Assembly (NCBI GenBank): GCA_021811615.1
Contig: JAJZNW010000087.1
Location: 2,263 to 66,262, forward strand
DNA length: 64,000 nucleotides
Source of the DNA: Bacteroidota bacterium
Lineage (GTDB): Bacteria > Bacteroidota > Ignavibacteria > Kryptoniales > JAKASW01
Reading direction: 5' to 3'
Shown here: in pieces, positions 1 to 64,000 of the stretch
Layout of the letters: every line of letters starts with the position of its first letter
Position numbering within the stretch: position 1 is the first letter of the stretch
Notes under the pieces: model-generated
The model's database searches: none
Seen by the model: only the letters and a program-made list of their open reading frames with translations
Told to the model about the DNA's origin: nothing
Translations under genes and position numbers: made by a program

Positions 1-326
1 CCTGAAAGCAACAACACGATCACGGGAGATGTCGAGTAGAGGATCGCTGCCGAAGTCGCAGTCGTATATCTGACACCGTACAGGAAGGAGAACTGATTCA
101 CCGGTATGGAGAGGAATCCAAGGAGCAGGAGAAGGGCTAGATCTCGTCCTTTATAACGAAATTCAGGCCTTGCATACCACAGGTAGAGGAGGTATATCGA
201 CCCGGAGATCAGAACCCTGATGAAAGTGAGATTTGCGGCGGGGATCGACTGGGTGGCGGCATTTGCGATAATGTAGGTGCCGCTCGAAAAGAATATTTGT
301 ATGATTAAGATTATGTAAGGGTTCAC
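1..326 (-). CDS. EamA/DMT-family transporter, N-terminal part (gene runs off the left edge)
   Basis: My own minus-strand translation from GTG (complement of 324-326) gives MNPYIILIIQIFFSSGTYIIANAATQSIPAANLTFIRVLISGSIYLLYLWYARPEF...PVNQFSFLYGVRYTTATSAAILYSTSPVIV. It shows hydrophobic helices and an EamA-like pattern. The start overlaps the upstream stop as GTGA. It is not in the supplied ORF track because it is truncated. Confidence 0.55.
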   Translation of the reverse strand, partial: MNPYIILIIQIFFSSGTYIIANAATQSIPAANLTFIRVLISGSIYLLYLWYARPEFRYKGRDLALLLLLGFLSIPVNQFSFLYGVRYTTATSAAILYSTSPVIVLLLS

Positions 327-1732
327 GCGAAATTATCTGCGACACTTGCCAGTGTCCCTGTCGTCATGCCGTTTCCTTTTATCTCCTGAAGGAGGGCGGG
401 GAATATTTCGGTGTAGCCTTGAAAATCTATCGGATCGGTGAGTGAATTGTGGAATAGGATAGACGCACTGCCATTTGCCATCTTGGTTTCCTTGATCAGT
501 TCCTTCATCCTGGCCAGGGCCTGGTCATTGTTAATGGTCTTGTTTTCGGCAAGAGTGCCGTCCATGAAAACCAGGGGCAACTCAGTTACGGTCGACGGCC
601 TGTCTTCCGTGAAATTGTAAAGTGGGTAGGGGAAGGCGACGCTGTTTCTGAATCCAACCTCTCGCGAGAAGCCGAGTGTGGAATCGTATTTCATCTCTGC
701 CTTCTCCCAAATCTCTATGGTTTTTCCCGCGGTGAACTTAAGATAATGCTGTCTCACGGAGTTGACACGCTTCCCGATGAAATCCTGGAGGCGGTTCTTC
801 TCGCGGACGAACTCGTTCACGTCCACGTAAGTACTCATGCTTGGATGGATTCCGATTTCGAATCCTTCCGCGGCAAGCACATTCAGGAAGTTCCGCATCG
901 TCTTCGATCTGAAGTTATATGGAATGTCCTGCTTCCCTGTGGCGCCTGTTTTGATGAAGAATGTGGACTTAAACGCAAGTGAGCTCTCGGTATTTAATAT
1001 GAATTTCAGCCCTATCTTCGGGAGATCGAATCCGAATAATGCGTATAATGGGAACAGCAGCTTTGTCGCACGCTGCCTCGACGGGAGCCCGTGCCTGTTG
1101 AGGACGGCGATGCCGACCATCTCCCGGCTTATCATTCTGGGATTGAGGAAGCTTACGAAATCTACGTCGTGGGTCAATGCTATCGCGCTCTCCGCGCCGG
1201 CGTAAGTTTTTCGCTCGAGCGCAATACCGAAACATTCTTCGACTCGCTCTTTCAGGAAAAGAGAATAGTAATTGACCGCCGGAAACCCGAGGATCCCGAG
1301 TTTGTATTGGAGAGAGTCCATCGCACGAAGCCTGTCGAATTCATCTCTCTCGAGGCTGATGAGGTCCTGGAAATCGGAAGCGAGGATGAATGCTGCCGCG
1401 GGGATGTCGAAATCGATTGAGGGATTGAGCGGATTGGTAACGGCGAAGATCCTCGGAAGAGTCTTCCCGGAGTACTCGAACCTGGAAATGCTTTCGACAT
1501 CCGGCAGCGTGGAGCCTGAAATACATCTGAGGAACTCATCCGACGACCTTATCCAAAGCACCTTCTTCGAATCGTTTGGCAGCTGCCGTCCGTAAAAAAT
1601 ATTGAGGCAATCTGGCGAGAGTGTCTTCGTGAAGTCGAGCTCGACCCGCAGAGGGCGAAAAAGCAGGCTGAAGCCGTATTGAATCTTCCGCTTGATGATG
1701 TCGTCGGCGCTGACGATTATGTTTATTTTCAT
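323..1732 (-). CDS. polysaccharide-deacetylase-like (CE4-fold) protein, putative
   Basis: 469-aa ORF with ALTHDVDF ... IGIHPS ... VRQHYLKF segments that resemble the metal/catalytic motifs of deacetylase-fold enzymes. It sits 14 nt downstream of the GGR gene and overlaps the EamA start, so it looks like an operon member. Confidence 0.5.
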   Translation of the reverse strand: MKINIIVSADDIIKRKIQYGFSLLFRPLRVELDFTKTLSPDCLNIFYGRQLPNDSKKVLWIRSSDEFLRCISGSTLPDVESISRFEYSGKTLPRIFAVTNPLNPSIDFDIPAAAFILASDFQDLISLERDEFDRLRAMDSLQYKLGILGFPAVNYYSLFLKERVEECFGIALERKTYAGAESAIALTHDVDFVSFLNPRMISREMVGIAVLNRHGLPSRQRATKLLFPLYALFGFDLPKIGLKFILNTESSLAFKSTFFIKTGATGKQDIPYNFRSKTMRNFLNVLAAEGFEIGIHPSMSTYVDVNEFVREKNRLQDFIGKRVNSVRQHYLKFTAGKTIEIWEKAEMKYDSTLGFSREVGFRNSVAFPYPLYNFTEDRPSTVTELPLVFMDGTLAENKTINNDQALARMKELIKETKMANGSASILFHNSLTDPIDFQGYTEIFPALLQEIKGNGMTTGTLASVADNFA

Positions 1733-1746
1733 GGCGCTGGAATTCT

Positions 1747-2913
1747 TCAGGAGAAGAAGAGCTTCATGACATCGATTATTAATCCCGGGTGTTTAAGGAC
1801 GGCTTGCTTGAAAAGCACGCCGAGTGTCTGCTCATCCTCGGGAAGCCGCGACATCTCGGCTGCGATAGAGTTGAGGTCGTTGTCCTTAAACTTATAAATC
1901 ACTTTCTTGATCCTGTAGTATCGATGGTGGCGGCTTCCGAGTGAATTCTGCCATTCCTTCTCGTATTTACCGAGGAAGCTCATGTCGTTTTTCTTCGCTG
2001 CCTCCGCTGCGACGATGCCCGCGATCTTTCCCGCCATCATCCCGCTGATTATTCCGCCGCCGGATACGGGATTAACCTGGTGAGCCGCGTCGCCTACGAG
2101 CATGAGTCCGGGCATCGCTATGCGGTCGAGAGTCTCGGCGCAGGGGACGCCTCCCGCGAGCTTTGTAAGGATGGCAGCCTTCGGAAACTGTTCCTGCATG
2201 AATTCATCGAGGAACTTCAGCGCGTGCTTCTGCCTGCTCCTGTCTGCGGCAACGGCGAGCCCGATGTTGGCGGTCTTATTCCCTTTCGGGAACACCCACA
2301 GGTAGCCTCCCGGCGCGTATTTCTCGCCGAAGTAGAAGTAACAGGTATCCTGTTCCACGTCGATGTTGGCTGCAGTCACCTGTGCTGCGGATTCCATGTC
2401 GTGCATCGAAACCGTCGTGTCTATCCCTGCCCATCTTCCGACACGTGACTCTACGCCGTCTGCGCCTATCACGATTCTGCTCTTCAGGGAAATGCGTTCT
2501 CCGTGGTACTGGACCGTGACACCGGTGACGCTCCCGTCGGTGCGCGTCACCCCGTCGACGTAAGCCTTCGTTATCACTTCCGCCCCTTCGTCGGCGGCGA
2601 TTCTCGCAAGCTCGTAGTCGAACACCTTCCTGTCGAGCACATATCCGACGCCGTCGATGTTCGGTTTCACAGTCATTCCGTTCGGGGCAACGAGTTTGAA
2701 ATTCCTGATCTTGGCGGCCACGAATTTGTCGTCCGGCTCTATGAACGGAGCCAGCCCTTCGTGGTCCACCGCTTCACCGCATCTCACCGGCACGCCGATC
2801 TCTCTGTCCTTCTCGAGGACAAGGACGCTCGCTCCTCCCATCGCTGCGTACCGCGCAGCGGTTGAGCCTGCCGGTCCGCCGCCGACTACTATCACATCGT
2901 ACGATTCCCTCAT
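1747..2913 (-). CDS. geranylgeranyl reductase family FAD-dependent oxidoreductase
   Basis: N-terminal Rossmann motif YDVIVVGGGPAGSTAARYAA, then LEKDREIGVPVRCGEAV, and later LVGDAAHQVNPVSGGGI. Length is 388 aa. There is a 4-nt overlap with the upstream ferredoxin gene. Confidence 0.85.
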   Translation of the reverse strand: MRESYDVIVVGGGPAGSTAARYAAMGGASVLVLEKDREIGVPVRCGEAVDHEGLAPFIEPDDKFVAAKIRNFKLVAPNGMTVKPNIDGVGYVLDRKVFDYELARIAADEGAEVITKAYVDGVTRTDGSVTGVTVQYHGERISLKSRIVIGADGVESRVGRWAGIDTTVSMHDMESAAQVTAANIDVEQDTCYFYFGEKYAPGGYLWVFPKGNKTANIGLAVAADRSRQKHALKFLDEFMQEQFPKAAILTKLAGGVPCAETLDRIAMPGLMLVGDAAHQVNPVSGGGIISGMMAGKIAGIVAAEAAKKNDMSFLGKYEKEWQNSLGSRHHRYYRIKKVIYKFKDNDLNSIAAEMSRLPEDEQTLGVLFKQAVLKHPGLIIDVMKLFFS

Positions 2914-3128
2914 GCCGTCACTTTCATACTTATTTTTTCGCCTTTGCCGGAATGATCGTTATGAAACTCAAAGACTTCGAAAGGGCATGCCCACTCGCAT
3001 TTGCGACAATTCGTACATATCTCGTGTACAATTGAAATGCGGCTCTCAGTGAGGTCTATGCAGTTCTCCGGACACACACCGACGCAGCATCCGCATAAAT
3101 CGCACTTTTCTTCATGTATCTCTATCAC
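2910..3128 (-). CDS. 2x[4Fe-4S] ferredoxin
   Basis: 72 aa with two CxxCxxCxxxCP motifs (CDLCGCCVGVCP and CTNCRKCEWACP). Confidence 0.85.
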   Translation of the reverse strand: MIEIHEEKCDLCGCCVGVCPENCIDLTESRISIVHEICTNCRKCEWACPFEVFEFHNDHSGKGEKISMKVTA

Positions 3129-3485
3129 TCTTCCGCTCCTTTGGGACCTCGGGACGGATCGAAAATTCCTCTTCCCATTTATATGCTTTCAGATTGAATT
3201 GCCGTCGACTTAAAGATCATGCGGCTCAGACAATATAAGAAAAGGGCGTGACGCAAACACCGCTTTCGGTGTGTGCCATAACCGCTTACTTACGGGGCTT
3301 TCGGCTCTATGGCATTCATTAAAATGAACGCCTGACAAATGCGCGAGACCGCAATGCGGTTTTGTTGACAACGGCCGCTCGTTTCGACGATTGGCGCGAG
3401 CGGTTACTGTGTGCCATGGTTTGAATAAGCTGATGGAGAATAGAGTGATAAGCTCACGGAAACGGGAGGGCCGCCGTCTGCCGAT

Positions 3486-5336
3486 TCATCTCAGACTCTC
3501 GAAATAATGCTCCAGCAGTTCCTTGTCGCGGTAGGTTTCGCTCAATACCCGCTTTCTCTGCACGAGTTCCTGGTATTCGAAATCGAGGTCGTCGGTGCTC
3601 GACCCTTTCTTCTCCTGGCCGGCGATGCGCGCGGTGAGCATCTTAAGCCTCTGGTCGATCTGCTCGAGCTCGAATGAAATGAGGAGCTGCGAAATCCATT
3701 TGAGATAGTCGGGGGTTTCGCTGCCGGGTCTTATCTCTTCCCACCATATCCTGCTTCGTTGAGGTGCAGCAAAAGCCAATTCGGCGAACGCCTTCCTGAC
3801 ATTTTCGGACGAGAGTTCGTCGATGACGGCAGACGCAGGGTTTCCGCTGCTTCGTGCAGCTATGACTTTCTCGATGATTTCACCGGTCATCGGGTCCTGT
3901 ATCTCCAGCCTGGAAATCTGACCGGCAACAATCTCGAATAGGGATTCATCGACATTTACGAGAAGGCTTATGAGATCCCGATCGGCTATCGCGAGGCGCA
4001 ATTCCTGCCGTTTCACCTGGGCCGGCTGAGCTGGTTGGTACCTCGAATGCGACGACTTTCTCTTCTTCAGCTCTTCGTAGATGGCTTCCTCCCGCAAGCC
4101 GAATTTGCCTGCGAGATCTTTGACGTAAAGATTCACCTTGATCGCATCGCTGATTCTTGCGAGCGATTCCACTATCGATTGAATTATCGCGGCTGTGTTT
4201 GAAGATGAACCGGTCCGGCTTGCAAGCAACGAGGCTTTGAATTCGACGATGTTCATCGCACTGCCTATGAGCGACATGAACTCTTCGCTCCCCTTCGCAA
4301 GAACGAAAGTATCAGGGTCCTCACCCGGCGGGAGCTCCACGATGTAGACGTTCATCCCATGTTCGAGAAGTATGTCCGATCCCCGCATCGAGGCGTCCTG
4401 TCCGGCCGTATCCGCATCGTAAACGAGATATACATTCTGCGTGTAGCGGGAGATGTGCTGAATCTGTTCGATCGTAAGGGCGGTGCCGCTGGAGGCGACT
4501 ACGTTTCGGATTCCCGACTGGTGGAGCGCGATGAGATCGGCGTAGCCTTCGACCAGGATGGCGGCGTCCTTTTCTATGATCGCATCCTTTGCCTGGTAAA
4601 TTCCGAAAAGAGTCCTGCCTTTGATGTACGCCGCCGTCTCGGGTGAATTGATGTACTTTGCCTTCTCATCCGGCTTCAACGTCCTGCCTCCGAAGGCGAT
4701 GACGCTCCCGCCGGCAGAAAAGACCGGGAACATTACTCTTGCCCTGAAACGGTCGTAATATCCCGAACCGTCCTGCCTCTTCAGAATGAGTCCCGACTTT
4801 TCGATTGTCTTCTCGTTCATCCCCTTCTTCTTAAGGTGGTTGAGAAGTCCATCCCATCTGTCTGGCGCGTACCCGATCATGAACCTGTCGATTGAGTCGT
4901 CGTTGAATTGCCTCTTCTCTTTCAAATACGCGAGCGCTCTGGCTCCTTCGTCTGACTGAAGCATGTCACGATAATACCTGACCGCCTTTTCATTTATGTC
5001 GAGGACTTCGTCGACGTCGTTGTGCCTCTCGTCGGAATACGACGGTAGAGTGATGTTAGCTCTCGATGCGAGCTGCCTGAGTGCTTCTCCGAAGGATACC
5101 TTTTCGTGCTGGGTCAGGAAAGTGAATACATTTCCGCCCGCGCCGCAGCCGAAACAATGGTACAGACCTTTCTCCCTGTTCACGGTAAACGACGGAGTTT
5201 TTTCCGTGTGGAACGGGCAGAGGCCGAGATAATTCTTCCCTCGCTTCTGGAGCCGGACATACTGGGATATGATGTCGACGATGTCAGTAGCGCGTCTTAC
5301 TTCTTCTACGATGCTGTCTGAGGAAAATTTGCTCAT
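3486..5336 (-). CDS. dnaG: DNA primase
   Basis: Zinc-finger CPFHTEKTPSFTVNREKGLYHCFGCGAGG and a TOPRIM segment VEGYADLIAL...VYLVYDADTAG. I chose the start at MSKFSS (ATG, complement of 5334-5336); a GTG at 5381 is the alternative. Confidence 0.93.
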   Translation of the reverse strand: MSKFSSDSIVEEVRRATDIVDIISQYVRLQKRGKNYLGLCPFHTEKTPSFTVNREKGLYHCFGCGAGGNVFTFLTQHEKVSFGEALRQLASRANITLPSYSDERHNDVDEVLDINEKAVRYYRDMLQSDEGARALAYLKEKRQFNDDSIDRFMIGYAPDRWDGLLNHLKKKGMNEKTIEKSGLILKRQDGSGYYDRFRARVMFPVFSAGGSVIAFGGRTLKPDEKAKYINSPETAAYIKGRTLFGIYQAKDAIIEKDAAILVEGYADLIALHQSGIRNVVASSGTALTIEQIQHISRYTQNVYLVYDADTAGQDASMRGSDILLEHGMNVYIVELPPGEDPDTFVLAKGSEEFMSLIGSAMNIVEFKASLLASRTGSSSNTAAIIQSIVESLARISDAIKVNLYVKDLAGKFGLREEAIYEELKKRKSSHSRYQPAQPAQVKRQELRLAIADRDLISLLVNVDESLFEIVAGQISRLEIQDPMTGEIIEKVIAARSSGNPASAVIDELSSENVRKAFAELAFAAPQRSRIWWEEIRPGSETPDYLKWISQLLISFELEQIDQRLKMLTARIAGQEKKGSSTDDLDFEYQELVQRKRVLSETYRDKELLEHYFESLR

Positions 5337-5570
5337 GCTTATCTGGAATGATTGCCGGTGTGGGTAACGCTCACTTCTCACAAACTACAGGCTGCCTCGA
5401 TGATTGCGGACGAATCGCTGTTACCCGTTTACTCCACAACGTCAGAACTTAATCAAGAGCGCTCTGATATTCAATCATGGATGCGTCGTTGCGTCCGCCG
5501 AGTGTGAGATGACAATTTGATGCTTCGATTTTCTTGAATATTGTCTGCATGGATTATAACTTTTCATTGC

Positions 5571-6266
5571 ATGACAGAAAAATCATTGCTTGTCGTTTCG
5601 CGAACTCCGCTCCCGAAAGAAGTGAAGACCAATCTCGTTCCTCCTCTTACCAACGAAGAGGCCGCCGAGTTTCACGCCTCACTCCTGTTCGACATCGTAG
5701 AGCGCGCCGCACTTCATCTGCACGTACAGCCGTATGTGTATTTCGATCCGGCGGACGCGCGCCCCGACTTTGAACATGTGTTCCGTCACGCGAGTTTCGA
5801 ATACAAGCTTAAACCTGCGATCGGGAGTAAGCTCTCCGATAAGATATCCAACGCGGTGGACAACGTTTTCTCCGACGGCGTGAAAAAGCTGATTTACCTC
5901 GACGTGGATGCCGCGCTCGTGTCGCCGCAGACCATCAAACACTGTTACGATCTTCTCAGTCTCGACGACGACGTCGTAGTACTCGCGCCCGATGAAATCA
6001 ACCAGCTTTACATGGTAGGTCTCAAGAAGCCTCACGTCCAGATTTTCGACGCGATAAATTCCAAAGACCCTTTCGAGGTCTCGATGAAGATCGCGGCTCC
6101 GATTTCTGCGATGCTTTTTACACTGGATCGCTTTCATTGCATGCGCGACTTAACCGGCCTCAGAAGAGTATTCAATGCCTTCACGAGAAACGGTCAGATG
6201 ATCGATCAAGCCCGGCGCACGACGGATTTCCTAATCGGCCTGAAGGAAAAGTACGGCGAGATCTGA
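5571..6266 (+). CDS. DUF2064 (TIGR04282-like) nucleotide-sugar/glycosyltransferase-fold protein
   Basis: LLVVSRTPLPKEVKTNLVPPLTNEEAAEFHASLLFD matches the N-terminal pattern I associate with DUF2064. Start chosen at ATG 5571. The stop overlaps the nadD start (TGATG). Confidence 0.55.
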   Translation: MTEKSLLVVSRTPLPKEVKTNLVPPLTNEEAAEFHASLLFDIVERAALHLHVQPYVYFDPADARPDFEHVFRHASFEYKLKPAIGSKLSDKISNAVDNVFSDGVKKLIYLDVDAALVSPQTIKHCYDLLSLDDDVVVLAPDEINQLYMVGLKKPHVQIFDAINSKDPFEVSMKIAAPISAMLFTLDRFHCMRDLTGLRRVFNAFTRNGQMIDQARRTTDFLIGLKEKYGEI

Positions 6267-6898
6267 TGGGCGAGCGATCCTTTCCGAAGAGTTCCTCCGG
6301 TTTGAAGGATCCTGCGGTCAGAAAGATTGGGATCTTCGGCGGCACCTTTAATCCGCCTCACATAGCTCACCTCATGGCCGCCGAGGGAGTAAGAGATCAA
6401 CTGAAGCTTGACAGGGTTATCTTCGTCCCTGCAGCAATTCCTCCCCACAAACAAAAAGAAAACATAGTCCAGGTAAAGCATCGTCTTGAGATGGTGAGAC
6501 TTGCAATCAAGGGAAACCGGTATTTCGAAATATCCGATGTAGAGCTCCATAGAAAGGGGCCGTCCTATACCATAGATACCGTGCGCGAGATGAGGCGATC
6601 ATATCCTCACGACGAGCTTCTCTTCATAATGGGAATAGATCTGCTGACGGATTTCGACACCTGGAAGGAACCCGACCGGATCCTCGATGAGTGCAGGCTG
6701 GTGGCAATGAACCGCCCCGGATTTGACCTGGCCGTTGTCGATAAGGATTTGCTCTTGAGGGTGGAATTGGTGAACGTGCCCAGCGTCGACATATCATCTA
6801 CAAATATCCGCAGAAGGGTGAAGTCAGGCCGGTCGATAAGATATCTTGTAACGCAAGACGTCGAAGAATACATACGGCGGAATTCCATTTACCTGTAA
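6266..6898 (+). CDS. nadD: nicotinate-nucleotide adenylyltransferase
   Basis: IGIFGGTFNPPHIAHL (the (H/T)xGH nucleotidyltransferase motif) plus the C-terminal ISSTNIRRRV motif. The real start is most likely ATG 6266 rather than track start 6137, which lies inside the preceding gene. Confidence 0.9.
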   Translation: MGERSFPKSSSGLKDPAVRKIGIFGGTFNPPHIAHLMAAEGVRDQLKLDRVIFVPAAIPPHKQKENIVQVKHRLEMVRLAIKGNRYFEISDVELHRKGPSYTIDTVREMRRSYPHDELLFIMGIDLLTDFDTWKEPDRILDECRLVAMNRPGFDLAVVDKDLLLRVELVNVPSVDISSTNIRRRVKSGRSIRYLVTQDVEEYIRRNSIYL

Positions 6899-6989
6899 GT
6901 TGTTGCGGGTCAAAGAATTGTATATCCGCCTCACGCATTTTATATTTATCGAAAAGTAATAACCCAACTTTCAAATGGAGTGAGAGATA

Positions 6990-8411
6990 ATGAAGAAGTA
7001 CAGTCTACTGGCGCCACTTATAAGCCTTCTTGCCGTAAGTTTCGCGTTTGTGGGCTTCCAGTGCTCGTCGGCTGAGTTGACGAGTGCTAAGCTCTACATG
7101 CAGAAGAGTGAATGGAATAAGGCTGAGTCTGAGCTCGAGAAAGCCGTCAAGAAAGATTCCCTGGACGAAGAAAGCTGGTATTACCTGGGGATTGTTCGGG
7201 GTGAGAAGAAGGATTATGCGGGTCTGATGGATGCCTTCGCTCATGCGCAGAAGATTTCAGCCGCACACGATTCCGATATTGTACAGGTAAGACTCCACTA
7301 CTGGGTCATTGCTTACAACGACGGGAGCAGGGATCTTCAGAAGGGAAGGGATTCCTCGGCTTATTACCAGGATGCGCTGAAGTTGTTCAAAGGGACCGTG
7401 CTCCTCGAACCTGACAGCACCATGGGATACAGAGGTCTCGCGTATACATACCTCAACATGGGAAATGAAGACAGCGCTATTTCGCCTCTCGAAGTTCTGT
7501 GGAACAGGGACAAAGATGAAAATGCCGCGAAGCTGCTCGGAGAGATCTATTATGAAAAGGGCCGGAATCTGAAGCTGAAGTTTGAGGATGCCAATGGAGA
7601 AAAGATCAAGATTGCGAACGGACTCGCCGCACTGAAGACAGGTATCAGTAAGTACGATGTTACATCCGACATAGGTCAGCCGGATGAAAAGACTACAGAG
7701 CCATCGCGCAAAGTGAAACAGGGTAGAAAGATGGTCGAGATCCCGGCCAAGGATATCTGGACATACAAGAAACTCGGCCTGACGATCACTTTCCAGGCGG
7801 ACACGGTTGCCGAAAAGAAGGTCGACTTCGTCTACTCTCCCAATATCGATTCGACCGATTACAAGCTTGCGTTCGCAGATTTTCAAAAGGGATTAGCCAT
7901 TCTAAGACCGGCAAGCGAAATGTTTCCGACTGACGCGAGTATCATGACGGTTCTGACGAACTGCTATATCGGAGCCGACATGACCCAGCAGGCAGCCGAC
8001 GCGTTTAAATTAGCCGCGGAGAAAAATCCGGACAACAAGGATTTCCAGTATAATTACGGAGTGATTCTCCTCAGGGCTAATAAATACCCCCAGGCAATAT
8101 CCGAATTCGAGAAGACGTTGAAGATCGATCCGGAATACTGGAACGCCGTCTACAATATGGGAGCTTCCTACGTTAACTGGGGAGTAGAGGTCCAGGACAA
8201 TGCATCACAGAACAGCGATCCGGATTCGCTGCGCAAAGCCGTAAGCGCCAAGTTTGAGAAGGCGCTGCCGTATCTCGAGAAGTTCTCGAATTACAAGCCG
8301 TCGGACCCGAGTATCTGGGATCTTCTTGGAAAAGTGTATGCTTATCTTAACGAAGTCCAGAAAGCGCAGGACGCGATGCAAAAGGCCGATTCTCTAAGGA
8401 ATGTCCATTAA
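6990..8411 (+). CDS. secreted TPR-repeat protein
   Basis: N-terminal signal peptide, with repeated TPR-like segments (WYYLGIVRGEKKDYAGLMDAFAHAQKI, YNYGVILLRANKYPQAISEFEKTLKIDPEY, WDLLGKVYAYLNEVQKAQDAMQKA). Confidence 0.75.
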   Translation: MKKYSLLAPLISLLAVSFAFVGFQCSSAELTSAKLYMQKSEWNKAESELEKAVKKDSLDEESWYYLGIVRGEKKDYAGLMDAFAHAQKISAAHDSDIVQVRLHYWVIAYNDGSRDLQKGRDSSAYYQDALKLFKGTVLLEPDSTMGYRGLAYTYLNMGNEDSAISPLEVLWNRDKDENAAKLLGEIYYEKGRNLKLKFEDANGEKIKIANGLAALKTGISKYDVTSDIGQPDEKTTEPSRKVKQGRKMVEIPAKDIWTYKKLGLTITFQADTVAEKKVDFVYSPNIDSTDYKLAFADFQKGLAILRPASEMFPTDASIMTVLTNCYIGADMTQQAADAFKLAAEKNPDNKDFQYNYGVILLRANKYPQAISEFEKTLKIDPEYWNAVYNMGASYVNWGVEVQDNASQNSDPDSLRKAVSAKFEKALPYLEKFSNYKPSDPSIWDLLGKVYAYLNEVQKAQDAMQKADSLRNVH

Positions 8412-8438
8412 AATTCGGCTCACATTATAATTGCATGG

Positions 8439-8477
8439 CCGCTGCGCCGGCGAATCGCCGGCCCAGCGGCTTTTTTT
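8439..8477 (+). terminator. rho-independent terminator after the TPR gene
   Basis: GCCGCTG-CGCCGGCG-AAT-CGCCGGC-C-CAGCGGC long GC hairpin followed by TTTTTTT. Confidence 0.8.
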
Positions 8478-8615
8478 GTCGCCAGAGTGTTGTAACAGAG
8501 AGGTTTTAAGCTTATCCTTATAGGCAATTTCACGCAAGGAGGGCACGGAGGCATAGAGTGCGGAGCCAAATCTGGAACCCAATGTGAAATACAAACCGTG
8601 CAAATGTAGGAGCTT

Positions 8616-8936
8616 ATGATGTCAGAAGATAAGAACGTTCCACAGCAGATTAATATCGAGCTCGGCGACAAGGAGGCCGAGGGGATCTATTCCAACCTCG
8701 CCATCATTTCGCACTCTCCGGCGGAGTTCATCATAGACTTCACCAGGCTGCTTCCCGGTGTGCCGAAGGCAAAAGTGCATGCGAGGATAATAATGACACC
8801 TCAGCATGCTAAGATGCTTCTCGGAGCCCTCCGTGAGAACGTCGAGAAATACGAGCGTACCTTCGGCGAAATAAAAGTATTCGCGGGCCCCGTCCCGCCG
8901 ACCGCACCTTTCGGATTCCAGTCCCCGGGTGCGTGA
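8616..8936 (+). CDS. DUF3467-family protein
   Basis: INIELGDKEAEGIYSNLAIISHSPAEFIIDFTRLLPG...AKVHARIIMTPQHAKMLLGAL matches my memory of DUF3467. TAGGAG lies upstream; the second ATG at 8619 may be the true start. Confidence 0.7.
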   Translation: MMSEDKNVPQQINIELGDKEAEGIYSNLAIISHSPAEFIIDFTRLLPGVPKAKVHARIIMTPQHAKMLLGALRENVEKYERTFGEIKVFAGPVPPTAPFGFQSPGA

Positions 8937-9158
8937 CAGAATTCTTTTCGAGTGTTGGCTTTTTTTCTAAAACGCAGAAGTTCTCCTGGCGCATGCACAG
9001 ATTGAATGAAGTCGGGCTGTTTCAAAAGTTTGAAGCCATGTTCATGTTCCGATATCTGTGACCTGAGACAAGTTTTTACTTGTTGACTTGGCATAACTTT
9101 GTCGCGAGAGAGCAGCTCGTTTAACAAATCCCGTAAAAACTAGTAGAAGGAGTCCCCT

Positions 9159-11249
9159 ATGAAAAAGGGAGTGACGTACGCCATATTTGTGGCGCTTCTC
9201 CTTACCATGGCCGGATGTTCAAAATATAAGGTGGCGTCTTTCGTGATGCCGACCTGGAATATGCAGCTTTCGGCGCCGATTTTCGACCGAACGTATACGC
9301 TTTTGCAAATGATTTCAAAAGACACTGTTCAGGTCACGAACGGCGACACTACTTTTCTCCTGCCGAACTCGCAGACCCAGGTCTTCACGCTTTTGAGATC
9401 TCAAACCCTTAACGGCATTTCGGTCGGGAGCAATTTGAAAATCGGAGCTGTGCCTCAGACGAACGTTGCCCAGAGTCCGAAAGACTTTTCCATCGCCAAT
9501 CCGCCGTCCATCCACTATTCGGCTATAAACTCGTCAATCGTTACCGGCACAGTCCCTTTGGTCCCTGCGATCCCAAAACAGAGTGAGACCATTACACCGA
9601 CGGACGCATTCACGAATTTCAAGACTGCTACACTCAGCAGCGGAACATTGACGATCACAATCCACAACGGCTATCCCGCCGCCATCGACTTCGAAAACGG
9701 ACTTAATCTGATCGATGCTAACGGACAGCCCATCAACATTCCTGTTCCGAACAATTCGATACCGGGAAACCAGACTGTCGCACTTCCCGCAGTTTCGCTC
9801 GCAGGCAAGACTATTTCGGATCAGCCCTCGGTTACATTCACCGACAGTTCCAAGGGGTCATCGTCGCCTGCGACGATACAATCCGATACGACCATATCAT
9901 TTTCCGCTTCGATGGCAAATGTCCATGTGTCGTCTGCGAATGCGATAGTGCCGGCTCAGCCCGATATCGTCATCGACTCGAGCATCGTCATCCAGGACGG
10001 TAACAAGGTACAGACCGCATCCATCGACACCGGAAGCGTCAGCTTAACGGTGAGAAACAACTATAACATAAGTATTCCTGTCAGCCTCAGCATTCCAGGG
10101 CTCAGCAAGAGCGGGGCATCTCTCACACGGAGCTTCACGTTGTCTCCCAAGGGGACGTCGGGGAGTGTGTACTCTACTCCGATTTCTCTCAACGGCTACA
10201 CTCTGAACATGGCCGACCCGTCGACGGGTGCTCCTTCCGATTCGCTGAAATATAACGTCACTGCTCAGATTCCGGGATCTAATGGAAGTTACGTTAATAT
10301 CGCAACTACCGATTCCATCACTGCTTCGTTCCAGCTGACGGGGCTTCAACTTTCGTCTTTCTCCGGAGAGGTCCATCTCGCGAATCCTATCAACATTGCT
10401 CCCGATACACAGAAGGTGGATCTTGGTTCGTTTGCATCGAAGTTCAACGGCGCAATCCTCTTTGGACCTGGAACGACGCTGCAGCTGAGAGTAAACAGCA
10501 TAGGTTTCCCCTGTGAGGCTCACATATCGCTTATACCAACGAGCAGCGAGTACCTTTCATCCGCCCCTGTGGATTCTGCCGTCGTGGATACGATGATCTA
10601 TCCCAACCGCACTAACGTGATAACGCTCGGTCAGAGTTTCGTTAAGGCTCTCAATGCTTTCTCCGAAACTTACAGGACTATCCCCGACAGGTTCATAATC
10701 AGCGGATACGTGCTTGTGAATCCTGGAGGCACCGCAACAGGATCTGTCAAGAGCACAGACATGGTAACGGGGAGCGGAACGATCACGATGCCGTTAGATC
10801 TTGGAATCATCAACGCGCAGTATGCGGATACAACCAAGACCGCCGTCATAACCGATTCCAGTACGTCAGCGAAACTTGCCAATGTCGATAGCGGTAGCGT
10901 CGTCATTGAAGTATGGAACGGCCTGCCGCTGCAGGTTACCATGATGGGGCAGCTGATCGACACGACGACTCACGCCGTCCTCATGAATTTTCCGAGTGAC
11001 AGCATCTACATTCCGGCGGCTCAAATCAACCCGGACGGGAGTGTCAAGGATTCTGTGTTCAGCAAGAACATCGTTTCGCTTACGGCGGCGCAGGCAAAGA
11101 GTCTCGGGAACAGTTATATGAGATTCTTCTTCAGAGTTGTGACGCCACCCGGGGCGACTACGGTCCCGTTCAAGAAGGATAACGATATTTCCTTGAGGGT
11201 CTACGGCAATTTTGCCCTCAAGGTTGACAAAAGCCTGACCGGAAAGTGA
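9159..11249 (+). CDS. large lipoprotein with three internal beta-sandwich-like repeats, function unknown
   Basis: Signal peptide plus lipobox LLLTMAGC. A repeated motif is visible three times: SSGTLTITIHNGYPAAI / DTGSVSLTVRNNYNISIPV / DSGSVVIEVWNGLPLQV. Composition is Ser/Thr/Asn-rich. Confidence 0.7.
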   Translation: MKKGVTYAIFVALLLTMAGCSKYKVASFVMPTWNMQLSAPIFDRTYTLLQMISKDTVQVTNGDTTFLLPNSQTQVFTLLRSQTLNGISVGSNLKIGAVPQTNVAQSPKDFSIANPPSIHYSAINSSIVTGTVPLVPAIPKQSETITPTDAFTNFKTATLSSGTLTITIHNGYPAAIDFENGLNLIDANGQPINIPVPNNSIPGNQTVALPAVSLAGKTISDQPSVTFTDSSKGSSSPATIQSDTTISFSASMANVHVSSANAIVPAQPDIVIDSSIVIQDGNKVQTASIDTGSVSLTVRNNYNISIPVSLSIPGLSKSGASLTRSFTLSPKGTSGSVYSTPISLNGYTLNMADPSTGAPSDSLKYNVTAQIPGSNGSYVNIATTDSITASFQLTGLQLSSFSGEVHLANPINIAPDTQKVDLGSFASKFNGAILFGPGTTLQLRVNSIGFPCEAHISLIPTSSEYLSSAPVDSAVVDTMIYPNRTNVITLGQSFVKALNAFSETYRTIPDRFIISGYVLVNPGGTATGSVKSTDMVTGSGTITMPLDLGIINAQYADTTKTAVITDSSTSAKLANVDSGSVVIEVWNGLPLQVTMMGQLIDTTTHAVLMNFPSDSIYIPAAQINPDGSVKDSVFSKNIVSLTAAQAKSLGNSYMRFFFRVVTPPGATTVPFKKDNDISLRVYGNFALKVDKSLTGK

Positions 11250-11260
11250 GGAGAGGGAAA

Positions 11261-12724
11261 ATGAAGAGAATATTAGTCCTTGCAGCCCTTTTCCTCGCCC
11301 CGTTGGTCAGCCTGCGCGCGCAACAGATCGCAAGCAGCAGGCTGATCTCGATGGGGGGTGTGTCAACGGCAGTATCATCCAACGTAGATGCCATAGGTAC
11401 GAATCCCGCGAATTTGGTCGCGATTTCCCGCGGCAATGTCGTCGTCGAACTTGCGCCGATCAGTGTGAGGGCGGGAACGGATTTCATGAGCCTCGGCCTC
11501 TACAACAACTATTTCACCGGCACCGGCCAGGTAGACAGCGCCGGCAAAAAGATCGGAAAGTACCTCACGGCGGCGGATAAACAAAACATATTGGATGCAT
11601 TCCCCGGTGGCGTAGGGGAGGTGCTTACCGACGTCAGCATTCGTGACTTAGGCGTTTCGGTGCGGAACAATGACTTCGCCCTCGGTTTTGCCGTCGACGA
11701 TAATATCGGCGCCCGTGCTACTGTGCCGAACTCTTTCGTGATGTTCGCTCTCGATGGGAATGCTCCGGGATCTAATTTCTCGTGGGACAATATCAGCTCG
11801 ACGGCGTGGTGGTACAGAAGCTATAACGCCGACTTTGCGATCAGACTCCCTAATCCGGTCGCGATCCCCAAAGACATCGCAAACGATTTCAGCGCAGGCA
11901 TCGGGGTCAAATACGTTACCGGTCTTGCATACGCCTCGGCGCAGACGGACAACAGCTACTTGCAGACCGACTCCGCAAATTACGCTTTCAACGTAGGTCT
12001 GGGATTCAACGGGATGCGCGCCGGCATTCTAAGCAACGCGATTTCCAAGGTGATGAAGAGCAGTGTCGGCGACAGGACGGTGAATTTGAACCCGTTTTCT
12101 CCCGCAGGCACGGGATTCGGCTTCGATCTCGGCGGTACCGCGAGAGTTCTCGAATTCGTCAAGGTTGGCGTCAGCTTGACCGATATAGGATCGATTTCCT
12201 GGACGAAGAACACCATCACCACGTCCGGCGATACTTCTTTCACGTTCAATGGCTTTTCACCTGCCGAAACCGGCGTCCCTAACGCGACGAGTAACCTCGA
12301 CAGCCTCAACAATGCTTTCAAAAATTTCTTCAAGAACAGGGATTCATTGTCGTCGGGCTTCACTACACCGCTCCCGACGCGTTTCAACCTGGGTGCGTCA
12401 GTGAACATGGATGAGGTGTTCCCGTCGATTCCGGGCCAACTCCTTCTCGCAGTTGACTATCACCAGGGACTCAACAACTCTCTCGGTAATTCCACGGTCC
12501 CGGAGTTCGACCTCGGTGCGGAGTGGAAACCCGTTGGTTTTCTTCCCATAAGGACGGGACTCGGATTCGGCGGTGCTTATGGTTTCAGATGGGCATTGGG
12601 TATCGGCATCGACATGCCATTCTGGGATATCGATCTGGGTGTCGGAACATTCAATGCCGTAGTTGCGCCAACCAGTGCGAAGGACCTATCTGTGACGCTA
12701 AGTTTCCTCAAGTTCAGATTCTGA
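11261..12724 (+). CDS. outer-membrane beta-barrel protein (FadL/PorV-like, putative)
   Basis: Signal peptide MKRILVLAALFLAPLVSLRAQQ, N-terminal ISMGGVSTAVSSNVDAIGTNPANLV, alternating barrel-like sequence, and a C-terminus ...LSFLKFRF ending in Phe. GAGGAGAGGG precedes ATG 11261, while the track start GTG 11246 overlaps the upstream stop. Confidence 0.7.
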   Translation: MKRILVLAALFLAPLVSLRAQQIASSRLISMGGVSTAVSSNVDAIGTNPANLVAISRGNVVVELAPISVRAGTDFMSLGLYNNYFTGTGQVDSAGKKIGKYLTAADKQNILDAFPGGVGEVLTDVSIRDLGVSVRNNDFALGFAVDDNIGARATVPNSFVMFALDGNAPGSNFSWDNISSTAWWYRSYNADFAIRLPNPVAIPKDIANDFSAGIGVKYVTGLAYASAQTDNSYLQTDSANYAFNVGLGFNGMRAGILSNAISKVMKSSVGDRTVNLNPFSPAGTGFGFDLGGTARVLEFVKVGVSLTDIGSISWTKNTITTSGDTSFTFNGFSPAETGVPNATSNLDSLNNAFKNFFKNRDSLSSGFTTPLPTRFNLGASVNMDEVFPSIPGQLLLAVDYHQGLNNSLGNSTVPEFDLGAEWKPVGFLPIRTGLGFGGAYGFRWALGIGIDMPFWDIDLGVGTFNAVVAPTSAKDLSVTLSFLKFRF

Positions 12725-12750
12725 CGACGGCATGTATCATGAAATTGTCG

Positions 12751-12783
12751 AACGCATCCCGGGTATCCGGGATGCGTTTTTTT
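12751..12783 (+). terminator. rho-independent terminator
   Basis: AACGCATCCCGG-GTAT-CCGGGATGCGTT perfect 12-bp stem followed by a T-run. Confidence 0.85.
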
Positions 12784-12850
12784 ATGACGGAATACTTGAT
12801 TACGCCTTCTGCGCTGACTATAATATGAGCAGCGAACAGCTAGTTCCTTA

Positions 12851-15800
12851 ATGATAATTGCTGCCGACATACTCGACTTCCTATTTGTTTTCCTGCCCGT
12901 TGTTTTTCTGACTCATCTCGCATTCAGGATAGGCCTTTCTTACGGAAGATCTAAAGGGAGCCCGTCGCTCTTTGCAGGGACGTCGATCATCACCTTCTCG
13001 TACCTGTTTAAGATTTACTTCGAAATTGTTTTCGGTAAAGTGGACTCTTTCTGGTTTTTCATTCTTACTTTCGGGACTGCGGTCGGGCTTATCTTTGCGC
13101 TTATCGGTACGATCAGGATAAATGCATTTCTCAATACGAATCTTCCGGAGACAGCTGCGAGAAGCAAGAAGGCCGCCCGGATCAGCCAGTTCGTAGCAGC
13201 CATTTTTCTCCTTATCTTCATTCCTTCATTTCTCGGTTTCGGCCGTCCGATGTACTGGAAGCTCGGCGCCATCTGTTATATCATAAGACAGGCAGCGCTT
13301 TTCGGCGTCGTCATGTTTGCCGCGGAACTGTATGGACTTACTGGTCAAAAGGACGCTGCCTGGAAAGCAAAGTTGACCAGAGTGCTCGGTGGGTACTATC
13401 TGGCAGAGCCGGCAATCTGGATTGCCGTCGCAGGCTTGACCGGTGGGCTAACCTCGCAGCCGAGACTAAGGTTGTCAATAAACGTGGTCGGCCTGGCGGT
13501 TTCTCTGGCAGTGAGTCTTATGATAATACAGTTCATTCGGATCCACCTCCCCGTAGTCCTACGGAATGTCAAGACTACCTACATCGATGCGCTCAGGGTG
13601 AGGGTGCTTCGCGATCTGTATCTGATAGGTGCCGGGCTGACAATATTTGTCTTCGTGATTCTTCTTATTGCACAATCGCTCTACGAGGATTTGAGGATCT
13701 CGACGCTGCAAACCTACGCTCAATCCGGGCTGGCTGTCGAGAAGCTTGCCGCCGCCAGGGTTCGCTCTTCGTTGCAGGACGTTGTACTTCGCCTCCAACG
13801 AACGGAGGAAGCCGCAGATCCAAGGGTGGCCATGCTGGACCTTAAGCAAAGCAAACCGTTTGTCGAAGCGGTCGGCGATGCGGACAGCGCCAAGTCGATA
13901 CGACTGCTATACGGGCCCAGGTCTGCCGTTGTGGATACCGTCATCTCGAGGCTCCTGGACGAAACCCGGCAGGAGGCGGAAGACAATGGAATAGAGATAA
14001 CATCGGGCAGGACCGGAAACAACCTGAAGTATCTTGTAGTTGTGAGATCCCGGAGTCGATACAGGGTCAGTAAGTACGTGTTCGCGTTGTTGGACGTCAG
14101 AAGCCTGATTTCTTATAACGTGTCGGGGCTGAGCGGGTTTGGAGCCGATTTCAGGATGATCTCTCCGGGGATGAAGATCGTCTACTCGGCGGTGAAGAAT
14201 GAGATTGGGGAGGATTTCAGCGATGCCGTTCTCACCGACACGGAGATCGACCCAAGGGCCCTTTCGGCAAAGATGAACGAGTTATCCGGCATGCAGTCCG
14301 GCGGATTTAAGATACTCAGGGGACAGAGCAGGGCTGGAATGGGGGAGTATTTTCTGCTTATTACAACTCCATTGAACTTCCAGGGTTTCCGCGGCGCGAT
14401 TGCCTCTGTCCAACCGGAGGAAAGAATTTCCAACCTTTTCAAACCCACTAATTCGCTTCTGCTTCTCGCGGGACTCCTTGCGGTGGGGTTATTGGGCGGG
14501 GGAATCGTAATAATGTCCGTTGCATTCAAGTGGTCCATGAGACTTGAGAAGGAAGTGCAGGACAAAGTTTCCGAGCTCAGGGGCTCGGAGGATAAGTACC
14601 GTCGGATAGTGGAGAATCCGTATATTGGCAGCTTCATCTTGGTTGATAATCGCCTGATCTTTGCGAACTCCAGGCTCGCCGAGATACTTGAGACGGAGGT
14701 CGACCGCCTTTCGGGGAGTGATCTTTCGGTCTTCATAGAAGGCAAGGAACATGGTACGCTTCTGAATGTTTTCAATTCGATATTGAAGGGCGAAAAGAAC
14801 GGCGATCGGTGGCAAGTGAACGGCACGACGGCTTCCGGCAGGCACATTACGCTCTCGGGATATTCAAGCCTCATCCATATCGGGAGCAAGGTCGGCGTTC
14901 AATCCCTTGTAGTCGACAGCACGAGTGAATTCCGGGAGAAGGAAAAACTGGAGCAGTTCGAGCGGCTTGAGTCGATGGCTACCCTGGCGGCGGGCATCGC
15001 TCACGACTTCAACAATATCCTCCAGGTCGTGCTCGGCTCCTCTCAACTCCTTCAACGAAGGCTGGGAAATACCGATCTGCGGAAATATGCCGATAACATA
15101 ACAAATGTCGCGCTGCGAGGAAGCGATCTGTCGAGGCGTCTCCTTACGTTCAGCCGGCAGAAGGGTCTTGATCAGACGAGGGCGTTTGACGTCAACGCTA
15201 TAATAGTCGAATCGCTGCCGTTGTTCGAGGAGACTTTCCCCCGCACTATCAAGATAGAAACAGAACTCCAGGATAAACCGATTTACGTGGAGGGAGATCA
15301 AAGCCAGGTACAGCAGGTCATCTTCAACCTCGCCGTCAACGCGAGAGATGCGATGCCTCATGGTGGAACACTGCTCATCAAGACCGAGACGCGCGAAGTC
15401 CTGCCGATGGAAGCAGATATTTACCAGGTCACTCCCGGCACCTACGCTTACATAATGGTGAGAGACAATGGAGAGGGAATACCACCCGAGCTGATGAGCA
15501 AGATATTCGAGCCGTTCTTTACTACAAAGCCTCCGGGGAAAGGTACGGGCCTCGGTCTCAGTGTGGTCTATGGAATCGTGCGGTCGCACAACGGTTTTCT
15601 CAAGGTATACAGTGAAGTCAGAAAAGGAACGGTTTTCAGTATTTTCCTTCCGCCCACGTCGCCCAGGGAAATTACAGAACCTGGTAATGAGCAGCCGAGG
15701 ATAAGTGAGCCATACTCGACATATGGCAGCCGAATCCTGTTTGTCGACGATGAACCCGGTATCAGGGAAGCGGCTGAATTCTTGCTCGACCAGGCAGGCT

Positions 15801-16102
15801 ACTCCGTAGTTACGGCAAAAGACGGAATGACAGCCCTGGAAATTTACCGAAAAGAGTGGGAAGAGATTAGTCTTGTCGTTCTCGATTTGAATATGCCGGA
15901 ACTGTCAGGGAGAGAAGTACTCGAGAATTTCACGATAATCAACCCTGATGTTCGAGTCCTCATCGCGACGGGCTATATCACCGCGGAGGAGCGTGCGGGC
16001 TTGAAAGGAATTGTCGAAGTAATAGAGAAGCCTTTCGATTTCGATCAGCTTATCCAGAAGGTCAGGGCCGCGCTGGAGACTCCGAGCAGCGCGAAGACGT
16101 AG
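12851..16102 (+). CDS. hybrid sensor histidine kinase/response regulator with multi-TM N-terminus and PAS domain
   Basis: About 8 hydrophobic helices at the N-terminus. H-box [14 protein letters not shown] and ATPase boxes [33 protein letters not shown]-terminal receiver [10 protein letters not shown]...[12 protein letters not shown]...EKPF. Confidence 0.9.
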
Positions 16103-16342
16103 CCCGCGTCGTTGGATATTATCCGTTATTCTGCACCTTTTCGAGACGCGGCGGTTTCTTTTGGATTGTCATACACGCAAGGGGCACGGATTACATTAGA
16201 AGAAAATGAAACCATCTGTTACCTGCCAGCGGCACCGTTCGGCCTCGAGTCATTATGGTACGGTTCTTCCTTGTCAAGATGGGTACCCGCCGGCCGCCGA
16301 TACTCTTCCGTTTTAAGTCTTGCCTTGCTTATATTTTAGATC

Positions 16343-18994
16343 ATGAGAGAAGAAGTAGCCATAGCAATTGAGAAATTGAACTCGAAGCGTGAAAGCGCTA
16401 AGAGTCTGCACTCTTCCGGTGCGAAAGGGTCGGAAGTATCGCTGGCATTGACTGCCGCCGTTGATGAAGCCATCGTCAGGGCCGTCGAGGAGGTGGGCAA
16501 TCCGGACAACATCGCTGCGGTCGCAGTGGGTGGATACGGGAGAGCGGAGCTCTGCCCGCATTCCGACATCGATATTCTCTTTATCGTGGGAAGCGGAATC
16601 GAATCGAGTTTCCTGGCCCAGCGTATAATGCATTTTCTTTGGGATATGGGGCTGAACATCGGGCATTCGGTCCGCAACGTCGGGCAGGTTCTCCAGACTT
16701 ACAAGGACGATCACGACAGCTGGGCCGCGACGCTGGAGTACCGGTACGTGGCCGGGAGCAGGAAGCTCTTCGTGAAGCTCGAATCGGCGATCAGAGACTT
16801 CGTCTCGAAGAACACCGACAGAAGCTTCGTGAAATCCACGCTCGACGGCATCCGCGTGCGGCATAACAAATACGGCAGATCGACATCGCTGCTGGAGCCG
16901 AATCTGAAGAAGAGTGCAGGCGGGCTTCGCGATCTGCATGCACTCCTCTGGATGTACCGGGACATGTATCCCGATTTCCTCCCGGAGATAAATTACGAGC
17001 TGAAGCAGCCCGCTATCCTTGATTTTTTATCGAAACTTCTCGAAAAGGGCTACATAAACCAGCTTCAATACAATCACACGAGCGAAGCTTTCGAGTTCAT
17101 CTTACGCACGAGGCAGAGCCTTCATTATCAGTCTGCAAGCCTCAACGACCTCCTCGATTTCGAGATTCAAAAAAAAGTCGCTGTCGAGATGGGGTATGAA
17201 AGTGAGGATTATACAAGGGGAATCGAGAGCTTCATGCGCGTGTACTTCCGTCACGCGAGAAAAATACTCAGGCTAAACCAGGTCCTTTCTGACAAGATGA
17301 GGGCTGCCCTGAGGCCGCTGGAGGAGAGGGGCGAGGCAAGATACCTCGACGAAGATTATGCGCTCGCCGGAGACCAGATAGCTTTCAGACGAGAGGTGAC
17401 GACCGATCCCGTTATTCTGTTCAAGGCTTTCAAGCACAAGTCGGATACCGGACTTCACTTCGACGAAAACGTCCACGAGACGATAGCCCGCGAGCTCGAG
17501 AGTTTCAGCAAGCCGGAATTTCAGAGATCGAGCGAAGCGGCAGGGATATTCAAGTCTATTCTTCTTTCCGAGAAGAATGTGGCGTTCACGTTGAAATCGA
17601 TGAACGAACTCGGCGTGCTCGGGAGATATTTGCCGGAGTTCGGCAGGCTGATCGGTTTCTTCCAGCATAATGTCTATCATTATTACACTGCCGATGAGCA
17701 CACTCTCTCCGCTATCGAGAACCTCGAGACCGTCGGAGAACATGACAGGGTCCTCGGCGAGCTGCTGGCGGGCATCAAGAGGCGGGATACACTCTACCTC
17801 GGGGTACTGTTCCACGACATCGCCAAACCGATCTCCATCGGGAAACATGAGATAATCGGAGTCGACGTTGCGGAGAAGGCGCTCGGACGCGTCGGGTTCG
17901 ACGACATTATCGAGGATGTCGGCTTCCTCGTGAGGAATCACCTCAAGATGGAACAGATAGCGTTCCGGCGCAATATCGGCGACCCGGAAACGGTCTACTC
18001 GTTCACAAGGTTATTCGCGAACGAAGAACAGCTGAAGATGCTCTACCTCCTGACATACGCCGACCTCAGCGCAGTCAACCCGACCGTATGGACGAAGTGG
18101 AAGGCTCAGCTTCTCAATGAGCTCTACAGGAAATCTTACCAGATAGTCACTCAGGCGCTTGACCAGGAAGCTATAGAGACGCTTCAGCAGAAGCAGCGCC
18201 GCGAGAAAGAGAAGGCAATTATCAGGAAAATGCCTGGCGAGAAAACCGAAGCTATTCGGAAGCACTTCGGCGGGATTAAGAACGATCTCTATACCGTCGT
18301 GTTTGAAGATGGAGAGATAGTCGGCCATATCGAGGCCATTGAGTCGGACTTCGCGAGCGGCTCGACTGTCGCGGCAGTTCATGTAGACTTCAGTCGCAGC
18401 GATGAGTATACCGACGTAACGATCATCTCGCGCGATGCCCCGTTCCTCCTGTCCAAGTTTTGCTCTTCATTGAGCGCCAATGATGCCAATATCGTCGATG
18501 CCAGCATTTTCACAAGAGACGACGGGATAATCATCGACCGCTTCCGAGTGTTCGACAACATCACGAAGAAGAATCTTGCGGACTCACAGATGACGAAGAT
18601 CGAGTCCGATCTGCGTGCGATCCTGTCCGGCGAATCCGATCCGGAAAAGCTGTTCGAACGCCACAGGATGAAATGGCAGAGGAGGCTCAAGCACGAGGTG
18701 AACCCGAACGTCAAGGTGGCGGTTCAGACTTCAGAGACGAGCGACTTTACCCTCATCGAGGTGTTCGCTCCCGATTCTTTAGGTTTCCTCTATAAGGTCA
18801 CTTCTGCCATGTCGAGGGCGAAACTGAGTATCCACTTCGCGAAGATCGCCACGAGGGTCGACGGCATTGTCGATACCTTCTATGTACTGCGCCACGACGG
18901 CACCAAGCCTTCACCTGAAGAGCTGGACAGCGTGAGAGAGAGTATCCTGGAAATTGTGCACGAATCGATCGACTCCGAACTGATCTTCAAGTGA
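16343..18994 (+). CDS. glnD: [protein-PII] uridylyltransferase/uridylyl-removing enzyme
   Basis: Nucleotidyltransferase motif VGGYGRAELCPHSDIDILF, HD domain LGVLFHDIAKP, two C-terminal ACT-like segments, 883 aa. Confidence 0.88.
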   Translation: MREEVAIAIEKLNSKRESAKSLHSSGAKGSEVSLALTAAVDEAIVRAVEEVGNPDNIAAVAVGGYGRAELCPHSDIDILFIVGSGIESSFLAQRIMHFLWDMGLNIGHSVRNVGQVLQTYKDDHDSWAATLEYRYVAGSRKLFVKLESAIRDFVSKNTDRSFVKSTLDGIRVRHNKYGRSTSLLEPNLKKSAGGLRDLHALLWMYRDMYPDFLPEINYELKQPAILDFLSKLLEKGYINQLQYNHTSEAFEFILRTRQSLHYQSASLNDLLDFEIQKKVAVEMGYESEDYTRGIESFMRVYFRHARKILRLNQVLSDKMRAALRPLEERGEARYLDEDYALAGDQIAFRREVTTDPVILFKAFKHKSDTGLHFDENVHETIARELESFSKPEFQRSSEAAGIFKSILLSEKNVAFTLKSMNELGVLGRYLPEFGRLIGFFQHNVYHYYTADEHTLSAIENLETVGEHDRVLGELLAGIKRRDTLYLGVLFHDIAKPISIGKHEIIGVDVAEKALGRVGFDDIIEDVGFLVRNHLKMEQIAFRRNIGDPETVYSFTRLFANEEQLKMLYLLTYADLSAVNPTVWTKWKAQLLNELYRKSYQIVTQALDQEAIETLQQKQRREKEKAIIRKMPGEKTEAIRKHFGGIKNDLYTVVFEDGEIVGHIEAIESDFASGSTVAAVHVDFSRSDEYTDVTIISRDAPFLLSKFCSSLSANDANIVDASIFTRDDGIIIDRFRVFDNITKKNLADSQMTKIESDLRAILSGESDPEKLFERHRMKWQRRLKHEVNPNVKVAVQTSETSDFTLIEVFAPDSLGFLYKVTSAMSRAKLSIHFAKIATRVDGIVDTFYVLRHDGTKPSPEELDSVRESILEIVHESIDSELIFK

Positions 18995-19830
18995 TTTCAC
19001 CCGAAACAATACGAGGACCGGAGAGCCCGATAGGAGTGTTCGACTCCGGAATCGGCGGGCTCACTGTCGTGCGCCAGCTCATCGAGCTCCTGCCCAACGA
19101 GAACATCGTTTATTTCGGCGACACGGCGAGGGTACCTTACGGCAACAAGTCTGCGGAGGTCATCAGGGAATATGCCGTCCAGGACGCGAAGTTCCTCGTC
19201 TCGAAGGGGGTCAAGATTATCGTCATAGCGTGCAACACCGCTTCCGCGCTTGCAATGGATGCGGTCCACGCTTATTCTCCCGTCCCGACTATCGGCGTCA
19301 TCGAGCCGACAGCAAAAGAAGCCGCGAAGCTCTCGGGGTCGAAGGGAGTCGGAGTCATCGGGACGCTTTCGACGATCGGTTCCGGGGCTTACACTTCCGC
19401 ACTTCAACTGATCGATCCGAAGGCGAAGATAATGACGCAGGCATGTCCTCTGTTCGTGCCTCTCGCGGAAGAGGGGATGTTCGAACACCAAGTGACCGAT
19501 CTTGTCGCGCGCGAATACCTTTCGAAGTTCGCCGGCAAAGTCGATGTGATGATACTAGGATGCACGCATTATCCTCTTCTTCGGGGAGCGATATCCGGTA
19601 TCCTCGGAAACGATGTTTGCCTTGTCGATGCGGGCGCCGCGACCGCGAAGTCGGTATTTGAGATGCTGTCTTGCTCTGAAATGCTGAACCCTCAAAAGTC
19701 CAAGCCGCGCTACGAATTCTACGTCAGCGACTTTCCACAGAAGTTCAACGAGATTGCAGAGAGGTTTCTCGGCAGGAAACTGGAGTTCGTGAGAAAGGTG
19801 CAGATTTACTCCAGCGGCGAAATCCGCTGA
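18991..19830 (+). CDS. murI: glutamate racemase
   Basis: IGVFDSGIGGLTV, the catalytic Cys motifs IACNTAS and LGCTHYPLL, and a GTGA overlap with glnD. Confidence 0.95.
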   Translation: MISPETIRGPESPIGVFDSGIGGLTVVRQLIELLPNENIVYFGDTARVPYGNKSAEVIREYAVQDAKFLVSKGVKIIVIACNTASALAMDAVHAYSPVPTIGVIEPTAKEAAKLSGSKGVGVIGTLSTIGSGAYTSALQLIDPKAKIMTQACPLFVPLAEEGMFEHQVTDLVAREYLSKFAGKVDVMILGCTHYPLLRGAISGILGNDVCLVDAGAATAKSVFEMLSCSEMLNPQKSKPRYEFYVSDFPQKFNEIAERFLGRKLEFVRKVQIYSSGEIR

Positions 19831-19842
19831 GGGTATCGCCCG

Positions 19843-20367
19843 CCCGGAATGCCAGCTCATCGGCTCGGAATGGGAATTCTCAGCCTCGGAATGGGAAATC
19901 ACAAGCTCGGAATGCGAAATCACAGCCTCGGAATGCCGGCTCACAGCCTCGGAATGCGAAATCGCAGCCTCGGAATGCCGGCTCACAGCCTCGGAATGCG
20001 AAATCGCAGCCTCGGAATGCCAGCTCAAAGCCTCGGAATGCGAAATCGCAGCCTCGGAATGCCGGCTCAAAGCCTCGGAATGAGAAGTCACGAGCTCGGA
20101 ATGCCGGCTCAAAGCCTCGGAATGAGAAGTCACAAGCTCGGAATGCCAGCTAAAAGCCTCGGAATGCGAAATCACAAGCTCGGAATGCCAGCTCAAAGCC
20201 TCGGAATGAGAAGTCACGAGCTCGGAATGCCGGCTCAAAGCCTCGGAATGAGAAGTCACAAGCTCGGAATGCCAGCTAAAAGCCTCGGAATGAGAAGTCA
20301 CAAGCTCGGAATGCCGGCTGACAGTCTCGGAATGCGAAATCGCAGGCTCGGAATGCGGATTCACCGG
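19843..20367. repeat. 25 tandem copies of a 21-bp unit (invariant core CTCGGAATG + 12 variable bp, alternating A/B subtypes giving a 42-bp super-unit)
   Basis: Read directly; units start at 19843+21n. There are exact higher-order duplications: 19927-19968 = 19969-20010 and 20074-20157 = 20200-20283. The array fills the convergent gap between murI (stop 19830) and the GNAT gene (stop 20382). Confidence 0.97.
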
Positions 20368-20381
20368 CTACGCCGGAGCTT

Positions 20382-20870
20382 TCAGCCTTTCACTTGCGCC
20401 AGGTCCAGCTCGAAGAACATCGCGTCCGGAAGCGGATTCACACGGTATTGCGGAATTTCCCTGAACCCGAACGACCTGTAAAGCGCGATGGCTTCAACCA
20501 TCGAGCTCACAGTGTCGAGCCGCATCTTCCCGTATCCGATTTGTCTTGCCTCGTCGATAACCCTTTCCGCGAGTCTCCTCCCGAGTTTCAATCCTCGAAA
20601 CTCCGGCCTTACATAGAGTCTTTTCATCTCGCAGATCCCCTCTTCCAGCCTCCTCAGTGCCACACAACCCGCCGCGTGGTTGCCTCCAAGCGCTACAAGT
20701 ATGCATCCGCCGGGTCTCGAGTACTCACCGGGGAGATGAGATACCTCTTCGTCGAAGTTTTGAAAGTCGAGATCGAAGGGAAGTGACTTCTCGTACTCCA
20801 GGAAGAGATTTTTTGCGGCCGAGAGCAGCTCCTCTGAATCGGCATCGAGTATTCGGAGCGTGGGTTTCAT
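20382..20870 (-). CDS. GNAT-family N-acetyltransferase
   Basis: Acetyl-CoA motif A: CEMKRLYVRPEFRGLKLGRRLAERVIDEAR. Start chosen at MKPTLRIL (ATG); a GTG at 20921 is the alternative. Confidence 0.85.
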   Translation of the reverse strand: MKPTLRILDADSEELLSAAKNLFLEYEKSLPFDLDFQNFDEEVSHLPGEYSRPGGCILVALGGNHAAGCVALRRLEEGICEMKRLYVRPEFRGLKLGRRLAERVIDEARQIGYGKMRLDTVSSMVEAIALYRSFGFREIPQYRVNPLPDAMFFELDLAQVKG

Positions 20871-21067
20871 GAAAGGAGTGATGCTTCTGTCTTCCTGAAG
20901 TTGGTGTCTCGACTCATCCACTGTCCCGAGGTTGTCCCCAAAGTGGCCATCCGATGAATCGGACGGCTAGCAACGGCGCAAAGCCTTCCGGGTTTCATGC
21001 TTTCAGAGGCGTCGATTTCAATAGATGCCTCTTTGGGGATCGCTTGTCAGGAGGTAAGTACGTTCCA

Positions 21068-23308
21068 TTATCTCACTATCCTCAGATTCGCGTACCTCAC
21101 CATCAGCTGTTTCTTCTGGTTCGCGCCGAAGAGGACCACTACGCGCTCGTTATCGCCTTTGCCCGACATCTCGATGACTTTTCCTTCACCGAAGAACTGG
21201 TGCTCCACGATGGTGCCGATCTTTATGTGCGGACCTGCCGTGCGGTCTTTCTCCACTTGCCGCGGCTCTTCCTGCGTTTCAGTACCGCCGAAGACATCGA
21301 GCGAAGGCTTCAGTGAGTTGAATGTTGAAGTCGTTTCCCACAGCGAACGCTGCTGGGATATCCTGGTCCCGTGTTCCTGGTCGAGGAGGTCGGACTCTAT
21401 TTCCGCGAGGAAGCGAGAGGGGGCCTCGTACGAGAGCTTCCCGAAACGGAACCTCTGCCTCGCATAAGAAAGGTAAACCTTCTTCTGAGCACGCGTTATC
21501 GCCACGTAGAAAAGCCGGCGTTCTTCTTCGAGCTCATCCTGCTCTTTGGATCCGAGAGGGAAGAGACCTTCCTCCAGCCCGCTGACAAAAACCACCGGGA
21601 ACTCGAGTCCTTTCGCGGCGTGGATTGTCATCAGAGTGACGGAGTTCCGCTTCGTGTCCCAGCGGTCGACATCGGCAACGAGCGAAACTTCGGCGAGGAA
21701 GTCTTGAAGAGTTCCTTCCGGACTCTCCGACTGAAACTCCGCGATGCCCGCAAGGAACTCCTGTATGTTGTCCATCCTGTTCTGCGACTCGACGGTGTTC
21801 TCGTCTTTCAGGCTTCTTATGATGCCGAGCTCGTCGGTGAGCGAACGCGAGAGCTCGCCGACCGAAAGTTCGTCCTTGAGCTTGTTGTATTTGTTGACGA
21901 GCCTTGCGAACTGTTTCAGCTGATTCTTCTGCCGCGGCTGAATCTCGACTATCTCATCCACTCGTTCAGTGATTGCGAGGAGCGGCTGCTGCTCTTTCGA
22001 TGCAAAGCTCCTGACATAGTCTATCGTCACGTCTCCGATCCCGCGCGCAGGGAAGTTCACAATCCTCAGGAACGACGCGTCGTCCTGCGGGTTAACGATG
22101 AGCTTCAGGTACGCGAGCAGATCTTTGATTTCCTTTCTTTTATAGAAGGCGACGCCGCCGACTATGATGTAAGGGATGCCGCCGCGGTTGAACGCCTCTT
22201 CGAGCGAGCGCGACTGCGAATTGGTCCTGAAGAGAACCACGAAGTCCTTCAGCTGAAGTTTGTCTTTTATGCTCTCGTCCCTGATTCGCTGGACGATCTT
22301 GTACCCTTCGTCGCGGTCGCTCTCGCATTCCAATACCGAGAGCTTGTCGCCTTCGTGGTTCTCGGTCCAGAGTTCTTTATCGAGCTTTCGCTGGTTGTGA
22401 ACGATGACGGAGTTCGCGGCTTTGAGTATCTTCCCGGTCGAACGATAGTTCTGTTCCAGTCTTACGACCTTCGCGTCCGGGTAGTCGGACTGGAAGTCGA
22501 GTATGTTCTGGAGGTCTGCTCCGCGCCAGGAGTAAATGCTTTGCGCATCGTCGCCCACCACGCACAGGTTCCTGTGCTTCTCCGCCAGGAGCTTGAGAAG
22601 CATGTACTGGGCGCGGTTGGTGTCCTGGTACTCGTCGACGAGTATGAATCTGAACTTGTTCTGGTACTTCTCCAGGGTGGCGCGGTCGCGGTTGAGCAGG
22701 ACGATCGGCTTGATGAGGAGGTCGTCGAAGTCCATCGCGTTGCTCTTCTTCAGCCTCTCTTCATAGGCGGCATAGACTTCCGCGGTTACCTGGTCCAGCC
22801 TGCTCTTCGCCGATTGTTCAAGTTGGGAGGGGAGCACGAGGCCGTTCTTCGACCTGCTGATCTGCCAGCGTATTCCCGCCGGCACGAAAACCTCCTCCGA
22901 GAGATTTCGCTCGCGAAGTATCTGCTTTACAAGCTTCAGCGAATCTTCCTCGTCGTAGATGGAATAGTTCGATGTGTATCCGAGTTTGTCGGCCTCCATC
23001 CTCAGTATCTTGCCGAAAAGCGAATGGAATGTCCCGATCCACGAGCCGAATCTTCTTCCGTTGCCGTTTTCATCCATGCCGAGCAATTTCTCGGTGCGCG
23101 ACTTCATTTCGTTCGCCGCCTTGTTGGTGAAAGTGAGGGAGAGAATGTTGTGGATGGGGACGCCTATCGAGACGAGATACGCGACACGATAGGTGAGGAC
23201 TTTTGTCTTGCCGCTTCCGGCGCCGGCGAGGACAAGCTCAGGCCCCTCGACCGACTTGACCGCGGATAGCTGGGCGGGATTCAGGTCTCTTAGAAAATCT
23301 GTGTTCAT
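21068..23308 (-). CDS. pcrA: ATP-dependent DNA helicase, UvrD/PcrA family
   Basis: LNPAQLSAV, Walker A AGAGSGKT, DEYQDTN, VGDDAQSIYSWRGA, TIHAAKGLEFPVVF, LFYVAITRA. There is a 4-nt overlap with argH. Confidence 0.95.
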   Translation of the reverse strand: MNTDFLRDLNPAQLSAVKSVEGPELVLAGAGSGKTKVLTYRVAYLVSIGVPIHNILSLTFTNKAANEMKSRTEKLLGMDENGNGRRFGSWIGTFHSLFGKILRMEADKLGYTSNYSIYDEEDSLKLVKQILRERNLSEEVFVPAGIRWQISRSKNGLVLPSQLEQSAKSRLDQVTAEVYAAYEERLKKSNAMDFDDLLIKPIVLLNRDRATLEKYQNKFRFILVDEYQDTNRAQYMLLKLLAEKHRNLCVVGDDAQSIYSWRGADLQNILDFQSDYPDAKVVRLEQNYRSTGKILKAANSVIVHNQRKLDKELWTENHEGDKLSVLECESDRDEGYKIVQRIRDESIKDKLQLKDFVVLFRTNSQSRSLEEAFNRGGIPYIIVGGVAFYKRKEIKDLLAYLKLIVNPQDDASFLRIVNFPARGIGDVTIDYVRSFASKEQQPLLAITERVDEIVEIQPRQKNQLKQFARLVNKYNKLKDELSVGELSRSLTDELGIIRSLKDENTVESQNRMDNIQEFLAGIAEFQSESPEGTLQDFLAEVSLVADVDRWDTKRNSVTLMTIHAAKGLEFPVVFVSGLEEGLFPLGSKEQDELEEERRLFYVAITRAQKKVYLSYARQRFRFGKLSYEAPSRFLAEIESDLLDQEHGTRISQQRSLWETTSTFNSLKPSLDVFGGTETQEEPRQVEKDRTAGPHIKIGTIVEHQFFGEGKVIEMSGKGDNERVVVLFGANQKKQLMVRYANLRIVR

Positions 23309-24696
23309 CTCCTGCCGGCTTTCCTCCTCGAAAGGATCTTGTCCGCAAGATCCAGCTGCTCCTTCAGCCTCTTTGAACTCGTGCCGCCGTATACGTCGTG
23401 GCCTTCTACAGATTTCTGCGGGTTGAAAATCCTGTAGTAATTCCCGTCGAACAGGGAAGAGATTGCTTTCAAATCCTCGGGCGAGAATTCTCGGAGCTTC
23501 TTGCCGTTCTGCGTCCCGGTAAGGACGAGCTTCCCGACCACTTTGTGAGCCTCCCGGAAAGGCATCCCCTTTTCCACCAGATAGTCTGCGACATCGGTGG
23601 CATATATCGAGTCGTCGGTGTTCCTCATGAGATTGGCGCGCTTAACCTTCAGCGTAGAGATTACTCCGGTGAAGACTCTCAGTGAAGAAAAGAGAGTATC
23701 GACCGAGTCGAACATCGGCTCCTTGTCTTCCTGTAAATCCTTCGCATAAGTGAGCGGCAGACCCTTCTGAAGTGTAAGAAGGGAAGTCAGGTCGGAGATC
23801 GACCTGGCGACTTTGCCGCGTATGAGCTCCAGCGAGTCGGGATTCTTTTTCTGCGGCATCATGCTGCTGCCGGTCGAATAGGCGTCGTCCAGCTCGACGA
23901 ACGCGAATTCTGTCGAGCTCCACATGATAAGGTCTTCGGCGAACCGGCTCAGGTGGATGAGTGTCTGCGCCGCGACGAATAGAAAGTCGGTGATGAAGCC
24001 ACGGTCGCTGACGGCGGCGATGCTGTTCGGCGAGAGTTCCGAGAAGCTGAGCTCCCGTTTCAATAAATTCCTGTCGATCCTGACCGTAGACCCAGCGACT
24101 GCGCCCGACCCGAGCGGCAGAACGTCCATCCTGACTTCCAGGTCCTCAAGTCTGCGATAGTCGTCTTCGAGCATGAAGAAGAGTGCCATGAAGTAATGGC
24201 CAAGCCTGACGAGTTGAGCCTGCTGGAGGTGCGTGTAAGACGGGAGTATGTCGTCGGCGGTGTCGGCGGCGAGATCTCTAACCGCCGATTGCAGCTCACG
24301 TATGAGCACGCCTGCCTGCGCTATTGCTGACTTCAGGAAAATTCTCTCGTCGGTCGCGACCTGCTCGTTGCGGCTCCTGCCGGTGTGTATCTTCTTGCCG
24401 GTTTCGCCGATTTTCTCGACGAGCCTCCTCTCGATCGCGGTATGGATGTCTTCGTCCTCAGGCTTGAACCTGAACCTGCCTGCCGCAAATTCATTCCCGA
24501 TTTCTCGGAGAGCTCTTGCGACCTTCGCCTGCTGTGATTTTGTGAATATTCCCGCTTTTGCGAGCGCGGCCGAATATGCCGTGCTCGCTTCGATTTCTTC
24601 CTTCCAGAGTCTCTTGTCGAATGGGAGCGAATCGTTGAACTCGCTCATCAGTTTCGACACACTCTGCGTAAATCTACCGCCCCAGAGTTTTGGCAT
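23305..24696 (-). CDS. argH: argininosuccinate lyase
   Basis: MPKLWGGRF start, the fumarate-lyase signature GSSMMPQKKNPD, and GAGGAG upstream of the ATG. Confidence 0.95.
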   Translation of the reverse strand: MPKLWGGRFTQSVSKLMSEFNDSLPFDKRLWKEEIEASTAYSAALAKAGIFTKSQQAKVARALREIGNEFAAGRFRFKPEDEDIHTAIERRLVEKIGETGKKIHTGRSRNEQVATDERIFLKSAIAQAGVLIRELQSAVRDLAADTADDILPSYTHLQQAQLVRLGHYFMALFFMLEDDYRRLEDLEVRMDVLPLGSGAVAGSTVRIDRNLLKRELSFSELSPNSIAAVSDRGFITDFLFVAAQTLIHLSRFAEDLIMWSSTEFAFVELDDAYSTGSSMMPQKKNPDSLELIRGKVARSISDLTSLLTLQKGLPLTYAKDLQEDKEPMFDSVDTLFSSLRVFTGVISTLKVKRANLMRNTDDSIYATDVADYLVEKGMPFREAHKVVGKLVLTGTQNGKKLREFSPEDLKAISSLFDGNYYRIFNPQKSVEGHDVYGGTSSKRLKEQLDLADKILSRRKAGRR

Positions 24697-24731
24697 AACT
24701 TGTTAAGCTCCTCAAAGAGTCCTCCGGACAA

Positions 24732-24759
24732 GTTCCAAATTCCAAAATCCAAGTTCCAA
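24732..24759 (-). promoter_or_regulatory. four tandem heptamers TTGGAAN (minus-strand reading) 36-63 nt upstream of the argH ATG
   Basis: The plus strand reads GTTCCAA ATTCCAA AATCCAA GTTCCAA. Three oppositely oriented TTGGA motifs lie at 24844-24873 (TTGGAGCTT appears twice). Confidence 0.3.
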
Positions 24760-24871
24760 ACAATGTTCAAAAGTTAAATCATAAAATGCAACCGTTAGAG
24801 ATTCTCTTAATATCTTAATTGATTCCTGTGGTTTTGTTTTTGTTTGGACATTGGAGCTTGTGTGTTGGAGC

Positions 24872-25837
24872 TTATCTCAAGGGAGTTAAAACCTTCTTGT
24901 TTGACTTAATGTCTTTTTCGAAAAGATCGTGGAAAGCTTTCCATACTTTCCCGGGCTTGCCGTCTCCGATGGTCCGCCCGTCATATTCTACAACCGGCGC
25001 GACGAAAAATGAAGTGCTGAAGAAGAGTATCTCGGCCGCGTTATAGGCATCCGAAAGCGGGATGTTCTCCACACTTACACCTGTAATGATCCGCTTCTTC
25101 TTCAGCTGATCGGCCATCTCGAGAGCGCGCGCAAGCGTCGTCCCCCGCAATATCTTCTCGGGCGGCGGGACTCGCAATATGCCGTCCCTGCCGACGACAG
25201 CGACATTTTTGTTCGACCCTTCGGTGATGTTACCGGAAGCGTCGACCGCAATGGCGGAATCAGCTTCGCTCCGTTTTGCGGCGAGCTCCATCATGGCGTT
25301 GGAAAGGTAGTCGACCGATTTCACTTGAGGCGATAGCGGAGGCTTCATCGGTGTCGGGCTTGTCGACGCGGCCATACCTGTCTTGAAATACCGCTCCGGT
25401 GCCGGAGAGAACTTCCCGATCAGGATATAGAGGTTTGGCGCTATAGCCTCGTGCGGATAAACGCTCATGCTTCCGTGACCTCGGGAGAGAAAGAAGCGTG
25501 CAATGAAGTTCTTCTTGCCGGACACAATTCCCAGTTTCACAACGAGTAGTTTCATCTCGTCGCGGGAAAAGGGAGGAACTATGCCGATGGCATTCGCGGA
25601 GAAGAAAAACCTCTCGATATGCCTGTCAAGGAGATAATAGTTCCCGTCTATGCATAACGCGTTGTCAAAGACGCCGTCGCCGCGATGGACTATGTGGTCG
25701 TCGATAGGGACGGACATCAAAAGGCGGTTACGTGTGTAACCGCCTAAATAAGTTGAATAGTAGAGGAAGAAGTCATCTTCGGTCTGTAGCTTTGCCTGCA
25801 GCTCGTCAGGCTTCACCTCGCGCAGATCGAGCGTCAT
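24872..25837 (-). CDS. class IV (fold-type IV) PLP aminotransferase, BCAT/DAAT-like
   Basis: HRGDGVFD, the probable catalytic-Lys region [12 protein letters not shown], and [10 protein letters not shown]...[12 protein letters not shown]. There is a 4-nt overlap with argG. Confidence 0.8.
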
Positions 25838-27048
25838 TCCTTAGGTTTCCCATGGATTTCGGATGCAACCTTCATCGAGAGTCCGAACAGGTCGATGAAT
25901 CCTGCCGCTTTTTTCTGATCGTAAACCTCGTCCTGCGAGAAAGTCGCGAGGTCTTCACGATATAGCGAGTAGGGGCTCTTTGCGCCGGCCGCGCTTATGC
26001 TTCCTTTGTACAGTTTCAGCCTTACGGTTCCGGTTACATACTTCTGTGTAGATTCCATGAACGCGTCGATTGCCTCGCGAAGCGGCGTATACCACTGGCC
26101 GTTGTAGACGAGCTCTGCGTAACGCTGCGAGACCATGTCTTTGTAATGAAGCGTATCTTTATCGAGTATGATGTGTTCGAGCTCGCTGTGTGCGGCATAT
26201 AAGATCGTGCCGCCCGGGGTTTCGTAGACGCCTCTCGACTTCATACCGACGAGACGGTTCTCGACGAGGTCGACTCTACCAATCGCGTTTGCTGCTCCAA
26301 TCTTGTTAAGCCTTTCCACAATCGAGACGGCATCGTATTTCTTCCCGTCGATGGCGACAGGAACTCCGCGTTTGAATTCTATCTGGATGTAAGTCGGTCT
26401 GTTCGGGGCTTTTTCCGGCGAGACGGTTCTGACGAACATGTCGCTCTTCGGCTCATTCCAGGGATTCTCGAGCTCGCCTCCCTCGTGGCTTAAGTGCCAG
26501 AGATTGCCGTCGCGGCTGTAAATCTTCTTGAGTGTCGCCTTTATGGGGACATTATGCTCGTCGGCATATCTGATCGCATCCTCCCGGGAGCGGATATCCC
26601 ATTCGCGCCACGGCGCAATAACTTTAAGCTTCGGGGCAAATACCTTGTAAGTCAGTTCGAACCTCACCTGGTCATTCCCTTTGCCGGTGCAGCCGTGCGC
26701 AAGGGCGTCGGCTCCTTCTTTCAGAGCTATTCTCGCCTGGTATTTTGCGATAAGCGGTCTGGCGATCGAAGTGCCGAGGAGATATTTCCTTTCGTAAATC
26801 GCGTGCGCCTTAATCATCGGGAAAAGAAATCTCTCGACGAATTCTTTCCTTAGATCAAGTATATAGAACTTATCGGCGCCGGTTTTTTTCGCTTTTTTAT
26901 CGAGTCCGCGCAGTTCTTCATCGCCCTGGCCAATGTTAGCGGCATATGCTATTACCTGGCAGTCGTATTTCTCTTTCAGGTAGGGAATTATTATAGATGT
27001 ATCCAGTCCTCCCGAATAGGCGAGGACGACTTTCTTAACTTTCGACAA
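25834..27048 (-). CDS. argG: argininosuccinate synthase
   Basis: [13 protein letters not shown] (PP-loop), [14 protein letters not shown], 404 aa. Confidence 0.95.
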
Positions 27049-27145
27049 TTCATTTACTCCTGTTTTGGAGATAAAATTTACAAAAACCTAAGGTGATTTA
27101 GTATTGACAGTGAAAAAAAATTAAGGGGAAATTCATTTTAAATGC

Positions 27146-27174
27146 TTGACTAAAACGCTTGTTTCCATTAAACT
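27146..27174 (+). promoter_or_regulatory. candidate sigma70-type promoter for the 27208 gene
   Basis: TTGACT (27146-27151), a 17-nt spacer, then TAAACT (27169-27174). It lies in the divergent argG/lipoprotein intergenic region. Confidence 0.3.
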
Positions 27175-27207
27175 TAGGTCGATGAAAATATGCAAAGGAG
27201 GTAGAAA

Positions 27208-27483
27208 ATGAGAAAATTGCCGGGTGTAATCCTGAGCCTCATTGTAACGTCCATTTTGCTTGCTGGATGTACTAAATATGCGGATCAGAGTCAGATGCAG
27301 CAATTATCGGATCTGAAGAACGAAATAGCGACATTGCAGCAGCAGATACAGACCGCTGATCAGCAAAAGGCTGATTTGCAGAAACAAGTTGCAGACAAGA
27401 AGGACCAAATCAAGAAACTCGAGAACGACGAGCAGCTTCTACAGCAGAGACTGCAGTCGCAACAGAATACCAATTCTAACTGA
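27208..27483 (+). CDS. small coiled-coil lipoprotein
   Basis: AAAGGAGG SD, lipobox LLAGC, and a Gln/Lys/Asp-rich heptad-like sequence (LQQQIQTADQQKADLQKQVADKKDQIKKLEN). Confidence 0.6.
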   Translation: MRKLPGVILSLIVTSILLAGCTKYADQSQMQQLSDLKNEIATLQQQIQTADQQKADLQKQVADKKDQIKKLENDEQLLQQRLQSQQNTNSN

Positions 27484-27496
27484 CAAGGAGCCATAG

Positions 27497-28264
27497 ATGA
27501 AACGTTTATCCGTTTTGGCAGTTATCGCGATGATGTTCGCGATTTCCTCTGTGGCTTCCGCACAGCAGGAAAAAATGAAATACGCGGATTGGCAGGCCGA
27601 GATGACTTCCCTGACCGCCAAGCGCGATTCGTTGAAGAACGTGCTGAGTCAGCTCAATACCGACATAGCAAATTTGAAGAGTGAACTCGCCAGCCTCGAT
27701 GGTCAATACCAGGCACAGTGGAATAAGTACCTCGGAATGCTTGGGACCGATGAGGCGGGATATAAGGCTTTTGGTCTCGCTCTCCAGAACATGAAGTCCC
27801 AGATTGACAATTACATGTCAATGTCCGATCAGGATCTCTGCGCTCAGCGCAAGGATGTAGAGGCGCTCGGAGCACGGATCGACTCCATGAAGACCAGCAA
27901 GCTGGCCCTCGCACAGCAGTACTACAACGAGGTTCAGACGCTGGTTAACGACTATGCTCAGTTGAAGGCCCGCCTTGCTAATTGCTCGACGGCAATGACT
28001 TACACGGTCGGTACCTGGGCGCGTAACAGAGACTGTCTCTGGAACATCGCGAAGAAACCCTCGATCTATAACGATCCCTGGAGATGGCCTAAGATTTACA
28101 TGGCCAACAGGAATCAGATCAGGAATCCTGATTTGATCTACCCGAAGGAAGTGCTGAAGATTCCGGCAAACGCTCCTCTTACCGATAGTGAGAGAGCTGC
28201 CGCGCGTGCCTACTACGCAAGGAAGGCTCGCATGGAAAGAATGTCGGCACACCCCTCGAAGTAA
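27497..28264 (+). CDS. secreted coiled-coil protein with C-terminal LysM-like domain
   Basis: Signal peptide ...SSVASAQQ. The C-terminal YTVGTWARNRDCLWNIAKKPSIYNDPWRWPKIYMANRNQIRNPDLIYPKEVLKIP fits the LysM pattern. Confidence 0.7.
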   Translation: MKRLSVLAVIAMMFAISSVASAQQEKMKYADWQAEMTSLTAKRDSLKNVLSQLNTDIANLKSELASLDGQYQAQWNKYLGMLGTDEAGYKAFGLALQNMKSQIDNYMSMSDQDLCAQRKDVEALGARIDSMKTSKLALAQQYYNEVQTLVNDYAQLKARLANCSTAMTYTVGTWARNRDCLWNIAKKPSIYNDPWRWPKIYMANRNQIRNPDLIYPKEVLKIPANAPLTDSERAAARAYYARKARMERMSAHPSK

Positions 28265-28301
28265 GTTAGTACTAGTACGAAAAGTACGTTAAGTCTCAGT
28301 A

Positions 28302-28345
28302 GCGCTCCCGTCTGCTTTTTCAGCAAGGCGGGAGCGTTCTGTTTT
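28302..28345 (+). terminator. possible terminator after the LysM gene
   Basis: GCGCTCCCG ... CGGGAGCG imperfect hairpin followed by TTCTGTTTT. Confidence 0.4.
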
Positions 28346-28374
28346 CCTGCCATTTACTTGCGCCGGAAGAATAA

Positions 28375-29367
28375 ATGGATATCGTCGAAAAACGGATAAG
28401 GATCTCAGGAGTAGATCCGCTTTCCCTCCTCGGCATAAACGATTCGAATCTCCAGATTATCTCCGATAGGTTCGATGCAAACATCGTCGTCCGTGGCGAC
28501 AATATCACGATAAAGGGCGAGGAAGATGAAACCGCGAGGGTCGAGAAGGTTTTCAAAGAGTTGATGTACGTGCTGGACAAGACCGGAGTCCTCAGACCGG
28601 ATGACGTCGTCACCGTCGTGGAGCTCGTGTCCGGAGAGGGGGAAGCCGCCGTCGCCTCCGAAACCGGAACATCGACACAGGCTGACAACAGGGACGTGGT
28701 CGTCCTCTCCGCCCGCAATGACCTGATAAAACCTAAAACCCCCGGTCAAAGACAGTTTGTCAGGGCCGTGCAGAAGAACGATGTCGTGTTTGCAGTCGGA
28801 CCCGCGGGAACAGGGAAGACATATCTCGCGGTCGCCATGGCAGTAGCGGCGCTGAGGAACAAGGAAGTCCAGAAGATCGTGCTAACCCGCCCGGCAGTCG
28901 AAGCCGGCGAAAGTCTGGGATTTCTCCCCGGCGACTTGAAGGAGAAGGTAATTCCATATCTCCGGCCGCTTTATGATGCGCTTGACGACATGCTCCCACA
29001 GGACAAGCTGAAACTCTATGTCGAAAAAAATGTCATAGAAATTGCCCCTCTCGCCTACATGAGGGGAAGAACGCTATCCAATGCCTTCGTCATCCTCGAC
29101 GAAGCACAGAACGCTTCCGCGATGCAGATGAAGATGTTCCTTACGAGGCTTGGAGTGAATTCAAAGGCGATTATCACGGGCGACATAACCCAGATAGACT
29201 TGCCTCAGAAAAGCCTTAGCGGACTTGTCGAGATACAGAAAGTCCTGAAAGGTGTGGAGGGGATAAGTTTCGTTTACCTCGAGAAGACAGATGTGGTCAG
29301 GCATAAGCTCGTGAAAGACATCATCGACGCCTATGAAAAGTACAACAGCTGGGACGGCAAAGACTAA
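28375..29367 (+). CDS. phoH: PhoH-family ATPase
   Basis: Walker A FAVGPAGTGKTYLAVA, Walker B FVILDEAQN, ITGDITQIDLP. Confidence 0.9.
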   Translation: MDIVEKRIRISGVDPLSLLGINDSNLQIISDRFDANIVVRGDNITIKGEEDETARVEKVFKELMYVLDKTGVLRPDDVVTVVELVSGEGEAAVASETGTSTQADNRDVVVLSARNDLIKPKTPGQRQFVRAVQKNDVVFAVGPAGTGKTYLAVAMAVAALRNKEVQKIVLTRPAVEAGESLGFLPGDLKEKVIPYLRPLYDALDDMLPQDKLKLYVEKNVIEIAPLAYMRGRTLSNAFVILDEAQNASAMQMKMFLTRLGVNSKAIITGDITQIDLPQKSLSGLVEIQKVLKGVEGISFVYLEKTDVVRHKLVKDIIDAYEKYNSWDGKD

Positions 29368-29614
29368 AACCAATGGCTAAATTGCGGGGGGTGGTTTGCA
29401 AAGCGGGCCTGTCATTACAGGCTATTACCGTATGTGCCTGCGCCTTCGTGTACGAATGCACTCCGAGCCGTTCAGTCGACAGAAATTTTCATTCCGAAGG
29501 GGCTCTCGGCAGTCCCGAAAATTCCTCTTCATTTCATGCCGGCATTTCTTCAAAATGTCCGGCCCAAATCTCCAAATAAATTCCAAGAACTAATCCCATG
29601 AGCAAGGCCTTGCA

Positions 29615-32600
29615 ATGATAAGAAGGATCGCGACAACTATAGTGATGCTTTATTCCCTGAACGCTTTCGCGGGGAATCGAGTGCTGATTGTTTACGAAGG
29701 CAAGGATGCGCAGAGCAACCCGGCAAAAGGCGATGCGCTGCAACTGTACCAGCTCCTCGGCCATTTCGACCTGAGCAAAAAGGTCGTCGCTGCTGACGAT
29801 TACCGTCCGGGGGAATGCAACGGGTTCGATTATGTCTTTTTCAACGGGTTCAGTCCGAACTGCCAGCCGCCGGATAAGTTTCTCGATGACGCGTTCCAGT
29901 ATAAGGGAACACTCGTCTGGTTGAATACAGGCATCATCGCGTTCAACGCGCGCCACAATCTGGAAAAGAAATATGGATTTGTTCCCGACAGGTATGACTC
30001 CACTCTCGGGTTCGACGCGGTAGTCCCGACGGACAAGGACTTCAGGTTCGACAAGGGCGACAACTATCTGACCATGATCACGATTACGAACAGTACGATG
30101 GTCAAGGTCCTTGCTAACGCTTATGCGCCTCATCATGTCGTTTCGCCCTACGCTATCCATTCCGGCAACCTCTATCTCTTCGGCGACTCGCCTTTTTCAT
30201 ACATAGGCCCGACCGACAGGTACATCTTTTTTGCGGAGAAACTCCACGACATCCTTCACCAGGAGCATCCCGAATTCCATTCAGCAATGATCCGTATCGA
30301 GGATGTGGATCCAACCGAAGACCCGAACAGCATCAGGAAGATTACCGACCTTTTGTACAGTGAGCATGTTCCTTTCCTGATAGCCGTCGTCCCCTTTTAT
30401 GTCGACCCGGCGAACAACGTTCGCATTTCGCTTTCCGACAAGCCGGATATGGTCGATGCCCTTCGTTATGCGGAAGAGCATGGCGCTACGATAGTCATGC
30501 ACGGCGTCACTCACCAGTATCACGGAGTTACCGACAACGATTACGAGTTCTGGGACAGTGCGCTTAACAGGCCGATAGCAAACGACAACGCCGCTTATGT
30601 CAAGCAGAAGCTCGAGACCGGAGTTGAAGAGCTGATGCGTAACGGTGTTTACCCGCTTGCATGGGAGACGCCTCACTATGGCGCTTCCGACATCGACTAC
30701 GCCGCGATCTCGAAGGTATTCTCGACCGCAGTCGAAGAACGGACCGTTATGAACGATCTCGATTACAGCCAGTATTTTCCTTATGTCATTCAGAAAGATA
30801 TGTTCGGCGAAAGGATCGTTCCTGAAAATACAGGTTACGTCCCTTACGGTTCGCCCCAGGAAGAGGAGAAGGGAGTTCAGGATATCCTCGCCGCGGCGAA
30901 GGCGAATCTGTACGTGAGAGACGGTTATGCCACAGCTTTCTTCCATCCATTCATGCCGATTCACCTTCTCAGGGAGATTGTCGAGGGAACCAAGGCGCTC
31001 GGCTACACGTACGTCAGCTTGCGCGACAGCAGCAACATCGTAAGACTTCCCGACAGGGTGATCATGTCAGGCGCCGACTCGTTCAAGATTTCGATCGAAG
31101 ACGAGTATCTCAAACAGATCTATTTGAATGATAAAGGGGAGCGGGCTCAGAGAGAAATTACTTCGAAGAGGGTTACCGAAACATTCAGGAAGCAAGTCGC
31201 ACTTAAGCCCGGATGGATTTATGCGGCAGAGCCAATCGAGTACAGGGAAAAGGAGCTGACCTTCTGGGATAACGTAATGATAGGAATAAAGGGGGTATGG
31301 AACAGCATTTTCCCGGAAAAGAAAAAGATAACTCCTGCTGTCGGGTGTATTCTCTGGGATTCGACCGCGACGGGCGGAGCGAAGCTGGACGAAGCGAGTT
31401 TTGCGTCAGCTCTAAGGAGCGTTGGCATACCCACCGATACTCTTGCTCCCGGCAGCCTCGAAAGTCTGAATCCATACAACTTAATAATAGTCCCGTACAC
31501 CGTCGCGGATAACCTGCCCGACTCTCTCTATGAAGTGCTTGAGAAGTTTGTCTCATCCGGCGGAAGGCTTATCACCGATTCGAAGAACCCGCTCGCGGTC
31601 GACTTCGGTGTGAAGTTCAGCAAGAACGTCATGCGGCTCGAGAAGGTGAGAGACCGCATGTTCCCTGAACAGCTCCTTAGCTGGGGGAATTTCGAAACGG
31701 TCCATCGGATCGATGTCGAAGAGAATGATCGTATAATCTGCACGAACGACCTTAACGATGCGCCGGTGGTCGTCGCGAGAAGGTACGGCAAGGGGAAAAT
31801 TATCGTGATGAGTGCCCGATTCGATCCGGTCACAGGCGGAGGCTATGCGAGGTTCCCGTACCTGATAGAGTGGATCAAGAACTATTTCCAGCTTTATCCG
31901 ACATTGAGACGAGATAATCTGGATATGTTCTTCGATCCTGGACTCAGGTCCACGTCGCACATAAGCATCGAGTCGCTGGTGAAAGACTGGGCGGCGAAAG
32001 GTATCAGGGTTATCCAGGTCGCCGGGTGGCACGAATACCCGAAATATACATACGATTACGACAGGCTGATCAGGCTGTGCCACGCTTATGGGATCGCTGT
32101 GTACGCATGGATCGAACCGCCGCAGATAAGCAAGATGTTCTACGATGAGCATCCGCAATGGCACGAGAAGAACTACAAAGGAGAGGATGTCCGTCCCGAC
32201 TGGCGCTACCCGGTGGCGCTTACCGACAGCGCGTGCCTGCGAGCAGCTTCCGGCTGGACTTACAATTTCCTCACTTCGCACGATTGGGACGGGGTGAACA
32301 TATCGGAACTCTATTTCGGCGGCGAAGGTGCACCGGCAGATCCGAGAATGCTTACGCCGTTCGACATGAGCGCGCGCACCATGTTCAGGAGGGAATACGG
32401 GTTCGATCCCGTCCAGCTCTTCCAGCAGAATTCTCCGCATTACTACAAGACTTCGCCACAGGACTGGCAGAGCTTCGTCGACTTCCGCGCTTCGCTGGTA
32501 ACGAGCCTGACTTCACATTTCATTGATATAGCCCGGGACGCTTTCAGCGGCAAGCCGGGTGCGCAGATAATACTGACCGCGATGGATCAGAAGACATTTC

Positions 32601-33544
32601 CCGGGCTCAGGTCTTCGCTTGGGGTAGATATGAACCAGATACTTCAGCTCAGGAACACATACCCGTTTATCCTCAATGTCGAGGACCCTGCCGTAAGCTG
32701 GAACTCCGATCCAAGGCGATATCTGGCGATCGGGAACACTTACAAGAAGTTGTTGGGCCCCGATTCATCTGATTTGATGATCGACCTGAACATACTTGAA
32801 TTCCGTCATTCCAACTACAACGGTGTGTTTCCAACGAAGATGCCCACAGGGATCGAAAGTTATCTGCTCGTGAATTCGGCATCACAGGTCGCGCCACGAG
32901 TGGCGATCTACTGCGAAGCGACCGCTCTCCCGCAGGATATTGCCGATTTCCCGTATGCGGCAACCCCGCAGGCAAATTTCCAGGCTTCCGACGGTGGCTT
33001 CACAGTAAACGCCCCATATTCGACCTGCATGAGGCTCAGCAATGACGTAGCTGAAGTATCGGTGGATGGCAGGGTTGTATATCCATATCAGCCTGGCTGC
33101 TTCTCGATCCCGGCGGGAAATCACTTCGTGCGGATTGTGAAGGCCGATGTCAACCCGTTTGAGAGCGGATTGATGCATTCGCATATAGAGTCTGCTTCAT
33201 GCAACATCCTCAGTGAGAGAACGTTCCAACGCGGAGTGGAATTCACCTACTCTTCGTTGGGAAGATGTGCGGTATCGTTTGGTAAATTGCCTTACGCGGT
33301 TCTCGTGGACGATCACGAAATTCCATTCACCGTAGCACGGGAGGAACAACACTACGGCATCGTTCTCCCATCCGGCAGGCACAAGGTCCTTGTCGTGCTG
33401 GAAAGCACTGTTTCCTACGGGATCGACATGACGAGTTTATGGTCCTCCGCTCTCATAGCGATATTCGGATCGATCGCTGGAGGAATCCTAATACTTCTTT
33501 ATTTTGTGTTGAAGTTCAGAAGACGGACGGTTGCGCATGTATGA
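29615..33544 (+). CDS. 1309-aa multidomain exopolysaccharide-modifying protein: DUF2334 (PgaB-like deacetylase fold) + amidotransferase-like middle + GHL10-like TIM barrel + C-terminal TM anchor
   Basis: Signal peptide. DUF2334-like block IRIEDVDPTEDPNSI...VPFLIAVVPFY...IVMHGVTHQY...EFWD...WETPHYGAS. Middle block GGRLITDS...GKGKIIVMSARFD. TIM-like block GIRVIQVAGWHEY...GIAVYAWIEPPQIS...HPQWHEKN...DWDGVNISELYF. The final segment LWSSALIAIFGSIAGGILILLYFVLKF is a TM helix. Confidence 0.75.
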   Translation: MIRRIATTIVMLYSLNAFAGNRVLIVYEGKDAQSNPAKGDALQLYQLLGHFDLSKKVVAADDYRPGECNGFDYVFFNGFSPNCQPPDKFLDDAFQYKGTLVWLNTGIIAFNARHNLEKKYGFVPDRYDSTLGFDAVVPTDKDFRFDKGDNYLTMITITNSTMVKVLANAYAPHHVVSPYAIHSGNLYLFGDSPFSYIGPTDRYIFFAEKLHDILHQEHPEFHSAMIRIEDVDPTEDPNSIRKITDLLYSEHVPFLIAVVPFYVDPANNVRISLSDKPDMVDALRYAEEHGATIVMHGVTHQYHGVTDNDYEFWDSALNRPIANDNAAYVKQKLETGVEELMRNGVYPLAWETPHYGASDIDYAAISKVFSTAVEERTVMNDLDYSQYFPYVIQKDMFGERIVPENTGYVPYGSPQEEEKGVQDILAAAKANLYVRDGYATAFFHPFMPIHLLREIVEGTKALGYTYVSLRDSSNIVRLPDRVIMSGADSFKISIEDEYLKQIYLNDKGERAQREITSKRVTETFRKQVALKPGWIYAAEPIEYREKELTFWDNVMIGIKGVWNSIFPEKKKITPAVGCILWDSTATGGAKLDEASFASALRSVGIPTDTLAPGSLESLNPYNLIIVPYTVADNLPDSLYEVLEKFVSSGGRLITDSKNPLAVDFGVKFSKNVMRLEKVRDRMFPEQLLSWGNFETVHRIDVEENDRIICTNDLNDAPVVVARRYGKGKIIVMSARFDPVTGGGYARFPYLIEWIKNYFQLYPTLRRDNLDMFFDPGLRSTSHISIESLVKDWAAKGIRVIQVAGWHEYPKYTYDYDRLIRLCHAYGIAVYAWIEPPQISKMFYDEHPQWHEKNYKGEDVRPDWRYPVALTDSACLRAASGWTYNFLTSHDWDGVNISELYFGGEGAPADPRMLTPFDMSARTMFRREYGFDPVQLFQQNSPHYYKTSPQDWQSFVDFRASLVTSLTSHFIDIARDAFSGKPGAQIILTAMDQKTFPGLRSSLGVDMNQILQLRNTYPFILNVEDPAVSWNSDPRRYLAIGNTYKKLLGPDSSDLMIDLNILEFRHSNYNGVFPTKMPTGIESYLLVNSASQVAPRVAIYCEATALPQDIADFPYAATPQANFQASDGGFTVNAPYSTCMRLSNDVAEVSVDGRVVYPYQPGCFSIPAGNHFVRIVKADVNPFESGLMHSHIESASCNILSERTFQRGVEFTYSSLGRCAVSFGKLPYAVLVDDHEIPFTVAREEQHYGIVLPSGRHKVLVVLESTVSYGIDMTSLWSSALIAIFGSIAGGILILLYFVLKFRRRTVAHV

Positions 33545-34841
33545 TTTCTTCACGACACTTCTGGGTGGGCTGTTTGTTCTTTCAGTAATATTCATCTGGT
33601 TCATGATCGCGTACCAGCTTGTTTTGACCATAGCGGGATTTTTCCACAATTGGTCTTCCGCAAAGGAAAAACGCGTCATCGACAGCATGACTCACTTCGA
33701 AAGCCCGCGAGTTTGCATCCTCATTCCCGCTCACAATGAAGAAACGGTTATTCAAAGGACCCTGGATGCCATGATAAAACTCGAATATCCCGCCGACAGG
33801 CTCGAGATACTCGTCATCAACGACGGCTCGTCTGACAGGACTGGAGAGATAGTCGAGGCAATGTCTAAGCGCGACCGCAGGGTCCGTTGTTACAACGTGC
33901 CGAAAGGCGAGGGAGGTAAGGGGAAGTCCCGCGCACTGAACCTCGGACTAAAGCAAACCGATGCAGAAGTGATAGCGGTTTACGACGCCGACAACCAGCC
34001 GCTCCCCGATGCGTTGAAATACCTGGTGGCGGAACTTCTCCTTCACCCGGATCTGGGGGCAGTCCTCGGCAACTTCAGAACTATCAACAAGGACCGGACA
34101 TGGCTCACTCGTTTCGTCAGCATCGAGACCATGAGTTTCCAGGCAATACTTCAGGCAGGGAGATGGGCGATGTTCAAGGTGGCGACGCTCCCGGGAACCA
34201 ACTTTGTGATATGGAAGCATCTCGTTGACGATCTCAACGGCTGGGACGAAGACGCCATAACCGAAGACTCGGAACTGAGCATCAGGGTCTACATGAAAGG
34301 GTACAAGATAAAATACATACCATTCGCGGTAACACTTGAGCAGGAACCGGAAACACTTCCGGTGTGGGCAAAGCAGAGAACCCGGTGGGTGCGTGGGAAC
34401 AATTATGTGGTTACGAAGTTCTTGAAGGAAATAACGCAATTCCAGAACAAGTTCCTTGCCTTCGAGGTCCTTTATCTCCTTTCACTGTACTATGTCTTTC
34501 TCTTTGCAATTGGTGTCAGTGACCTCATATTTATCTTGAGCGTAACGCATCTCGTCGCTATTCCACTGCCGGGTCCGTACACCACTGTCTGGGTACTCGC
34601 CATCGTCCTTTTCATCCTGGAGATAATCCTGGTCTTGTCGTATGAGGGAATGGATACGCCGAGGAATTTCTTCCTTGTGTTCCTGATGTATTTCACCTAC
34701 TGCCAGTTCTGGATATACGTAGTCGGCAGGGCAATTTATCTTGATTACATAAAAAGGGAGAAGCGCACGTGGGCGAAGACGGTGCGCTTTCAACTCGAGG
34801 ATTCCACGAAAGACCAGGGAGCAGCAGGCGATAAGAAGTAG
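33537..34841 (+). CDS. processive family-2 glycosyltransferase (PgaC/cellulose-synthase-like polysaccharide synthase)
   Basis: ILIPAHNEE, VINDGSSDRT, VYDADNQP (DxD), ITEDSELS (TED), QRTRWVRGN (QxxRW). There is one N-terminal TM helix and several C-terminal ones. ATG 33537 overlaps the upstream gene by 8 nt. Confidence 0.88.
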   Translation: MYDFFTTLLGGLFVLSVIFIWFMIAYQLVLTIAGFFHNWSSAKEKRVIDSMTHFESPRVCILIPAHNEETVIQRTLDAMIKLEYPADRLEILVINDGSSDRTGEIVEAMSKRDRRVRCYNVPKGEGGKGKSRALNLGLKQTDAEVIAVYDADNQPLPDALKYLVAELLLHPDLGAVLGNFRTINKDRTWLTRFVSIETMSFQAILQAGRWAMFKVATLPGTNFVIWKHLVDDLNGWDEDAITEDSELSIRVYMKGYKIKYIPFAVTLEQEPETLPVWAKQRTRWVRGNNYVVTKFLKEITQFQNKFLAFEVLYLLSLYYVFLFAIGVSDLIFILSVTHLVAIPLPGPYTTVWVLAIVLFILEIILVLSYEGMDTPRNFFLVFLMYFTYCQFWIYVVGRAIYLDYIKREKRTWAKTVRFQLEDSTKDQGAAGDKK

Positions 34842-34848
34842 GTCCCTG

Positions 34849-35253
34849 TCAGCGCTGCGCCTGGCAAGCGGGGCAGATTCCGTAGAATTCGATCCTTAGG
34901 TCCTGAACGATATATCCGCGGGGGAGTTTGAAGCCGGGCGTGACCCTTGCCTCATCTACATCGAATATCCCTTTGCATGACTTGCAGATGAAATGGAAGT
35001 GCTCCTCTTTGTTCGCGTCGAACCTCAGCTGGCCGTCGCAAATTACCTCGCTGATCTCGCCCGACCCTGCGAGGAGGTTGAGGTTCCTGTAAACCGTCGC
35101 AAGGCTGATGTTCGGGAGCTCTTTGCGGACCTCATGGAAAACCCAATCGGCAGTCGGGTGCGTCTTCGTGGAACGGACAATGTCCAGCACCTTCTCACGC
35201 TGCCTGCTTCGCTTCCTTCGGAGGGCTCCCTCGGATTGTTGAGTATCGCTCAT
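34849..35253 (-). CDS. Fur-family transcriptional regulator (PerR-like)
   Basis: HPTADWVFHEVRKELPNISLATVYRNLNLL winged-helix region and two CxxC pairs (CKSCKG, CPACQ). It is the last gene of the rubrerythrin cluster. Confidence 0.85.
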   Translation of the reverse strand: MSDTQQSEGALRRKRSRQREKVLDIVRSTKTHPTADWVFHEVRKELPNISLATVYRNLNLLAGSGEISEVICDGQLRFDANKEEHFHFICKSCKGIFDVDEARVTPGFKLPRGYIVQDLRIEFYGICPACQAQR

Positions 35254-35283
35254 GAAATTGCACCTCTATTTGTAAATGCCTCT

Positions 35284-35979
35284 CTAATTCCAAACGTTCA
35301 CGGAGCTTCCTTCGGTGATGTCGCTGTGGAGTGCGCGCCGCATCTTCTCGTTGAGAGAGGCTTCAGCTTCGTAGTTCTTGTGCCTTATGACGACTGCGGC
35401 CGGAATGGAAGAGTCGGCAAGCGCTTTAGTTTCTTCAGGGGAGAACTTGAACCTGATGTATTGGACCGCGCTTATCCTGTCGTCGGTCGCGTGTCCTTCT
35501 TCGAAAATCGCCGGTATCATCTTCCCGCCGATTTTCAGGTATACAGAATCTTTGTTCATCCCGACAAGCGAATCGAGAACCGGCTTGATCTTCGACTGTT
35601 CATCGACTTCGACGAAAAGTGTCGCGCTCAACTCGTTTTCCCGGGGGATGAGCTCGTTGTACGTCTCAACCTCGGCCTTGATCTTTTCGTCGTCGACTAT
35701 CCTTTCGACGCGCATCATCTCTTCAATCTGAAACGTTACCGTGTGCCGGTTCTCGAAAGTAAGCGTCACCAGATCGCCGACCTTCAACCTGCGGAGGTTC
35801 TTCATCTCGATGACTCGCCGGCGGAAATCGTTTCTTATCTTCTCGTAATCGATGATGTTCTTGACTTCATTGAATTCTATTGGCTTCATTTTCTTATCTT
35901 GCTCCTGTTCAATCTCTCTTAGGCCATCGGTCGGCAGTTTACCGGAAACGAATGCTTCCTTTGGCCGAATCCTCTTCAA
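35284..35979 (-). CDS. DUF3501-family protein
   Basis: 231 aa. The call rests on my recollection of the DUF3501 sequence pattern and on its characteristic position next to a CCG-domain Fe-S protein and rubrerythrin. Confidence 0.55.
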   Translation of the reverse strand: MKRIRPKEAFVSGKLPTDGLREIEQEQDKKMKPIEFNEVKNIIDYEKIRNDFRRRVIEMKNLRRLKVGDLVTLTFENRHTVTFQIEEMMRVERIVDDEKIKAEVETYNELIPRENELSATLFVEVDEQSKIKPVLDSLVGMNKDSVYLKIGGKMIPAIFEEGHATDDRISAVQYIRFKFSPEETKALADSSIPAAVVIRHKNYEAEASLNEKMRRALHSDITEGSSVNVWN

Positions 35980-36000
35980 ACGCCTCTGGTACAGCTCTGT

Positions 36001-37275
36001 TCAGCCTTCAGGGTCTTTTTCCATTCCGTACGCGTCTCTCAGTATCTGCACCGGATGACGCGGTTTTGCACCGGAGCCCTTTTCGATTTGGAGCTGTGCC
36101 AGTGGGCAGTCGCTTGCTGCGGCCCCGCCGTCCCTGAATTTCTCGAACAGCGGCTCGCCCACTTCGAGCGACATCTTGAAATTCTCTTTCTTCAGGCTCC
36201 ATGTGCCGTCGTGTCCCGAGCACTTGGCGACCACTTCGACCTCGGTGTCGGGGATCAGCTGGAGGACGTCCCGCGATTTGAAGCCGATGTTCTGAGCCTT
36301 CAAGTGGCAGGGAAGATGATATGTGATTTTACCCTGCGAAGCCTTGAAGTCTTTGGAGAGCCGCCCTTCCTTGTTGAGCTTAGCGAGATATTCCATCAGA
36401 TCAAATGTGTGTGAGGCTACCAGCTTCGCGTCGGGGTCGTCGGAAAGCATCGGGTACTCCTGTTTCATCAGGTAGCTGCAGCTCGGTCCGGGTGAAACTA
36501 CGTCGTAGCCCTTCTTAACGTAATCCGCGAGCTGGCGAAGGTTGTAGGCCGCATGCTTCTTTGCATTGTCGATGTCGCCGCCGTCAAGGTATGGCATCCC
36601 GCAGCATTTCTGCGGCGGAACTTCGACGTGTACGCCGTTTTTCTCCAGGACCTGGATAGCCGCCTTGCCGGTGTCTACGTCGTTGTAATTTACCGAGCAG
36701 GTATGGAAGAACACCGCCTTCGGCGCGTCCGCGCCGGCAAGCTCCGCCTTCTTATGCTTCTTGTACCATGAAACGAAAGTCTGACTCGCGTACTTCGGGA
36801 GGTTTCTTTCGCGGTGTATGCCGATTGTCTTTTCCATCAGGACCCTGAACGGCTTGCTCTCGAGTGTCCAGTTGACGATCGGTGCTGCCTTAGTTGAGAC
36901 GGTACCGAGGAGATCGGTCCGGCTGAGCATCTGGTCCTGGAGCGTCACGCCGTTCTTTTTCGCTTCGATTGCTTTGCCTCTGAGCATGTGGCGGGGAAAG
37001 TCGAGCATGTATTTGTGAGGCGGCGTGTAAGGGCATTTCGGAAAGCACAGTTTACAGTCGTAGCAAAGATCCACTACCTTCTTCGTGTCTTCTCCGGTAA
37101 GCTTGTCCATCTCCCCGTCGAGCTGGTCGATTCGTTTGAAGAGGACATCGAAGGAAGGGCACAGGTTGAAGCACAGCCTGCAGCCGTTGCAGATGTCGAA
37201 TATGCGCGCCGTCTCTTTGGCGTAAGATTCTGTGTCGTAAAAATCTTTAGCATTGAAATCAAATGCCATTTTCAA
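36001..37275 (-). CDS. (Fe-S)-binding oxidoreductase with two CCG domains (HdrD/GlcF-like)
   Basis: Two ferredoxin-type motifs, CNGCRLCFNLCP and CYDCKLCFPKCP. Cys-rich CCG-type segments are also present: QKCCGMPY, PGPSCS, LPCHL, KCSGHDG. Confidence 0.82.
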   Translation of the reverse strand: MKMAFDFNAKDFYDTESYAKETARIFDICNGCRLCFNLCPSFDVLFKRIDQLDGEMDKLTGEDTKKVVDLCYDCKLCFPKCPYTPPHKYMLDFPRHMLRGKAIEAKKNGVTLQDQMLSRTDLLGTVSTKAAPIVNWTLESKPFRVLMEKTIGIHRERNLPKYASQTFVSWYKKHKKAELAGADAPKAVFFHTCSVNYNDVDTGKAAIQVLEKNGVHVEVPPQKCCGMPYLDGGDIDNAKKHAAYNLRQLADYVKKGYDVVSPGPSCSYLMKQEYPMLSDDPDAKLVASHTFDLMEYLAKLNKEGRLSKDFKASQGKITYHLPCHLKAQNIGFKSRDVLQLIPDTEVEVVAKCSGHDGTWSLKKENFKMSLEVGEPLFEKFRDGGAAASDCPLAQLQIEKGSGAKPRHPVQILRDAYGMEKDPEG

Positions 37276-37400
37276 GCCCCTTGTCTCTACAGACGTGTTT
37301 CAATTGTTAGCAAATTTTCTGAATTGCCTGAGTACAACTTCTTCTCTTTCAGTGTCCGATACCCTTTCCAGGAACGGTGGAGAACTGGCAACATCATCCG

Positions 37401-37450
37401 GCGGGCAGAACGGCCCGCGGAGCCAGCCCCCGTTGCCGGGGGAAGGCTCC
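37401..37450 (-). terminator. two adjacent GC-rich hairpins downstream of rubrerythrin (terminator/processing site?)
   Basis: Minus-strand GGAGCC-TT-CCCCCG-GCAA-CGGGGG-CT-GGCTCC, followed by GCGGGC-n6-GCCCGC. There is no T-run. Confidence 0.3.
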
Positions 37451-37465
37451 GTCGGACTATTCCAA

Positions 37466-37891
37466 TTACTTCCCGAGAGTGTCGAGTGCCTTCTGGAACC
37501 TTCCCGCATGCGATTTCTCGGCGCGGGCGAGGGTCTCGAACCAGGTAGCGATCTCGTCGAAGCCCTCTTCTCTGGCCGTCTTCGCGAAGCCGGGGTACAT
37601 TTCGGTGTACTCGTAGGTCTCGCCTGTGACTGCGGAGTTCAGGTTTGCCTTCGTATCGCCGACCGGGACGTTGGTAACCGGGTCGCCTACTTCTTTCAGA
37701 AAATCGAAGTGCCCGAATGCATGTCCGGTCTCGCCTTCAGCCGTATCGCGGAAAACACCGGCGACATCGGGATAACCTTCGATGTCTGCATGGCGTGCGA
37801 AGTAAAGGTAACGGCGGTTGGCCTGGGATTCTCCTGCGAAGCCCTCTTTCAGATTGTTGTAGGTCTTCGATCCCTTCAGTTGTTTTGCCAT
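37466..37891 (-). CDS. rubrerythrin-family diiron protein (no rubredoxin domain)
   Basis: [50 protein letters not shown] (ExxH pairs). A strong AGGAGG precedes ATG 37891, so the track start 37966 is rejected. Confidence 0.88.
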
Positions 37892-38080
37892 TTTATCTTC
37901 CTCCTTGTTAGTTATAATAATAGGAACTGTTCCTGATATTATATCGCATTGAAGTTTAAATGTCAAGAGCCTGACTTACTTTAATCGCTACTGTGTCAAT
38001 TGATTCTCCTGGTGAATTGTATATTTGATGACATCCTCTCTCTGACAATTTTGATTCTCAGTAAAAGGAAAACCTGTATC

Positions 38081-38737
38081 ATGGAAAAGGCGATTGTATC
38101 ACTGTCGGGCGGCATTGATTCCGGCACGCTCCTGTATTGGGCACTCAAGCGTTACGATGTGGTGGCATTGACATTCGATTACGGTTCCAAACACGGTAAG
38201 CGCGAACAAGCCGCGGCAAAAGAACTTGCGGGACGGGCGGGCGTAGAACATATCATTATCAAGCTTCCTTTTGTAAACGATCTTTTCAAGTCGGATCTCC
38301 TTCAAAGCGGAGGCGAAATTCCTGAAGGCCATTACGAAGACTTGTCGATGAAAAGCACTGTCGTACCTTTTCGGAATGGTATAATGCTCTCGATCGCCGC
38401 CGGGTATGCAGAATCTATCGGAGCTGCCACCGTCCTTTACGCTGCCCATGCCGGCGACCACGCGATATACCCCGACTGCCGCCCGGAATTCCTCAAGTCA
38501 ATGGCCGAAGCAGCCAGGATAGGAACATACCTGAATGTGAGAATCGAGGACCCGTTCGTCGATCTGCATAAGAAAGACATAGTGCTTCTTGGGCACGAGC
38601 TGCGGGTTCCGTTTGAAATCACCTATTCATGTTACAAAGGCGGAACTCTTCATTGCGGCAAATGCGGAACATGCGTCGAGCGGCGAGAGGCGTTCAATTT
38701 AGCCGGGATCCCGGATCCGACGAAATACGCTGTGTGA
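38081..38737 (+). CDS. queC: 7-cyano-7-deazaguanine synthase
   Basis: PP-loop VSLSGGIDSGT and the C-terminal zinc cluster CYKGGTLHCGKCGTCVERREAF. Start at ATG 38081. Confidence 0.9.
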   Translation: MEKAIVSLSGGIDSGTLLYWALKRYDVVALTFDYGSKHGKREQAAAKELAGRAGVEHIIIKLPFVNDLFKSDLLQSGGEIPEGHYEDLSMKSTVVPFRNGIMLSIAAGYAESIGAATVLYAAHAGDHAIYPDCRPEFLKSMAEAARIGTYLNVRIEDPFVDLHKKDIVLLGHELRVPFEITYSCYKGGTLHCGKCGTCVERREAFNLAGIPDPTKYAV

Positions 38738-38821
38738 TTTCTCGCGTGAGTCTCCGGGCAAATCGGCGTTGAACTGAAAGCGGCCGTTTCCAATATTTAG
38801 TCGAAATGGGAGGAGGCAGGC

Positions 38822-39763
38822 ATGTCGAGATTTTTCAAGTGGCTGCTCTGGGCAGTGGCAGCCGCAGGTTTAATCCTGATCCTTTGCGGAGTGTATGTTG
38901 GATGGCTCGACTATGGAGGGTATTTCGCCTCTGCCAAGGGAAGACTCGTGGAGAGTCGACTGTTACAATCCGGATCCGACAGCCTGTACAGACACTCATG
39001 GCTGTCGCTGGTCAACGACGCCGGGAACAAAGTCGAATGCGGGTTGCTCGTTCCCGCCGGGAACGATTCGGGGCGGCGCTTCCCCGTTGTGATCCTGATG
39101 GGAGGGAAGGCTACGGGCAAGCACGCGATAAATTATGTCCTCAACATTCGAAACGTGATAATCGCTTCCCCTGACTATCCTTATACTCCGAGAGATTCAT
39201 ACACTCTGCCGCAGTTGCTTGCCGATATACCTGAGATTCGCAGGACTGCCCTCGGTATGGTCCCGTCCGTCATGCTGCTGACCGACTATCTCTGGCAGCG
39301 GCCGGATGTCGACACGACGAAGCTTATCCTCCTCGGCTACAGTTTCGGATCTCCATTTGTGCCGTGCATTTCAGCCTACGACCGTAGGGCAGCTGCGGTG
39401 GCGATGGTCTTCGGCGGCGGAGACCTCACTGCACTGATTCGCCACAATGTCGGCCGGTATCGGGGTACGCTTGTGAGTCAGCTGGCTGGTCTCTTGGGAG
39501 GCGTATTGCTGAGCCCGCTTGAACCTCTTCGATATGCGAAGAGCATTTCGCCGATTCCTCTGATTATGATAAACGGCTCCGAAGACGAACAGATACCAAG
39601 GAAATATGCCGAGAGATTCTACTCAGAAGCCCGTCAGCCTAAACGAATCGTTTGGCTGGAAGCCCGACACGTCAATCCGCGCAATGTCGAATTGACAAGA
39701 AAGATTGTGGCGACTTTGAAAGTCGAGCTTTCCCGGATAGATATAATGACTGACGACAACTGA
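38822..39763 (+). CDS. membrane-anchored alpha/beta hydrolase
   Basis: N-terminal TM helix, nucleophile elbow LLGYSFGSPF (GxSxG), and a later INGSEDEQIP and ARH segment consistent with an Asp/His triad. Confidence 0.7.
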   Translation: MSRFFKWLLWAVAAAGLILILCGVYVGWLDYGGYFASAKGRLVESRLLQSGSDSLYRHSWLSLVNDAGNKVECGLLVPAGNDSGRRFPVVILMGGKATGKHAINYVLNIRNVIIASPDYPYTPRDSYTLPQLLADIPEIRRTALGMVPSVMLLTDYLWQRPDVDTTKLILLGYSFGSPFVPCISAYDRRAAAVAMVFGGGDLTALIRHNVGRYRGTLVSQLAGLLGGVLLSPLEPLRYAKSISPIPLIMINGSEDEQIPRKYAERFYSEARQPKRIVWLEARHVNPRNVELTRKIVATLKVELSRIDIMTDDN

Positions 39764-39986
39764 CGGAGGATAGGTCGATGTGCCCGGGGGAACACGGAAA
39801 GAGCAAGGATTCTTGTGGATTGAGATCCAACGGACATGTGAGCAGCACCGATCCTTTTCGATCTACGGTCATTGGCAAAACTGTCTGTCGGAGCCTCCGC
39901 AGGTCGATATCGCTGCTGATACGATCGGCTGATTTCCCAACCGACGCCTTGTGGGATTTCATCTTCAAAGTGTCAGCGATCGATAT

Positions 39987-40015
39987 TTGACAAACACGCC
40001 TGATCGAACTATTTT
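39987..40015 (+). promoter_or_regulatory. candidate sigma70-type promoter
   Basis: TTGACA (39987-39992), a 17-nt spacer, then TATTTT (40010-40015). It lies about 130 nt upstream of the 40146 CDS. Confidence 0.3.
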
Positions 40016-40145
40016 ATGACAAAGCAGGGGTTGCGGGAGGGAGTTTTTCTCCTTTTGGGTGAGCCGAAGGAATTCCGGACGGCAGCTTCACTCCAGGAGA
40101 GTCTCGGAGAGTGACAGCCCTGAAATTGAGGACGCGTAGAACGAA

Positions 40146-40694
40146 ATGGGATGCACCATGAAAGGAAGATCAGGACGTACCATAGCCGTTTTAATCATTT
40201 TAGGTTTTGTCGCGCTGGCACCCTTATCGGCGGCCCTGGCGAAGAAAAAGACTTCGAATGAATACAGCCACAATGCAATTTTCGTCGAAGCGCTTGGCCC
40301 CGGCGTGTTATACTCGATAGACTATGACCACCGCTTCACGAGGAACCTGAGCGTGAGAGTCGGATATTCGTCCTGGAATGTACCATTCGATCCTGGCTTC
40401 TTCAACGATGAAGTGAAATTCAAAGGATTCCCTGTCGCTGTAAACTACCTCTATGGAAACGGCTTGAATCATCTCGAACTTGGAATAGGGTTCGAACCAG
40501 CCTTTATTAATTCCCGCGGAAATTTCTTCAATCGAATTTTCGCCGGAAGTGGGAGCGGTGTTTTGGGCATTGCGACGATCGGATACAGGTTTCAACCAAG
40601 ATACGGGTTATTCTTCCGGATAGGATTTACACCTTTGTTTACCTTTCGGCGTATAGCACCATACGGAGGCCTCTCAATCGGGGCAGCGTTTTGA
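40146..40694 (+). CDS. small outer-membrane beta-barrel protein, putative
   Basis: Signal-like IAVLIILGFVALAPLSAALA, alternating aromatic/Gly-rich segments, and a C-terminus ...LSIGAAF. ATG 40158 is an alternative start. Confidence 0.5.
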   Translation: MGCTMKGRSGRTIAVLIILGFVALAPLSAALAKKKTSNEYSHNAIFVEALGPGVLYSIDYDHRFTRNLSVRVGYSSWNVPFDPGFFNDEVKFKGFPVAVNYLYGNGLNHLELGIGFEPAFINSRGNFFNRIFAGSGSGVLGIATIGYRFQPRYGLFFRIGFTPLFTFRRIAPYGGLSIGAAF

Positions 40695-40936
40695 GCTGAG
40701 GAGTATGCCGCGACCTCATCGACCAGCTTTCTTAATGGAAAGAAACATCCCATTTCGTCAATTACGCTGAAGGTCCACTCATCGTTCTAGTGCACGTGTC
40801 GACATTCCAGCGTTCACTTACTATCCGTTGTGTCCAGGCTCCACGCTCCGTTGCCCTGTTTCATGCAGGGTTCTCTCTACCGCCTTCGTTTGAATTATCC
40901 CGAAATCACAGCTAAATTGATTAAAAACAGAGTGTA

Positions 40937-42784
40937 ATGACAGGAAACGAACTCCTACAAATAATTAAGAACAGGGTCCTCGTTTTTGACGGGGCGACCG
41001 GTACGAGTCTGCAGAATCAGAATCTCACACCCGAAGATTTCGGAGGTGAGCATCTGGCGGGGTGCAACGAGTACCTGAATATTTCAAAACCGGAGGCCCC
41101 CGAGAAAGTACACAAGGGTTTTCTCGATGTCGGCGTAGACGTGATTGAGACTAATTCGTTTGGAGCTACATCCATCGTCCTCGCGGAATACGGCCTCGCG
41201 GACAGATCGTATGAGATAAACAAGCGGGCCGCGCAAATCGCAAGAAAGTGTGCCGGCGCTTATTCGACGTCCGACCGGCGTCGATACGTCGCAGGGTCGA
41301 TGGGGCCTACTACGAAGCTCCCTTCGCTCGGCCACATCGAATTCGACGACATGCGCGACTCATATAAGGTTCAGGTAAAGGGACTCGTCGACGGAGGAGC
41401 GGACCTACTCATCATCGAAACGTGCCAGGATCTCTTGCAGACGAAAGCGGCGCTGGCAGCGGTATACGAGTTTATCCAGGAAACCGGAAAGGGAATCGCC
41501 GTGATTGTCTCGATCACGATTGAGACGATGGGCACGATGCTCATGGGCACGGAGATTTCCGCTGCGCTGACAGCGATCGAGCCGTACGACGTTGTGACGG
41601 TCTTCGGGATGAACTGCGCTACCGGTCCGAAGGAGATGGAGGAAAACGTACGGTATTTGTGCGAGAACTCGCCGAAGCCTGTGTTCGTGATGCCGAACGC
41701 CGGCCTCCCCGAGAACATCGGCGGGCAGGCCTGCTATCACCTGACACCGGACGAGCTTGAGTTCTGGATGAACCGTTTCGTCAAGGAGTTCGGAGTAAGT
41801 ATTATCGGCGGTTGCTGCGGCACGACACCTGACCACATTGCGCGACTCGTCAGGATCGCGTCCGGTATCAATCCGAAGGAACGTGAGATTTCCTTCACAC
41901 CGTCCGTATCATCAATATACTCCAGCGTCTCGCTTCATCTCGATCCGCCACCGGTGATCGTCGGCGAGAGGTGCAACGCAAACGGGTCTAAGAAATTCAA
42001 AGAACTTCTTCTTGCTGAAGACTACGATAGCATGGTCCAGCTTGCCAAGGAACAGATGAAAGAAGGGGCACACATACTCGACCTCTGTGTAGCGTACGTC
42101 GGGAGGGATGAGGTCCGCGACATGCGCGAGGTGATGAAGAGGTTCAATACCCAGGTCGCTCTGCCTCTAATGATCGACTCGACTGAATACCAGGTCATAG
42201 AGGAGGCGTTGAAAAGGTACGCGGGAAGGTCGATAATCAACTCGATAAACCTGGAGGACGGCGAGGAGCGGATGAAGAGAGTACTCCCGCTCTGTAAGAA
42301 GTATGGCGCGGCGGTCGTGGCGTTGACCATCGATGAATCCGGTATGGCGAAGACCCGGGAGAAGAAGTTCGAGGTTGCCAAACGTATCCGCGATCTCGCC
42401 GTAAACAAGTACGGAATGCGGGAGCAGGATTTAATATTCGACACCCTGACGTTCACACTCGGCTCCGGCGATGAGGAGTTCAGGAAAGCGGGGATCGAGA
42501 CGATCGAGGCAATCAAGCTCATAAAGGCCGCATTCCCGGCAGCTTACACGCTCCTCGGCGTTTCCAACGCTTCGTTCGGACTGAACGTGCATGCGCGACA
42601 CGTTTTGAATTCCGTCTTCCTTTATTATGCGATTGAAAAGGGCCTCGATCTTGCAATCGTGAATGCGCAGAAGATTATGCCTCTCTACAAGATCGACGAA
42701 CGCGGGAGAGAGATTAGCCGGGAGCTGATTTTCGACGAGAGAAAGTTCGCAGACGCGTCAGCCGGAGAGGCGGTGCAGAACTGA
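40937..42784 (+). CDS. metH: methionine synthase, N-terminal half (homocysteine-binding + pterin-binding modules)
   Basis: VLVFDGATGT...ETNSFGA...GGCCGTTPDHI (Zn Cys cluster), followed by the pterin-binding barrel LMIDST...INSINLEDGE...LGVSNASFG. It ends at a TGA that overlaps the next ATG. Confidence 0.9.
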   Translation: MTGNELLQIIKNRVLVFDGATGTSLQNQNLTPEDFGGEHLAGCNEYLNISKPEAPEKVHKGFLDVGVDVIETNSFGATSIVLAEYGLADRSYEINKRAAQIARKCAGAYSTSDRRRYVAGSMGPTTKLPSLGHIEFDDMRDSYKVQVKGLVDGGADLLIIETCQDLLQTKAALAAVYEFIQETGKGIAVIVSITIETMGTMLMGTEISAALTAIEPYDVVTVFGMNCATGPKEMEENVRYLCENSPKPVFVMPNAGLPENIGGQACYHLTPDELEFWMNRFVKEFGVSIIGGCCGTTPDHIARLVRIASGINPKEREISFTPSVSSIYSSVSLHLDPPPVIVGERCNANGSKKFKELLLAEDYDSMVQLAKEQMKEGAHILDLCVAYVGRDEVRDMREVMKRFNTQVALPLMIDSTEYQVIEEALKRYAGRSIINSINLEDGEERMKRVLPLCKKYGAAVVALTIDESGMAKTREKKFEVAKRIRDLAVNKYGMREQDLIFDTLTFTLGSGDEEFRKAGIETIEAIKLIKAAFPAAYTLLGVSNASFGLNVHARHVLNSVFLYYAIEKGLDLAIVNAQKIMPLYKIDERGREISRELIFDERKFADASAGEAVQN

Positions 42785-44517
42785 TGGCCGGGCAGAAATG
42801 CGTGTACGATCCGCTTGTCGAGTTGATGAACTATTACGCGGCGGCAAAGTCGGGTCCGGCGAAAAACCTCGACGAGGAATCGTTGAGCCTCGAGGAGAGG
42901 CTGAAGAAACGGATCATAGACGGCGACAAGATCGGGATCGACGCTGATTTAAAGAAGGCGCTCGAAGTATATCCTCCTCTCCAGATCATAAACGAGATAT
43001 TGCTCGACGGTATGCGCGTCGTGGGCGATCTTTTTGGAAGCGGACAGATGCAGCTTCCCTTTGTGCTGCAGTCCGCAGAGACTATGAAGGCCGCCGTCAA
43101 GTATCTCGAGCCATTCATGGAAAAAGTCGAAGGTACCCAGAAAGGGACGATGGTCCTTGCAACGGTAAAAGGGGACGTCCACGACATCGGTAAGAATCTT
43201 GTGGACATCATCCTGACCAATAACGGCTACAAGGTAATCAACCTCGGCATCAAGGTGCCGATCGAACAGATCATCGAAGCCGCGGAGAGCAGCGAGGCCG
43301 ATGCTATAGGGATGAGCGGACTCCTTGTGAAGTCGACCGTTGTCATGAAAGAGAACCTCGAGCTGATGGATCAGCGCGGGATCAATATCCCGGTTGTCCT
43401 TGGCGGAGCCGCTCTCACAAGAAGGTATGTCGAGCAGGACCTGCGCAAAGTCTATCGCGGCTATTTATCTTATGCCAACGACGCCTTCGCCGGACTCCAC
43501 TTTATGGAAGATATCAAGTCGGGCAAATTTGACGTTGCCGAGATCAGGAATGCCACGACATCTTCGACTTCGTTGAATAAGACTCTCGAGCTTAACAGGA
43601 GAGAGGGAAGAGAAGAGCAGACTGCGGTTCAATCGAGGAGCAGGGTGAGAACCGACGTCCCTTTGCCGTTCCCTCCTTTTTATGGTACAGCGGTCGTGAC
43701 GAATATAAAACTCGAGAAAATCTGGGAATACCTGAACGAGGTCGCTCTCATCCGCGGCCAATGGCAGTTCTCGAAGAAGGGGAAGACGGAAGAAGAGTAC
43801 AGCAAAATACTGGAGACGGACGTCTACCCGGCGCTGGAGGAAGAGAAGCTCAAAGTGAAACGCGAGCGGCTTTTCGAGCCGAAAGTGGTTTACGGCTATT
43901 TCCCGTGTCAGTCGTCGGGAGACGACCTGATTATATACCGGCCCGCTTCCGGCGAAGACCCGTATTCAAAATGGAGCGGAGTCAAACCCGGCAGTGCGAG
44001 ACCCGAGGATCTGAGAGAGTGGGTAAGGTTCACTTTCCCGCGCCAGCGGGACGACAGGTTTTTATGTATTTCTGATTATTTCAGGCCGGTCGAATCGGGT
44101 GAACTCGACGTGATTGCTCTTCAGGCCGTCACCATCGGCGCGAAGGCGAGTGAATTCACAAAACATCTGTTCGATGCCGGCAACTATCAGGAATATCTTT
44201 ACCTGCACGGACTCAGCGTCGAAAGTGCTGAGGCGCTCGCTGAATACTGGCACAAGATGGCCCGGACAGAGTTAGGTATCGTCGGTAACGACGCTAAGGA
44301 AATAAAGAGGCTCTTCTCGCAGGGATACCAGGGATCGCGTTATTCGTTCGGCTATCCCGCATGCCCGAACATCGAGGACCAGGCTAAGCTGTTCGAACTT
44401 CTGAGGCCCGAAAGGGTTGGAATCACGCTGACGGAGGAATACCAGCTGGTCCCCGAACAGAGCACGACTGCTATAGTAGTACATCACCCCGAAGCGAAAT
44501 ATTTCAATATCAAGTAG
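42784..44517 (+). CDS. metH: methionine synthase, C-terminal half (B12 cap + cobalamin-binding + AdoMet reactivation modules)
   Basis: LQSAETMKAAV cap, the DxHxxG motif GDVHDIGKN, MSGLLVKS, VVLGGAAL, and the activation domain RGQWQF...RYSFGYPACP. Confidence 0.9.
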   Translation: MAGQKCVYDPLVELMNYYAAAKSGPAKNLDEESLSLEERLKKRIIDGDKIGIDADLKKALEVYPPLQIINEILLDGMRVVGDLFGSGQMQLPFVLQSAETMKAAVKYLEPFMEKVEGTQKGTMVLATVKGDVHDIGKNLVDIILTNNGYKVINLGIKVPIEQIIEAAESSEADAIGMSGLLVKSTVVMKENLELMDQRGINIPVVLGGAALTRRYVEQDLRKVYRGYLSYANDAFAGLHFMEDIKSGKFDVAEIRNATTSSTSLNKTLELNRREGREEQTAVQSRSRVRTDVPLPFPPFYGTAVVTNIKLEKIWEYLNEVALIRGQWQFSKKGKTEEEYSKILETDVYPALEEEKLKVKRERLFEPKVVYGYFPCQSSGDDLIIYRPASGEDPYSKWSGVKPGSARPEDLREWVRFTFPRQRDDRFLCISDYFRPVESGELDVIALQAVTIGAKASEFTKHLFDAGNYQEYLYLHGLSVESAEALAEYWHKMARTELGIVGNDAKEIKRLFSQGYQGSRYSFGYPACPNIEDQAKLFELLRPERVGITLTEEYQLVPEQSTTAIVVHHPEAKYFNIK

Positions 44518-44525
44518 CCCCGAGT

Positions 44526-46241
44526 ATGCTGAAAAACCTCACGATAAAGAATTATGCCCTGATAGACGAGCTCGAGATCGAATTCGGATCAGGGCTGAAT
44601 ATTATTACCGGCGAGACTGGGGCGGGGAAGTCCATCATAATCGATGCGCTTAATCTTATACTCGGTGAACGAGCCACGCAGGACGAGGTGAGGAGCGGCG
44701 CCGATAAGACCGTGGTCGAGGGAGTTTTCACGATTTCCGGGAACAAGAAGGTTCAGCGGCTTCTCGAAGCGACGGAGATAGAAGCGGAAGAGGAAATAAT
44801 TGTTCGCAGGGAAGTCAGCGCGAAAGGTCAGAGCCGGGCCTTCGTGAACGATACGCCCGTTCCCGTCGCCCAGCTTAAGGAACTCGGCGATTACCTCGTC
44901 GATCTCCACGGACAGCATGAGCACCAGTCGCTACTCCGCCCGGAGACTCACATCGACCTCCTCGACGATTTCGGCGGGCTCGACAACCTCATCAAGAATT
45001 TCAAGGGTGCTTATGACAGCCTGAACTCCGAGCTCGGGAAAATGAAAGATCTCGTTTCGCGGAGGGAGGCGCTCAAGGAGAAGCGCGAGTTGTACGCGTT
45101 CCAGATCAAAGAGATCGACGCCGTAAACCCGCAGCCCGGCGAGATCGACAGGCTGGAAGCCGAGCTGAAGATACTCGAAAATTCCGAGAAGCTATACGAA
45201 GTCACGATGAAGCTGTACGAGCTCCTCTACGACAGCGAGAGCTCGATACACGACCAGCTTGTCATGGTGCGCAACCAGCTTGAGGATTTATCGGATATAG
45301 ACAAGACTTTCGAGCCGCTCAAAGCCGACAGTGAGACCGCTAAAGCGATAGTCGACGAGATAACAAGATCTGTGCAGAGTTACAGCAGCAAAATCGATTT
45401 TAACCCTGAACGGCTGGAAGAAATCAGGGAAAGACTCGGCGTGCTCTCGATGTTCAGGAAGAAGTACGGCGGCTCACTCGAAGCTGCCATCGAGTATAGG
45501 GAGAAGATCGGGCATGAGTTCCAGCTCGCCGAGAATTTCGACGAAGCTATCGGCAAGCTCGAAGGGAGCGTAGAGCAGCAGCGGCAGAAACTCTCGGAAA
45601 TTGCCGAGAGGCTTTCCTCCAAGCGAAGGGAAGTCGCCGAACGCGTCATGAGAAGCATCGTCGGCGTGCTCGCCGAAATAGGGATTGAGAATGCGAAGTT
45701 CGAGATAGTGATAAAGAACAAAGTATATGACGCTGATGGAGCGGATATTAAGCCGCTTGTGAAGCTCGGCCGCGATATGTATGAGACAAACGAGAAGGGA
45801 TTCGATTTCGTGGAGTTCTTCATCTCGACAAATGTCGGGGAGGAGCCGAGGCCGCTCGCGAAAGTCGCGTCGGGGGGTGAGATTTCCAGGATCATGCTCG
45901 CTTTGAAGACCATTCTCGCGAAGAGCGACCGGCTTCCGCTGCTCGTGTTCGATGAAATCGATACCGGCATCAGCGGGAGGATCGGGAGCAAGGTCGGAAA
46001 GAGCCTCAAAAGCCTTTCCAAGTTTCATCAGATCATAGCAATCACACACCTCCCTCAGATTGCCGGAATGGCGGACGTGCATTTCAGAGTCGAGAAGGGG
46101 GTGAAAGGGAAACGTGCGGTCACGAGCGTGTCACGGCTCAGCGAAGACGAGCGCGTGCTGGAAGTTGCGCGCCTCCTTAGCGGTGAAGACGTGACTCCGT
46201 CCAGCATCTCCGGCGCAAAGGAGCTTATCGGAATCAAATGA
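44526..46241 (+). CDS. recN: DNA repair protein RecN
   Basis: MLKNLTIKNYALIDELEIEF, Walker A GETGAGKSI, a long coiled-coil middle, SGGEISRIMLAL, and LLVFDEIDTGISG. Confidence 0.95.
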   Translation: MLKNLTIKNYALIDELEIEFGSGLNIITGETGAGKSIIIDALNLILGERATQDEVRSGADKTVVEGVFTISGNKKVQRLLEATEIEAEEEIIVRREVSAKGQSRAFVNDTPVPVAQLKELGDYLVDLHGQHEHQSLLRPETHIDLLDDFGGLDNLIKNFKGAYDSLNSELGKMKDLVSRREALKEKRELYAFQIKEIDAVNPQPGEIDRLEAELKILENSEKLYEVTMKLYELLYDSESSIHDQLVMVRNQLEDLSDIDKTFEPLKADSETAKAIVDEITRSVQSYSSKIDFNPERLEEIRERLGVLSMFRKKYGGSLEAAIEYREKIGHEFQLAENFDEAIGKLEGSVEQQRQKLSEIAERLSSKRREVAERVMRSIVGVLAEIGIENAKFEIVIKNKVYDADGADIKPLVKLGRDMYETNEKGFDFVEFFISTNVGEEPRPLAKVASGGEISRIMLALKTILAKSDRLPLLVFDEIDTGISGRIGSKVGKSLKSLSKFHQIIAITHLPQIAGMADVHFRVEKGVKGKRAVTSVSRLSEDERVLEVARLLSGEDVTPSSISGAKELIGIK

Positions 46242-47710
46242 TGACAGATATCTATCTCTACAATACTCTCTCCAGGCAAAAGGAAAAGTTCGCCCCGGTT
46301 TCCGAAGGAAGGGTCGGCATTTACGTCTGCGGACCTACGGTTTACAACCATTCTCACATAGGACATGGAAAGAGCTACGTATCCTTCGATGCAATTATCA
46401 GGTTCTTCCGCTTCGTCGGTTACAAAGTACTCTACGTACAGAATATCACCGATGTCGGCCATCTTACGGACAATGCCGACGAGGGTGACGATAAGATCGA
46501 GAAGGAAGCGAAGCGGGACAGGATGAACCCGATGGAAATCGTCGAGACCTTCATGCGGAGTTATTTCGAAGACATGGACAGGCTCGGCGTAATCAGGCCG
46601 GATATTTCTCCCAGAGCGACCGGTCATATAGTGGAACAGATCGAACTTGCCAGGAAGCTCATCGAGCGTGGGTACGCCTACGAGGCAGCAGGCAATGTCT
46701 ATTTCGATGTGTCGAAGTTTCCGGACTACGGGAAGCTTTCCGGAAAGAAGGTGGAAGATCTCGTAGCCGGAGCACGCATCGATGTGCGAAGCGACAAGAG
46801 GAACCCGGCAGATTTCGCATTATGGAAAAAGGCGGAAGCCGGCCATATAATGAGATGGCCTTCCCCCTGGGGTGACGGCTTCCCCGGATGGCATCTTGAA
46901 TGCTCAACCATGAGCATGAAATACCTCGGTGACTCGTTCGACATACACGGCGGCGGTCTTGACAACCAGTTTCCGCACCACGAGTGCGAGATCGCCCAGA
47001 GCGAGGCAGCAACCGGCAAGCCCTTCGTGAGGTACTGGATTCATAACAACATGGTGACCGTAAACGGAACCAAGATGAGCAAGTCGCTCGGCAACTTCGT
47101 CACTCTAAAGGATGCATTCAAGAAATTCGATCCGATAACCGTCAGGTTTTTTATCCTGCAGAGTCATTACAGGAGTCCGCTCGATTATTCAGATGAGGCC
47201 GTTGAGGGCGCCGGCAAGGGGTTGGATAGGCTGAAGAATGTAATTCGCGAGCTCCGTGGTCTTGCTGGCGACAAGCGAGTCGCTGTCGATTTTGCACATC
47301 TCCCTGACGAACCGATCAACCTGCGCAGATACTACGGCGACTGGCTCGCCGCGATGGCAGACGACTTCAACACGCCCGGTGCGATCGCGGCCCTCTTCGA
47401 GATGCTTAAGGATGTTAATTCGGCGATAGGTTCCGGCGGGGTACTGAACGCGGATTCGGCATCTCTGATTTATTCGTTCATCCTTACGCTCGCCGGGGAT
47501 GTGCTCGGAATCGTCCGGTCCGACGATCGGGCCGAATCGGGAAGAAACATCGAATCAAGCCTCATCAATCTGTTAATAAATCTCAGATTGGACGCTCGGA
47601 AGAACCGGGATTTCAAACTTGCAGATTCAATAAGATCCGAATTGCAGAATATGGGCGTCGTCCTGGAGGATAAGAAAGATGGCACGACAACCTTCAAGGT
47701 GGTACGATAA
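46238..47710 (+). CDS. cysS: cysteine--tRNA ligase
   Basis: VCGPTVYNHSHIGHG (HIGH), WHLECS, and KMSKSLGN. There is a 4-nt overlap with recN. Confidence 0.95.
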   Translation: MMTDIYLYNTLSRQKEKFAPVSEGRVGIYVCGPTVYNHSHIGHGKSYVSFDAIIRFFRFVGYKVLYVQNITDVGHLTDNADEGDDKIEKEAKRDRMNPMEIVETFMRSYFEDMDRLGVIRPDISPRATGHIVEQIELARKLIERGYAYEAAGNVYFDVSKFPDYGKLSGKKVEDLVAGARIDVRSDKRNPADFALWKKAEAGHIMRWPSPWGDGFPGWHLECSTMSMKYLGDSFDIHGGGLDNQFPHHECEIAQSEAATGKPFVRYWIHNNMVTVNGTKMSKSLGNFVTLKDAFKKFDPITVRFFILQSHYRSPLDYSDEAVEGAGKGLDRLKNVIRELRGLAGDKRVAVDFAHLPDEPINLRRYYGDWLAAMADDFNTPGAIAALFEMLKDVNSAIGSGGVLNADSASLIYSFILTLAGDVLGIVRSDDRAESGRNIESSLINLLINLRLDARKNRDFKLADSIRSELQNMGVVLEDKKDGTTTFKVVR

Positions 47711-47924
47711 AGAGGCGTGACTTATTAAGGAAAGCACAGCGGGCCCACTCAAATTCAATCGAGGCTGAGAAAACGTTCCAACTTGCTTATATTGCTGTTA
47801 ATAGGAATGGAGAAGCCGGAGGTGCCTCCGTAAAGGAAGGGATCCACCGCGCCGTCTACAATGGCTTAATTTGCGAATTGCATGGAGCGAAGTTTCTATT
47901 TACTCACTGACTAAGGGAGGAGCA

Positions 47925-49319
47925 ATGAGCTCGACAAAGATCATAGCCGGCGGATATGGCTTTGTGTGCGATGAAGAGAACAGGAGCGGTCTCTTAAATA
48001 TCGCGGTCCGTTCGAATCTCATCGTGGAGGTCTCGAAGGACTTGGACGGCCTCAAGCGAAAATATCCTGATGCCGAAATTGTAGATGCTTCGAACAAGAT
48101 CATCCTCCCAACCTTTTTCAATTCGCATTTCCATCCCGAATCCATGGTCACTAGATTTGCCGAACCACGAATACCGATTTCGCAGTGGGCATCCGGGGAT
48201 CTTCTCCATTTGGAAACCGCGCTCGACTCGCAGGACGAGGATTTTTACGAGAAGATGTATCACCTGACATTCTTCAGTGCAATACAGAGCGGTGTGTCCG
48301 CCATTGCATTCTCAGTGATAGGAGATGAATCGGGCGCCAGAGGAATGTATTCTGCGATCAAGCTCACGGGGGTTGATGCCGTCGCCTTCGCGGAAGGCGA
48401 GCAGCAAATCGGCTTCCTAAGGAGGATCGTGGATCGGCATCTGAAATCGGGCGTATTCGTCCCATACCAGAAGGATCTTACACTTTTCAGCCTTAGTGCG
48501 GTGGCGAGAAACAATGCAGACTCCCCCGGATGGATAATGACACATGCCGATGAGGACCCTGCAGATACCGAGACCACCAGGTCCAATTTCAACTCCGGTA
48601 TAATTCAGCTTCTAAGAAAGAGCAAAATCCTCAACAGCTCCACGATACTTGTCGGATTAAACGGGACGCCTGCAGCCTCACTTAAAGTTGCCAAAACATC
48701 CGGGGCGAAGATCGTGATCATTCCGGAAAACATCAATGCGCAGACATTCAAATCGATCCGCAACATTTACAGGCAATTTGCAGTCGGGTCCAACTGGGAA
48801 ACGCCGGGAATGTTTCTACAAATGAAGAAACTGCTTGAACTCGGATGTGAACCAGGCCAGGCGCTGATGAGTGTCACTCGATCGGGGGCGGAGCTATTCA
48901 ACATGGGATCCAAGCTCGGGAGTATTGAGGGAGGCAAGGTGGCGAGTTTCACTTTCCTGGACGGGAGCAAACTTTCTGCAAGAAGGCTGGAGAAACTACC
49001 CGCAGAAGCGGCGGCGGGTGCATTCATAGAGGATTATTCCGATTCTGACGTCTCCGACGTTATGCTGGACGGAGAGTTCGTTTATAGAGACCGGAAACTT
49101 CTTCTATACGATATGGGTGAGCTTCTAAACGAGGAGAAAGAGCTTATGGAGATACTGATCGGACAGGGCGAGAGCGTCGTCCCTCCGGTTGAGCCTAAGC
49201 CTCCGGCGTTGAGGACCCAGGAGATCAATGTTGAAAATAATGCCGAAGCTGAACAGGAATCCAAGAAAGTAGAGCTCCCGAAGAACATACGAAAGGTTTT
49301 CGGAGAAGATGAATTCTAA
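47925..49319 (+). CDS. amidohydrolase-superfamily protein
   Basis: LPTFFNSHFHPES (HxH metal motif) after an N-terminal beta-rich segment. GGGAGG SD precedes ATG 47925. The C-terminal tail is acidic. Confidence 0.65.
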   Translation: MSSTKIIAGGYGFVCDEENRSGLLNIAVRSNLIVEVSKDLDGLKRKYPDAEIVDASNKIILPTFFNSHFHPESMVTRFAEPRIPISQWASGDLLHLETALDSQDEDFYEKMYHLTFFSAIQSGVSAIAFSVIGDESGARGMYSAIKLTGVDAVAFAEGEQQIGFLRRIVDRHLKSGVFVPYQKDLTLFSLSAVARNNADSPGWIMTHADEDPADTETTRSNFNSGIIQLLRKSKILNSSTILVGLNGTPAASLKVAKTSGAKIVIIPENINAQTFKSIRNIYRQFAVGSNWETPGMFLQMKKLLELGCEPGQALMSVTRSGAELFNMGSKLGSIEGGKVASFTFLDGSKLSARRLEKLPAEAAAGAFIEDYSDSDVSDVMLDGEFVYRDRKLLLYDMGELLNEEKELMEILIGQGESVVPPVEPKPPALRTQEINVENNAEAEQESKKVELPKNIRKVFGEDEF

Positions 49320-49331
49320 AAGGAGAATGAA

Positions 49332-50105
49332 ATGAGATTTAAGGCCCTTCTATTGGTACTTCTGACGTCATCGGTGGTGTTCGCTCAGAACGTGAACGGA
49401 AGTGCAGGGACCGCGGCAGGCGTCGAGGAGCAATATCTCGTCGACATGCCGACGGCCGGAATCCTCCACAGCGGCACGATAGAAATGGGTGTGAACTTCT
49501 ATGAAAACAGCGGCGTCCTTGTATCGCTCGAAGCGGGGGCGTTCAACCGCCTCACGTTTGGTCTGAGCTATGGCGGTACAAATGTGATCGGCTCTGGTCC
49601 GGTTGACTGGAACAATCTCCCCGGTGTGAATGTCCGGTTCAGGCTGATCGATGAGACGACGGATTTCCCCGCTATTACATTCGGGTACGATTCGCAGGGA
49701 AAGGATGCATACCTTTCCCAGTACAACCGTTATTTGTACAAGTCTCCCGGATTTTTCGCGGTCGCTTCGAAGTACTTCAACATGTTGGGGTATCTCGGCA
49801 TTCACGGAGGAGTCAACTACTCGATGGAGAATGGGGACGGAAATAAGAACATAAATTTCTTTGTCGGTGCCGACAAAACGATAGGGAGAGATATTTCGGT
49901 CGTTGCCGAATACAATTTTGGAATGAACGACAATTATCCGGACACTGCGATGCTTTCCAGGCCGGGGCCCGGTTATCTAAATGCCGGCATCAAGTGGAGT
50001 GTTGGTAACGGCTTCACAGTTGAGTTCGACTACAAGAACATTCTCAACCTCAGAAAAACCGGAAGTCTAAGGACAATAAGAATAGAATATGCCCAGTCTA
50101 TGTAG
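49332..50105 (+). CDS. secreted/outer-membrane protein, beta-rich, function unknown
   Basis: Signal peptide MRFKALLLVLLTSSVVFAQ and a Gly/Tyr/Asn-rich alternating sequence. It sits 12 nt after the amidohydrolase gene. Confidence 0.5.
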   Translation: MRFKALLLVLLTSSVVFAQNVNGSAGTAAGVEEQYLVDMPTAGILHSGTIEMGVNFYENSGVLVSLEAGAFNRLTFGLSYGGTNVIGSGPVDWNNLPGVNVRFRLIDETTDFPAITFGYDSQGKDAYLSQYNRYLYKSPGFFAVASKYFNMLGYLGIHGGVNYSMENGDGNKNINFFVGADKTIGRDISVVAEYNFGMNDNYPDTAMLSRPGPGYLNAGIKWSVGNGFTVEFDYKNILNLRKTGSLRTIRIEYAQSM

Positions 50106-50521
50106 AAGTGCGGAAGAACCACTCGGAAATCGGTTAAGATTAATTAATATTAAGGGTCACAGAAAAACCTTGCGTCGCTTTCTTTTGTTATAGAAATTGA
50201 AGCGAGGTTATTAGATGATGATTGCGGTTCTTATGTCGGCCTTCTTAGCGACCGGAAGAGTCAAAGGCGACACGCTTAGTACGAGGGGCCTTGCGAAGGA
50301 CTTTAGGATGTTCTATCATCCACCTGCGGTGTTTCTGAACCAATCTCAGAATGCGATGTGGGAAAGAAATATTATGCCCCTGATCTTCGTCTCTCCATTC
50401 GGTACCGGTTCCTTTCTTTACAGGTACGACGGTCAGCCTACGAGTCGCGGGTCAGAAATAGGGCCTGGTGGGATTAAGCGTAGCGACGAGAATTCGCGTC
50501 GAAAAAAATGAGGTGATTGCC

Positions 50522-52006
50522 ATGAAAACAAAGTTGGCGACTTTAGCACTTTCGCTCCTGGTCGTTCTCGGGATGTCGGGCTGTTACACCGAGTTTGCGG
50601 CCACTAGCGGCAATTACGGTGGCTACGGGTCATCGTACAGTTCCAGCAGTTCCGATACTTCTCAATACGGTTACAGTCCTACTTACTATGATTCGACGGG
50701 CGCTCCGCAGGTAAACCCAAATTACCCCAGCAGTGAATATGGATACGGTACCTTCGGCATGGGTGGTTACGGGTTCGGTAATCCGTGGCCCTATAACAAT
50801 TACGGCTTTTTCGGTCCTTCATACGGGTATTATCCTGGGTGGACTTACAGCATGTATTACCCCAGTTCGGCCTGGTGGCCGATGGACTCGTGGTCTCTAG
50901 GATTTGGCCTTAATTCATGGTATGGCGGCCCATACTCATATGGTGGTCTTGCCGGTTGGGGGAATTGGGACTGGAACTACTATACTCTGGGCTATCTGGG
51001 TGGGTACTATCCGTATAATTCATATTACGGAGGTTACGGTCCGTATTCTTCGTATTACCCATACTACTCCTCCTACGGAGGGACTGGCGTCGGATATCCA
51101 GCAAGGGCCAGGAACATCGGCGGCACGCGACTCGGACGTGACTACGGCAGCGGTGCGATGCCCGTTGGCAGCGGGACCGGGGCGGCTGTCGGTACAGCCA
51201 GCGGTGTGAGAGGAGAATCGGTAGGCGCGAATGGTTCCTCCGTTACCAGGACCAGGACAGGAGGTTCGGAGAACCCGGTGGGAGGGTATGGTACGGTCAA
51301 CAATGTAAATAACCGCCAGAGGGTGCGCGAGCGTGTCCCGAGATACACCCCGGCTGCACAGGGTAATCCGAACTCTGCCCCATCACCGGCGCAGCGCGGC
51401 AGGGCCAGCTATACTCCAGCATCTCAGCAGAATCCGAATCCGGCGCCGAATGCGCAGCCGCAGCAGCCGAATCAGCAGCCGCCTGTTAGACAGCGTGCTC
51501 CAAGTTATAACCCGCCTCCGCGGAACAATTCGAACCCGGCACCGAACTCTCAACCACAACAGCCGAGTCCGCAGCCACAGCCGCAGCCACGAGTTCGCGA
51601 ACAGGCGCCGAGTTATAACCCGCCGCCTCAGTACAATCCGCCTCCGCAGTATAATCCGCCGCCACAGTACAACCCGCCTCCACAGTATAATCCGCCGCCG
51701 CAGTACAACCCGCCTCCGCAGGCGCCGCCTCCGAGGATCAGGCATGAGTATTCATCGTACGAACTCGGCGCGATTCGAGCCCAGGCGTCGCAGCCAGTGC
51801 AAGAGGTGAGAGTGATCAGGGAGCGTTTCAACTATGCTCCACCGGTGCAGATAGCACGCGCCGGTCAGATGCCGAGTTTCAGGGAGAACGCGCCTCGTTT
51901 TGGTTACCGCGCCGCTTCGGCAATGCCGGCAATGAGAGAGTCAACTCCTTCCGCACCCCCGTCAAGGGGTGCGGTCGCCAGCGGGGGAGCGAGAGTGCGC
52001 CACTGA
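50522..52006 (+). CDS. low-complexity lipoprotein (Tyr/Gly/Ser-rich then Pro/Gln/Asn/Arg-rich repeats)
   Basis: GAGGTG SD and signal plus lipobox LVVLGMSGC. The extreme composition is visible in the translation, and only this frame is open across the whole region with a signal peptide. Confidence 0.7.
   Translation: MKTKLATLALSLLVVLGMSGCYTEFAATSGNYGGYGSSYSSSSSDTSQYGYSPTYYDSTGAPQVNPNYPSSEYGYGTFGMGGYGFGNPWPYNNYGFFGPSYGYYPGWTYSMYYPSSAWWPMDSWSLGFGLNSWYGGPYSYGGLAGWGNWDWNYYTLGYLGGYYPYNSYYGGYGPYSSYYPYYSSYGGTGVGYPARARNIGGTRLGRDYGSGAMPVGSGTGAAVGTASGVRGESVGANGSSVTRTRTGGSENPVGGYGTVNNVNNRQRVRERVPRYTPAAQGNPNSAPSPAQRGRASYTPASQQNPNPAPNAQPQQPNQQPPVRQRAPSYNPPPRNNSNPAPNSQPQQPSPQPQPQPRVREQAPSYNPPPQYNPPPQYNPPPQYNPPPQYNPPPQYNPPPQAPPPRIRHEYSSYELGAIRAQASQPVQEVRVIRERFNYAPPVQIARAGQMPSFRENAPRFGYRAASAMPAMRESTPSAPPSRGAVASGGARVRH
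51614..51721 (+). repeat. 6 x 18-bp in-frame repeat encoding YNPPPQ
   Basis: tat aac ccg ccg cct cag / tac aat ccg cct ccg cag / tat aat ccg ccg cca cag / tac aac ccg cct cca cag / tat aat ccg ccg ccg cag / tac aac ccg cct ccg cag. The peptide is identical across copies, but the codons differ synonymously. Confidence 0.95.
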
Positions 52007-52112
52007 TACTGCTCTTTGATATTGCCGGCAGATAAACCTGATCGTTCAGGCGTCCACCGGCAAAATTCTGTTGATTATTCTCTGAAGTGTTCACTAACCA
52101 GGCGGTAGCAGC

Positions 52113-53624
52113 ATGAAAAGCAAACTATTGATATTGTTCTCCTTCCTATTCCTGTTCTCCATTAATGCTTTTGCCCAATATCCCGAGGACGCGCTTAGAT
52201 TAGCAGAGGGCGGTTATGGCGTCAGTGCTAAATCCGTCGCGATGGGGAATGCCATGATCGGGTTGGCGCAGGGATTCGACGCGACCTATTTCAACCCTGC
52301 GGGATTGGCCCAGTCGAGACAATCCCAGGTCCAGATGGGATTGAATTTCATCGGCTACACCGACAACTCCACCTATCTGGGCAACAGTAATTCACTTTCG
52401 AGTTCACAGACAGATCTCTCCAGTCTCGGGTTGGTATATCCGTTCCCGACGACAAGGGGGAGTTTCGTAATTGCGTTCGGCTACAACCATGGACCGGACT
52501 ACAATGCAGCTCTGGCGGTAAGCGGGTATAATCCTAACAGTTCAATCATACCTTCGCTTTATTATCCGGGAGATACGCTCGCGGACATTGCCTATATGGA
52601 TTTCCTCGAGAACGCCAGCCAACAGCCTTACATCGATGGGAATGTTAACCAGAGCGGGAATGTCTACGTTTCCGGCGGACTGAGTAACTGGCTTGCTTCT
52701 GCCGGTTTGGATATCGCGCCTGAATTCTCTCTCGGACTTACGATAAATCTGATAAGCGGACAGTACAAATATGTCCAGAATTTTCAGGAGAACGGAGTTC
52801 CCGGCAACAATTACAATTCCACTTACTTCACGTCGTTCGGTTTGAAGAATGAGGACAATCAGAGCATCAGCGGGTGGAACGCGAAGTTGGGGATGATGTA
52901 TCGAGTACTTGACTCGGGGGGAAATACCATCGCCAGGTTTGGCGCGACCGTGGAGTTTCCAACTCTCCTTACGGTGAACGATAATTTTAGCTCGAATGGG
53001 ACAGCGTCTTTCGCGGCAGGCCCGCTCGGTCCTGCAGGATCATATTCATACGCAACAAGCAACGGTTACGGACAGAATGAATCGCCCTATCCAGGGCCTA
53101 CCCTGCAGTATGATGTGACGACTCCATTCAAGTTGGGCTTTGGCGTTTCAGGCGGGACTCCGCAGCTGCAGGCGGCGGCGGACATTCAATATGTCGATTG
53201 GACAGAATTGGCCTTCAGCAATTTCAATTTGCCGTCTGGTCAGAGTCCGGCCACAAATCTCAATGGCCAGATCAAGCAGCAATACCGCGCGACGACGAGC
53301 TTCAGGGCTGGAGTGGAATATGCACTGACGAATCCAAACTATTCGCTTCTGGTGCCATACTTGAGAGCAGGCGTAGGCTATTTACCATCTCCATATAGCG
53401 GTGATGGATCTGCCCAGGCTCAGAAGCTTGTCAGCGGAGGTATCGGTGTCAAGATCCAAAACACCATAGAGATCGATGTCGCTTATCAGTACGATTATTG
53501 GAATACTACGAGTCAGCTTTATCCAAGCACCGTCATAAACGGCATTACATACGCGTCGCAGAGTACGAGCAACGAAAAGATCACCAATACGAATTTCCTT
53601 TTCACGTTCAAGTATGATTTCTGA
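52113..53624 (+). CDS. outer-membrane beta-barrel protein (FadL/PorV-like, putative)
   Basis: Signal peptide ...SINAFAQ, N-terminal GVSAKSVAMGNAMIGLAQGFDATYFNPAGLA (compare the 11261 gene), and C-terminus NTNFLFTFKYDF. Confidence 0.7.
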   Translation: MKSKLLILFSFLFLFSINAFAQYPEDALRLAEGGYGVSAKSVAMGNAMIGLAQGFDATYFNPAGLAQSRQSQVQMGLNFIGYTDNSTYLGNSNSLSSSQTDLSSLGLVYPFPTTRGSFVIAFGYNHGPDYNAALAVSGYNPNSSIIPSLYYPGDTLADIAYMDFLENASQQPYIDGNVNQSGNVYVSGGLSNWLASAGLDIAPEFSLGLTINLISGQYKYVQNFQENGVPGNNYNSTYFTSFGLKNEDNQSISGWNAKLGMMYRVLDSGGNTIARFGATVEFPTLLTVNDNFSSNGTASFAAGPLGPAGSYSYATSNGYGQNESPYPGPTLQYDVTTPFKLGFGVSGGTPQLQAAADIQYVDWTELAFSNFNLPSGQSPATNLNGQIKQQYRATTSFRAGVEYALTNPNYSLLVPYLRAGVGYLPSPYSGDGSAQAQKLVSGGIGVKIQNTIEIDVAYQYDYWNTTSQLYPSTVINGITYASQSTSNEKITNTNFLFTFKYDF

Positions 53625-53651
53625 TGTGCATGAGTCGCATGGAGGTGTGAT

Positions 53652-54356
53652 ATGATACGCAGGATGATTCTCTTACTCCCGGTTCTGTTTTTCTTTGCAG
53701 GCGCCGCCGCACAGGCACAATTATTGGGAAGCGGGAGCGTTAAGGACAACTTTGGCTATGAAATGAAATCGTTTCGGAGTGCGCCGGTTGCTGGGCAGGA
53801 TTACTTGTTCAACGGCACCTCGCGATTTGCCAGACCAATGGGTGCGATAGCAGCGCCCGAATACTCGCCGGTGCTTATGAACGCCACTTCGCTGGGTGCC
53901 GGGGCAGTCGGAAGTTTCCCGTTGCGCAATGATCTTTTTCTCAGAATTTCACTCATCAGTCTTTATGAGCCGGTTTCTACCTTCGGGGCGATCCCCTCGT
54001 CCCAGGGTGTATTGTTGCCGGTAGAACTGGGTGTTAGAGTTCCGTTCGTACAATCGAGACTGAGTACGCTGGGGTACACGCTCTACGGAGAGGGTTCAGC
54101 GGGAATGCTCTTCGGCTGGGCCTTTCCGACCAGCGGGTCGTTCCTGAATTACTCGCTCCCGTACTCGAGGTTCACGACAGGAGCATCGGCCTATCTCGGC
54201 GTGGGGAACTCACTTCGCCTTGCCAGGTTCGTGGGATTGTACCTGAACGGCGGTGTCGGTTACTACAACTTCTTCTCGACGTCGTTCATGCCGCAAACGA
54301 GATACGTGGTACCTTCCGTCTCGGTCGGATTCCTTTTTAACTTTACGCAAGGGTAA
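53652..54356 (+). CDS. small secreted/outer-membrane beta-rich protein, function unknown
   Basis: Signal peptide LLLPVLFFFAGAAAQAQ, Gly/Ser/Leu/Tyr-rich alternating segments, and C-terminus VSVGFLFNFTQG. Confidence 0.45.
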   Translation: MIRRMILLLPVLFFFAGAAAQAQLLGSGSVKDNFGYEMKSFRSAPVAGQDYLFNGTSRFARPMGAIAAPEYSPVLMNATSLGAGAVGSFPLRNDLFLRISLISLYEPVSTFGAIPSSQGVLLPVELGVRVPFVQSRLSTLGYTLYGEGSAGMLFGWAFPTSGSFLNYSLPYSRFTTGASAYLGVGNSLRLARFVGLYLNGGVGYYNFFSTSFMPQTRYVVPSVSVGFLFNFTQG

Positions 54357-54421
54357 AGAGCAGCAAATCTTATCGAGCCTCTCTGTTGTTACATTGGCAC
54401 GCGCTTCGCTAAATTAAGCAG

Positions 54422-56842
54422 GTGAAACGGTTTAAGTTTGTTGCGGCGGTGAGCTCGCTTACATTATTCATAATACTCGTAAGCGTGATACTGTTGCTGA
54501 GGAAATTCGGAACTTCATCTCTGCCGCAGCTTGACGGGAGAGAGGCGGTGGCAGGGCTCGGTGGCACAGTCGAGATTCGCAGGGATAGTCTCGGTGTTCC
54601 TTATATAGTTGCGCACTCCGACTCAGACGCCTACTTTGCGCTCGGATTCGTGCATGCCCAGGACCGGCTGTTCCAGATGGAACTATACAGGCGCCTGGGG
54701 GAAGGTCGACTCAGTGAGATTTTCGGAAGCAAGCTCATACCGGTGGACGAGCTTTTCCGGACCCTGGGGTTCAAGCAGATGGCTGACTCCCTCTACAGAA
54801 ATTGCTCTCCGATAAGCAAGAACATACTCCGTTGGTACTCCGATGGTGTGAACGCGTACATTGCAAATGCCAAGACCTTTCCAGCAGAGTTCGCGATGCT
54901 CAAGTTTTCACCCGGACTATGGAAACCGCGTGACAGTTTCATCGTCGCGAGGCTGATGGCGTGGGAACTGAACATCTCCTGGTGGACCAAGCCGGTGTTT
55001 GGTGAGCTCTATGACAGCCTCGGAGCGCAGAAGGCGTCGCTTCTTATCCCGCTTTTCGCAGGTTCCAAAGGAAGAATCGCCGACGCATCGTATGGCATGC
55101 GTCGATCTGCGATCAGCGGTTTCATGAAGGCAAATTCTCAGGCATTTGCGATGTTGGGGGGAGCTAAGTCTCCCGACTGTTTCGGGAGCAACAATTGGGC
55201 GATCGCCCCGTCGAGGACGAATACCGGATCTGCGATCCTGTGTAACGACCCTCATCTCGCTTTCAGTGAACCAGCCAAGTGGTATCTCGTTTCGATCTCC
55301 GCCCCGAATTTGCACGTACTCGGGGTCTCACTCCCGGGCGCGCCGGGCATCGTGATCGGTAGGGACGACAGTATTGCATGGGGAATGACGAACGTCATGT
55401 CGGATGATTCGGATTTTTACATAATGCAGCCTGACTCTTCGAATTCCAATATGTATTGGTATAATGGAAAGCTTCTTCCTTTCATTACTTCTGAAGACAC
55501 TATCGAAGTAAAGGGAGCGACGCCGTATGTTTTCGTACGGCGCTCAACGATTCTCGGCCCTGTGGTAAGTGGAGTCATTTCCTCTTCGTATAAAATGACC
55601 TATGTCGGGAACGATGTGGCCGAGCCCGGGGGAATAGTCGCACTTCGTTGGAGTGCATACTGGCCCAGTGATGAAGTCAGATCGATGTACCTGCTCAACA
55701 CCGCGAACAATTTTGAGGAGTTTCTTGAAGCCCTGAGCTACTTCGGAGCGCCGGCGCAGAATTTCGTCTATGCGGATGTTGAGGGAAATATCGGCTACAA
55801 GGCGGCGGGCAATATCCCCCTCAGGCGTTACCCTTTGCCTTTCCTTCCCCAGTCGGGAAATTCGAGCAAGTTTGTCTGGAACGGTTTCATCCCGTTCAGC
55901 GCTTTGCCGGAAAGCTTTGACCCCACGGCGGGTTTTCTGGCTACTGCGAACAACCGCACAACGCCTGATAATTATCCTTACTACATCACTAACCTGTATG
56001 AACCGTCGTCGCGAATAGACAGGATAAGATCGTTCATAGAACAGCACGACACAATGAGCGTCGCCCTTTCCCGGCAGCTCCAGTTGGATTACTACTCCCA
56101 ATTTATGGTTTCCCTGAACCGGCATCTGCTTGCGGCATGCGATAGCATGAAGTATTACCCGAGGGAACTTGTGTACTTGAAAAATTTTGAAGGGACGATT
56201 AGCGCCAAGAGCACCGCCGCGACGATTTTGAATATGACTTTCGTGAACATGATGAGAAATGTTTTTGAACCGGTGATGGGGAAAGGACTCTACGACAGAT
56301 ATGTAGTGATAAGCAATGTCCCGACGAGGATACTGAGCAGCATGATGGATCGGCCTCAGCTGCTGGCACAACTATACGGGGTGTCGAACGGTGATAGCCT
56401 GCTCGATCTGGATCTAACTAGAAGCCTGGAAAGCTCGCTGCAGAAGCTGAGGGCGGAGTTCGGTCCGCATCCGATCGATTGGATGTGGGGAAGAATTCAC
56501 ACACTGGAGCTTGAGCACCCGCTCAAATCAAACGCGATCGTGAGGGCTATATACGACGCCGGTCCATTCCCGAGAGGCGGCAACAACACGACAGTGAACA
56601 ACGGCGAATATTCTTTCGACAAACCATATCACATGAAAGTCGGTCCGTCGATGAGGATGATCGTAGACATGAGTAAAGACGGGATGTATTTCAGCCTTCC
56701 CGGCGGGGAGTCAGGTCAAATCCTCAGTCCGTATTATTCAGACCTGCTTAGGAATTATCTCGACGGCAAGCTGACTTTTTTCCCGATCACGCTTCCAGGA
56801 AATGAAATTGCGCACCAATTGACATTATCGCCACACCGATGA
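54422..56842 (+). CDS. penicillin-acylase-family Ntn hydrolase (possible acyl-homoserine-lactone/beta-lactam acylase)
   Basis: GTG start and an N-terminal TM/signal helix. ALGFVHAQDRLFQME is followed by the autoprocessing/nucleophile motif GSNNWAIAP and then CNDPHL. Length is 806 aa. Confidence 0.88.
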   Translation: MKRFKFVAAVSSLTLFIILVSVILLLRKFGTSSLPQLDGREAVAGLGGTVEIRRDSLGVPYIVAHSDSDAYFALGFVHAQDRLFQMELYRRLGEGRLSEIFGSKLIPVDELFRTLGFKQMADSLYRNCSPISKNILRWYSDGVNAYIANAKTFPAEFAMLKFSPGLWKPRDSFIVARLMAWELNISWWTKPVFGELYDSLGAQKASLLIPLFAGSKGRIADASYGMRRSAISGFMKANSQAFAMLGGAKSPDCFGSNNWAIAPSRTNTGSAILCNDPHLAFSEPAKWYLVSISAPNLHVLGVSLPGAPGIVIGRDDSIAWGMTNVMSDDSDFYIMQPDSSNSNMYWYNGKLLPFITSEDTIEVKGATPYVFVRRSTILGPVVSGVISSSYKMTYVGNDVAEPGGIVALRWSAYWPSDEVRSMYLLNTANNFEEFLEALSYFGAPAQNFVYADVEGNIGYKAAGNIPLRRYPLPFLPQSGNSSKFVWNGFIPFSALPESFDPTAGFLATANNRTTPDNYPYYITNLYEPSSRIDRIRSFIEQHDTMSVALSRQLQLDYYSQFMVSLNRHLLAACDSMKYYPRELVYLKNFEGTISAKSTAATILNMTFVNMMRNVFEPVMGKGLYDRYVVISNVPTRILSSMMDRPQLLAQLYGVSNGDSLLDLDLTRSLESSLQKLRAEFGPHPIDWMWGRIHTLELEHPLKSNAIVRAIYDAGPFPRGGNNTTVNNGEYSFDKPYHMKVGPSMRMIVDMSKDGMYFSLPGGESGQILSPYYSDLLRNYLDGKLTFFPITLPGNEIAHQLTLSPHR

Positions 56843-57597
56843 GCATTCCGGAAGAGCTGCAGAAGATCCTCAAGAGTGCCAGGGAAGTAGTCGCTCTAAC
56901 CGGGGCTGGGATTTCAGCGGAAAGTGGCATACCGACTTTCAGGGGAGCCGACGGCCTGTGGAGCAAGCTTAGTCCAGAGGAGTTGGCCAGTTTCGATGCC
57001 TTTCTGAGGAATCCACAACTTGTATCGGAATGGTATGAGCACCGCCGGAAGATAGCGCGGGAGTCGAAGCCGAATCAGGCTCATATCGCCTTAGTCGAGA
57101 TGGAGCGGATTTTTCCGAGTTTCACGGTTGTTACGCAAAATATTGATAACCTTCATAAACGGGCGGGCTCAATGAAGGTTGCCGAGCTTCATGGAAACAT
57201 CGAACGGAACTACTGCCTCGGTTGCGGTAAACATTACGACGGTGAGGATTTCGACCGTAACAGGAATTTCAAATGCCCGGAGTGCGGCGGCCTGATCAGG
57301 CCTGACATAGTATGGTTCGGTGAGATGCTTCCGGTCGATCAGTGGGCCATGGCTGAGGAGGCCGTGCAGAGGGCGGAGGTGATATTCGTTGTCGGCACAT
57401 CATCGGTAGTATATCCTGCCGCCGAACTTCCGATGACCGTAAGAAGAAACGGCGGGAAGATAGTCGAAGTAAACATAGAAGAAACACCCCTGTCAAATAT
57501 TGCGGACTTCTCATTCAAGGGGTCCGCTTCCAGGGTATTGACTGAAATAACGGATCAAACTAAGGAGTTACGAGGATTTGCAAAAGATACAGAATAG
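56839..57597 (+). CDS. cobB: NAD-dependent protein deacylase (Sir2 family)
   Basis: LTGAGISAESGIPTFRG, VTQNIDNLH, Zn ribbon CLGCGKHY...CPECGG, and VVGTSSVVYPAA. Confidence 0.9.
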   Translation: MSIPEELQKILKSAREVVALTGAGISAESGIPTFRGADGLWSKLSPEELASFDAFLRNPQLVSEWYEHRRKIARESKPNQAHIALVEMERIFPSFTVVTQNIDNLHKRAGSMKVAELHGNIERNYCLGCGKHYDGEDFDRNRNFKCPECGGLIRPDIVWFGEMLPVDQWAMAEEAVQRAEVIFVVGTSSVVYPAAELPMTVRRNGGKIVEVNIEETPLSNIADFSFKGSASRVLTEITDQTKELRGFAKDTE

Positions 57598-59002
57598 GAA
57601 AACAAAGATAGTTTGTACACTCGGACCGGCGTCGGACACCGAAGAGAAAATAAGGAGCCTGGTCGATGCGGGTGCCGATGTCTTCAGATTGAATTTCTCC
57701 CACGGCACGCATGAGGAACACGCCGAACAAATTGAGATCATCAGGCATCTCGAGAGTGTCTGTAAGAAGAGATTTGCGATAATTCAGGATCTTCAGGGAC
57801 CAAAAATCAGAGTCGGACAAATAGACGGTGTCATCAACCTGAAGAACGGCGATACCGTTACATTAACAATTAGCGATGTCATCGGGAAAGGGAAAATTAT
57901 CCCGGTTACCTACCAGGGAATAGTCGACGATGTCAAGGCGGGAGACAGGATTTTGATGGACGACGGTCTTCTCGAGTTGAAGGCGAAATCGGTGTCGGGT
58001 GAGGAAATACAGTGCGAGGTAGTAAACGGCGGTCCGCTCACATCACACAAGGGAATCAATCTTCCCGGATGCGATGTGAGCATCCCGTCGCTGACCGAGA
58101 AGGATATTGCCGATCTCGAATTCGGGGTCAAGAGTAAGGTCGATTTCATTGCACTCTCATTTGTGCGACACGCTTCCGACGTATTACAGCTTCGTGATTT
58201 GCTGGCGGAACAGAAGGGGAACCAGGGGATTATAGCGAAGATAGAGAAGCCCGAGGCGGTGAAGGAGATAGACCCGATCATCGAGGCGAGCGATGCCATC
58301 ATGGTGGCTCGTGGCGACCTCGGAGTGGAAGTCCCCATAGAAGAAGTTCCCATCCTGCAGAAGACTATTATTCGCAAGTGCAACGAGTACGGGAAGCCGG
58401 TCATTACGGCAACACAGATGCTCGACTCTATGATCCGCGAACCGCGTCCGACGAGAGCAGAGGCAACCGACGTTGCAAACGCCGTATTCGACGGGACCGA
58501 TGCCGTAATGTTGAGTGGCGAGACGTCGGCGGGGAATTTCCCGGTCGAGGCTGTGAAGACAATGGTATCGATAGTGAAGATGGCAGAATCTGAGATGGGA
58601 CTCGTTGCGCGAAAGCTGGATTACAAGGCAGTCCGCGACGATTTCACGGACGCTATTGCCGAAGTGGCGTGCTCGTTAGCGAAGTTCGTCGATGCATCGT
58701 TCATCATACCTATAACGAACACCGGTACCACGGCGCGCGCCTTGTCCAAATACAGGCCTCAGGTTCCAGTCTACGCGATTACGGAAAGCGTGGAAGTGGC
58801 AAGGAAGCTTCCTCTGATCTGGGGTGTGGTTCCCGTTGAGGTGGAATCGATCCCGGACACTGATGCCATGCTTGCCAAAGTCGGTTCTATCTTGAAGTCC
58901 GCTTCTCTTGCATCTGCCGGAGATACTTACGTACTCACCGCTGGGACGCCTATTCTTGCAAGAGGGACGACGAACACTCTTAGAATAGAGAAGATCAAGT
59001 AG
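57578..59002 (+). CDS. pyk: pyruvate kinase
   Basis: KIVCTLGPAS, FRLNFSHG, MVARGDLGVEVP, and MLSGETSAG. The TTG start has AAGGAG 10 nt upstream and overlaps cobB by 20 nt. Confidence 0.93.
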   Translation: MQKIQNRKTKIVCTLGPASDTEEKIRSLVDAGADVFRLNFSHGTHEEHAEQIEIIRHLESVCKKRFAIIQDLQGPKIRVGQIDGVINLKNGDTVTLTISDVIGKGKIIPVTYQGIVDDVKAGDRILMDDGLLELKAKSVSGEEIQCEVVNGGPLTSHKGINLPGCDVSIPSLTEKDIADLEFGVKSKVDFIALSFVRHASDVLQLRDLLAEQKGNQGIIAKIEKPEAVKEIDPIIEASDAIMVARGDLGVEVPIEEVPILQKTIIRKCNEYGKPVITATQMLDSMIREPRPTRAEATDVANAVFDGTDAVMLSGETSAGNFPVEAVKTMVSIVKMAESEMGLVARKLDYKAVRDDFTDAIAEVACSLAKFVDASFIIPITNTGTTARALSKYRPQVPVYAITESVEVARKLPLIWGVVPVEVESIPDTDAMLAKVGSILKSASLASAGDTYVLTAGTPILARGTTNTLRIEKIK

Positions 59003-59075
59003 GGTCGAATCCCGGTTGGAGGATGAGACTTGCGGGCGGCCACGGCGCTTGTCGCGACCGCCGTACAGTGCCTTC

Positions 59076-60164
59076 TCAGAAGTAGATGTGAGACTCGATC
59101 AGCGCTTCCATCGGTTGAGGTGCACCGAGGGCGTTCGTCGTGTTGAACCGAATCTGTGGCATGAAGTCAAGATGCGGAACCGGATAAATGTTGACGCCGA
59201 GTATGTACCTTGCGTAGTACGGTCCCCCGGCGAAGGTTTTGAAATAATCGAACCTACCCATTGCGAACAGGCCGTTTTCAATCTCATAAGTCAACTGGGC
59301 CATACCAGCGTTTGATGTAACGTTCGGTGGCAGAAGCGTGCCGGGTAGTGATCTTGCCCAATCATACTCGGCAAGCAATGTAAAGCGGTCATCCGCGCCG
59401 ATCCCTCCGTGGAATCCGTACATCATGGTACCGCTCGAGAGGTAAGCCGAGCCGCCAAGCATCAAGTTGATAAAACCTTTAGTAAGATATTCCACTCTGC
59501 CAATGAAAGCCTTTTTCGAAGTGAAGTTAATATTGCTGTAGCCGTCTCCGTTTGTAGCATCGACCGTGACAAGGAAATTGCTGAGCTGCGAGCCGACCTC
59601 CACTCCGACCGATCTGTAAAGCGGTCCGAATATGAGCCCGAGCTGAGGTATTCCCTGAAGGTAGCCAAAGTTTCCGCCCCTGGTGTAAGCGGTGTGGTCA
59701 TCGAGCCTGATTCCGTATGACGGCGCAAATGCACCAACTTTGACCCAGGAATTACCTTCATTGAAATCGTACATCCCATACGCTTCGTAAGCCGTGTTGA
59801 CAAAATCATACTTTATGTAAAGTCGTGTGGATCTGTAGATGTGTAATGAACTATAAAGAGCTCCCTCCATCGACTGGAAGGTGGTGTTTCTTGTCTGGCC
59901 ATCATACAGGTACTGGAACCTGACGTCTCCGCCAATCAGAATGTCCCGGGTGAGTTCGGGGCTGAAGTGGAACCCCTTGCCGTGACTCTTGAAAAGAGTA
60001 AGGTGGTCGTTCACGAAACTGGGAGCCTCAAAAGTATTTCGCAGCTCTCCTCCGGTTGGATTGACGTGGCAGTTCGCGCATTCCATACCGGTCATCATTG
60101 CGAATCGTGGGAGTGCGAAAGCGGCGTTGACCGTCATCAGTAGTATCAAAATTGTGCGGCGCAT
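59076..60164 (-). CDS. outer-membrane beta-barrel protein with a single N-terminal CxxCH heme motif (Cyc2-like fused cytochrome-porin candidate)
   Basis: Signal peptide MRRTILILLMTVNAAFA, then LPRFAMMTGMECANCHVNPTGG. The remaining ~330 aa are Gly/Tyr-rich and alternating, ending ...LIESHIYF. GAGAGG SD precedes ATG 60164. Confidence 0.6.
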   Translation of the reverse strand: MRRTILILLMTVNAAFALPRFAMMTGMECANCHVNPTGGELRNTFEAPSFVNDHLTLFKSHGKGFHFSPELTRDILIGGDVRFQYLYDGQTRNTTFQSMEGALYSSLHIYRSTRLYIKYDFVNTAYEAYGMYDFNEGNSWVKVGAFAPSYGIRLDDHTAYTRGGNFGYLQGIPQLGLIFGPLYRSVGVEVGSQLSNFLVTVDATNGDGYSNINFTSKKAFIGRVEYLTKGFINLMLGGSAYLSSGTMMYGFHGGIGADDRFTLLAEYDWARSLPGTLLPPNVTSNAGMAQLTYEIENGLFAMGRFDYFKTFAGGPYYARYILGVNIYPVPHLDFMPQIRFNTTNALGAPQPMEALIESHIYF

Positions 60165-60245
60165 TATTGAGCCTCTCTTCGTCGTTAGCAAAAAAGCCGG
60201 ACACACGCCCGGCTTTCGGAATTCCCGTACCCCCTTCTTATGTAG

Positions 60246-60662
60246 TTACTCAATCGGAGAAGGATGTTTGAACCCTCCAGGAGGCATATTCATCGGTCGC
60301 TCGTGTCCCTGGTGGCATGTATAGCAAGTCGGCTTTTTGGCGTGAGGGAACGAGAAATATGTCGATCTTAACTGGAGAAGCATCTTCAGCATGACCCGCG
60401 CTATTCGCTTCTGCGGCTTTGCGTCGCTGGCAAAATTGTTTGTGTTGTGGCAGAATGCACAATTGACGCCGAGGCTCTGCTTGAACATGTCCATCCAGCC
60501 CTTCAGCTCTTTCTTGGTCTTGACGAAGGTAAGAACCTGAAGATTTTTTCCCCACGATGGTTTGGCTTCCTGATTCGCGTATACTTTGTTATGTATCAGG
60601 AGGCTACCCACGCCGACAGCAATGAGGACAGGAAACACAAGCCAGTTCTTTTTCAGCATCAC
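60246..60662 (-). CDS. small membrane-anchored c-type cytochrome (reaction-centre-cytochrome-c-subunit-like fold, two CxxCH)
   Basis: N-terminal helix LVFPVLIAVGVGSLLI; NLQVLTF...MDMFKQSLGVNCAFCHNTNNFASDAKPQKRIARVMLKM...KPTCYTCHQGHERP. Confidence 0.75.
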   Translation of the reverse strand: MMLKKNWLVFPVLIAVGVGSLLIHNKVYANQEAKPSWGKNLQVLTFVKTKKELKGWMDMFKQSLGVNCAFCHNTNNFASDAKPQKRIARVMLKMLLQLRSTYFSFPHAKKPTCYTCHQGHERPMNMPPGGFKHPSPIE

Positions 60663-60713
60663 ATCTCCATTTTTAAAACACTAACAGGATGATGGAGCTT
60701 AAAGGTTCCTCAA

Positions 60714-62063
60714 TCAGAAGGAGAAATTGAACATGACTCTGGGCTCGATTCTCTTCTGCACCTCGTAGCCGCCGCTGACGGGGATAAATGTCCAGTAATA
60801 ATTGAAGCCAACCGTCATGAACGGGTACGGCTTGTAGCCGAAGAAAGCGTAAAGGAGCGATCTCTTATCGAGCTGGAAGGCATCCTTGAAACTCTGGATT
60901 CCCCACCGGTCATAGCCTGCGCTGAACGCGATCATCGGGACGAGGTTCGGGAAGCGAGTCTCGAGATGGAGCAATCCTCCGTTCGGGTCATGATCGATTC
61001 CCCGGTACCCGCCGACAATCTGGAATTGCTGGAGGACCGCCACAGTGATCTGCCCGTACCATCCCTGACCGCCCGGAGTATTGGCCAACTGAGTTGCCTG
61101 GCTGAAGTATCCGGTGTCATTGGGAACGTACCGGTTGAGTTCGTAGAATTGGTTGAAGTATTCCGGGATGAATTGGCGTCCGATCCACTGGTGTTCAAGT
61201 TTGACCGAAGCTTTAGCGAGCCCGAGGCTGTTGAAGTTGACGAGCACTCCCGCCGCAGAGCCGTGACCAAAATGGTTGATCTGCGCATAGTCGTAGTAGA
61301 GGTCTGCGTCGGCAAAGGGAATCCGTAGAATGGGAAGCCCGGCATCGAATCCATATTCAGATAACCTACCGGTATTATATGGGGTATATGATGTTCCCAA
61401 GCCCCCGCCGTTGACCGGAACAGCCGTCGCTTCCCGGTAAACTATCCCTGAATTCGGATTCTGGTCGGTAACATAAGTGGCACCAAGTTCAAAGCCGCCG
61501 ATGACGGGAATCGCTCCGAGTGTCGTGAATCTGAGCGGCCTTACATAGGCCCTGCCTCCCGTAACACCGGGCTGGTTGAAATTGCCGTACATAGCCTGAA
61601 ATCCGAACTTGTTGAAATCCAGACCGAGCTCTGCGCCGATAGTTCTGTTATCATAGCTCGGACTATTGTTGTAGTCATACACGATGAACCCTTGCCCGAT
61701 GGTGGCCATGTCCATCTGCCCGACTTTGGCGAATACAGGATCACCCATCTGGCCCCAGCTTATATACCTGATTATTTTCCGGTAGGCGCCGCCAGACCAG
61801 TCTTGCTTCCTGATCTTGCCGGTGTTGGTCGAGATGCGCATTGTCAGATCCAAACCAATTCCGAGTTTTCCGAATTGAAGATCCGGCATGACGCCAATCA
61901 TATAGTATGGTACTGTCTGACCGTTTTCATTGATCCAGGATATACCTAGTCCGCCCTCGATTTGGCTTTCTCCCGGTGCAAGCAAGGGACGTGGATAATT
62001 CTGAGCGAAGAGCGAAGAGACCGATATAAATGTGATTGCAATTATTGTTGTTAGTGCTTTCAT
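60714..62063 (-). CDS. outer-membrane beta-barrel protein, function unknown
   Basis: Signal peptide ...SVSSLFAQ, Gly/Tyr/Phe-rich alternating sequence, C-terminus RVMFNFSF. Confidence 0.6.
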   Translation of the reverse strand: MKALTTIIAITFISVSSLFAQNYPRPLLAPGESQIEGGLGISWINENGQTVPYYMIGVMPDLQFGKLGIGLDLTMRISTNTGKIRKQDWSGGAYRKIIRYISWGQMGDPVFAKVGQMDMATIGQGFIVYDYNNSPSYDNRTIGAELGLDFNKFGFQAMYGNFNQPGVTGGRAYVRPLRFTTLGAIPVIGGFELGATYVTDQNPNSGIVYREATAVPVNGGGLGTSYTPYNTGRLSEYGFDAGLPILRIPFADADLYYDYAQINHFGHGSAAGVLVNFNSLGLAKASVKLEHQWIGRQFIPEYFNQFYELNRYVPNDTGYFSQATQLANTPGGQGWYGQITVAVLQQFQIVGGYRGIDHDPNGGLLHLETRFPNLVPMIAFSAGYDRWGIQSFKDAFQLDKRSLLYAFFGYKPYPFMTVGFNYYWTFIPVSGGYEVQKRIEPRVMFNFSF

Positions 62064-62078
62064 TTGTTTCCTCGTTAA

Positions 62079-62615
62079 TTAACCGAAAAGAAGCCTGCAG
62101 ATCAGCAGAGCCCCCAGCATCCCGACGGCATCTGCGATCAAACCCGCCGCTACAGCGTGCCGCGTACGGTATACGTTTACCGCACCGAAGTATACTGCGA
62201 GTACGTAGAAAGTCGTTTCACTGCTTCCATACATCGTTGATACAAGTATTCCTATGAACGAATCGGGTCCATACCTTTTCATAATATCAGCCATAAGTCC
62301 GAGCGAGCCGCTGCCTGTAAGAGGGCGCAGGAGAGCCATCGGGACGACTTGCGGAGGCATTCCGATAAGATTTGCGGCCGGCGCAAGCAACTTGACGAGT
62401 ATTTCCATCGCACCGCTTGCTCTGAATATGCCGATTGCGACGAGCATAGCCACCAAATACGGAATGATCTTTATCGCAACTTCGAAACCGCCTTTCGCTC
62501 CCGCAACGAAGGATTCGTAAACCGGTACTTTCTTCCTGGCAGCGTAGGCTACAAACGCCGCGATGATGAACGGGATCGCGACGATCGACAGGGCCTGAAG
62601 GATATCCTTAATCAA
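62079..62615 (-). CDS. spmB: nucleoside-recognition (Gate) domain membrane protein, SpmB-like
   Basis: 178 aa and polytopic. IPYLVAMLVAIGIFRASGAM and GSSETTFYVLAVYFGAV patterns are typical of SpmB. There is a 4-nt overlap with the spmA-like gene. Confidence 0.75.
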   Translation of the reverse strand: MIKDILQALSIVAIPFIIAAFVAYAARKKVPVYESFVAGAKGGFEVAIKIIPYLVAMLVAIGIFRASGAMEILVKLLAPAANLIGMPPQVVPMALLRPLTGSGSLGLMADIMKRYGPDSFIGILVSTMYGSSETTFYVLAVYFGAVNVYRTRHAVAAGLIADAVGMLGALLICRLLFG

Positions 62616-63568
62616 TTTGACCCTCCGCTGTCCGGCTGATTACCGTCAAGCTTATCGTCAATCCTGTATATCTTCAGCCTCTGAAGAATCTTTGCTGCGA
62701 CGATTCCTGCGATCGTGGCCAGGCCAGCCCCAAAGAAAGAGGTCATCAGAATAATAGTCGGGTCCTTCGAACCGAGGGCTGCACGCACTGCGATTGCTGT
62801 TGCCGGGATAAGAGTCAGCCCCGCGGTATTAATCGCAAGGAAAGTTATCATCGAGTTCGTGGCGGTCCCCTTGTGCGGATTCAAACTCTCAAGATGTTCC
62901 ATGGCTTTCAGGCCGAGCGGAGTGGCCGCGTTGTTCAACCCAAGCATGTTCGCCGCCATATTCATGATCATCGCGCCGATTGCGGGGTGATCGGGAGGTA
63001 TGTCGGGAAATATCCTCACCATTACCGGCTTCAAAATTCGCGCGATGATTTTTATCATTCCGCTATCTTCGGCAAGCTTCATTATCCCGAGCCAGAAAGC
63101 CATTACGCCTATCAACCCCAGCGCAATTTTCACGGCAAGCTCGCTATAGCTTATCAGGGCGTCGAGAACAGCCTTTGTCTTTACAAGTGAAGTTGTCGGC
63201 AGAAGAATAGTCATCATGTCGCCGTGCCGGGAAAGGACTTTCGCAGTTATGAGCTTCGAATTGTCGTCGGTCTTTGCGACAGTCTTCCAAATCTCCGGAG
63301 AATCCTCTTCAGTGTAGATGTTTATGGAGCTGCCCGTCAGATCGGCGCGATAACTGATGGTATCCGGTGAATCGACATCTACACCGTAAAACTTGTCATA
63401 ATATTCGCGAGAATAGGAAATCGTCCCGCCTGCGGCACTCGTGCTGTCGTACTGAAGCTCGAACGGCTCTCCATTCCTGTAACGGTTTGTTGACGCGTCA
63501 TAAATGTCGGTCGACGCTGCAGCAAGCACGCCTATCAGGACGAGCCCAATCCAGACGTAGTTGAGCAT
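62612..63568 (-). CDS. spmA: nucleoside-recognition (Gate) domain membrane protein, SpmA-like with a ~115-aa insertion after TM1
   Basis: MLNYVWIGLVLIGVLAA ... [hydrophilic insert] ... AVKIALGLIGVMAFWLGIMKLAEDSGMI...DHPAIGAMIMNMAANMLGLNNAATPLGLKAM. Confidence 0.75.
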   Translation of the reverse strand: MLNYVWIGLVLIGVLAAASTDIYDASTNRYRNGEPFELQYDSTSAAGGTISYSREYYDKFYGVDVDSPDTISYRADLTGSSINIYTEEDSPEIWKTVAKTDDNSKLITAKVLSRHGDMMTILLPTTSLVKTKAVLDALISYSELAVKIALGLIGVMAFWLGIMKLAEDSGMIKIIARILKPVMVRIFPDIPPDHPAIGAMIMNMAANMLGLNNAATPLGLKAMEHLESLNPHKGTATNSMITFLAINTAGLTLIPATAIAVRAALGSKDPTIILMTSFFGAGLATIAGIVAAKILQRLKIYRIDDKLDGNQPDSGGSN

Positions 63569-64000
63569 TAGATTACCTGTATGGCTTTGGAGATTGAAGC
63601 AATCGGATCCGGAGAATCAATAAGTGGGCACGACTCCGGAGCGTAGTCGGGTTGAACAGAACCGGTTAATGCTAATTTACTTAAAGACTCTTTCATAAGT
63701 TCGCGGATTACGATAGGTTAAATATAGGGGCAGGGGCGATGCATTTCAACTTCTCAGCTACTTATGTTGAAGTCGCAATGTGAATGTCACATGGAGAGAC
63801 CAATGATACAGTATTCTGGAAGGCACTCATAAGGCAAAATCGCGGAGTCACTTACACAAATCGGAAGCGGGGAGGCTTCGGCTATTTTACGATGACCTTA
63901 TGAAAGAGAATGAACTGAGAGCCGCCCAACTTCCATGCAGTCAGTCTGGGACGGCCTGCTTCTGAGAAAGGGGTGAACCTCATACTTCAGCCGCAAGTCG

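Follow-up and report, generated by a model that had tools for sequence, protein, structure and literature searches.

The two genes analysed here, taken from a 64,000-nucleotide stretch of DNA (the window) of an uncultured, Gram-negative Bacteroidota bacterium, belong to the named YdaL/YdaM lineage that includes B. subtilis ydaJKLMN and the Listeria pss-like systems, and are not an independent analogue of the PNAG machinery. They encode a 1309-aa multidomain protein and a GT2 synthase, and together probably form a minimal two-gene cassette for a synthase-dependent exopolysaccharide (EPS), with the polymer-processing scheme set out below. The first-pass annotation had missed this membership and had read a PNAG-like logic without PgaA and PgaD; the core of that logic is supported, but the GT2 is of the YdaM family and the lineage is that of Yda. 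To our knowledge, no Yda/Pss exopolysaccharide system has been described outside the Firmicutes. The host of the present pair is a T9SS-rich diderm of the Bacteroidota/Ignavibacteria type, and the synthase/DUF2334 core is also spread through uncultured diderm lineages. In the variant of the window the putative modifying functions are fused into a single well-modelled polypeptide, and this two-gene version is a convenient minimal system for reconstitution in a laboratory host.

The gene pair and its synthase

The pair is flanked by phoH upstream and by a convergent Fur/DUF3501/CCG/rubrerythrin cluster downstream. The GT2 ORF was listed from TTG 33531; read from ATG 33537, it overlaps the stop of the 1309-aa ORF by 8 nt (33537–33544, junction sequence ...GCGCATGTATGA...), which suggests coupled translation. 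Neither WecB, an outer-membrane barrel, a BcsB-like protein nor a c-di-GMP receptor is adjacent to the pair in the window, where no porin gene adjoins it either, and PilZ, GGDEF, MshEN and NfrA_C domains were found neither in the two proteins nor in the flanking ORFs scanned. The first-pass annotation had already described the two ORFs with their 8-nt overlap and the lack of an adjacent c-di-GMP receptor or porin; both points agree with the present analysis with ATG 33537 as the start, and every motif quoted there was located in the two proteins. A scan for sigma-70 promoters and terminators, uninformative for this lineage, returned fewer promoter matches than shuffled sequences.

Table 1. Features of the gene pair, in coordinates of the window
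Feature	Residues	Position	Strand	Basis or remark
1309-aa multidomain protein gene		29615..33544	+	exported, C-terminally anchored; YdaL-type module plus added GH-like module
Signal peptide (MIRRIATTIVMLYSLNAFA, followed by G)	1–19	29615..29671	+	read from sequence; N-terminal helix in model
Class-I glutamine-amidotransferase-like (flavodoxin-like) domain, N-terminal	~21–200	29675..30214	+	fold matches, YdaL alignment
DUF2334 domain, CE4-like deacetylase fold	224–458	30284..30988	+	Pfam PF10096, E 8e-50
β-sandwich ending the YdaL-like module	~474–545	31034..31249	+	model secondary structure
Second GATase-like domain, resembling the GH42 'trimerisation' domain	~575–765	31337..31909	+	Pfam/fold
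(β/α)8 TIM barrel, glycoside-hydrolase-like	~769–1119	31919..32971	+	model pLDDT >90
Two β-sandwich domains	~1121–1261	32975..33397	+	model secondary structure
C-terminal TM anchor	1274–1302	33434..33520	+	hydropathy 2.52; long helix in model
GT2 synthase gene, YdaM-family, processive	434 aa from ATG 33537	33537..34841	+	Pfam GT2 families

In line with the earlier description of a processive GT2, the synthase has the full motif set (DGSSD at 96, DADN at 150, TED at 242 and QRTRW at 280, counted from ATG 33537), with hydrophobic segments at residues 1–37 and three more between 305 and 397, and its alignment with processive synthases takes in both the TM helices and the QxxRW motif. BcsA is its best solved relative; similarity to NodC and chitin synthases is weaker. 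It is 45% identical over the full length to the YdaM-like GT2 of Paenibacillus vulneris (E 2e-124), and in 51 of 80 loci from Bacillota the gene that immediately follows YdaL encodes a GT2 matching it at 340–390 bits. The best curated model is PgaC/IcaA (TIGR03937), with a score of 173.9 bits where 422.3 are needed for an equivalog. The protein is thus a YdaM-family synthase and, with the equivalog cut-off missed by so much, not a true PgaC; since PgaC/IcaA is still its best curated model, it may nevertheless make a GlcNAc polymer. A PNAG-type pair, in which the GT2 makes poly-β-1,6-GlcNAc like PgaC/IcaA and its giant partner stands in for PgaB as a combined deacetylase and GH153-like hydrolase, is in our estimation quite unlikely. 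The PgaC_IcaA match and a TM layout resembling that of PgaC/IcaA-type synthases argue for it, but that match (174 bits) is far weaker than the scores reached against YdaM-type GT2s.

Domains of the 1309-aa protein

The large protein is composed of a YdaL-type module in its first ~570 aa (GATase-like domain, DUF2334, β-sandwich) and an added module in its last ~735 aa (GATase-like domain, TIM barrel, β-sandwiches, TM anchor), and AlphaFold models of the two halves reached a mean pLDDT of 92–93 (92.7 for the C-half). Homologues carry the label 'YdaL' at JGI, and the N-half aligns with Paenibacillus YdaL over residues 21–526 (E 1e-35); NCBIfam has no family for the protein, and a sequence search of solved structures with it gave nothing meaningful. 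Domain mapping and structure prediction, named at first pass as the way to check the proposal, found both a deacetylase-like and a glycosidase-like fold. The signal peptide, the DUF2334 block with a PgaB-like deacetylase fold, the glutamine-amidotransferase-like middle and the C-terminal TM anchor of the first-pass annotation were all recovered, the first as a signal-like N-terminal segment. Its GHL10-like TIM barrel holds at the level of the fold, but Pfam gave no GHL10 sequence match in the protein. The N-terminal GATase-like domain had been missed, so that the protein has two such domains. In the relative P0101, a cytoplasmic epimerase is fused ahead of the signal-peptide region.

The first GATase-like domain matches the folds of PabA and the glutaminase domain of CTP synthase (target TM-score 0.47–0.63). 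The DUF2334 region, with the motifs IRIEDVDP at 226, VMHGVTHQY at 294 and WETPHY at 350, superimposes on the CE4 enzymes SpPgdA, PdaC, Bc1960 and an acetylxylan esterase (target TM-score 0.58–0.69); the CE4 pseudoenzyme BA3943 is also among the fold matches of the N-half. Residues R227, E229, D230, H296, H300, E351, P353, H354 and Y355 are invariant in 51 sequences, and H444 is nearly so. PF10096 was detected in the B. subtilis control genome as well. We know of no biochemical assay of a DUF2334 protein, including any that addresses the role of YdaL. The β-sandwich that follows is joined to the added module by a helical linker in the model (550–565), and the surrounding segment 548–566, whose mean Kyte-Doolittle value is 0.77, lacks the hydrophobicity of a membrane-spanning helix.

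In the added module, the second GATase-like domain matches the folds of GH42 β-galactosidases; the Pfam match to Glyco_hydro_42M (596–654) is sub-threshold in the window protein and above threshold in homologues. The TIM barrel has its best fold matches in the C-terminal domain of PgaB (4p7o, target TM-score 0.69), the GH153 domain of BpsB (6au1, 0.64) and Cwp19 (5oq3, 0.60), whereas at the sequence level Pfam gave only a sub-threshold GHL6 match at 808–858. The motifs YAWIEPPQIS and DWDGVNISELYF lie at 830 and 890. The acidic residues D892, E898, E1023, D1024, D1057 and E1081 are invariant in 49 sequences and are candidates for catalytic roles, as read from their conservation and strand positions. 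The single strong C-terminal TM segment is followed by the basic tail KFRRRTVAHV.

These folds recall PgaABCD/IcaADBC, in which a processive membrane GT2 is likewise accompanied by a periplasmic protein with a metal-dependent deacetylase fold and a GH-like TIM barrel. E. coli PgaB (4f9d) and its C-terminal domain (4p7o) are among the top fold matches of the C-half, and CE4 enzymes among those of the N-half, which favours the PNAG-type reading discussed above. Against it, the deacetylase domain is DUF2334 and not canonical CE4 (PF01522), no match to GHL13/GH153 was obtained for the barrel at the sequence level, Pfam detected neither PF01522 nor GHL13 in the protein, and neither the PgaA TPR/β-barrel porin nor PgaD is adjacent to the pair. 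PgaB is a lipoprotein, whereas the window's large protein is held in the membrane by its C-terminal TM helix.

A fusion of YdaL and YdaN was considered in view of the lengths (1309 against 569 + 703 aa) and was rejected. YdaN is BcsB-like (PF03170), whereas the C-half has no BcsB match, has no phmmer match in the 80 Bacillota loci, matches YdaN in hhalign by the TM helix only (probability 2.7%) and does not have BcsB among its top fold matches. The same results weigh against the giant protein being a mainly non-catalytic periplasmic conduit that stands in for BcsB/YdaN and leads the chain away from the synthase by means of carbohydrate-binding and flavodoxin-like domains, with DUF2334 and the TIM barrel as binding modules, which is a distinctly improbable arrangement. 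Its topology is that of BcsB-like YdaN (exported, multidomain, with a C-terminal TM anchor), and the two flavodoxin/GATase-like domains, the several β-sandwiches, the BA3943 match and the search for BcsB in the genome, which found none, would all be consistent with a scaffold, as would the C-terminal domain of PgaB, which was reportedly first described as a binding module. However, a full CE4-like set of putative metal and acid/base residues and several acidic residues of the barrel are invariant in distant homologues, which is more than binding needs.

Relatives and known systems

At 90% clustering, 617 full-length homologues of ~1300 aa were counted. Of 301 genomes sampled from the phylum, 18 carry the family, and each of these falls within the class to which the window belongs. 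Neighbourhood conservation, another check named at first pass, was observed: a GT2 (58–84% identity) lies directly downstream of the large-protein gene in 15 of 17 relatives' loci. None of the outcomes named at first pass as refuting the proposal was thus observed. In six of the 17, an equivalog of WecB, the epimerase that forms UDP-ManNAc, is located directly upstream (478–495 bits, cut-off 210); in P0101 WecB is fused to the N-terminus of the large protein, and it is linked to DUF2334 systems also in Ralstonia and Streptomyces. The window's own genome has two Epimerase_2 genes, away from the locus. Several relatives furthermore carry a co-oriented candidate outer-membrane barrel that belongs to no Pfam family and whose gene overlaps or abuts the GT2 gene in at least two loci; this barrel family was found neither in the window's own genome (84% complete) nor in a second genome of that genus, which is 100% complete. 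The WecB and barrel neighbours, missed at first pass, bear on the polymer and on the export route. An adjacent or fused epimerase would be superfluous for a GlcNAc polymer, which further weakens the PNAG-type reading.

The closest known layout is that of ydaJKLMN, for which the Paenibacillus vulneris locus L063 (GH8-GGDEF-DUF2334-GT2-BcsB by Pfam) served as a proxy of the B. subtilis operon. As there, an exported YdaL-type DUF2334 protein ending in a TM anchor is directly followed by a YdaM-type GT2; Bacillota YdaL and YdaN proteins both end in such an anchor. In contrast to that operon, the window's protein has the extra ~735-aa module before the anchor and its host is a diderm. A BcsB-like subunit (YdaN/PssD; PF03170) was found neither in the large protein nor anywhere in the 84%-complete genome, and no degenerate-GGDEF receptor (YdaK/PssE) occurs in the two proteins or the flanking ORFs scanned. 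Among the 80 Bacillota YdaL loci, BcsB-like subunits occur in just 11, so that not every member of the family has one.

In Listeria, pssA-E and PssZ comprise an IcaA-like GT2 (PssC), a BcsB-like PssD and a dedicated hydrolase, PssZ (PMC4125290, PMC13492145, PMC6307706). The two systems are alike, as far as their descriptions go, in being synthase-dependent and built around an IcaA-like GT2; Listeria, however, is a monoderm and gates its system by c-di-GMP via PssE, whereas the window shows no such receptor. E. coli NfrB-NfrA-YbcH with WecB, the N4 glycan receptor system, also links a processive GT2 to the epimerase; NfrB was proposed to use WecB-made UDP-ManNAc, the linkage being taken as evidence of a ManNAc polymer (PMC8669469). 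A YdaL-like DUF2334 protein is present in a Ralstonia nfrB-nfrA-wecB-x-DUF2334 operon, but the window GT2 is barely similar to the NfrB-like protein encoded there (BLASTP E 0.005) and has neither an MshEN domain nor an NfrA-type TPR/barrel partner.

GT2s encoded beside DUF2334 in Ralstonia and on plasmids of B. tropicus and Streptomyces were rejected as orthologues, being only 26–27% identical or barely similar; from this dissimilarity it follows that DUF2334 pairs with several GT2 subfamilies. The C-half gave no tblastn match on plasmids. The standalone C-half-like P0174 and P0181 and the YdaL-like P0206 were rejected as evidence of a split operon, as none adjoins a GT2. Single-chain DUF2334-GT2 fusions exist in Actinomycetota. 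Together with WecB and the Pfam-less barrel, these chains yield predictions on the donor sugar, the function of DUF2334 and a new export porin.

Proposed polymer, processing and export

In the proposed scheme, the inner-membrane GT2 (D, DxD, TED and QRTRW motifs, ~2+3 TM helices) would polymerise a UDP-N-acetylhexosamine and pass the chain to the periplasm. Its most likely substrate is UDP-ManNAc, from which a β-linked ManNAc-type chain would result, comparable to the backbone of the Listeria Pss EPS. That EPS is a β-1,4-ManNAc chain with α-1,6-Gal (PMC13492145), and its backbone fits the WecB linkage seen in relatives. The 1309-aa partner, exported by its signal peptide, would be tethered beside the synthase by the C-terminal TM helix; its DUF2334 domain (CE4 fold, conserved Asp-His-His putative metal triad) probably removes N-acetyl groups from part of the growing chain, and its TIM barrel (PgaB-C/GH153, Cwp19-like fold) probably binds or cleaves the polymer. 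One polypeptide would thus do the work that Firmicute systems divide between YdaL, a YdaJ/PssZ-type hydrolase and, possibly, a BcsB-like scaffold. The most likely product, we infer, is a partly de-acetylated N-acetylmannosamine-type polymer. PssB is listed as a deacetylase of the Listeria EPS (PMC6307706); since the repeat unit is quoted with ManNAc only (PMC13492145), deacetylation by the YdaL-type domain remains a prediction.

For export across the outer membrane, neither the barrel nor BcsB was found in the window's own genome, and the search of the same-genus genome gave no barrel either. It is conceivable, although unlikely, that in this genus the cassette has lost, or never possessed, WecB, the barrel, a BcsB-like subunit and a c-di-GMP receptor, and that the two proteins alone are a complete diderm EPS machine. 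The synthase would then have the large protein's C-terminal TM helix as its only accessory subunit, and the polymer would either take an outer-membrane route unseen in known synthase-dependent systems or stay behind as a periplasmic or wall-bound glycan. Very improbable is a pair that secretes no EPS at all and builds or remodels an envelope glycan kept in the periplasm or inner membrane, or makes a short oligosaccharide as NodC does. Such a role would suit the lack of any outer-membrane export component found in this genus and the weaker GT2 similarity to NodC and chitin synthases, but relatives with the same pair carry the co-oriented candidate barrel, and the orthologous Firmicute systems produce cell-associated EPS (PMC13274460, PMC4125290); in B. 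subtilis, an EPS to which an α-Gal/GalNAc lectin binds depends on ydaLMN (PMC13274460).

Gene pair and domain architecture of the large protein

The pair consists of a large open reading frame followed by a GT2 open reading frame, the listing of which begins with TTG; when its ATG is taken as the start, it shows the 8-nt overlap with the stop of the large-protein gene described in the first-pass annotation. The motifs quoted there were each located at a definite position in the two proteins, and the predicted signal peptide and C-terminal membrane anchor agree with a hydropathy scan, in which a signal-like N-terminal segment and a single strong transmembrane (TM) segment were seen. Upstream, the pair is separated by 247 nt from phoH, and downstream it is followed by a convergent Fur/DUF3501/CCG/rubrerythrin cluster; since both flanks are unrelated to the pair, it represents an isolated two-gene unit.

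Coordinates of the gene pair, of segments in its two proteins and of related features at loci (L) in other genomes or contigs
Feature	Location	Strand	Details
Large-protein gene	29615-33544	+	1309 aa
GT2 gene, start as listed	33531	+	TTG
GT2 gene, from ATG	33537-34841	+	
Large protein, DUF2334 (PF10096)	residues 224-458		Pfam, E 8e-50
Large protein, Glyco_hydro_42M	residues 596-654		Pfam, below threshold
Large protein, GHL6	residues 808-858		Pfam, below threshold
Large protein, TM segment	residues 1274-1302		hydropathy scan
GT2, hydrophobic segments	residues 1-37; three within 305-397		hydropathy scan
Apparent epimerase fusion P0101	L120:8001-13127		1708 aa
Candidate export barrel	L134:13129-14376; L124:13177-14637; L128:10430-11692		
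β-propeller with T9SS sorting domain	L124:16844-18931; L134:14377-16470		
GH38 family gene	L126:13873-17001; L127:13753-16878		
Standalone C-half paralogues	L004:6071-11509; L117-L119		~650-770 aa
Ralstonia solanacearum nfr/DUF2334 operon	L011:3153-11447		megaplasmid CP022795.1

Apart from DUF2334, the Pfam search of the large protein returned only the two sub-threshold matches listed; no NCBIfam family was assigned, and nothing was retrieved by a sequence search of solved structures. AlphaFold models were confident both for the YdaL-type module formed by the first ~570 residues (N-half; pLDDT 92.1, pTM 0.85) and for the added last ~735 residues (C-half; pLDDT 92.7, pTM 0.91). The N-half model contains a GATase-like domain, resembling PabA and the CTP-synthase glutaminase domain in the fold search, the DUF2334 barrel and a β-sandwich. 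The barrel matched CE4 deacetylases and esterases (target TM-score 0.58-0.69); the DUF2334 block noticed in the first-pass annotation is recognised by Pfam, and its deacetylase-like fold is seen in the model comparison. R227/E229/D230, H296/H300 and E351/P353/H354/Y355 do not vary among 51 YdaL-type sequences, and H444 hardly does; we infer that these residues represent the metal triad, base and acid of CE4 enzymes.

The C-half was modelled as a second GATase-like domain, corresponding to the glutamine-amidotransferase-like middle proposed earlier, followed by a TIM barrel, two β-sandwiches and the TM helix. The best folds for the barrel were the PgaB C-terminal domain (target TM-score 0.69), BpsB GH153 (0.64) and Clostridioides difficile Cwp19 (0.60), and GH42 enzymes fit the barrel and GATase-like domain taken together. 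The TIM barrel of the first-pass annotation is thus present in the model, with PgaB nearest; the Pfam search gave no GHL10 match, and the GHL10-like barrel is supported at the level of fold. The acidic residues D892, E898, E1023, D1024, D1057 and E1081 are invariant and placed at or near the barrel strand ends. Paralogues of the C-half (GATase-like domain, TIM barrel and β-sandwiches) also stand alone, away from any GT2, one of them flanked by a TPR protein and a PMT_2 glycosyltransferase; as it occurs by itself in other gene contexts, the C-half is a mobile module.

Relationship to the YdaL/YdaM system

A total of 617 full-length homologues of ~1300 aa each were found, mostly from MAGs labelled Ignavibacteria or Bacteroidota. 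Their JGI annotation, 'YdaL', pointed to the ydaJKLMN operon of Bacillus subtilis, where a structurally uncharacterised exopolysaccharide (EPS) under c-di-GMP/YdaK control depends on ydaLMN (PMC5422440, PMC7064775, PMC13274460). When YdaL-like proteins were used to seed a genome scan, 80 Bacillota loci were recovered, and in 51 of them the GT2 encoded immediately 3' of YdaL matches the GT2 of the window with 340-390 bits. The Paenibacillus vulneris locus has, by Pfam, the ydaJKLMN layout GH8-GGDEF-DUF2334-GT2-BcsB; its GT2 shares 45% identity with that of the window over the full length (E 2e-124), and its YdaL aligns with residues 21-526 of the N-half (E 1e-35). These matches identify the pair as YdaL/YdaM and not as PgaB/PgaC of a PNAG-type system: the GT2 gives matches to the usual GT2 families, and among curated models PgaC/IcaA ranks first, but the score of 174 bits falls far below the cut-off of 422. 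The best solved relatives of the GT2 are BcsA cellulose synthases, aligned over the catalytic domain and TM helices.

That the 1309 residues might represent a fusion of YdaL with YdaN was also considered and dropped, because YdaN-type proteins are BcsB-like whereas the C-half is not. No BcsB signal was found in it by Pfam search and no phmmer match in the Bacillota loci, and in hhalign only its terminal TM helix matched YdaN (probability 2.7%). BcsB was not found in the window's genome (84% complete); the same search detected it in the B. subtilis control genome. YdaN is present in no more than 11 of the 80 Bacillota loci, so the conserved core is YdaL-YdaM. The pair represents a minimal, fused version, in a diderm, of a known, poorly understood EPS system.

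Chromosomes of the Bacillus cereus group (L015-L034 and similar) carry a YdaL-like DUF2334 gene without an adjoining YdaM-type GT2 and make up most of the 23 Bacillota loci (of 80) without any GT2 match, in agreement with the reported lack of a yda-like operon in this group (PMC5422440).

Gene neighbourhoods in relatives and other DUF2334 partnerships

Of 301 genomes sampled from the phylum, 18 (in 13 of 143 genera) encode the full-length protein, all of them within the window's own class. Among 17 loci in relatives, 15 have the GT2 (58-84% identity) as the next gene downstream; the exceptions are an additional copy in a genome where the pair is present as well and a locus on an 11.4-kb contig. 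Both the existence and the conservation of the feature are confirmed, and its first description was correct.

A WecB equivalog (TIGR00236, 478-495 bits) is encoded immediately upstream in six relatives, and the metagenomic protein P0101 is apparently an in-frame fusion in which a WecB-type epimerase precedes a complete member of the family. The epimerase is placed ahead of the former signal peptide, a topologically sensible arrangement. The window's genome has two Epimerase_2 genes away from the locus. In several relatives the GT2 gene is followed directly by one for a 415-486-aa protein that has a signal peptide, contains an invariant GKGKGG-like loop and terminates in GxGF. This family, without Pfam or NCBIfam match, is a candidate outer-membrane export barrel judging from its sequence features; it was not found in the window's genome or in a complete same-genus genome. 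Downstream of it, relatives encode a Ycf48/BNR β-propeller with a T9SS C-terminal sorting domain, which may be a secreted enzyme acting on the same polymer. At least two relatives carry a GH38 α-mannosidase-family gene shortly 3' of the GT2.

DUF2334 has further partners. Ralstonia megaplasmids combine Nfr and Yda parts: a YdaL-like DUF2334 gene was matched on 136 megaplasmid records, and the operon, read on one of them, runs nfrB-like (GT2+MshEN), nfrA-like (TPR/NfrA_C), wecB, a small ORF, DUF2334 and a 295-aa ORF. On a Streptomyces plasmid, wecB-GT2 is divergent from a DUF2334 gene, and the actinomycetotal proteins P0262, P0263 and P0274 (778-940 aa) join an N-terminal DUF2334 to a C-terminal processive-type GT2 in one chain, Rosetta-stone fusions linking both functions. 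The GT2 partners in these systems are distant from that of the window. Given such varied partners and the WecB neighbours, DUF2334 recurs as an accessory to several subfamilies of synthases and is often WecB-linked.

Putative mechanism and host

NfrB has been proposed to use UDP-ManNAc from WecB, gene linkage being part of the argument (PMC8669469). The Listeria Pss EPS is a β-1,4-ManNAc chain bearing α-1,6-Gal (PMC13492145), and PssB is given as the deacetylase of the Pss system, with cell-associated EPS gone when it is lost (PMC6307706); the likeness of Pss to the pair is drawn from literature descriptions. Combining these precedents with the family, fold and neighbour evidence, the most likely reading is that the YdaM-type synthase would produce a ManNAc-type polymer and that the tethered giant protein, presumably kept at the synthase by its C-terminal helix, would partly de-acetylate it via DUF2334 and bind or trim it with the TIM barrel. 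Deacetylation may be minor or absent, since the published Pss repeat unit, as quoted in PMC13492145, shows ManNAc only. The pair offers a compact test bed, mainly for DUF2334 function and the export question.

The window's genome encodes 134 T9SS sorting domains, which marks the host as an FCB-type diderm. A same-genus MAG (G113, protein P0021) is labelled 'Candidatus Acidoferrales bacterium' (Acidobacteriota) at NCBI; in view of these domains and of same-class relatives labelled Bacteroidota or Ignavibacteria, that label looks wrong.

Follow-up and report, generated by a model that had tools for sequence, protein, structure and literature searches.

The gene at positions 50522 to 52006 of the window (the whole 64,000-nucleotide stretch of DNA analysed) is confirmed, on comparative sequence grounds, as a real, translated lipoprotein gene that is conserved in relatives, and gene order places it in the middle of a conserved three-gene outer-membrane module. 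In composition, the whole family follows one rule: an aromatic block of acidic charge comes first, and a block rich in Arg and poor in Lys second. A tentative reading, which falls somewhat short of probable, is that the product is a lipid-anchored disordered two-block polymer that is held or handled by the adjacent FadL-type barrel and that self-associates via Tyr/Arg or binds glycans or polyanions at the outer membrane. The features of the region are the following:

49332..50105, + strand: 257-aa signal-peptide outer-membrane protein, first gene of the triad, with a weak YjbH/GfcD N-terminal likeness
50167..50198, + strand: promoter-like candidate element ACCTTG..N11..TTTGTTATAGAAATT, 5' of the small ORF
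50215..50511, + strand: conserved small ORF of 98 aa
50522..52006, + strand: lipoprotein gene, 494 aa including a 20-residue signal peptide, with predicted lipidated Cys21 (from the ORF, the Shine-Dalgarno sequence and the lipobox)
50522..50608, + strand: signal peptide MKTKLATLALSLLVVLGMSG, then Cys21 and the mature N-terminus CYTEFAATS
50585..51112, + strand: acidic aromatic block, residues 22-197, 31% Y/W/F, net charge about -5
50690..50698, + strand: D57-S58-T59, predicted O-glycosylation sequon, D-[ST]-hydrophobic/T at a conserved position
50861-50920, + strand: conserved motif PSSAWWPMDSWSLGFGLNSW, residues 114-133, inside the aromatic block
51101..51142, + strand: conserved basic motif ARARNIGGTRLGRD (R.R..G.TR.GR), from the family alignment
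51143..51613, + strand: basic spacer, a G/S/V/T/R stretch followed by four R-x-R..P-x-Y-[NT]-P..NP.AP modules
51614..51721, + strand: six YNPPPQ hexapeptides, residues 365-400, a DNA tandem repeat of 18 bp x 5.8
51722..52003, + strand: Arg-rich tail ending in GGARVRH
52113..53624, + strand: 503-aa FadL/TodX-type outer-membrane barrel, third gene of the triad (from a profile of 35 homologues)
53652..54356, + strand: 234-aa signal-peptide protein, likely a small outer-membrane protein, accessory
54422..56842, + strand: membrane-anchored acylase of the penicillin-amidase family (Ntn), Pfam E 5e-192

Bacterial lipoproteins, as substrates of Lgt/LspA, are recognised by a basic n-region, a hydrophobic h-region and a lipobox [LVI..][AST..][GAS]-C. 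The ATG at 50522 has the Shine-Dalgarno sequence GAGGTG 7 nt 5' of it, the N-terminus MKTK..LGMSG followed by C matches the PROSITE-type lipobox pattern, and MKTKLATLALSLLVVLGMSG together with its Cys passes the PROSITE PS51257-type pattern; L-S-[GS]-C or a similar sequence is found in about 40 homologues. These features bear out the initial annotation, which had described a lipoprotein with an LGMSGC lipobox and had named, as what could overturn this, a region that is untranslated or read in another frame. A spurious ORF might be suspected from the low complexity of the sequence and from the overlapping ORFs on both strands. The comparison with two related loci contradicts it: dN/dS is 0.115 vs L005 and 0.076 vs L001, third codon positions hold 125/172 and 189/263 of the respective differences, and all indels are in frame. 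The frame is thus under strong purifying selection (dN/dS 0.08-0.12), and the start, Shine-Dalgarno sequence, lipobox and C-terminus are kept in about 40 homologues across lineages, by which a spurious or other-frame ORF is ruled out, its probability being practically nil.

Measured against the window's 42 long ORFs, which served as composition background, the protein is a compositional outlier. Residues 22-195 consist to 80% of Y/G/S/W/N/P/F and to 31% of aromatic residues (in the low-complexity composition, Y 21%, G 21% and S 14%), and L, I, V and M together amount to 11% of the listed ORF and 8% of the mature chain, vs 26% in the background. The mature chain of 473 residues contains zero Lys, vs a background of 5.6%, with an estimated chance probability of about 1e-12, and because of this the 14 R+K among the 90 residues of the tail (405-494) are every one Arg. 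Pro makes up 8% of the aromatic block and 15% of the whole chain. Residues 196-290 are rich in G/V/S/A/R/N, the R-x-R..P-x-Y-[NT]-P modules begin at residues 267, ~292, 323 and 357, and the copy number of YNPPPQ is 6 in the window, 5 in L001 and 4 in L005. The [GS]Y[GS] triplet occurs 9 times, vs 4.8 +/- 2.0 in shuffles (p about 0.04), and in the evenness with which aromatic residues are spaced the protein does not differ significantly from shuffles (z = -1.4). The extreme composition, the four modules (given as R-x-[RQ]-x-P-x-Y-[NT]-P), the six hexapeptides and the Arg-rich tail of the initial annotation could therefore all be located in the sequence.

The family comprises about 40 protein clusters from Kryptoniota and other 'Bacteroidota'-labelled MAGs (homologues P0001-P0006, P0019-P0027 and P0148-P0173), and is conserved and without a name. 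When 1.84 billion representatives were searched exhaustively with an HMM profile of the Kryptoniota N block, the result was 12 proteins only, and the wider family was found solely via synteny and then with a mixed-clade profile. Across the about 40 homologues, C-Y-T-[E/Q] directly at the lipidated Cys is invariant; the motif inside the aromatic block takes the family form PS.WW..D.W.GFG, R197, G200 and R203 of the basic motif are nearly invariant, and the C-terminus is conserved as GGxRxR[HR] or GGGRR, with members ending in GGGRR or RxRH. The conservation of these fixed motifs contradicts the initial view of a purely low-complexity, compositional sequence, and the motifs could fold upon binding.

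Around them, the two-block composition is kept in the 35 members compared, which speaks against the possibility, raised earlier, that relatives would not share it. The N block is 26-36% aromatic with a net charge of -4 to -16, and the C block is 1-7% aromatic with a net charge of +11 to +27, 18-36 Arg and 0-4 Lys; the aromatic count rises with the Arg count (Spearman 0.84, uncorrected for phylogeny or length). C-block length ranges from 119 to 297 residues and its filler varies by lineage (Pro/Gln, Gly, Ser/Asn), while the number of Arg residues and the Arg-rich C-terminal end are preserved. Both the Pro/Gln modules and the six copies of YNPPPQ, which the initial annotation had put forward, are present but limited to the clade of the window, and are clade-specific filler.

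Structure prediction and database searches indicate that the mature chain is probably without a fixed fold. AlphaFold2 gave a mean pLDDT of 41.5 with a 7-sequence alignment and of 47.0 for residues 1-230 with a 29-sequence alignment, both alignments being shallow and gappy, so that the low values fit disorder without proving it. The mature chain is modelled without secondary structure, strands or a confident fold, with the YNPPPQ region at pLDDT 62-78. The disorder proposed in the initial annotation is consistent with these values. As for a known folded family, the other outcome it had considered, the lipoprotein has no match in Pfam (E <= 0.1) or NCBIfam (E <= 0.5), and a PDB sequence search yielded chance matches only (E 0.8-0.9). 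An Rfam scan of 49000-54500 found nothing.

The lipoprotein gene lies between the ~257-aa barrel gene and the FadL/TodX-type barrel gene in the window and in 16/16 related loci (10 from Kryptoniota plus L011-L016), and the triad is kept in L014 and L015 despite entirely different flanking genes. Conservation of the gene neighbourhood, suggested as a check by the initial annotation, thus extends to every related locus examined, and the link drawn there between the lipoprotein and the adjacent FadL-like barrel is strongly supported by this conserved adjacency across differing contexts. The 234-aa gene is found in Kryptoniota and L011, and L016 has a similar-sized gene with no similarity detected. 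The penicillin-amidase-family gene, which codes for a periplasm-facing acylase and lies 3' of the triad in 15/16 related loci by tblastn (L014 is without it), is a recurrent neighbour that the initial annotation did not mention.

That all three neighbours are barrel-like, as had been claimed, is upheld by HMM evidence for two of them, the 503-aa protein (FadL/TodX) and, weakly, the 257-aa protein (YjbH-N). The latter scores 21.7 bits against Pfam YjbH (PF06082), below the gathering threshold of 24, with residues 36-131 aligned to profile positions 10-111 of 658; 9/9 of its homologues match YjbH weakly (best E 4.8e-6), and its identity to counterparts in distant loci is 42-48%. The 503-aa protein of the window, searched alone, has no Pfam match at E <= 0.1, and profiles built from close homologues of the 503-, 234- and 257-aa proteins gave nothing useful against the PDB. 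Many homologues of the 503-aa barrel carry a precomputed Pfam Toluene_X assignment (PF03349), source records label homologues 'long-subunit fatty acid transport protein', and the profile of 35 homologues matches TbuX (3BRY, E 4.9e-7) and TodX in the PDB (range E 5e-7 to 3e-4), with no BamG chain at E <= 10. Against the NCBIfam models of BamG (NF053685) and PorV/PorQ (NF033709), the barrel scores 65.4 bits (E 5e-18; cut-off 250; model positions 116-371 only) and 35.6 bits (cut-off 90; residues 36-78 only), respectively. Membership of BamG or PorV is rejected, as these scores are far below the cut-offs, and by sequence the barrel is closest to the hydrocarbon channels TbuX/TodX.

Regarding sorting and modification, the general O-glycosylation sequon of Bacteroidota is D-[ST]-hydrophobic/T on an exported protein (PMC12578637). 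Such a sequon is placed about 30-40 residues past the Cys in 24/27 members, with 32 sites seen vs about 10 expected, and D57-S58-T59 is likely an O-glycosylation site. The surface-export signal of Bacteroidota consists of at least 2 acidic residues among the six that follow the lipidated Cys (PMC12578637), a rule not validated for Kryptoniota. It is absent here: CYTEFAT has 1 acidic residue, CYTQMG and CYTQLG have 0. C-terminal sorting signals (PEP-CTERM, GlyGly-CTERM, LPXTG and the T9SS CTD) consist of a motif, a C-terminal transmembrane helix and a basic cluster, or else of a folded CTD of ~80 residues. Of these, only a basic cluster is present: there is no hydrophobic C-terminal helix (over 19-residue segments of the mature chain, mean hydropathy peaks at 0.77) and no Pfam/NCBIfam CTD match. 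Peptidoglycan-binding domains (Pal/OmpA-like, LysM, SPOR) are not found by Pfam/NCBIfam either. PEP-CTERM-type sorting and OmpA/Pal-type peptidoglycan binding are rejected on these features.

The preferred reading, a tethered polymer handled by the FadL-type barrel, draws on the invariance of C-Y-T-[EQ], the two-block rule, the conservation of the triad and the lack of a predicted fold. The lipidated invariant N-terminus would dock on the barrel or pass its lateral opening, docking being proposed by likeness to Bacteroidota BamG, a FadL-like barrel by which the conserved, lipidated N-terminus of BamH is held. The tethered chain would then behave as a multivalent 'sticker' polymer, in which Tyr/Trp of one block might pair with Arg of the other, head-to-tail between molecules, and the Tyr/Trp/Arg blocks may also bind glycans or polyanions; in this way the chains would form a cohesive, hydrated layer on the cell-surface or periplasmic face of the outer membrane. 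A Tyr/Gly/Ser-rich low-complexity domain combined with an RGG region is characteristic of the FUS family of eukaryotic phase-separating proteins. The lipoprotein resembles this family in having a nearly uncharged Tyr/Gly/Ser block followed by an Arg-rich, Lys-poor block, of RGG type in some clades, and in its Tyr-Arg 'sticker' grammar, although it is bacterial, lipid-anchored, exported and Trp/Pro-rich, has no RNA-binding domain and no homology to FUS, the likeness being one of composition only. Prion-like domains of the FUS type are defined by uncharged Tyr/Gly/Ser(/Gln/Asn) low complexity with [GS]Y[GS] motifs and by self-association or phase separation; the lipoprotein agrees with this definition in composition. 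Precedents closer to the outer membrane are the BamG-BamH and Bt1785-Bt1786 pairs, PorV as a carrier and extracellular loop 3 (EL3) of Bacteroidota BamA (PMC12611786, PMC12578637). Weighing against the preferred reading are the 503-aa barrel, nearer to TbuX/TodX than to BamG/PorV, the lack of the Bacteroidota surface-export signal, the absence of significantly even spacing among the aromatic residues, and the uncorrected state of the aromatic/Arg correlation.

The same affinity to TbuX/TodX rather than BamG/PorV, the fatty acid transport label of the homologues, and the acylase gene after the module in 15/16 loci, including L015 and L016 with their differing contexts, would suit an accessory role in uptake, in which the barrel imports a hydrophobic or N-acylated compound, the acylase deacylates it in the periplasm and the lipoprotein captures the ligand or concentrates it close to the channel. 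The likeness invoked for such a role is to surface lipoproteins aiding SusC-type barrels. We consider it unlikely: FadL/TodX channels are not known to need a lipoprotein partner, a disordered chain of 260-490 residues with 18-36 Arg and an Arg terminus is an unobvious ligand binder, L014 has the triad without the acylase, and the 257-aa barrel is left without a role. E. coli LpoB and RcsF are linker-bearing outer-membrane lipoproteins, and the absence of the surface-export signal, together with the long Pro-/Gly-rich spacer and basic tail (net +21 in the window), would accord with a periplasmic tether, i.e. an Lpp/Pal/LpoB-like link without a folded domain. BilRI of Aggregatibacter is a further disordered outer-membrane lipoprotein (PMC5383217), and a preprint reports a disordered N-terminal linker in about half of E. 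coli outer-membrane lipoproteins (bioRxiv 10.1101/2021.01.05.425367). Like BilRI, LpoB and RcsF, the window protein is lipid-anchored and probably wholly or largely disordered, but in these three the linker is of an ordinary polar kind, or a small domain is folded, and they show neither a 30% aromatic block, nor Lys exclusion, nor a fixed barrel-gene partner. A tether seems improbable, as OmpA-like, LysM and SPOR domains were not found by Pfam/NCBIfam, the C block varies so much in length that it would make a poor ruler, and the two-barrel pairing and the aromatic block are left unexplained.

An accessory of the BAM type, in which the 503-aa barrel is a BamG-like subunit and the Tyr-rich lipoprotein replaces BamH as a disordered, chaperone-like canopy comparable to BamA EL3, is suggested by the best NCBIfam match of the barrel, which is BamG, and by the report of BamG and BamH homologues in 6/7 other FCB phyla (PMC12611786). 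The BamG-BamH pair of the Bacteroidota BAM complex and the Bt1785/Bt1786 pair (PMC12611786, PMC12578637) also combine a FadL-family 14-strand barrel with a lipoprotein in the FCB superphylum; the barrel holds the highly conserved lipidated N-terminus of the lipoprotein, and the Bt1785/86 genes are adjacent paralogues. BamA EL3 (PMC12578637) is likewise a flexible Tyr/Gly/Asn-rich segment at the FCB outer membrane, invisible in cryo-EM, although it is a 38-residue barrel loop without an Arg-rich block, whereas the lipoprotein block spans 120-180 residues. Since the BamG match falls far below its cut-off and misses the N-terminus, the PDB profile search finds TbuX/TodX and no BamG, and BamH, a surface lipoprotein, folds into two domains and carries acidic export residues after its Cys, in contrast to a window protein without predicted fold or signal, this explanation is very unlikely; moreover, the called or annotated genes around the triad, both in the window and in those loci for which gene lists exist, include neither bamA nor bamD. 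Functional amyloids of the curli/Fap kind are marked by imperfect strand-loop-strand repeats and by nearby genes for a nucleator and for a secretion channel of their own. A fibre subunit nucleated at the membrane could be imagined from the richness in Tyr/Gly/Asn/Gln and from short alternating stretches, e.g. SWSLGFGLNSW, but is extremely improbable given the lipid anchor and the Pro content, and a curli-type amyloid is rejected: repeat units of the strand-turn type are missing from the aromatic block, the AlphaFold2 models contain no strands, and CsgG-, CsgB- or FapF-like neighbours were not found by Pfam/NCBIfam.

A bolder version, quite unlikely as it stands, would take the triad as a dedicated machine that places a lipid-anchored, glycosylated, FUS-like disordered polypeptide on the surface, where the FadL-type barrel, through its lateral opening and aided by the GfcD-N-like barrel, would release the anchor to the outer leaflet and Tyr-Arg condensation would produce a protein 'capsule' or gel. 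In the model of GfcD, an N-terminal 12-strand barrel and a laterally gated barrel release a lipid-anchored polymer into the outer membrane (PMC11494523, PMC8592465). The analogy with this GfcD/YjbH barrel of group-4 capsules lies in the weak match of the 257-aa protein and in the way a small barrel is combined with a FadL-type barrel that opens laterally and with a polymer on a lipid anchor; it differs in that the match stays below threshold, homologues of GfcB, GfcC and GfcE are absent, and the polymer of the window is a polypeptide, not a polysaccharide. If true, this version would provide a protein equivalent of the capsular polysaccharides that are anchored by lipid, and a sticker-and-spacer condensate as bacterial surface coat.

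Outer-membrane lipoproteins and FadL-type barrels are both familiar. The novelty lies in a lipoprotein without predicted fold that is conserved by block chemistry rather than by sequence, matched by no curated family, and with its gene locked in a three-gene module with two barrels. Should the chain self-associate or bind envelope polymers, the Tyr/Arg 'sticker' logic of eukaryotic condensates would extend to the bacterial envelope, and FadL-type barrels would act as lipoprotein partners in a second FCB case after BamG-BamH. The family also offers a testable handle on the recurring Tyr/Gly/Asn-rich flexible segments at FCB outer membranes, e.g. BamA EL3.

Upstream of the lipoprotein gene, the small ORF, absent from the initial annotation, is in frame in 7/9 Kryptoniota loci, has tblastn matches in 8 loci, is annotated in L009 and L010 as a gene of 97 aa, and shows a dN/dS of 0.21-0.35. 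Its TGA stop lies within the Shine-Dalgarno region of the lipoprotein gene (GCGTCGAAAAAAATGAGGTGA), so that the two are likely to be translationally coupled. An alignment fold of the junction gave a weak 6-pair hairpin with zero covariation, and a scan for sigma-70 promoters and terminators performed no better than on shuffles. The candidate promoter-like element 5' of the small ORF is kept in 9/9 aligned loci.

The initial annotation had described a lipoprotein of almost purely low-complexity sequence. Its interpretation is borne out in part, and its description proved accurate: the lipobox, the aromatic and glycine-rich composition, the repeated modules, the six YNPPPQ copies and the arginine-rich tail were all found. 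The gene and its surroundings comprise the following features:

49332-50105, gene for a 257-aa barrel-like protein
50522-52006, plus strand, lipoprotein ORF of 494 codons; ATG with GAGGTG 7 nt upstream
residues 267, ~292, 323 and 357 of the lipoprotein, starts of the R-x-R..P-x-Y-[NT]-P modules
51614-51721, plus strand, YNPPPQ six times exactly; an 18-bp tandem repeat at the DNA level
52113-53624, gene for a 503-aa FadL/TodX-type barrel
53652-54356, plus strand, gene for a 234-aa signal-peptide protein
54422-56842, plus strand, acylase of the penicillin-amidase family (PvdQ-like), membrane-anchored at its N-terminus, 3' of the barrel cluster

The product starts with MKTKLATLALSLLVVLGMSG, followed by the lipidated C, which agrees with the lipoprotein signal rule in a pattern check. 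Residues 22-195 consist to 80% of Y/G/S/W/N/P/F (Tyr 21%, Gly 21%, aromatic 31%), residues 196-290 are enriched in G/V/S/A/R/N, residues 291-404 contain 32% Pro and 17% Gln, and 14 Arg lie within the final 90 residues. The window has 42 long ORFs, and this protein stands clearly apart from the rest, with 11% L+I+V+M against 26% in the others and no Lys in the mature chain against 5.6%. 50522-52006 is a genuine gene in this frame. Compared with the two closest relatives fetched, its dN/dS is 0.115 (L005) and 0.076 (L001), third codon positions hold 125 of 172 and 189 of 263 differences, respectively, and every length difference is in frame (YNPPPQ is present in 6, 5 and 4 copies in the window, L001 and L005). 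By region, dN/dS is 0.04-0.09 in the aromatic block, 0.02-0.04 in the Pro/Gln block and 0.32 in the tail; for the adjacent barrel genes, the corresponding values are 0.015-0.05. A spurious ORF or a wrong frame, which the initial annotation had named among the ways its reading could fail, is refuted by this selection and conservation and can be considered practically excluded.

Searches of Pfam, NCBIfam and PDB sequences gave no match to the lipoprotein, so that a known folded family did not emerge. Six homologue clusters were retrieved from 5.8 billion proteins by a word-indexed search, and twelve matches from 1.84 billion representatives by an exhaustive HMM search, run with a profile of the acidic, aromatic N-terminal half (N block); all of them are unnamed or 'hypothetical' and derive from Kryptoniota or 'Bacteroidetes' MAGs. 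Synteny added distant 'Bacteroidota bacterium' contigs, in which a protein of the same design is encoded directly upstream of a homologous FadL-type barrel; these members were missed by the first profile because they are too diverged, and a mixed-clade profile yielded 27 further clusters. The family thus collected spans Kryptoniota and related FCB lineages.

Over 35 full-length members, the C-Y-T-[E/Q] that comes after the lipobox is invariant. In 24 of 27 members, a sequon of the form D-[ST]-[A/T/L/V/M] lies ~30-40 residues past the Cys; 32 such sites were counted, where shuffling predicts about 10. The N block spans 118-177 residues (26-36% aromatic, net charge -4 to -16) and is joined through an R..G..R motif to a basic C block of 119-297 residues (1-7% aromatic, net charge +11 to +27, 18-36 Arg), which has an Arg-rich end (GGGRR, SRGRRP or RxRH). 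Complete chains contain only 0-4 Lys, which also holds for an Asn-rich member of low GC content, and the Arg count rises with the aromatic count (Spearman 0.84, uncorrected for phylogeny). Within Kryptoniota, PS.WW..D.W.GFG, SP[FY]YPYG, GRVR.IGDTR.GRE.YGGG and QPRVR[DE] are fixed. The C-block filler varies by clade, being Pro/Gln in the window's, 32-39% Gly and RGG-like in another and Ser/Asn elsewhere; therefore, the Pro/Gln modules and YNPPPQ repeats are a lineage-specific spacer, and what is conserved is the two-block chemistry. Composition is retained in relatives; its loss there had been among the refuting outcomes named in the initial annotation.

The initial annotation's suggestion of intrinsic disorder is supported. 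AlphaFold2 with a 7-sequence alignment gave a mean pLDDT of 41.5 and a pTM of 0.17, with the signal peptide as sole helix and the YNPPPQ run as sole stretch above pLDDT 60; a second run, restricted to residues 1-230 and using 29 sequences from several clades, reached 47.0 and 0.20, the mature chain showing no secondary structure save one 3-residue helical turn. Uversky's charge-hydropathy line, applied to the 474-residue mature chain (GRAVY -1.01, net charge +16), places it among disordered proteins (our calculation). Both lines support a disordered chain, short of proof; binding of a partner could induce order in the conserved motifs and in short alternating segments, SWSLGFGLNSW among them.

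The lipoprotein is obligatorily encoded between two outer-membrane barrels across the loci examined. All 10 Kryptoniota loci and the six more distant ones (L011-L016) keep this order, with identities of 42-48% for the 257-aa protein and 32-39% for the FadL-type barrel. In L014 and L015 the triad is intact amid wholly different flanking genes, and the linkage therefore exceeds inherited gene order. The proposal that all neighbours are barrel-like holds for the 503-aa protein and, more weakly, for the 257-aa one; the 234-aa protein had no family match in Pfam, NCBIfam or a PDB profile search. The 503-aa protein is classed by profile as a FadL/TodX-family barrel: PF03349 is on record for many homologues, and its 35-sequence profile matches TbuX (E 5e-7) and TodX in PDB. 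Identification as BamG or PorV, its top NCBIfam matches, was rejected, the scores (65 and 36 bits) lying far under the cut-offs of 250 and 90. The 257-aa protein seems weakly but consistently related to the N-terminal part of YjbH/GfcD (21.7 bits, below the threshold of 24; 9 of 9 homologues match, best E 4.8e-6). The acylase gene lies 3' of the cluster in 15 of 16 loci, some with otherwise different neighbours, and could form one functional unit with it. Two loci encode further lipoproteins built with the same modules. In L014, a gene for a 175-aa 'GCYT' paralogue (7013-7540) separates the lipoprotein gene from the barrel gene; in L016, a 165-aa lipoprotein (6752-7249) begins in ordinary-looking sequence, continues into an aromatic-rich segment and terminates in ..GGYSRR. 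The combination of aromatic and Arg sequence thus seems to be a portable module.

The family is thus a conserved, translated, lipobox-bearing one of two-block, fold-less design, unmatched in the curated libraries searched and defined by its block chemistry and its three-gene outer-membrane module. We place it among outer-membrane lipoproteins partnered with FadL-type barrels. In this superphylum, binding of lipoproteins by barrels of the FadL type is known: the lipidated N-terminus of BamH, which is highly conserved, is gripped by BamG, and Bt1785/Bt1786 are a paralogous pair encoded side by side (PMC12611786, PMC12578637). A further FadL homologue, PorV, serves as a carrier of secretion cargo. 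The C-Y-T-[E/Q] beside the lipid anchor would dock on the FadL-type barrel, and its invariance fits this, as docking of the BamG-BamH type would conserve such features. The remaining chain would act as a multivalent polymer, with an acidic Tyr/Trp-dense block and a basic one that retains Arg but excludes Lys. In FUS-family grammar, Arg kept and Lys excluded beside a Tyr-dense block is the pattern expected where Arg-aromatic contacts matter; the lipoprotein shares it, whatever the filler. Chains would self-associate head-to-tail, might also bind glycans or polyanions, and would form a cohesive layer at the outer membrane. The barrel precedents, the motif, the block pattern and the Arg-aromatic correlation together favour such a docked, self-associating chain, which we regard as quite possible, if short of probable; a machine displaying a condensate-forming, lipid-anchored protein coat is unlikely.

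Other roles have to be weighed against this cohesive layer. Service in import through the barrel is a lesser possibility, to which the resemblance of the 503-aa protein to hydrocarbon and fatty-acid channels and the nearly always adjoining periplasmic acylase gene both point. The lipoprotein lacks the Bacteroidota export signal, which argues for the periplasmic face and, with the long basic spacer, for a periplasmic tether; such a tether is about as likely as a role in import, but a peptidoglycan-binding domain is missing and spacer length is highly variable. The FadL-type and GfcD-like partners argue for the surface, as does EL3, the Tyr/Gly/Asn-rich extracellular loop of Bacteroidota BamA (PMC12578637). 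An accessory of BAM type is improbable given the low BamG score and the unrelatedness of BamH, and an amyloid very improbable for a lipid-anchored, Pro-rich chain lacking predicted strands and curli-type partners.

Upstream of the lipoprotein gene, the following elements were found:

50167-50198, promoter-like element ACCTTG..N11..TTTGTTATAGAAATT, 5' of the small ORF, kept in 9 of 9 loci
50215-50511, plus strand, conserved small ORF of 98 aa in the apparent ~417-bp intergenic gap
50494-50524, junction GCGTCGAAAAAAATGAGGTGATTGCCATG, with small-ORF stop codon, A7 run and lipoprotein Shine-Dalgarno sequence
L011:~5000-5020, L012:~5125-5145 and L013:~5095-5115, TGGCAC-N5-TTGT sites

The small ORF product (MMIAVLMSAFLATG..GDTLST..FYHPPAV..IKR..RRKK, then stop) has 92-98 aa among loci, with the frame intact in 7 of 9 Kryptoniota loci (and a gene call in L009 and L010), shows a dN/dS of 0.21-0.35 and contains an invariant D-T-L that fits the O-glycosylation sequon; Pfam has no family for it, and L011-L016 lack it. 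Its stop codon lies within an invariant GCGTC-A7-TGAGGTGA, the source of the lipoprotein's Shine-Dalgarno sequence, and translational coupling of the two is plausible. The junction is nearly invariant in nucleotides in 9 loci; fold prediction gave just a weak 6-pair hairpin lacking covariation. The promoter-like element does not match a sigma-70 scan. In the distant lineages, where the small ORF is absent, the TGGCAC-N5-TTGT sites, a sigma-54-type -24/-12 pattern, precede the lipoprotein gene.

Elsewhere in the window, a 42-bp tandem repeat (19845-20356, 12.2 copies, 88% matches), not related to the lipoprotein, overlaps a 210-aa ORF (19849-20481) bearing LGM-type peptide repeats. The stretch 9159-12724 (plus strand) encodes another lipoprotein (696 aa, ..LLTMAGC..), with no meaningful Pfam match, and 3' of it a DUF5723 protein (E 1e-33) whose gene overlaps the first by 4 bp; the two may constitute a second lipoprotein/outer-membrane-protein pair.

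Follow-up and report, generated by a model that had tools for sequence, protein, structure and literature searches.

The 362-aa product of gene C, encoded on the minus strand at positions 59076..60164 of the analyzed stretch of DNA (the window, 64 kb long), is very likely a fused monoheme cytochrome-porin of NPxGG type, belonging to a Cyc2-like family and related to Cyc2 (probability about 0.85). With reasonable but lesser likelihood, it serves as a trans-outer-membrane electron conduit that works with the neighboring diheme cytochrome B as its periplasmic partner.

Genes A, B, and C are all located co-directionally on the minus strand between 59076 and 62063. Gene A (60714..62063) encodes a heme-less outer-membrane β-barrel of 449 aa with the terminus MFNFSF, and gene B (60246..60662) a diheme c-type cytochrome of the half-PufC type with 138 aa. 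A is separated from B by 51 nt, and B from C by 81 nt. Directly upstream on the same strand are two genes for Gate-domain membrane proteins, one spmA-like (62612-63568) and one spmB-like (62079-62615; Pfam Gate E = 9.5e-15 and 8e-13, respectively), which overlap by 4 nt and are followed by a 15-nt gap before gene A. The arrangement of three co-directional genes downstream of spmAB, as well as the length and terminus of A, had been described in an initial annotation made from the letters alone and are borne out by the ORF list and the Gate-domain matches. Within the 64 kb, CxxCH motifs are found in ORFs B and C only, and a scan of the window returned no oxidase, no heme-maturation gene, and no cytochrome beyond B and C.

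The mechanically called ORF of gene C extends over 59076-60206 with a GTG start. The 362-aa form begins at the ATG at 60164, agrees with its relatives in start and length, and reads MRRTILILL...AFA|LPRFAMMTGMECANCHVNPTGG...HIYF. Residues 1-17 (MRRTILILLMTVNAAFA, 60114..60164, minus strand) form a predicted signal peptide, read by eye, with a typical succession of n-, h-, and c-regions and an AFA|LP junction that is kept in homologs; the C-terminal HIYF likewise reads by eye as an aromatic β-signal. The predicted heme-binding segment, supported by conservation and hhalign, comprises residues 18-42 (LPRFAMMTGMECANCHVNPTGGELR, 60039..60113, minus strand). Herein lies the single CxxCH of the protein, CANCH (residues 29-33, 60066-60080). 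In an alignment of 227 C-family sequences, which includes relatives from other phyla, C29, C32, and H33 are conserved to 100%, P19 to 97%, G38 to 100%, and R42 to 99%. The mature N terminus follows the pattern LPxFA-x3-G-x2-CxxCH, and the putative heme pocket past the CxxCH follows NPxGG(G/E)xRN, with CANCH-VN-PTGGELR in the window protein. All listed homologs with an intact N terminus keep the CxxCH; the two that are without it, P0043 and P0044, are missing that part of the protein. A 362-aa protein with a signal peptide and a lone N-terminal CxxCH is what the initial annotation had proposed, naming loss of the motif in close homologs as the sign of a chance occurrence. Apart from these two N-terminally incomplete proteins no loss was found and, judged by the alignment, the CxxCH is not a chance motif.

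The heme-binding segment is followed by a predicted β-barrel (residues 75-362, 59079..59942, minus strand). The AF2 model exhibits 16 strands, a pTM of 0.72, and a barrel pLDDT of mostly 73-89; in this heme-free model, the pLDDT falls below 50 at residues 30-72 and 155-173. The barrel that had been supposed from the sequence is hence recovered by structure prediction, with OprO (4rjw, TMq 0.59) and OprP (2o4v, TMq 0.58) among the best Foldseek matches and Vibrio cholerae OmpT matched at E 1e-10. With OprP/OprO and 16-stranded porins in general, C shares the barrel fold (TMq 0.55-0.59, E about 1e-10), whereas these porins contain no heme segment and are merely 10-14% identical to C in sequence. 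Specific to the C family are a DDH-containing loop and lumen-facing His and Met residues. The loop connects strands 5 and 6 (residues 147-184, 59613..59726, minus strand), is modeled with low confidence, and carries the conserved stretch P.YGIRLDDHTAYTRGG, in which D156, H157, and R162 are found in 94%, 95%, and 96% of the 227 sequences. The conserved lumen-facing residues are D80, R82, M99, and H359.

The Fe(II) oxidases Cyc2 and Cyt572 occur in Acidithiobacillus, Mariprofundus, Gallionellaceae, Chlorobium, and Leptospirillum and are represented by FeGenie clusters 1-3. Keffer et al. 2021 (PMC8406198) treat Cyc2 as a monoheme c-type cytochrome with OprP/OprO as structural templates and determined the redox potential of M. 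ferrooxydans PV-1 Cyc2 produced recombinantly. The Cyc2 set is screened by the motif AXPXFAR[Q/K][T/Y] preceding CXXCH, a PXL motif lies 4 residues past CXXCH, and FeGenie discards proteins shorter than 365 aa, the majority of Cyc2 having at least 400 aa (PMC8406198). For comparison, Cyc2-type proteins were fetched from Ralstonia, Caballeronia, Methylocystis, Ideonella, Polymorphobacter, and an A. ferrooxidans plasmid.

The C family aligns with these proteins in hhalign at 91% (E 1e-6), at 92% (E 5e-7) when signal peptides are removed, and at 96% (E 4.8e-9) with large profiles, whereas a control of Cyc2 against another CxxCH protein set reaches just 6%. The significant similarity is confined to 18-36 N-terminal columns; the barrels alone yield a marginal P of 0.0023, and an HMM built from 124 Cyc2-type sequences as a FeGenie surrogate scores 20.9 bits on C, at the N terminus only. 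Both groups share a signal peptide (for C, predicted by eye), a single CxxCH about 10 residues past the mature N terminus, the mature pattern [LV]-P-x-F-A-x3-G-x2-CxxCH with identical spacing, and a 16-strand OprP/OprO-like barrel (for C, from the AF2 model). The looser pattern P.[FYLI][ASTG]-x6-CxxCH is present in 204/227 C-family members and 120/124 Cyc2-type proteins. The differences set in at the finer motifs. P.FAR[QK][TY] matches 102/124 Cyc2-type proteins but 0/227 C-family members; the window protein reads A-L-P-R-F-A-M-M-T, which contains AXPXFA and the T but replaces R[Q/K] by M-M. Past the CxxCH, PxL at +3 or +4 is seen in 118/124 Cyc2-type proteins and in none of the 227 C-family members, whereas CxxCH-x-[ND]P-x-G is seen in 201/227 of the latter and in none of the 124. 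The putative pocket is hence NPxGG(G/E)xRN in one family and xxxPxL in the other. The median length is 372 aa compared with 449 aa, 52 of the 227 C-family members being shorter than 365 aa. A small diheme periplasmic cytochrome gene adjoins both, cyc1-like at Cyc2 loci and B at C, the partner being c4-like for Cyc2 and PufC-like for C; among six Cyc2-type loci, the five with listed genes each have a c-type cytochrome gene following the Cyc2-type gene.

Formal membership of C in Cyc2 was rejected, since C has neither the PxL nor the R[Q/K] that the defining motif requires, and its 362-aa length is below the FeGenie filter. The idea of a Cyc2-like fused heme-porin thus holds for the predicted signal peptide, the invariant CxxCH, the 16-strand model, and the N-terminal profile match, and not for the formal definition of Cyc2. 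The C family, which is very large and unannotated, is very likely a remote relative of Cyc2/Cyt572 that has the mature N terminus and the barrel type in common with them. At most sites of a survey that attributes iron-oxidation genes to Ignavibacteriales, FeGenie “cluster 3” calls prevailed over other Cyc2 types (PMC8478452), and some C-family members may therefore already be counted as Cyc2.

The family comprises 2,156 representatives at 50% identity clustering, with 131 homologs of C at E<=1e-3. C has no match among Pfam and NCBIfam profiles, and all named members encountered are annotated “hypothetical.” The family is found in Kryptoniota and Ignavibacteria and extends to Nitrospirota; a search with the pattern DDHTAYTR returned 216 species genomes, among them Ignavibacterium and Melioribacter MAGs. 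Identity to C follows taxonomy, with 56-97% in Kryptoniota and 32-39% in Ignavibacteria. In the 57 Ignavibacteria loci, neither cytochrome B nor barrel A is nearby, and the gene stands solitary in housekeeping surroundings, with dxr and rseP among its neighbors. More distant members have other neighbors: in a Nitrospiraceae locus (L097), the C member is preceded by a Cytochrome_P460/CBB3-domain protein, and in a deltaproteobacterial locus (L099), it is followed by a diheme c4-type cytochrome, a cytochrome-bd-like subunit I, and further cytochromes c.

Gene B carries CxxCH sites at residues 68-72 (CAFCH, 60447-60461) and 113-117 (CYTCH, 60312-60326). Its product matches NCBIfam NF033196 c_type_nonphoto over residues 39-123 (83.6 bits, cutoff 70), Pfam CytoC_RC at 2.7e-14, the model against which a check had been proposed, and PufC subunits in the PDB at E 4e-18, aligned on the first two heme units of PufC. 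A tetraheme PufC was ruled out: B contains two heme sites compared with four in PufC, scores below the PufC and Puf2C equivalog cutoffs (57.4 bits against 150 and 45 against 800), and is not accompanied by reaction-center genes in the 64-kb window. Both heme sites are conserved, and the 23 B orthologs keep a V[YF]A|x signal-peptidase-like site. Because of this conserved site, B is more likely a soluble, cleaved periplasmic protein than an anchored one; of the anchored two-CxxCH cytochrome described initially, the cytochrome and both motifs stand, whereas the anchoring is doubtful. In 23/23 Kryptoniota loci, B immediately precedes C. In two rearranged loci (L024, L032), the B-C pair stands alone, flanked by opposite-strand genes; the pair has survived at least two rearrangements. 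By its profile matches and gene order, B is a genuine c-type cytochrome that is linked to C throughout Kryptoniota.

[quoted passage not shown] The heme segment would occupy, or lie at, the periplasmic opening of the barrel, bringing the heme near D80, R82, M99, H359, and the DDH-containing loop that joins strands 5 and 6. One-electron transfer through C could then connect a small soluble external redox species with the periplasm. Fe(II) would be the most likely external partner; Fe(II) oxidation specifically is a tentative assignment, at somewhat less than even odds. In Kryptoniota, the adjacent B would accept the electrons in the periplasm and feed them into the respiratory chain.

The three genes had been taken for a single outer-membrane module, in which barrel A might, for example, sheath cytochrome B. 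The genes are co-directional and closely spaced, the order spmA-spmB-A-B-C is kept in 21/23 Kryptoniota loci, and the AF2 model of A (pLDDT 82) has about 25 strands in a large barrel, for which Foldseek returns outer-membrane barrels only (TM 0.3-0.38). However, the 21/23 reflect synteny of the whole region, leuA, leuCD, and pyruvate kinase included. In four Ignavibacteria-type loci (L006, L094, L095, L096), A follows spmA-spmB with no adjacent cytochrome and with proline dehydrogenase and an OPT transporter next, and in L007, A is beside neither spmAB nor a cytochrome, so that a cytochrome adjoins A in none of these five more distant loci; conversely, L024 and L032 contain B-C without A. Hence, A, B, and C do not form one module. 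A instead supplies the outer-membrane component of an spmA-spmB-A unit distinct from the cytochrome pair, and the co-occurrence of all three genes, suggested as a check, is found for B-C in 23/23 Kryptoniota, whereas A also appears in other contexts. A single module is highly improbable. Known porin-cytochrome complexes (MtrAB/MtoAB/PioAB and Geobacter OmbB-OmaB-OmcB) thread a separate multiheme cytochrome through a barrel of 20-26 strands. They resemble the proposal for C and B in combining a barrel with c-type heme for outer-membrane electron transfer, and their clusters, like the window, pair a barrel gene with one for a periplasmic cytochrome. C differs by a single heme fused to a 16-strand barrel (predicted), and the large neighboring barrel A is linked to spmAB instead of cytochromes. 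A and B as such a complex were rejected, as A is not consistently beside a multiheme cytochrome and B has only two hemes. To ImpL63 of Leptospira (equivalog NF047543), A is distantly similar only, with 44.8 bits against a cutoff of 1000 in a partial match over residues 230-402.

For gene C itself, electron flow might be reversed: in dissimilatory or assimilatory metal reduction, C would take up periplasmic electrons from B or a different cytochrome and hand them to Fe(III) outside the cell, to humic substances, or to a cytochrome on the surface. The C family is common in Ignavibacteria, whose cultured members are known as heterotrophs and Fe(III) reducers and not Fe(II) oxidizers (PMC8478452, PMC7914226); the hosts of the family are heterotrophic Kryptoniota and Ignavibacteria, unlike those of Cyc2/Cyt572. 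In seven Ignavibacteria loci, moreover, C is immediately preceded by a gene for a T9SS-sorted, and hence surface-exposed, protein with the same motif CxxCH-x-[ND]P-x-GGG-x-RN-x-FG, which could be an extracellular partner. Export of electrons is nevertheless unlikely: B resembles PufC, a cytochrome that donates electrons, the distant L099 member adjoins a terminal-oxidase-like gene, and the characterized fused cytochrome-porins (A. ferrooxidans Cyc2, M. ferrooxydans PV-1 Cyc2, and Cyt572) are Fe(II) oxidases (PMC8406198). Somewhat less probable is a nonrespiratory housekeeping role at the outer membrane, such as iron redox chemistry in uptake, detoxification of Fe(II)/peroxide, or redox gating or sensing of the pore, with an incidental or lineage-specific B-C adjacency in Kryptoniota. 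The taxonomic gradient of identity and the nonrespiratory surroundings in Ignavibacteria are in line with it, as are the frequent Cyc2 homologs in non-iron-oxidizing bacteria, whose function is held uncertain (PMC8406198); the retention of the B-C pair through rearrangements and the cytochrome/oxidase clusters of L097 and L099 speak against it. Alternatively, the porin might be fused to a Temptin_C-like mini-domain, in which the CxxCH would form a disulfide or bind a metal rather than attach heme. The segment past the CxxCH, NPxGGGxRNxFG, aligns with the Pfam Temptin_C region of the T9SS proteins (hhalign 95%, E 6e-8), and Temptin_C is not known to bind heme. This reading is very improbable, as the His of the CxxCH is invariant in the 227 sequences, the segment before it aligns with the monoheme cytochrome Cyc2 of Keffer et al. 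(PMC8406198), the Temptin-like neighbors themselves contain exactly two Cys followed by a His, and a bona fide c-type cytochrome is encoded next door.

Starting from the fused cytochrome-porin as the preferred reading, a wider but speculative and on balance doubtful picture can be drawn. The C family would form a class of monoheme cytochrome-porins of its own, old and very large, a sister to Cyc2 rather than a member of it, with the pocket CxxCH-x-NP-x-GGG-x-RN-x-[FY]G as a portable module. The same module would be present in the small T9SS-secreted surface proteins of Temptin_C type encoded directly 5' of C in some Ignavibacteria. Electrons could then pass from a surface monoheme protein to a porin-embedded heme and on to a periplasmic cytochrome, as an unrecognized outer-membrane conduit of the FCB group and other phyla, which iron-gene annotation would miss or lump into “Cyc2 cluster 3.”

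Cyc2 is the main genetic marker by which microbial Fe(II) oxidation is inferred from genomes and metagenomes. As a putative sister of Cyc2, the C family is at least equally diverse in sequence. If C conducts electrons, “Cyc2-like” matches would not automatically signify iron oxidation, and extracellular electron exchange would be wider than annotation suggests in Kryptoniota and Ignavibacteria, which are abundant in sediments, hot springs, and the subsurface. Natural variation around the putative heme within the family (NPxGG compared with PxL, plus the conserved Met99, His157, and His359) could also help in learning how a single heme in a 16-strand barrel moves electrons.

Between B and C, RNA folding predicts a terminator-like hairpin (60190..60216, minus strand) with an 11-bp stem, a 4-nt loop, and a U-run, which is absent from the output of a consensus terminator scan. 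The same GCCGGG/CCCGGC hairpin with a T-run is present in the seven closest relatives. Because of this hairpin, B and C may lack co-transcription in the clade of the window.

The ORF listing places three minus-strand genes where the initial annotation had them. Gene A (60714-62063) encodes a 449-aa protein with the C-terminal end MFNFSF, gene B (60246-60662) a 138-aa protein with the haem motifs CAFCH and CYTCH, and gene C (59076-60164) a 362-aa protein with the mature N terminus LPRFAMMTGMECANCHVNPTGG and the C terminus HIYF. The mechanical ORF for C is longer and begins at a GTG at 60206; the ATG giving 362 aa was taken as the start because relatives begin at the equivalent ATG and are of about this length. 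Upstream of the three genes lie two spmA/spmB-like genes with Pfam Gate domains. B and C are the only two ORFs of the 64-kb window that contain CxxCH. The other neighbors are housekeeping genes (pyruvate kinase, SIR2, penicillin amidase, metH, recN, and cysS), and no RNA gene was found in the window by Rfam and tRNA scans. The window comes from a Candidatus Kryptoniota MAG; C shares 97% identity with a protein of 'Bacteroidetes bacterium SKS5.bin54', and the relatives that come next carry the label Kryptoniota.

C belongs to a large family. No Pfam or NCBIfam model matches the whole protein or its N terminus alone, and all members that carry a name in their source are called 'hypothetical protein'. 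A word-indexed search returned 131 homologues. In an exhaustive profile search, clusters at 50% identity yielded 2,156 representatives at E<=1e-3, and 967 of these reach E<=1e-10. CxxCH is present in all listed homologues with an intact N terminus. In an alignment of 227 family members, C29, C32, H33, G38, and G78 are 100% conserved, followed by R42 (99%), R82 and H359 (98%), P19 and D80 (97%), R162 (96%), M99 and H157 (95%), and D156 (94%). Hence, this conservation rules out CxxCH as a chance motif. The AlphaFold2 model of C, built from 44 sequences (pTM 0.72), shows 16 β-strands between residues 75 and 361, with low confidence at residues 30-72 and 155-173. Foldseek relates the model to 16-stranded porins, and its top matches include OprO (TMq 0.59) and OprP (0.58); the same templates were given by Keffer et al. 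(PMC8406198) for Cyc2, the fused cytochrome-porin whose characterized forms are Fe(II) oxidases. A search of PDB sequences with the family profile gave sub-threshold noise only, its best match being a multihaem cytochrome (E 0.13) over the signal peptide and CxxCH.

A minority of members (P0294, P0322, P0325, P0362, P0369, and P0381) carry a second CxxCH about 25 to 30 residues past the first and have another segment in place of NPxGG; they would represent dihaem forms of the cytochrome-porin. Another homologue lies on a 5-kb contig (JAEOUE010000170.1) binned as the Asgard archaeon 'Candidatus Hodarchaeum mangrovi'. Since it is 34% identical to C of the window, level with the Ignavibacteria copies, this copy is most likely a binning contaminant.

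Cyc2 is defined by a signal peptide, one CXXCH, and a 16-strand porin, with the motif AXPXFAR[Q/K][T/Y] upstream of CXXCH and PXL four residues downstream; the FeGenie length filter is 365 aa (PMC8406198). A reference set was assembled by tblastn of plasmid records with a Cyc2-like peptide as bait. This peptide served for retrieval only, and only the real proteins recovered, whose motifs fit the published definition, were analyzed as Cyc2-type. They come from plasmids or megaplasmids of Ralstonia, Caballeronia, Methylocystis, Ideonella, Polymorphobacter, and A. ferrooxidans, are 444 to 553 aa long as annotated, and share the consensus A-[VIL]-P-x-F-A-[RA]-Q-T-G-x2-CxxCH-x2-4-P-x-L-T-x-[FY]-G-R, in which the Ideonella protein has N instead of A after F. 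A c-type cytochrome gene follows the Cyc2-type gene in each of the five loci, out of six, for which the plasmid table lists genes. With a profile of these proteins, 2,354 further relatives were gathered.

Profile-profile comparison of the C family with Cyc2 gave a probability of 91% (E 1e-6, 36 columns) with small profiles of 44 and 6 sequences, 96% (E 4.8e-9, 29 columns) with large ones, and 92% (E 5e-7, 18 columns) after removal of the signal peptides. The segment aligned in the last case reads LPRFAxxxGxxCxxCHVN in the C family and VPxFARQTGxxCxxCHVS in Cyc2-type proteins. The score is not due to CxxCH alone, since a control comparison of Cyc2 with another set of CxxCH proteins gave 6% (E 0.0066, 8 columns). 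For the barrels alone, hhalign gave a marginal result (12.7%, P 0.0023); thus, homology between the barrels of C and Cyc2 is not established by sequence.

A motif census splits the two groups cleanly. P.FAR[QK][TY] occurs in 0 of 227 C-family and 102 of 124 Cyc2-type sequences, and PxL after CxxCH in 0/227 and 118/124, respectively; conversely, CxxCH-x-[ND]P-x-G is found in 201/227 and 0/124. Common to both is the spacing P.[FYLI][ASTG]-x6-CxxCH (204/227 and 120/124), and the median lengths are 372 and 449 aa. C itself falls outside Cyc2 on three of the membership criteria tested, and it would not have passed the motif screen used by Keffer et al. By the profile matches and the census, C is a remote homologue of Cyc2 with the same architecture; its family, large and unnamed, is a sister to Cyc2 and has a haem-pocket signature of its own. 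The earlier description of C as a Cyc2-like haem-porin candidate is right in kind, by its architecture and N-terminal profile match, and does not extend to formal Cyc2 membership. Some C-family members may already be loosely counted as Cyc2, since a FeGenie-based survey credited iron-oxidation genes to Ignavibacteriales, and had 'Cyc2 cluster 3' as the dominant Cyc2 type at most of its sites (PMC8478452), and in an earlier study a MAG of Ignavibacteriaceae had a Cyc2 homologue as defined by BLASTP (PMC6344600).

Gene linkage was counted over 80 genome loci with C, 23 from Kryptoniota and 57 from Ignavibacteria. B lies directly upstream of C in all 23 Kryptoniota loci, and spmA-spmB-A is also upstream in 21 of them; in two loci (L024 and L032), B and C stand alone, flanked by opposite-strand genes. 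Neither A nor B is near C in any of the 57 Ignavibacteria loci. Among five more distant loci that carry A, four have it right after spmA-spmB and before genes for proline dehydrogenase and an OPT transporter; in the fifth, A stands alone. Hence, A belongs with spmAB and not with B-C, which is a separate, lineage-specific pair. The proposal of a single three-gene outer-membrane module is thus not supported, as A follows spmAB without cytochromes and B-C occurs without A. A role of A as porin sheath for B is ruled out by the same gene context.

The model of A is a β-barrel of about 25 strands (pLDDT 82) without CxxCH that bears a loose likeness to outer-membrane barrels (TM 0.3-0.38) and is weakly similar, over part of its length, to Leptospira ImpL63. 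The spmA-spmB-A unit (60714-63568, minus strand, in the window; also L006, L094, L095, and L096) is conserved in Kryptoniota and Ignavibacteria-type genomes and comprises two Gate-domain inner-membrane proteins followed by an outer-membrane barrel of about 445 aa. It may form an envelope-spanning transport system.

B matches Pfam CytoC_RC and passes NCBIfam NF033196 ('c_type_nonphoto') with 83.6 bits at a cut-off of 70. Its alignment to PufC subunits covers their first two haem units (E 4e-18). In 23 orthologues, both haem sites are kept, as is a V[YF]A|x motif that resembles a cleavage site. Between B and C, 25 nt upstream of the C start codon, lies a GC-rich hairpin with a U-run (60190-60216, minus strand). 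It rests on the RNA fold and on its recurrence, with varying loop sequence, in the seven closest relatives of the window; a consensus terminator scan did not report it. Because of this hairpin, C may be transcribed or regulated apart from B. The sole promoter-like match before C overlaps its start codon and was disregarded.

In the proposed mechanism, the one haem of C would sit in or at the barrel's periplasmic mouth, near conserved lumen-facing residues and the loop with DDH that joins strands 5 and 6. From this position, electrons would move one at a time between a soluble species outside the cell and a cytochrome of the periplasm, namely B in Kryptoniota. The analogy with Cyc2 favors Fe(II) oxidation as the function (probability roughly 0.35 to 0.4). 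Some support for an electron-transport role of the family comes from distant contexts. In a Deltaproteobacteria MAG (L099:2880-13752), a 583-aa member lies inside a gene cluster; after it come genes for a dihaem c4-type cytochrome, a cytochrome-bd-like subunit I, and three further c-type cytochromes, and the cluster also encodes EB_dh-domain proteins and a universal stress protein. The whole has the look of a full electron chain that would run from a donor outside the cell to an oxidase. On a marine Nitrospiraceae contig (L097), the homologue comes after a Cytochrome_P460/CBB3-domain protein. Two other readings, outward electron transfer (unlikely) and a non-respiratory role (more unlikely still), draw on three observations: the hosts are heterotrophs and known Fe(III) reducers, C has a housekeeping gene context in Ignavibacteria, and oxidase and haem-maturation genes are lacking within the 64-kb window.

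In seven Ignavibacteria loci, the gene that precedes C by 51 to 201 nt, in the same orientation, encodes a T9SS-sorted protein of about 222 aa (L004:7110-7799, L048:5177-5845, L064:5230-5868, L065:476-1150, L075:5249-5923, L077:5225-5893, and L084:4499-5164). The two of these proteins that were scanned (L004 and L075) contain the Pfam domains Temptin_C, FlgD_ig, and Por_Secre_tail. The only two cysteines of this neighbor both belong to a CxxCH within IPNG.KFSC.NCH.[DN]P.GGG.RN.FG. As this Temptin_C-type motif can be aligned to the segment of C after CxxCH (hhalign, 95% probability, E 6e-8), the C family seems to share its haem pocket, as a module, with putative surface proteins. The neighbor may be a surface monohaem partner of C, and bacterial Temptin_C domains may bind haem.

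Other surroundings recur among the 57 Ignavibacteria loci (L037-L093). About 20 share a divergent block upstream of C on the opposite strand, consisting of a multi-pass membrane protein of about 200 aa without a Pfam family and then dxr- and rseP-like genes, the latter two named from N-terminal sequences judged by eye. In about nine further loci, the gene next upstream of C, in the same orientation, encodes a T9SS-sorted protein of 1,284 to 1,559 aa.
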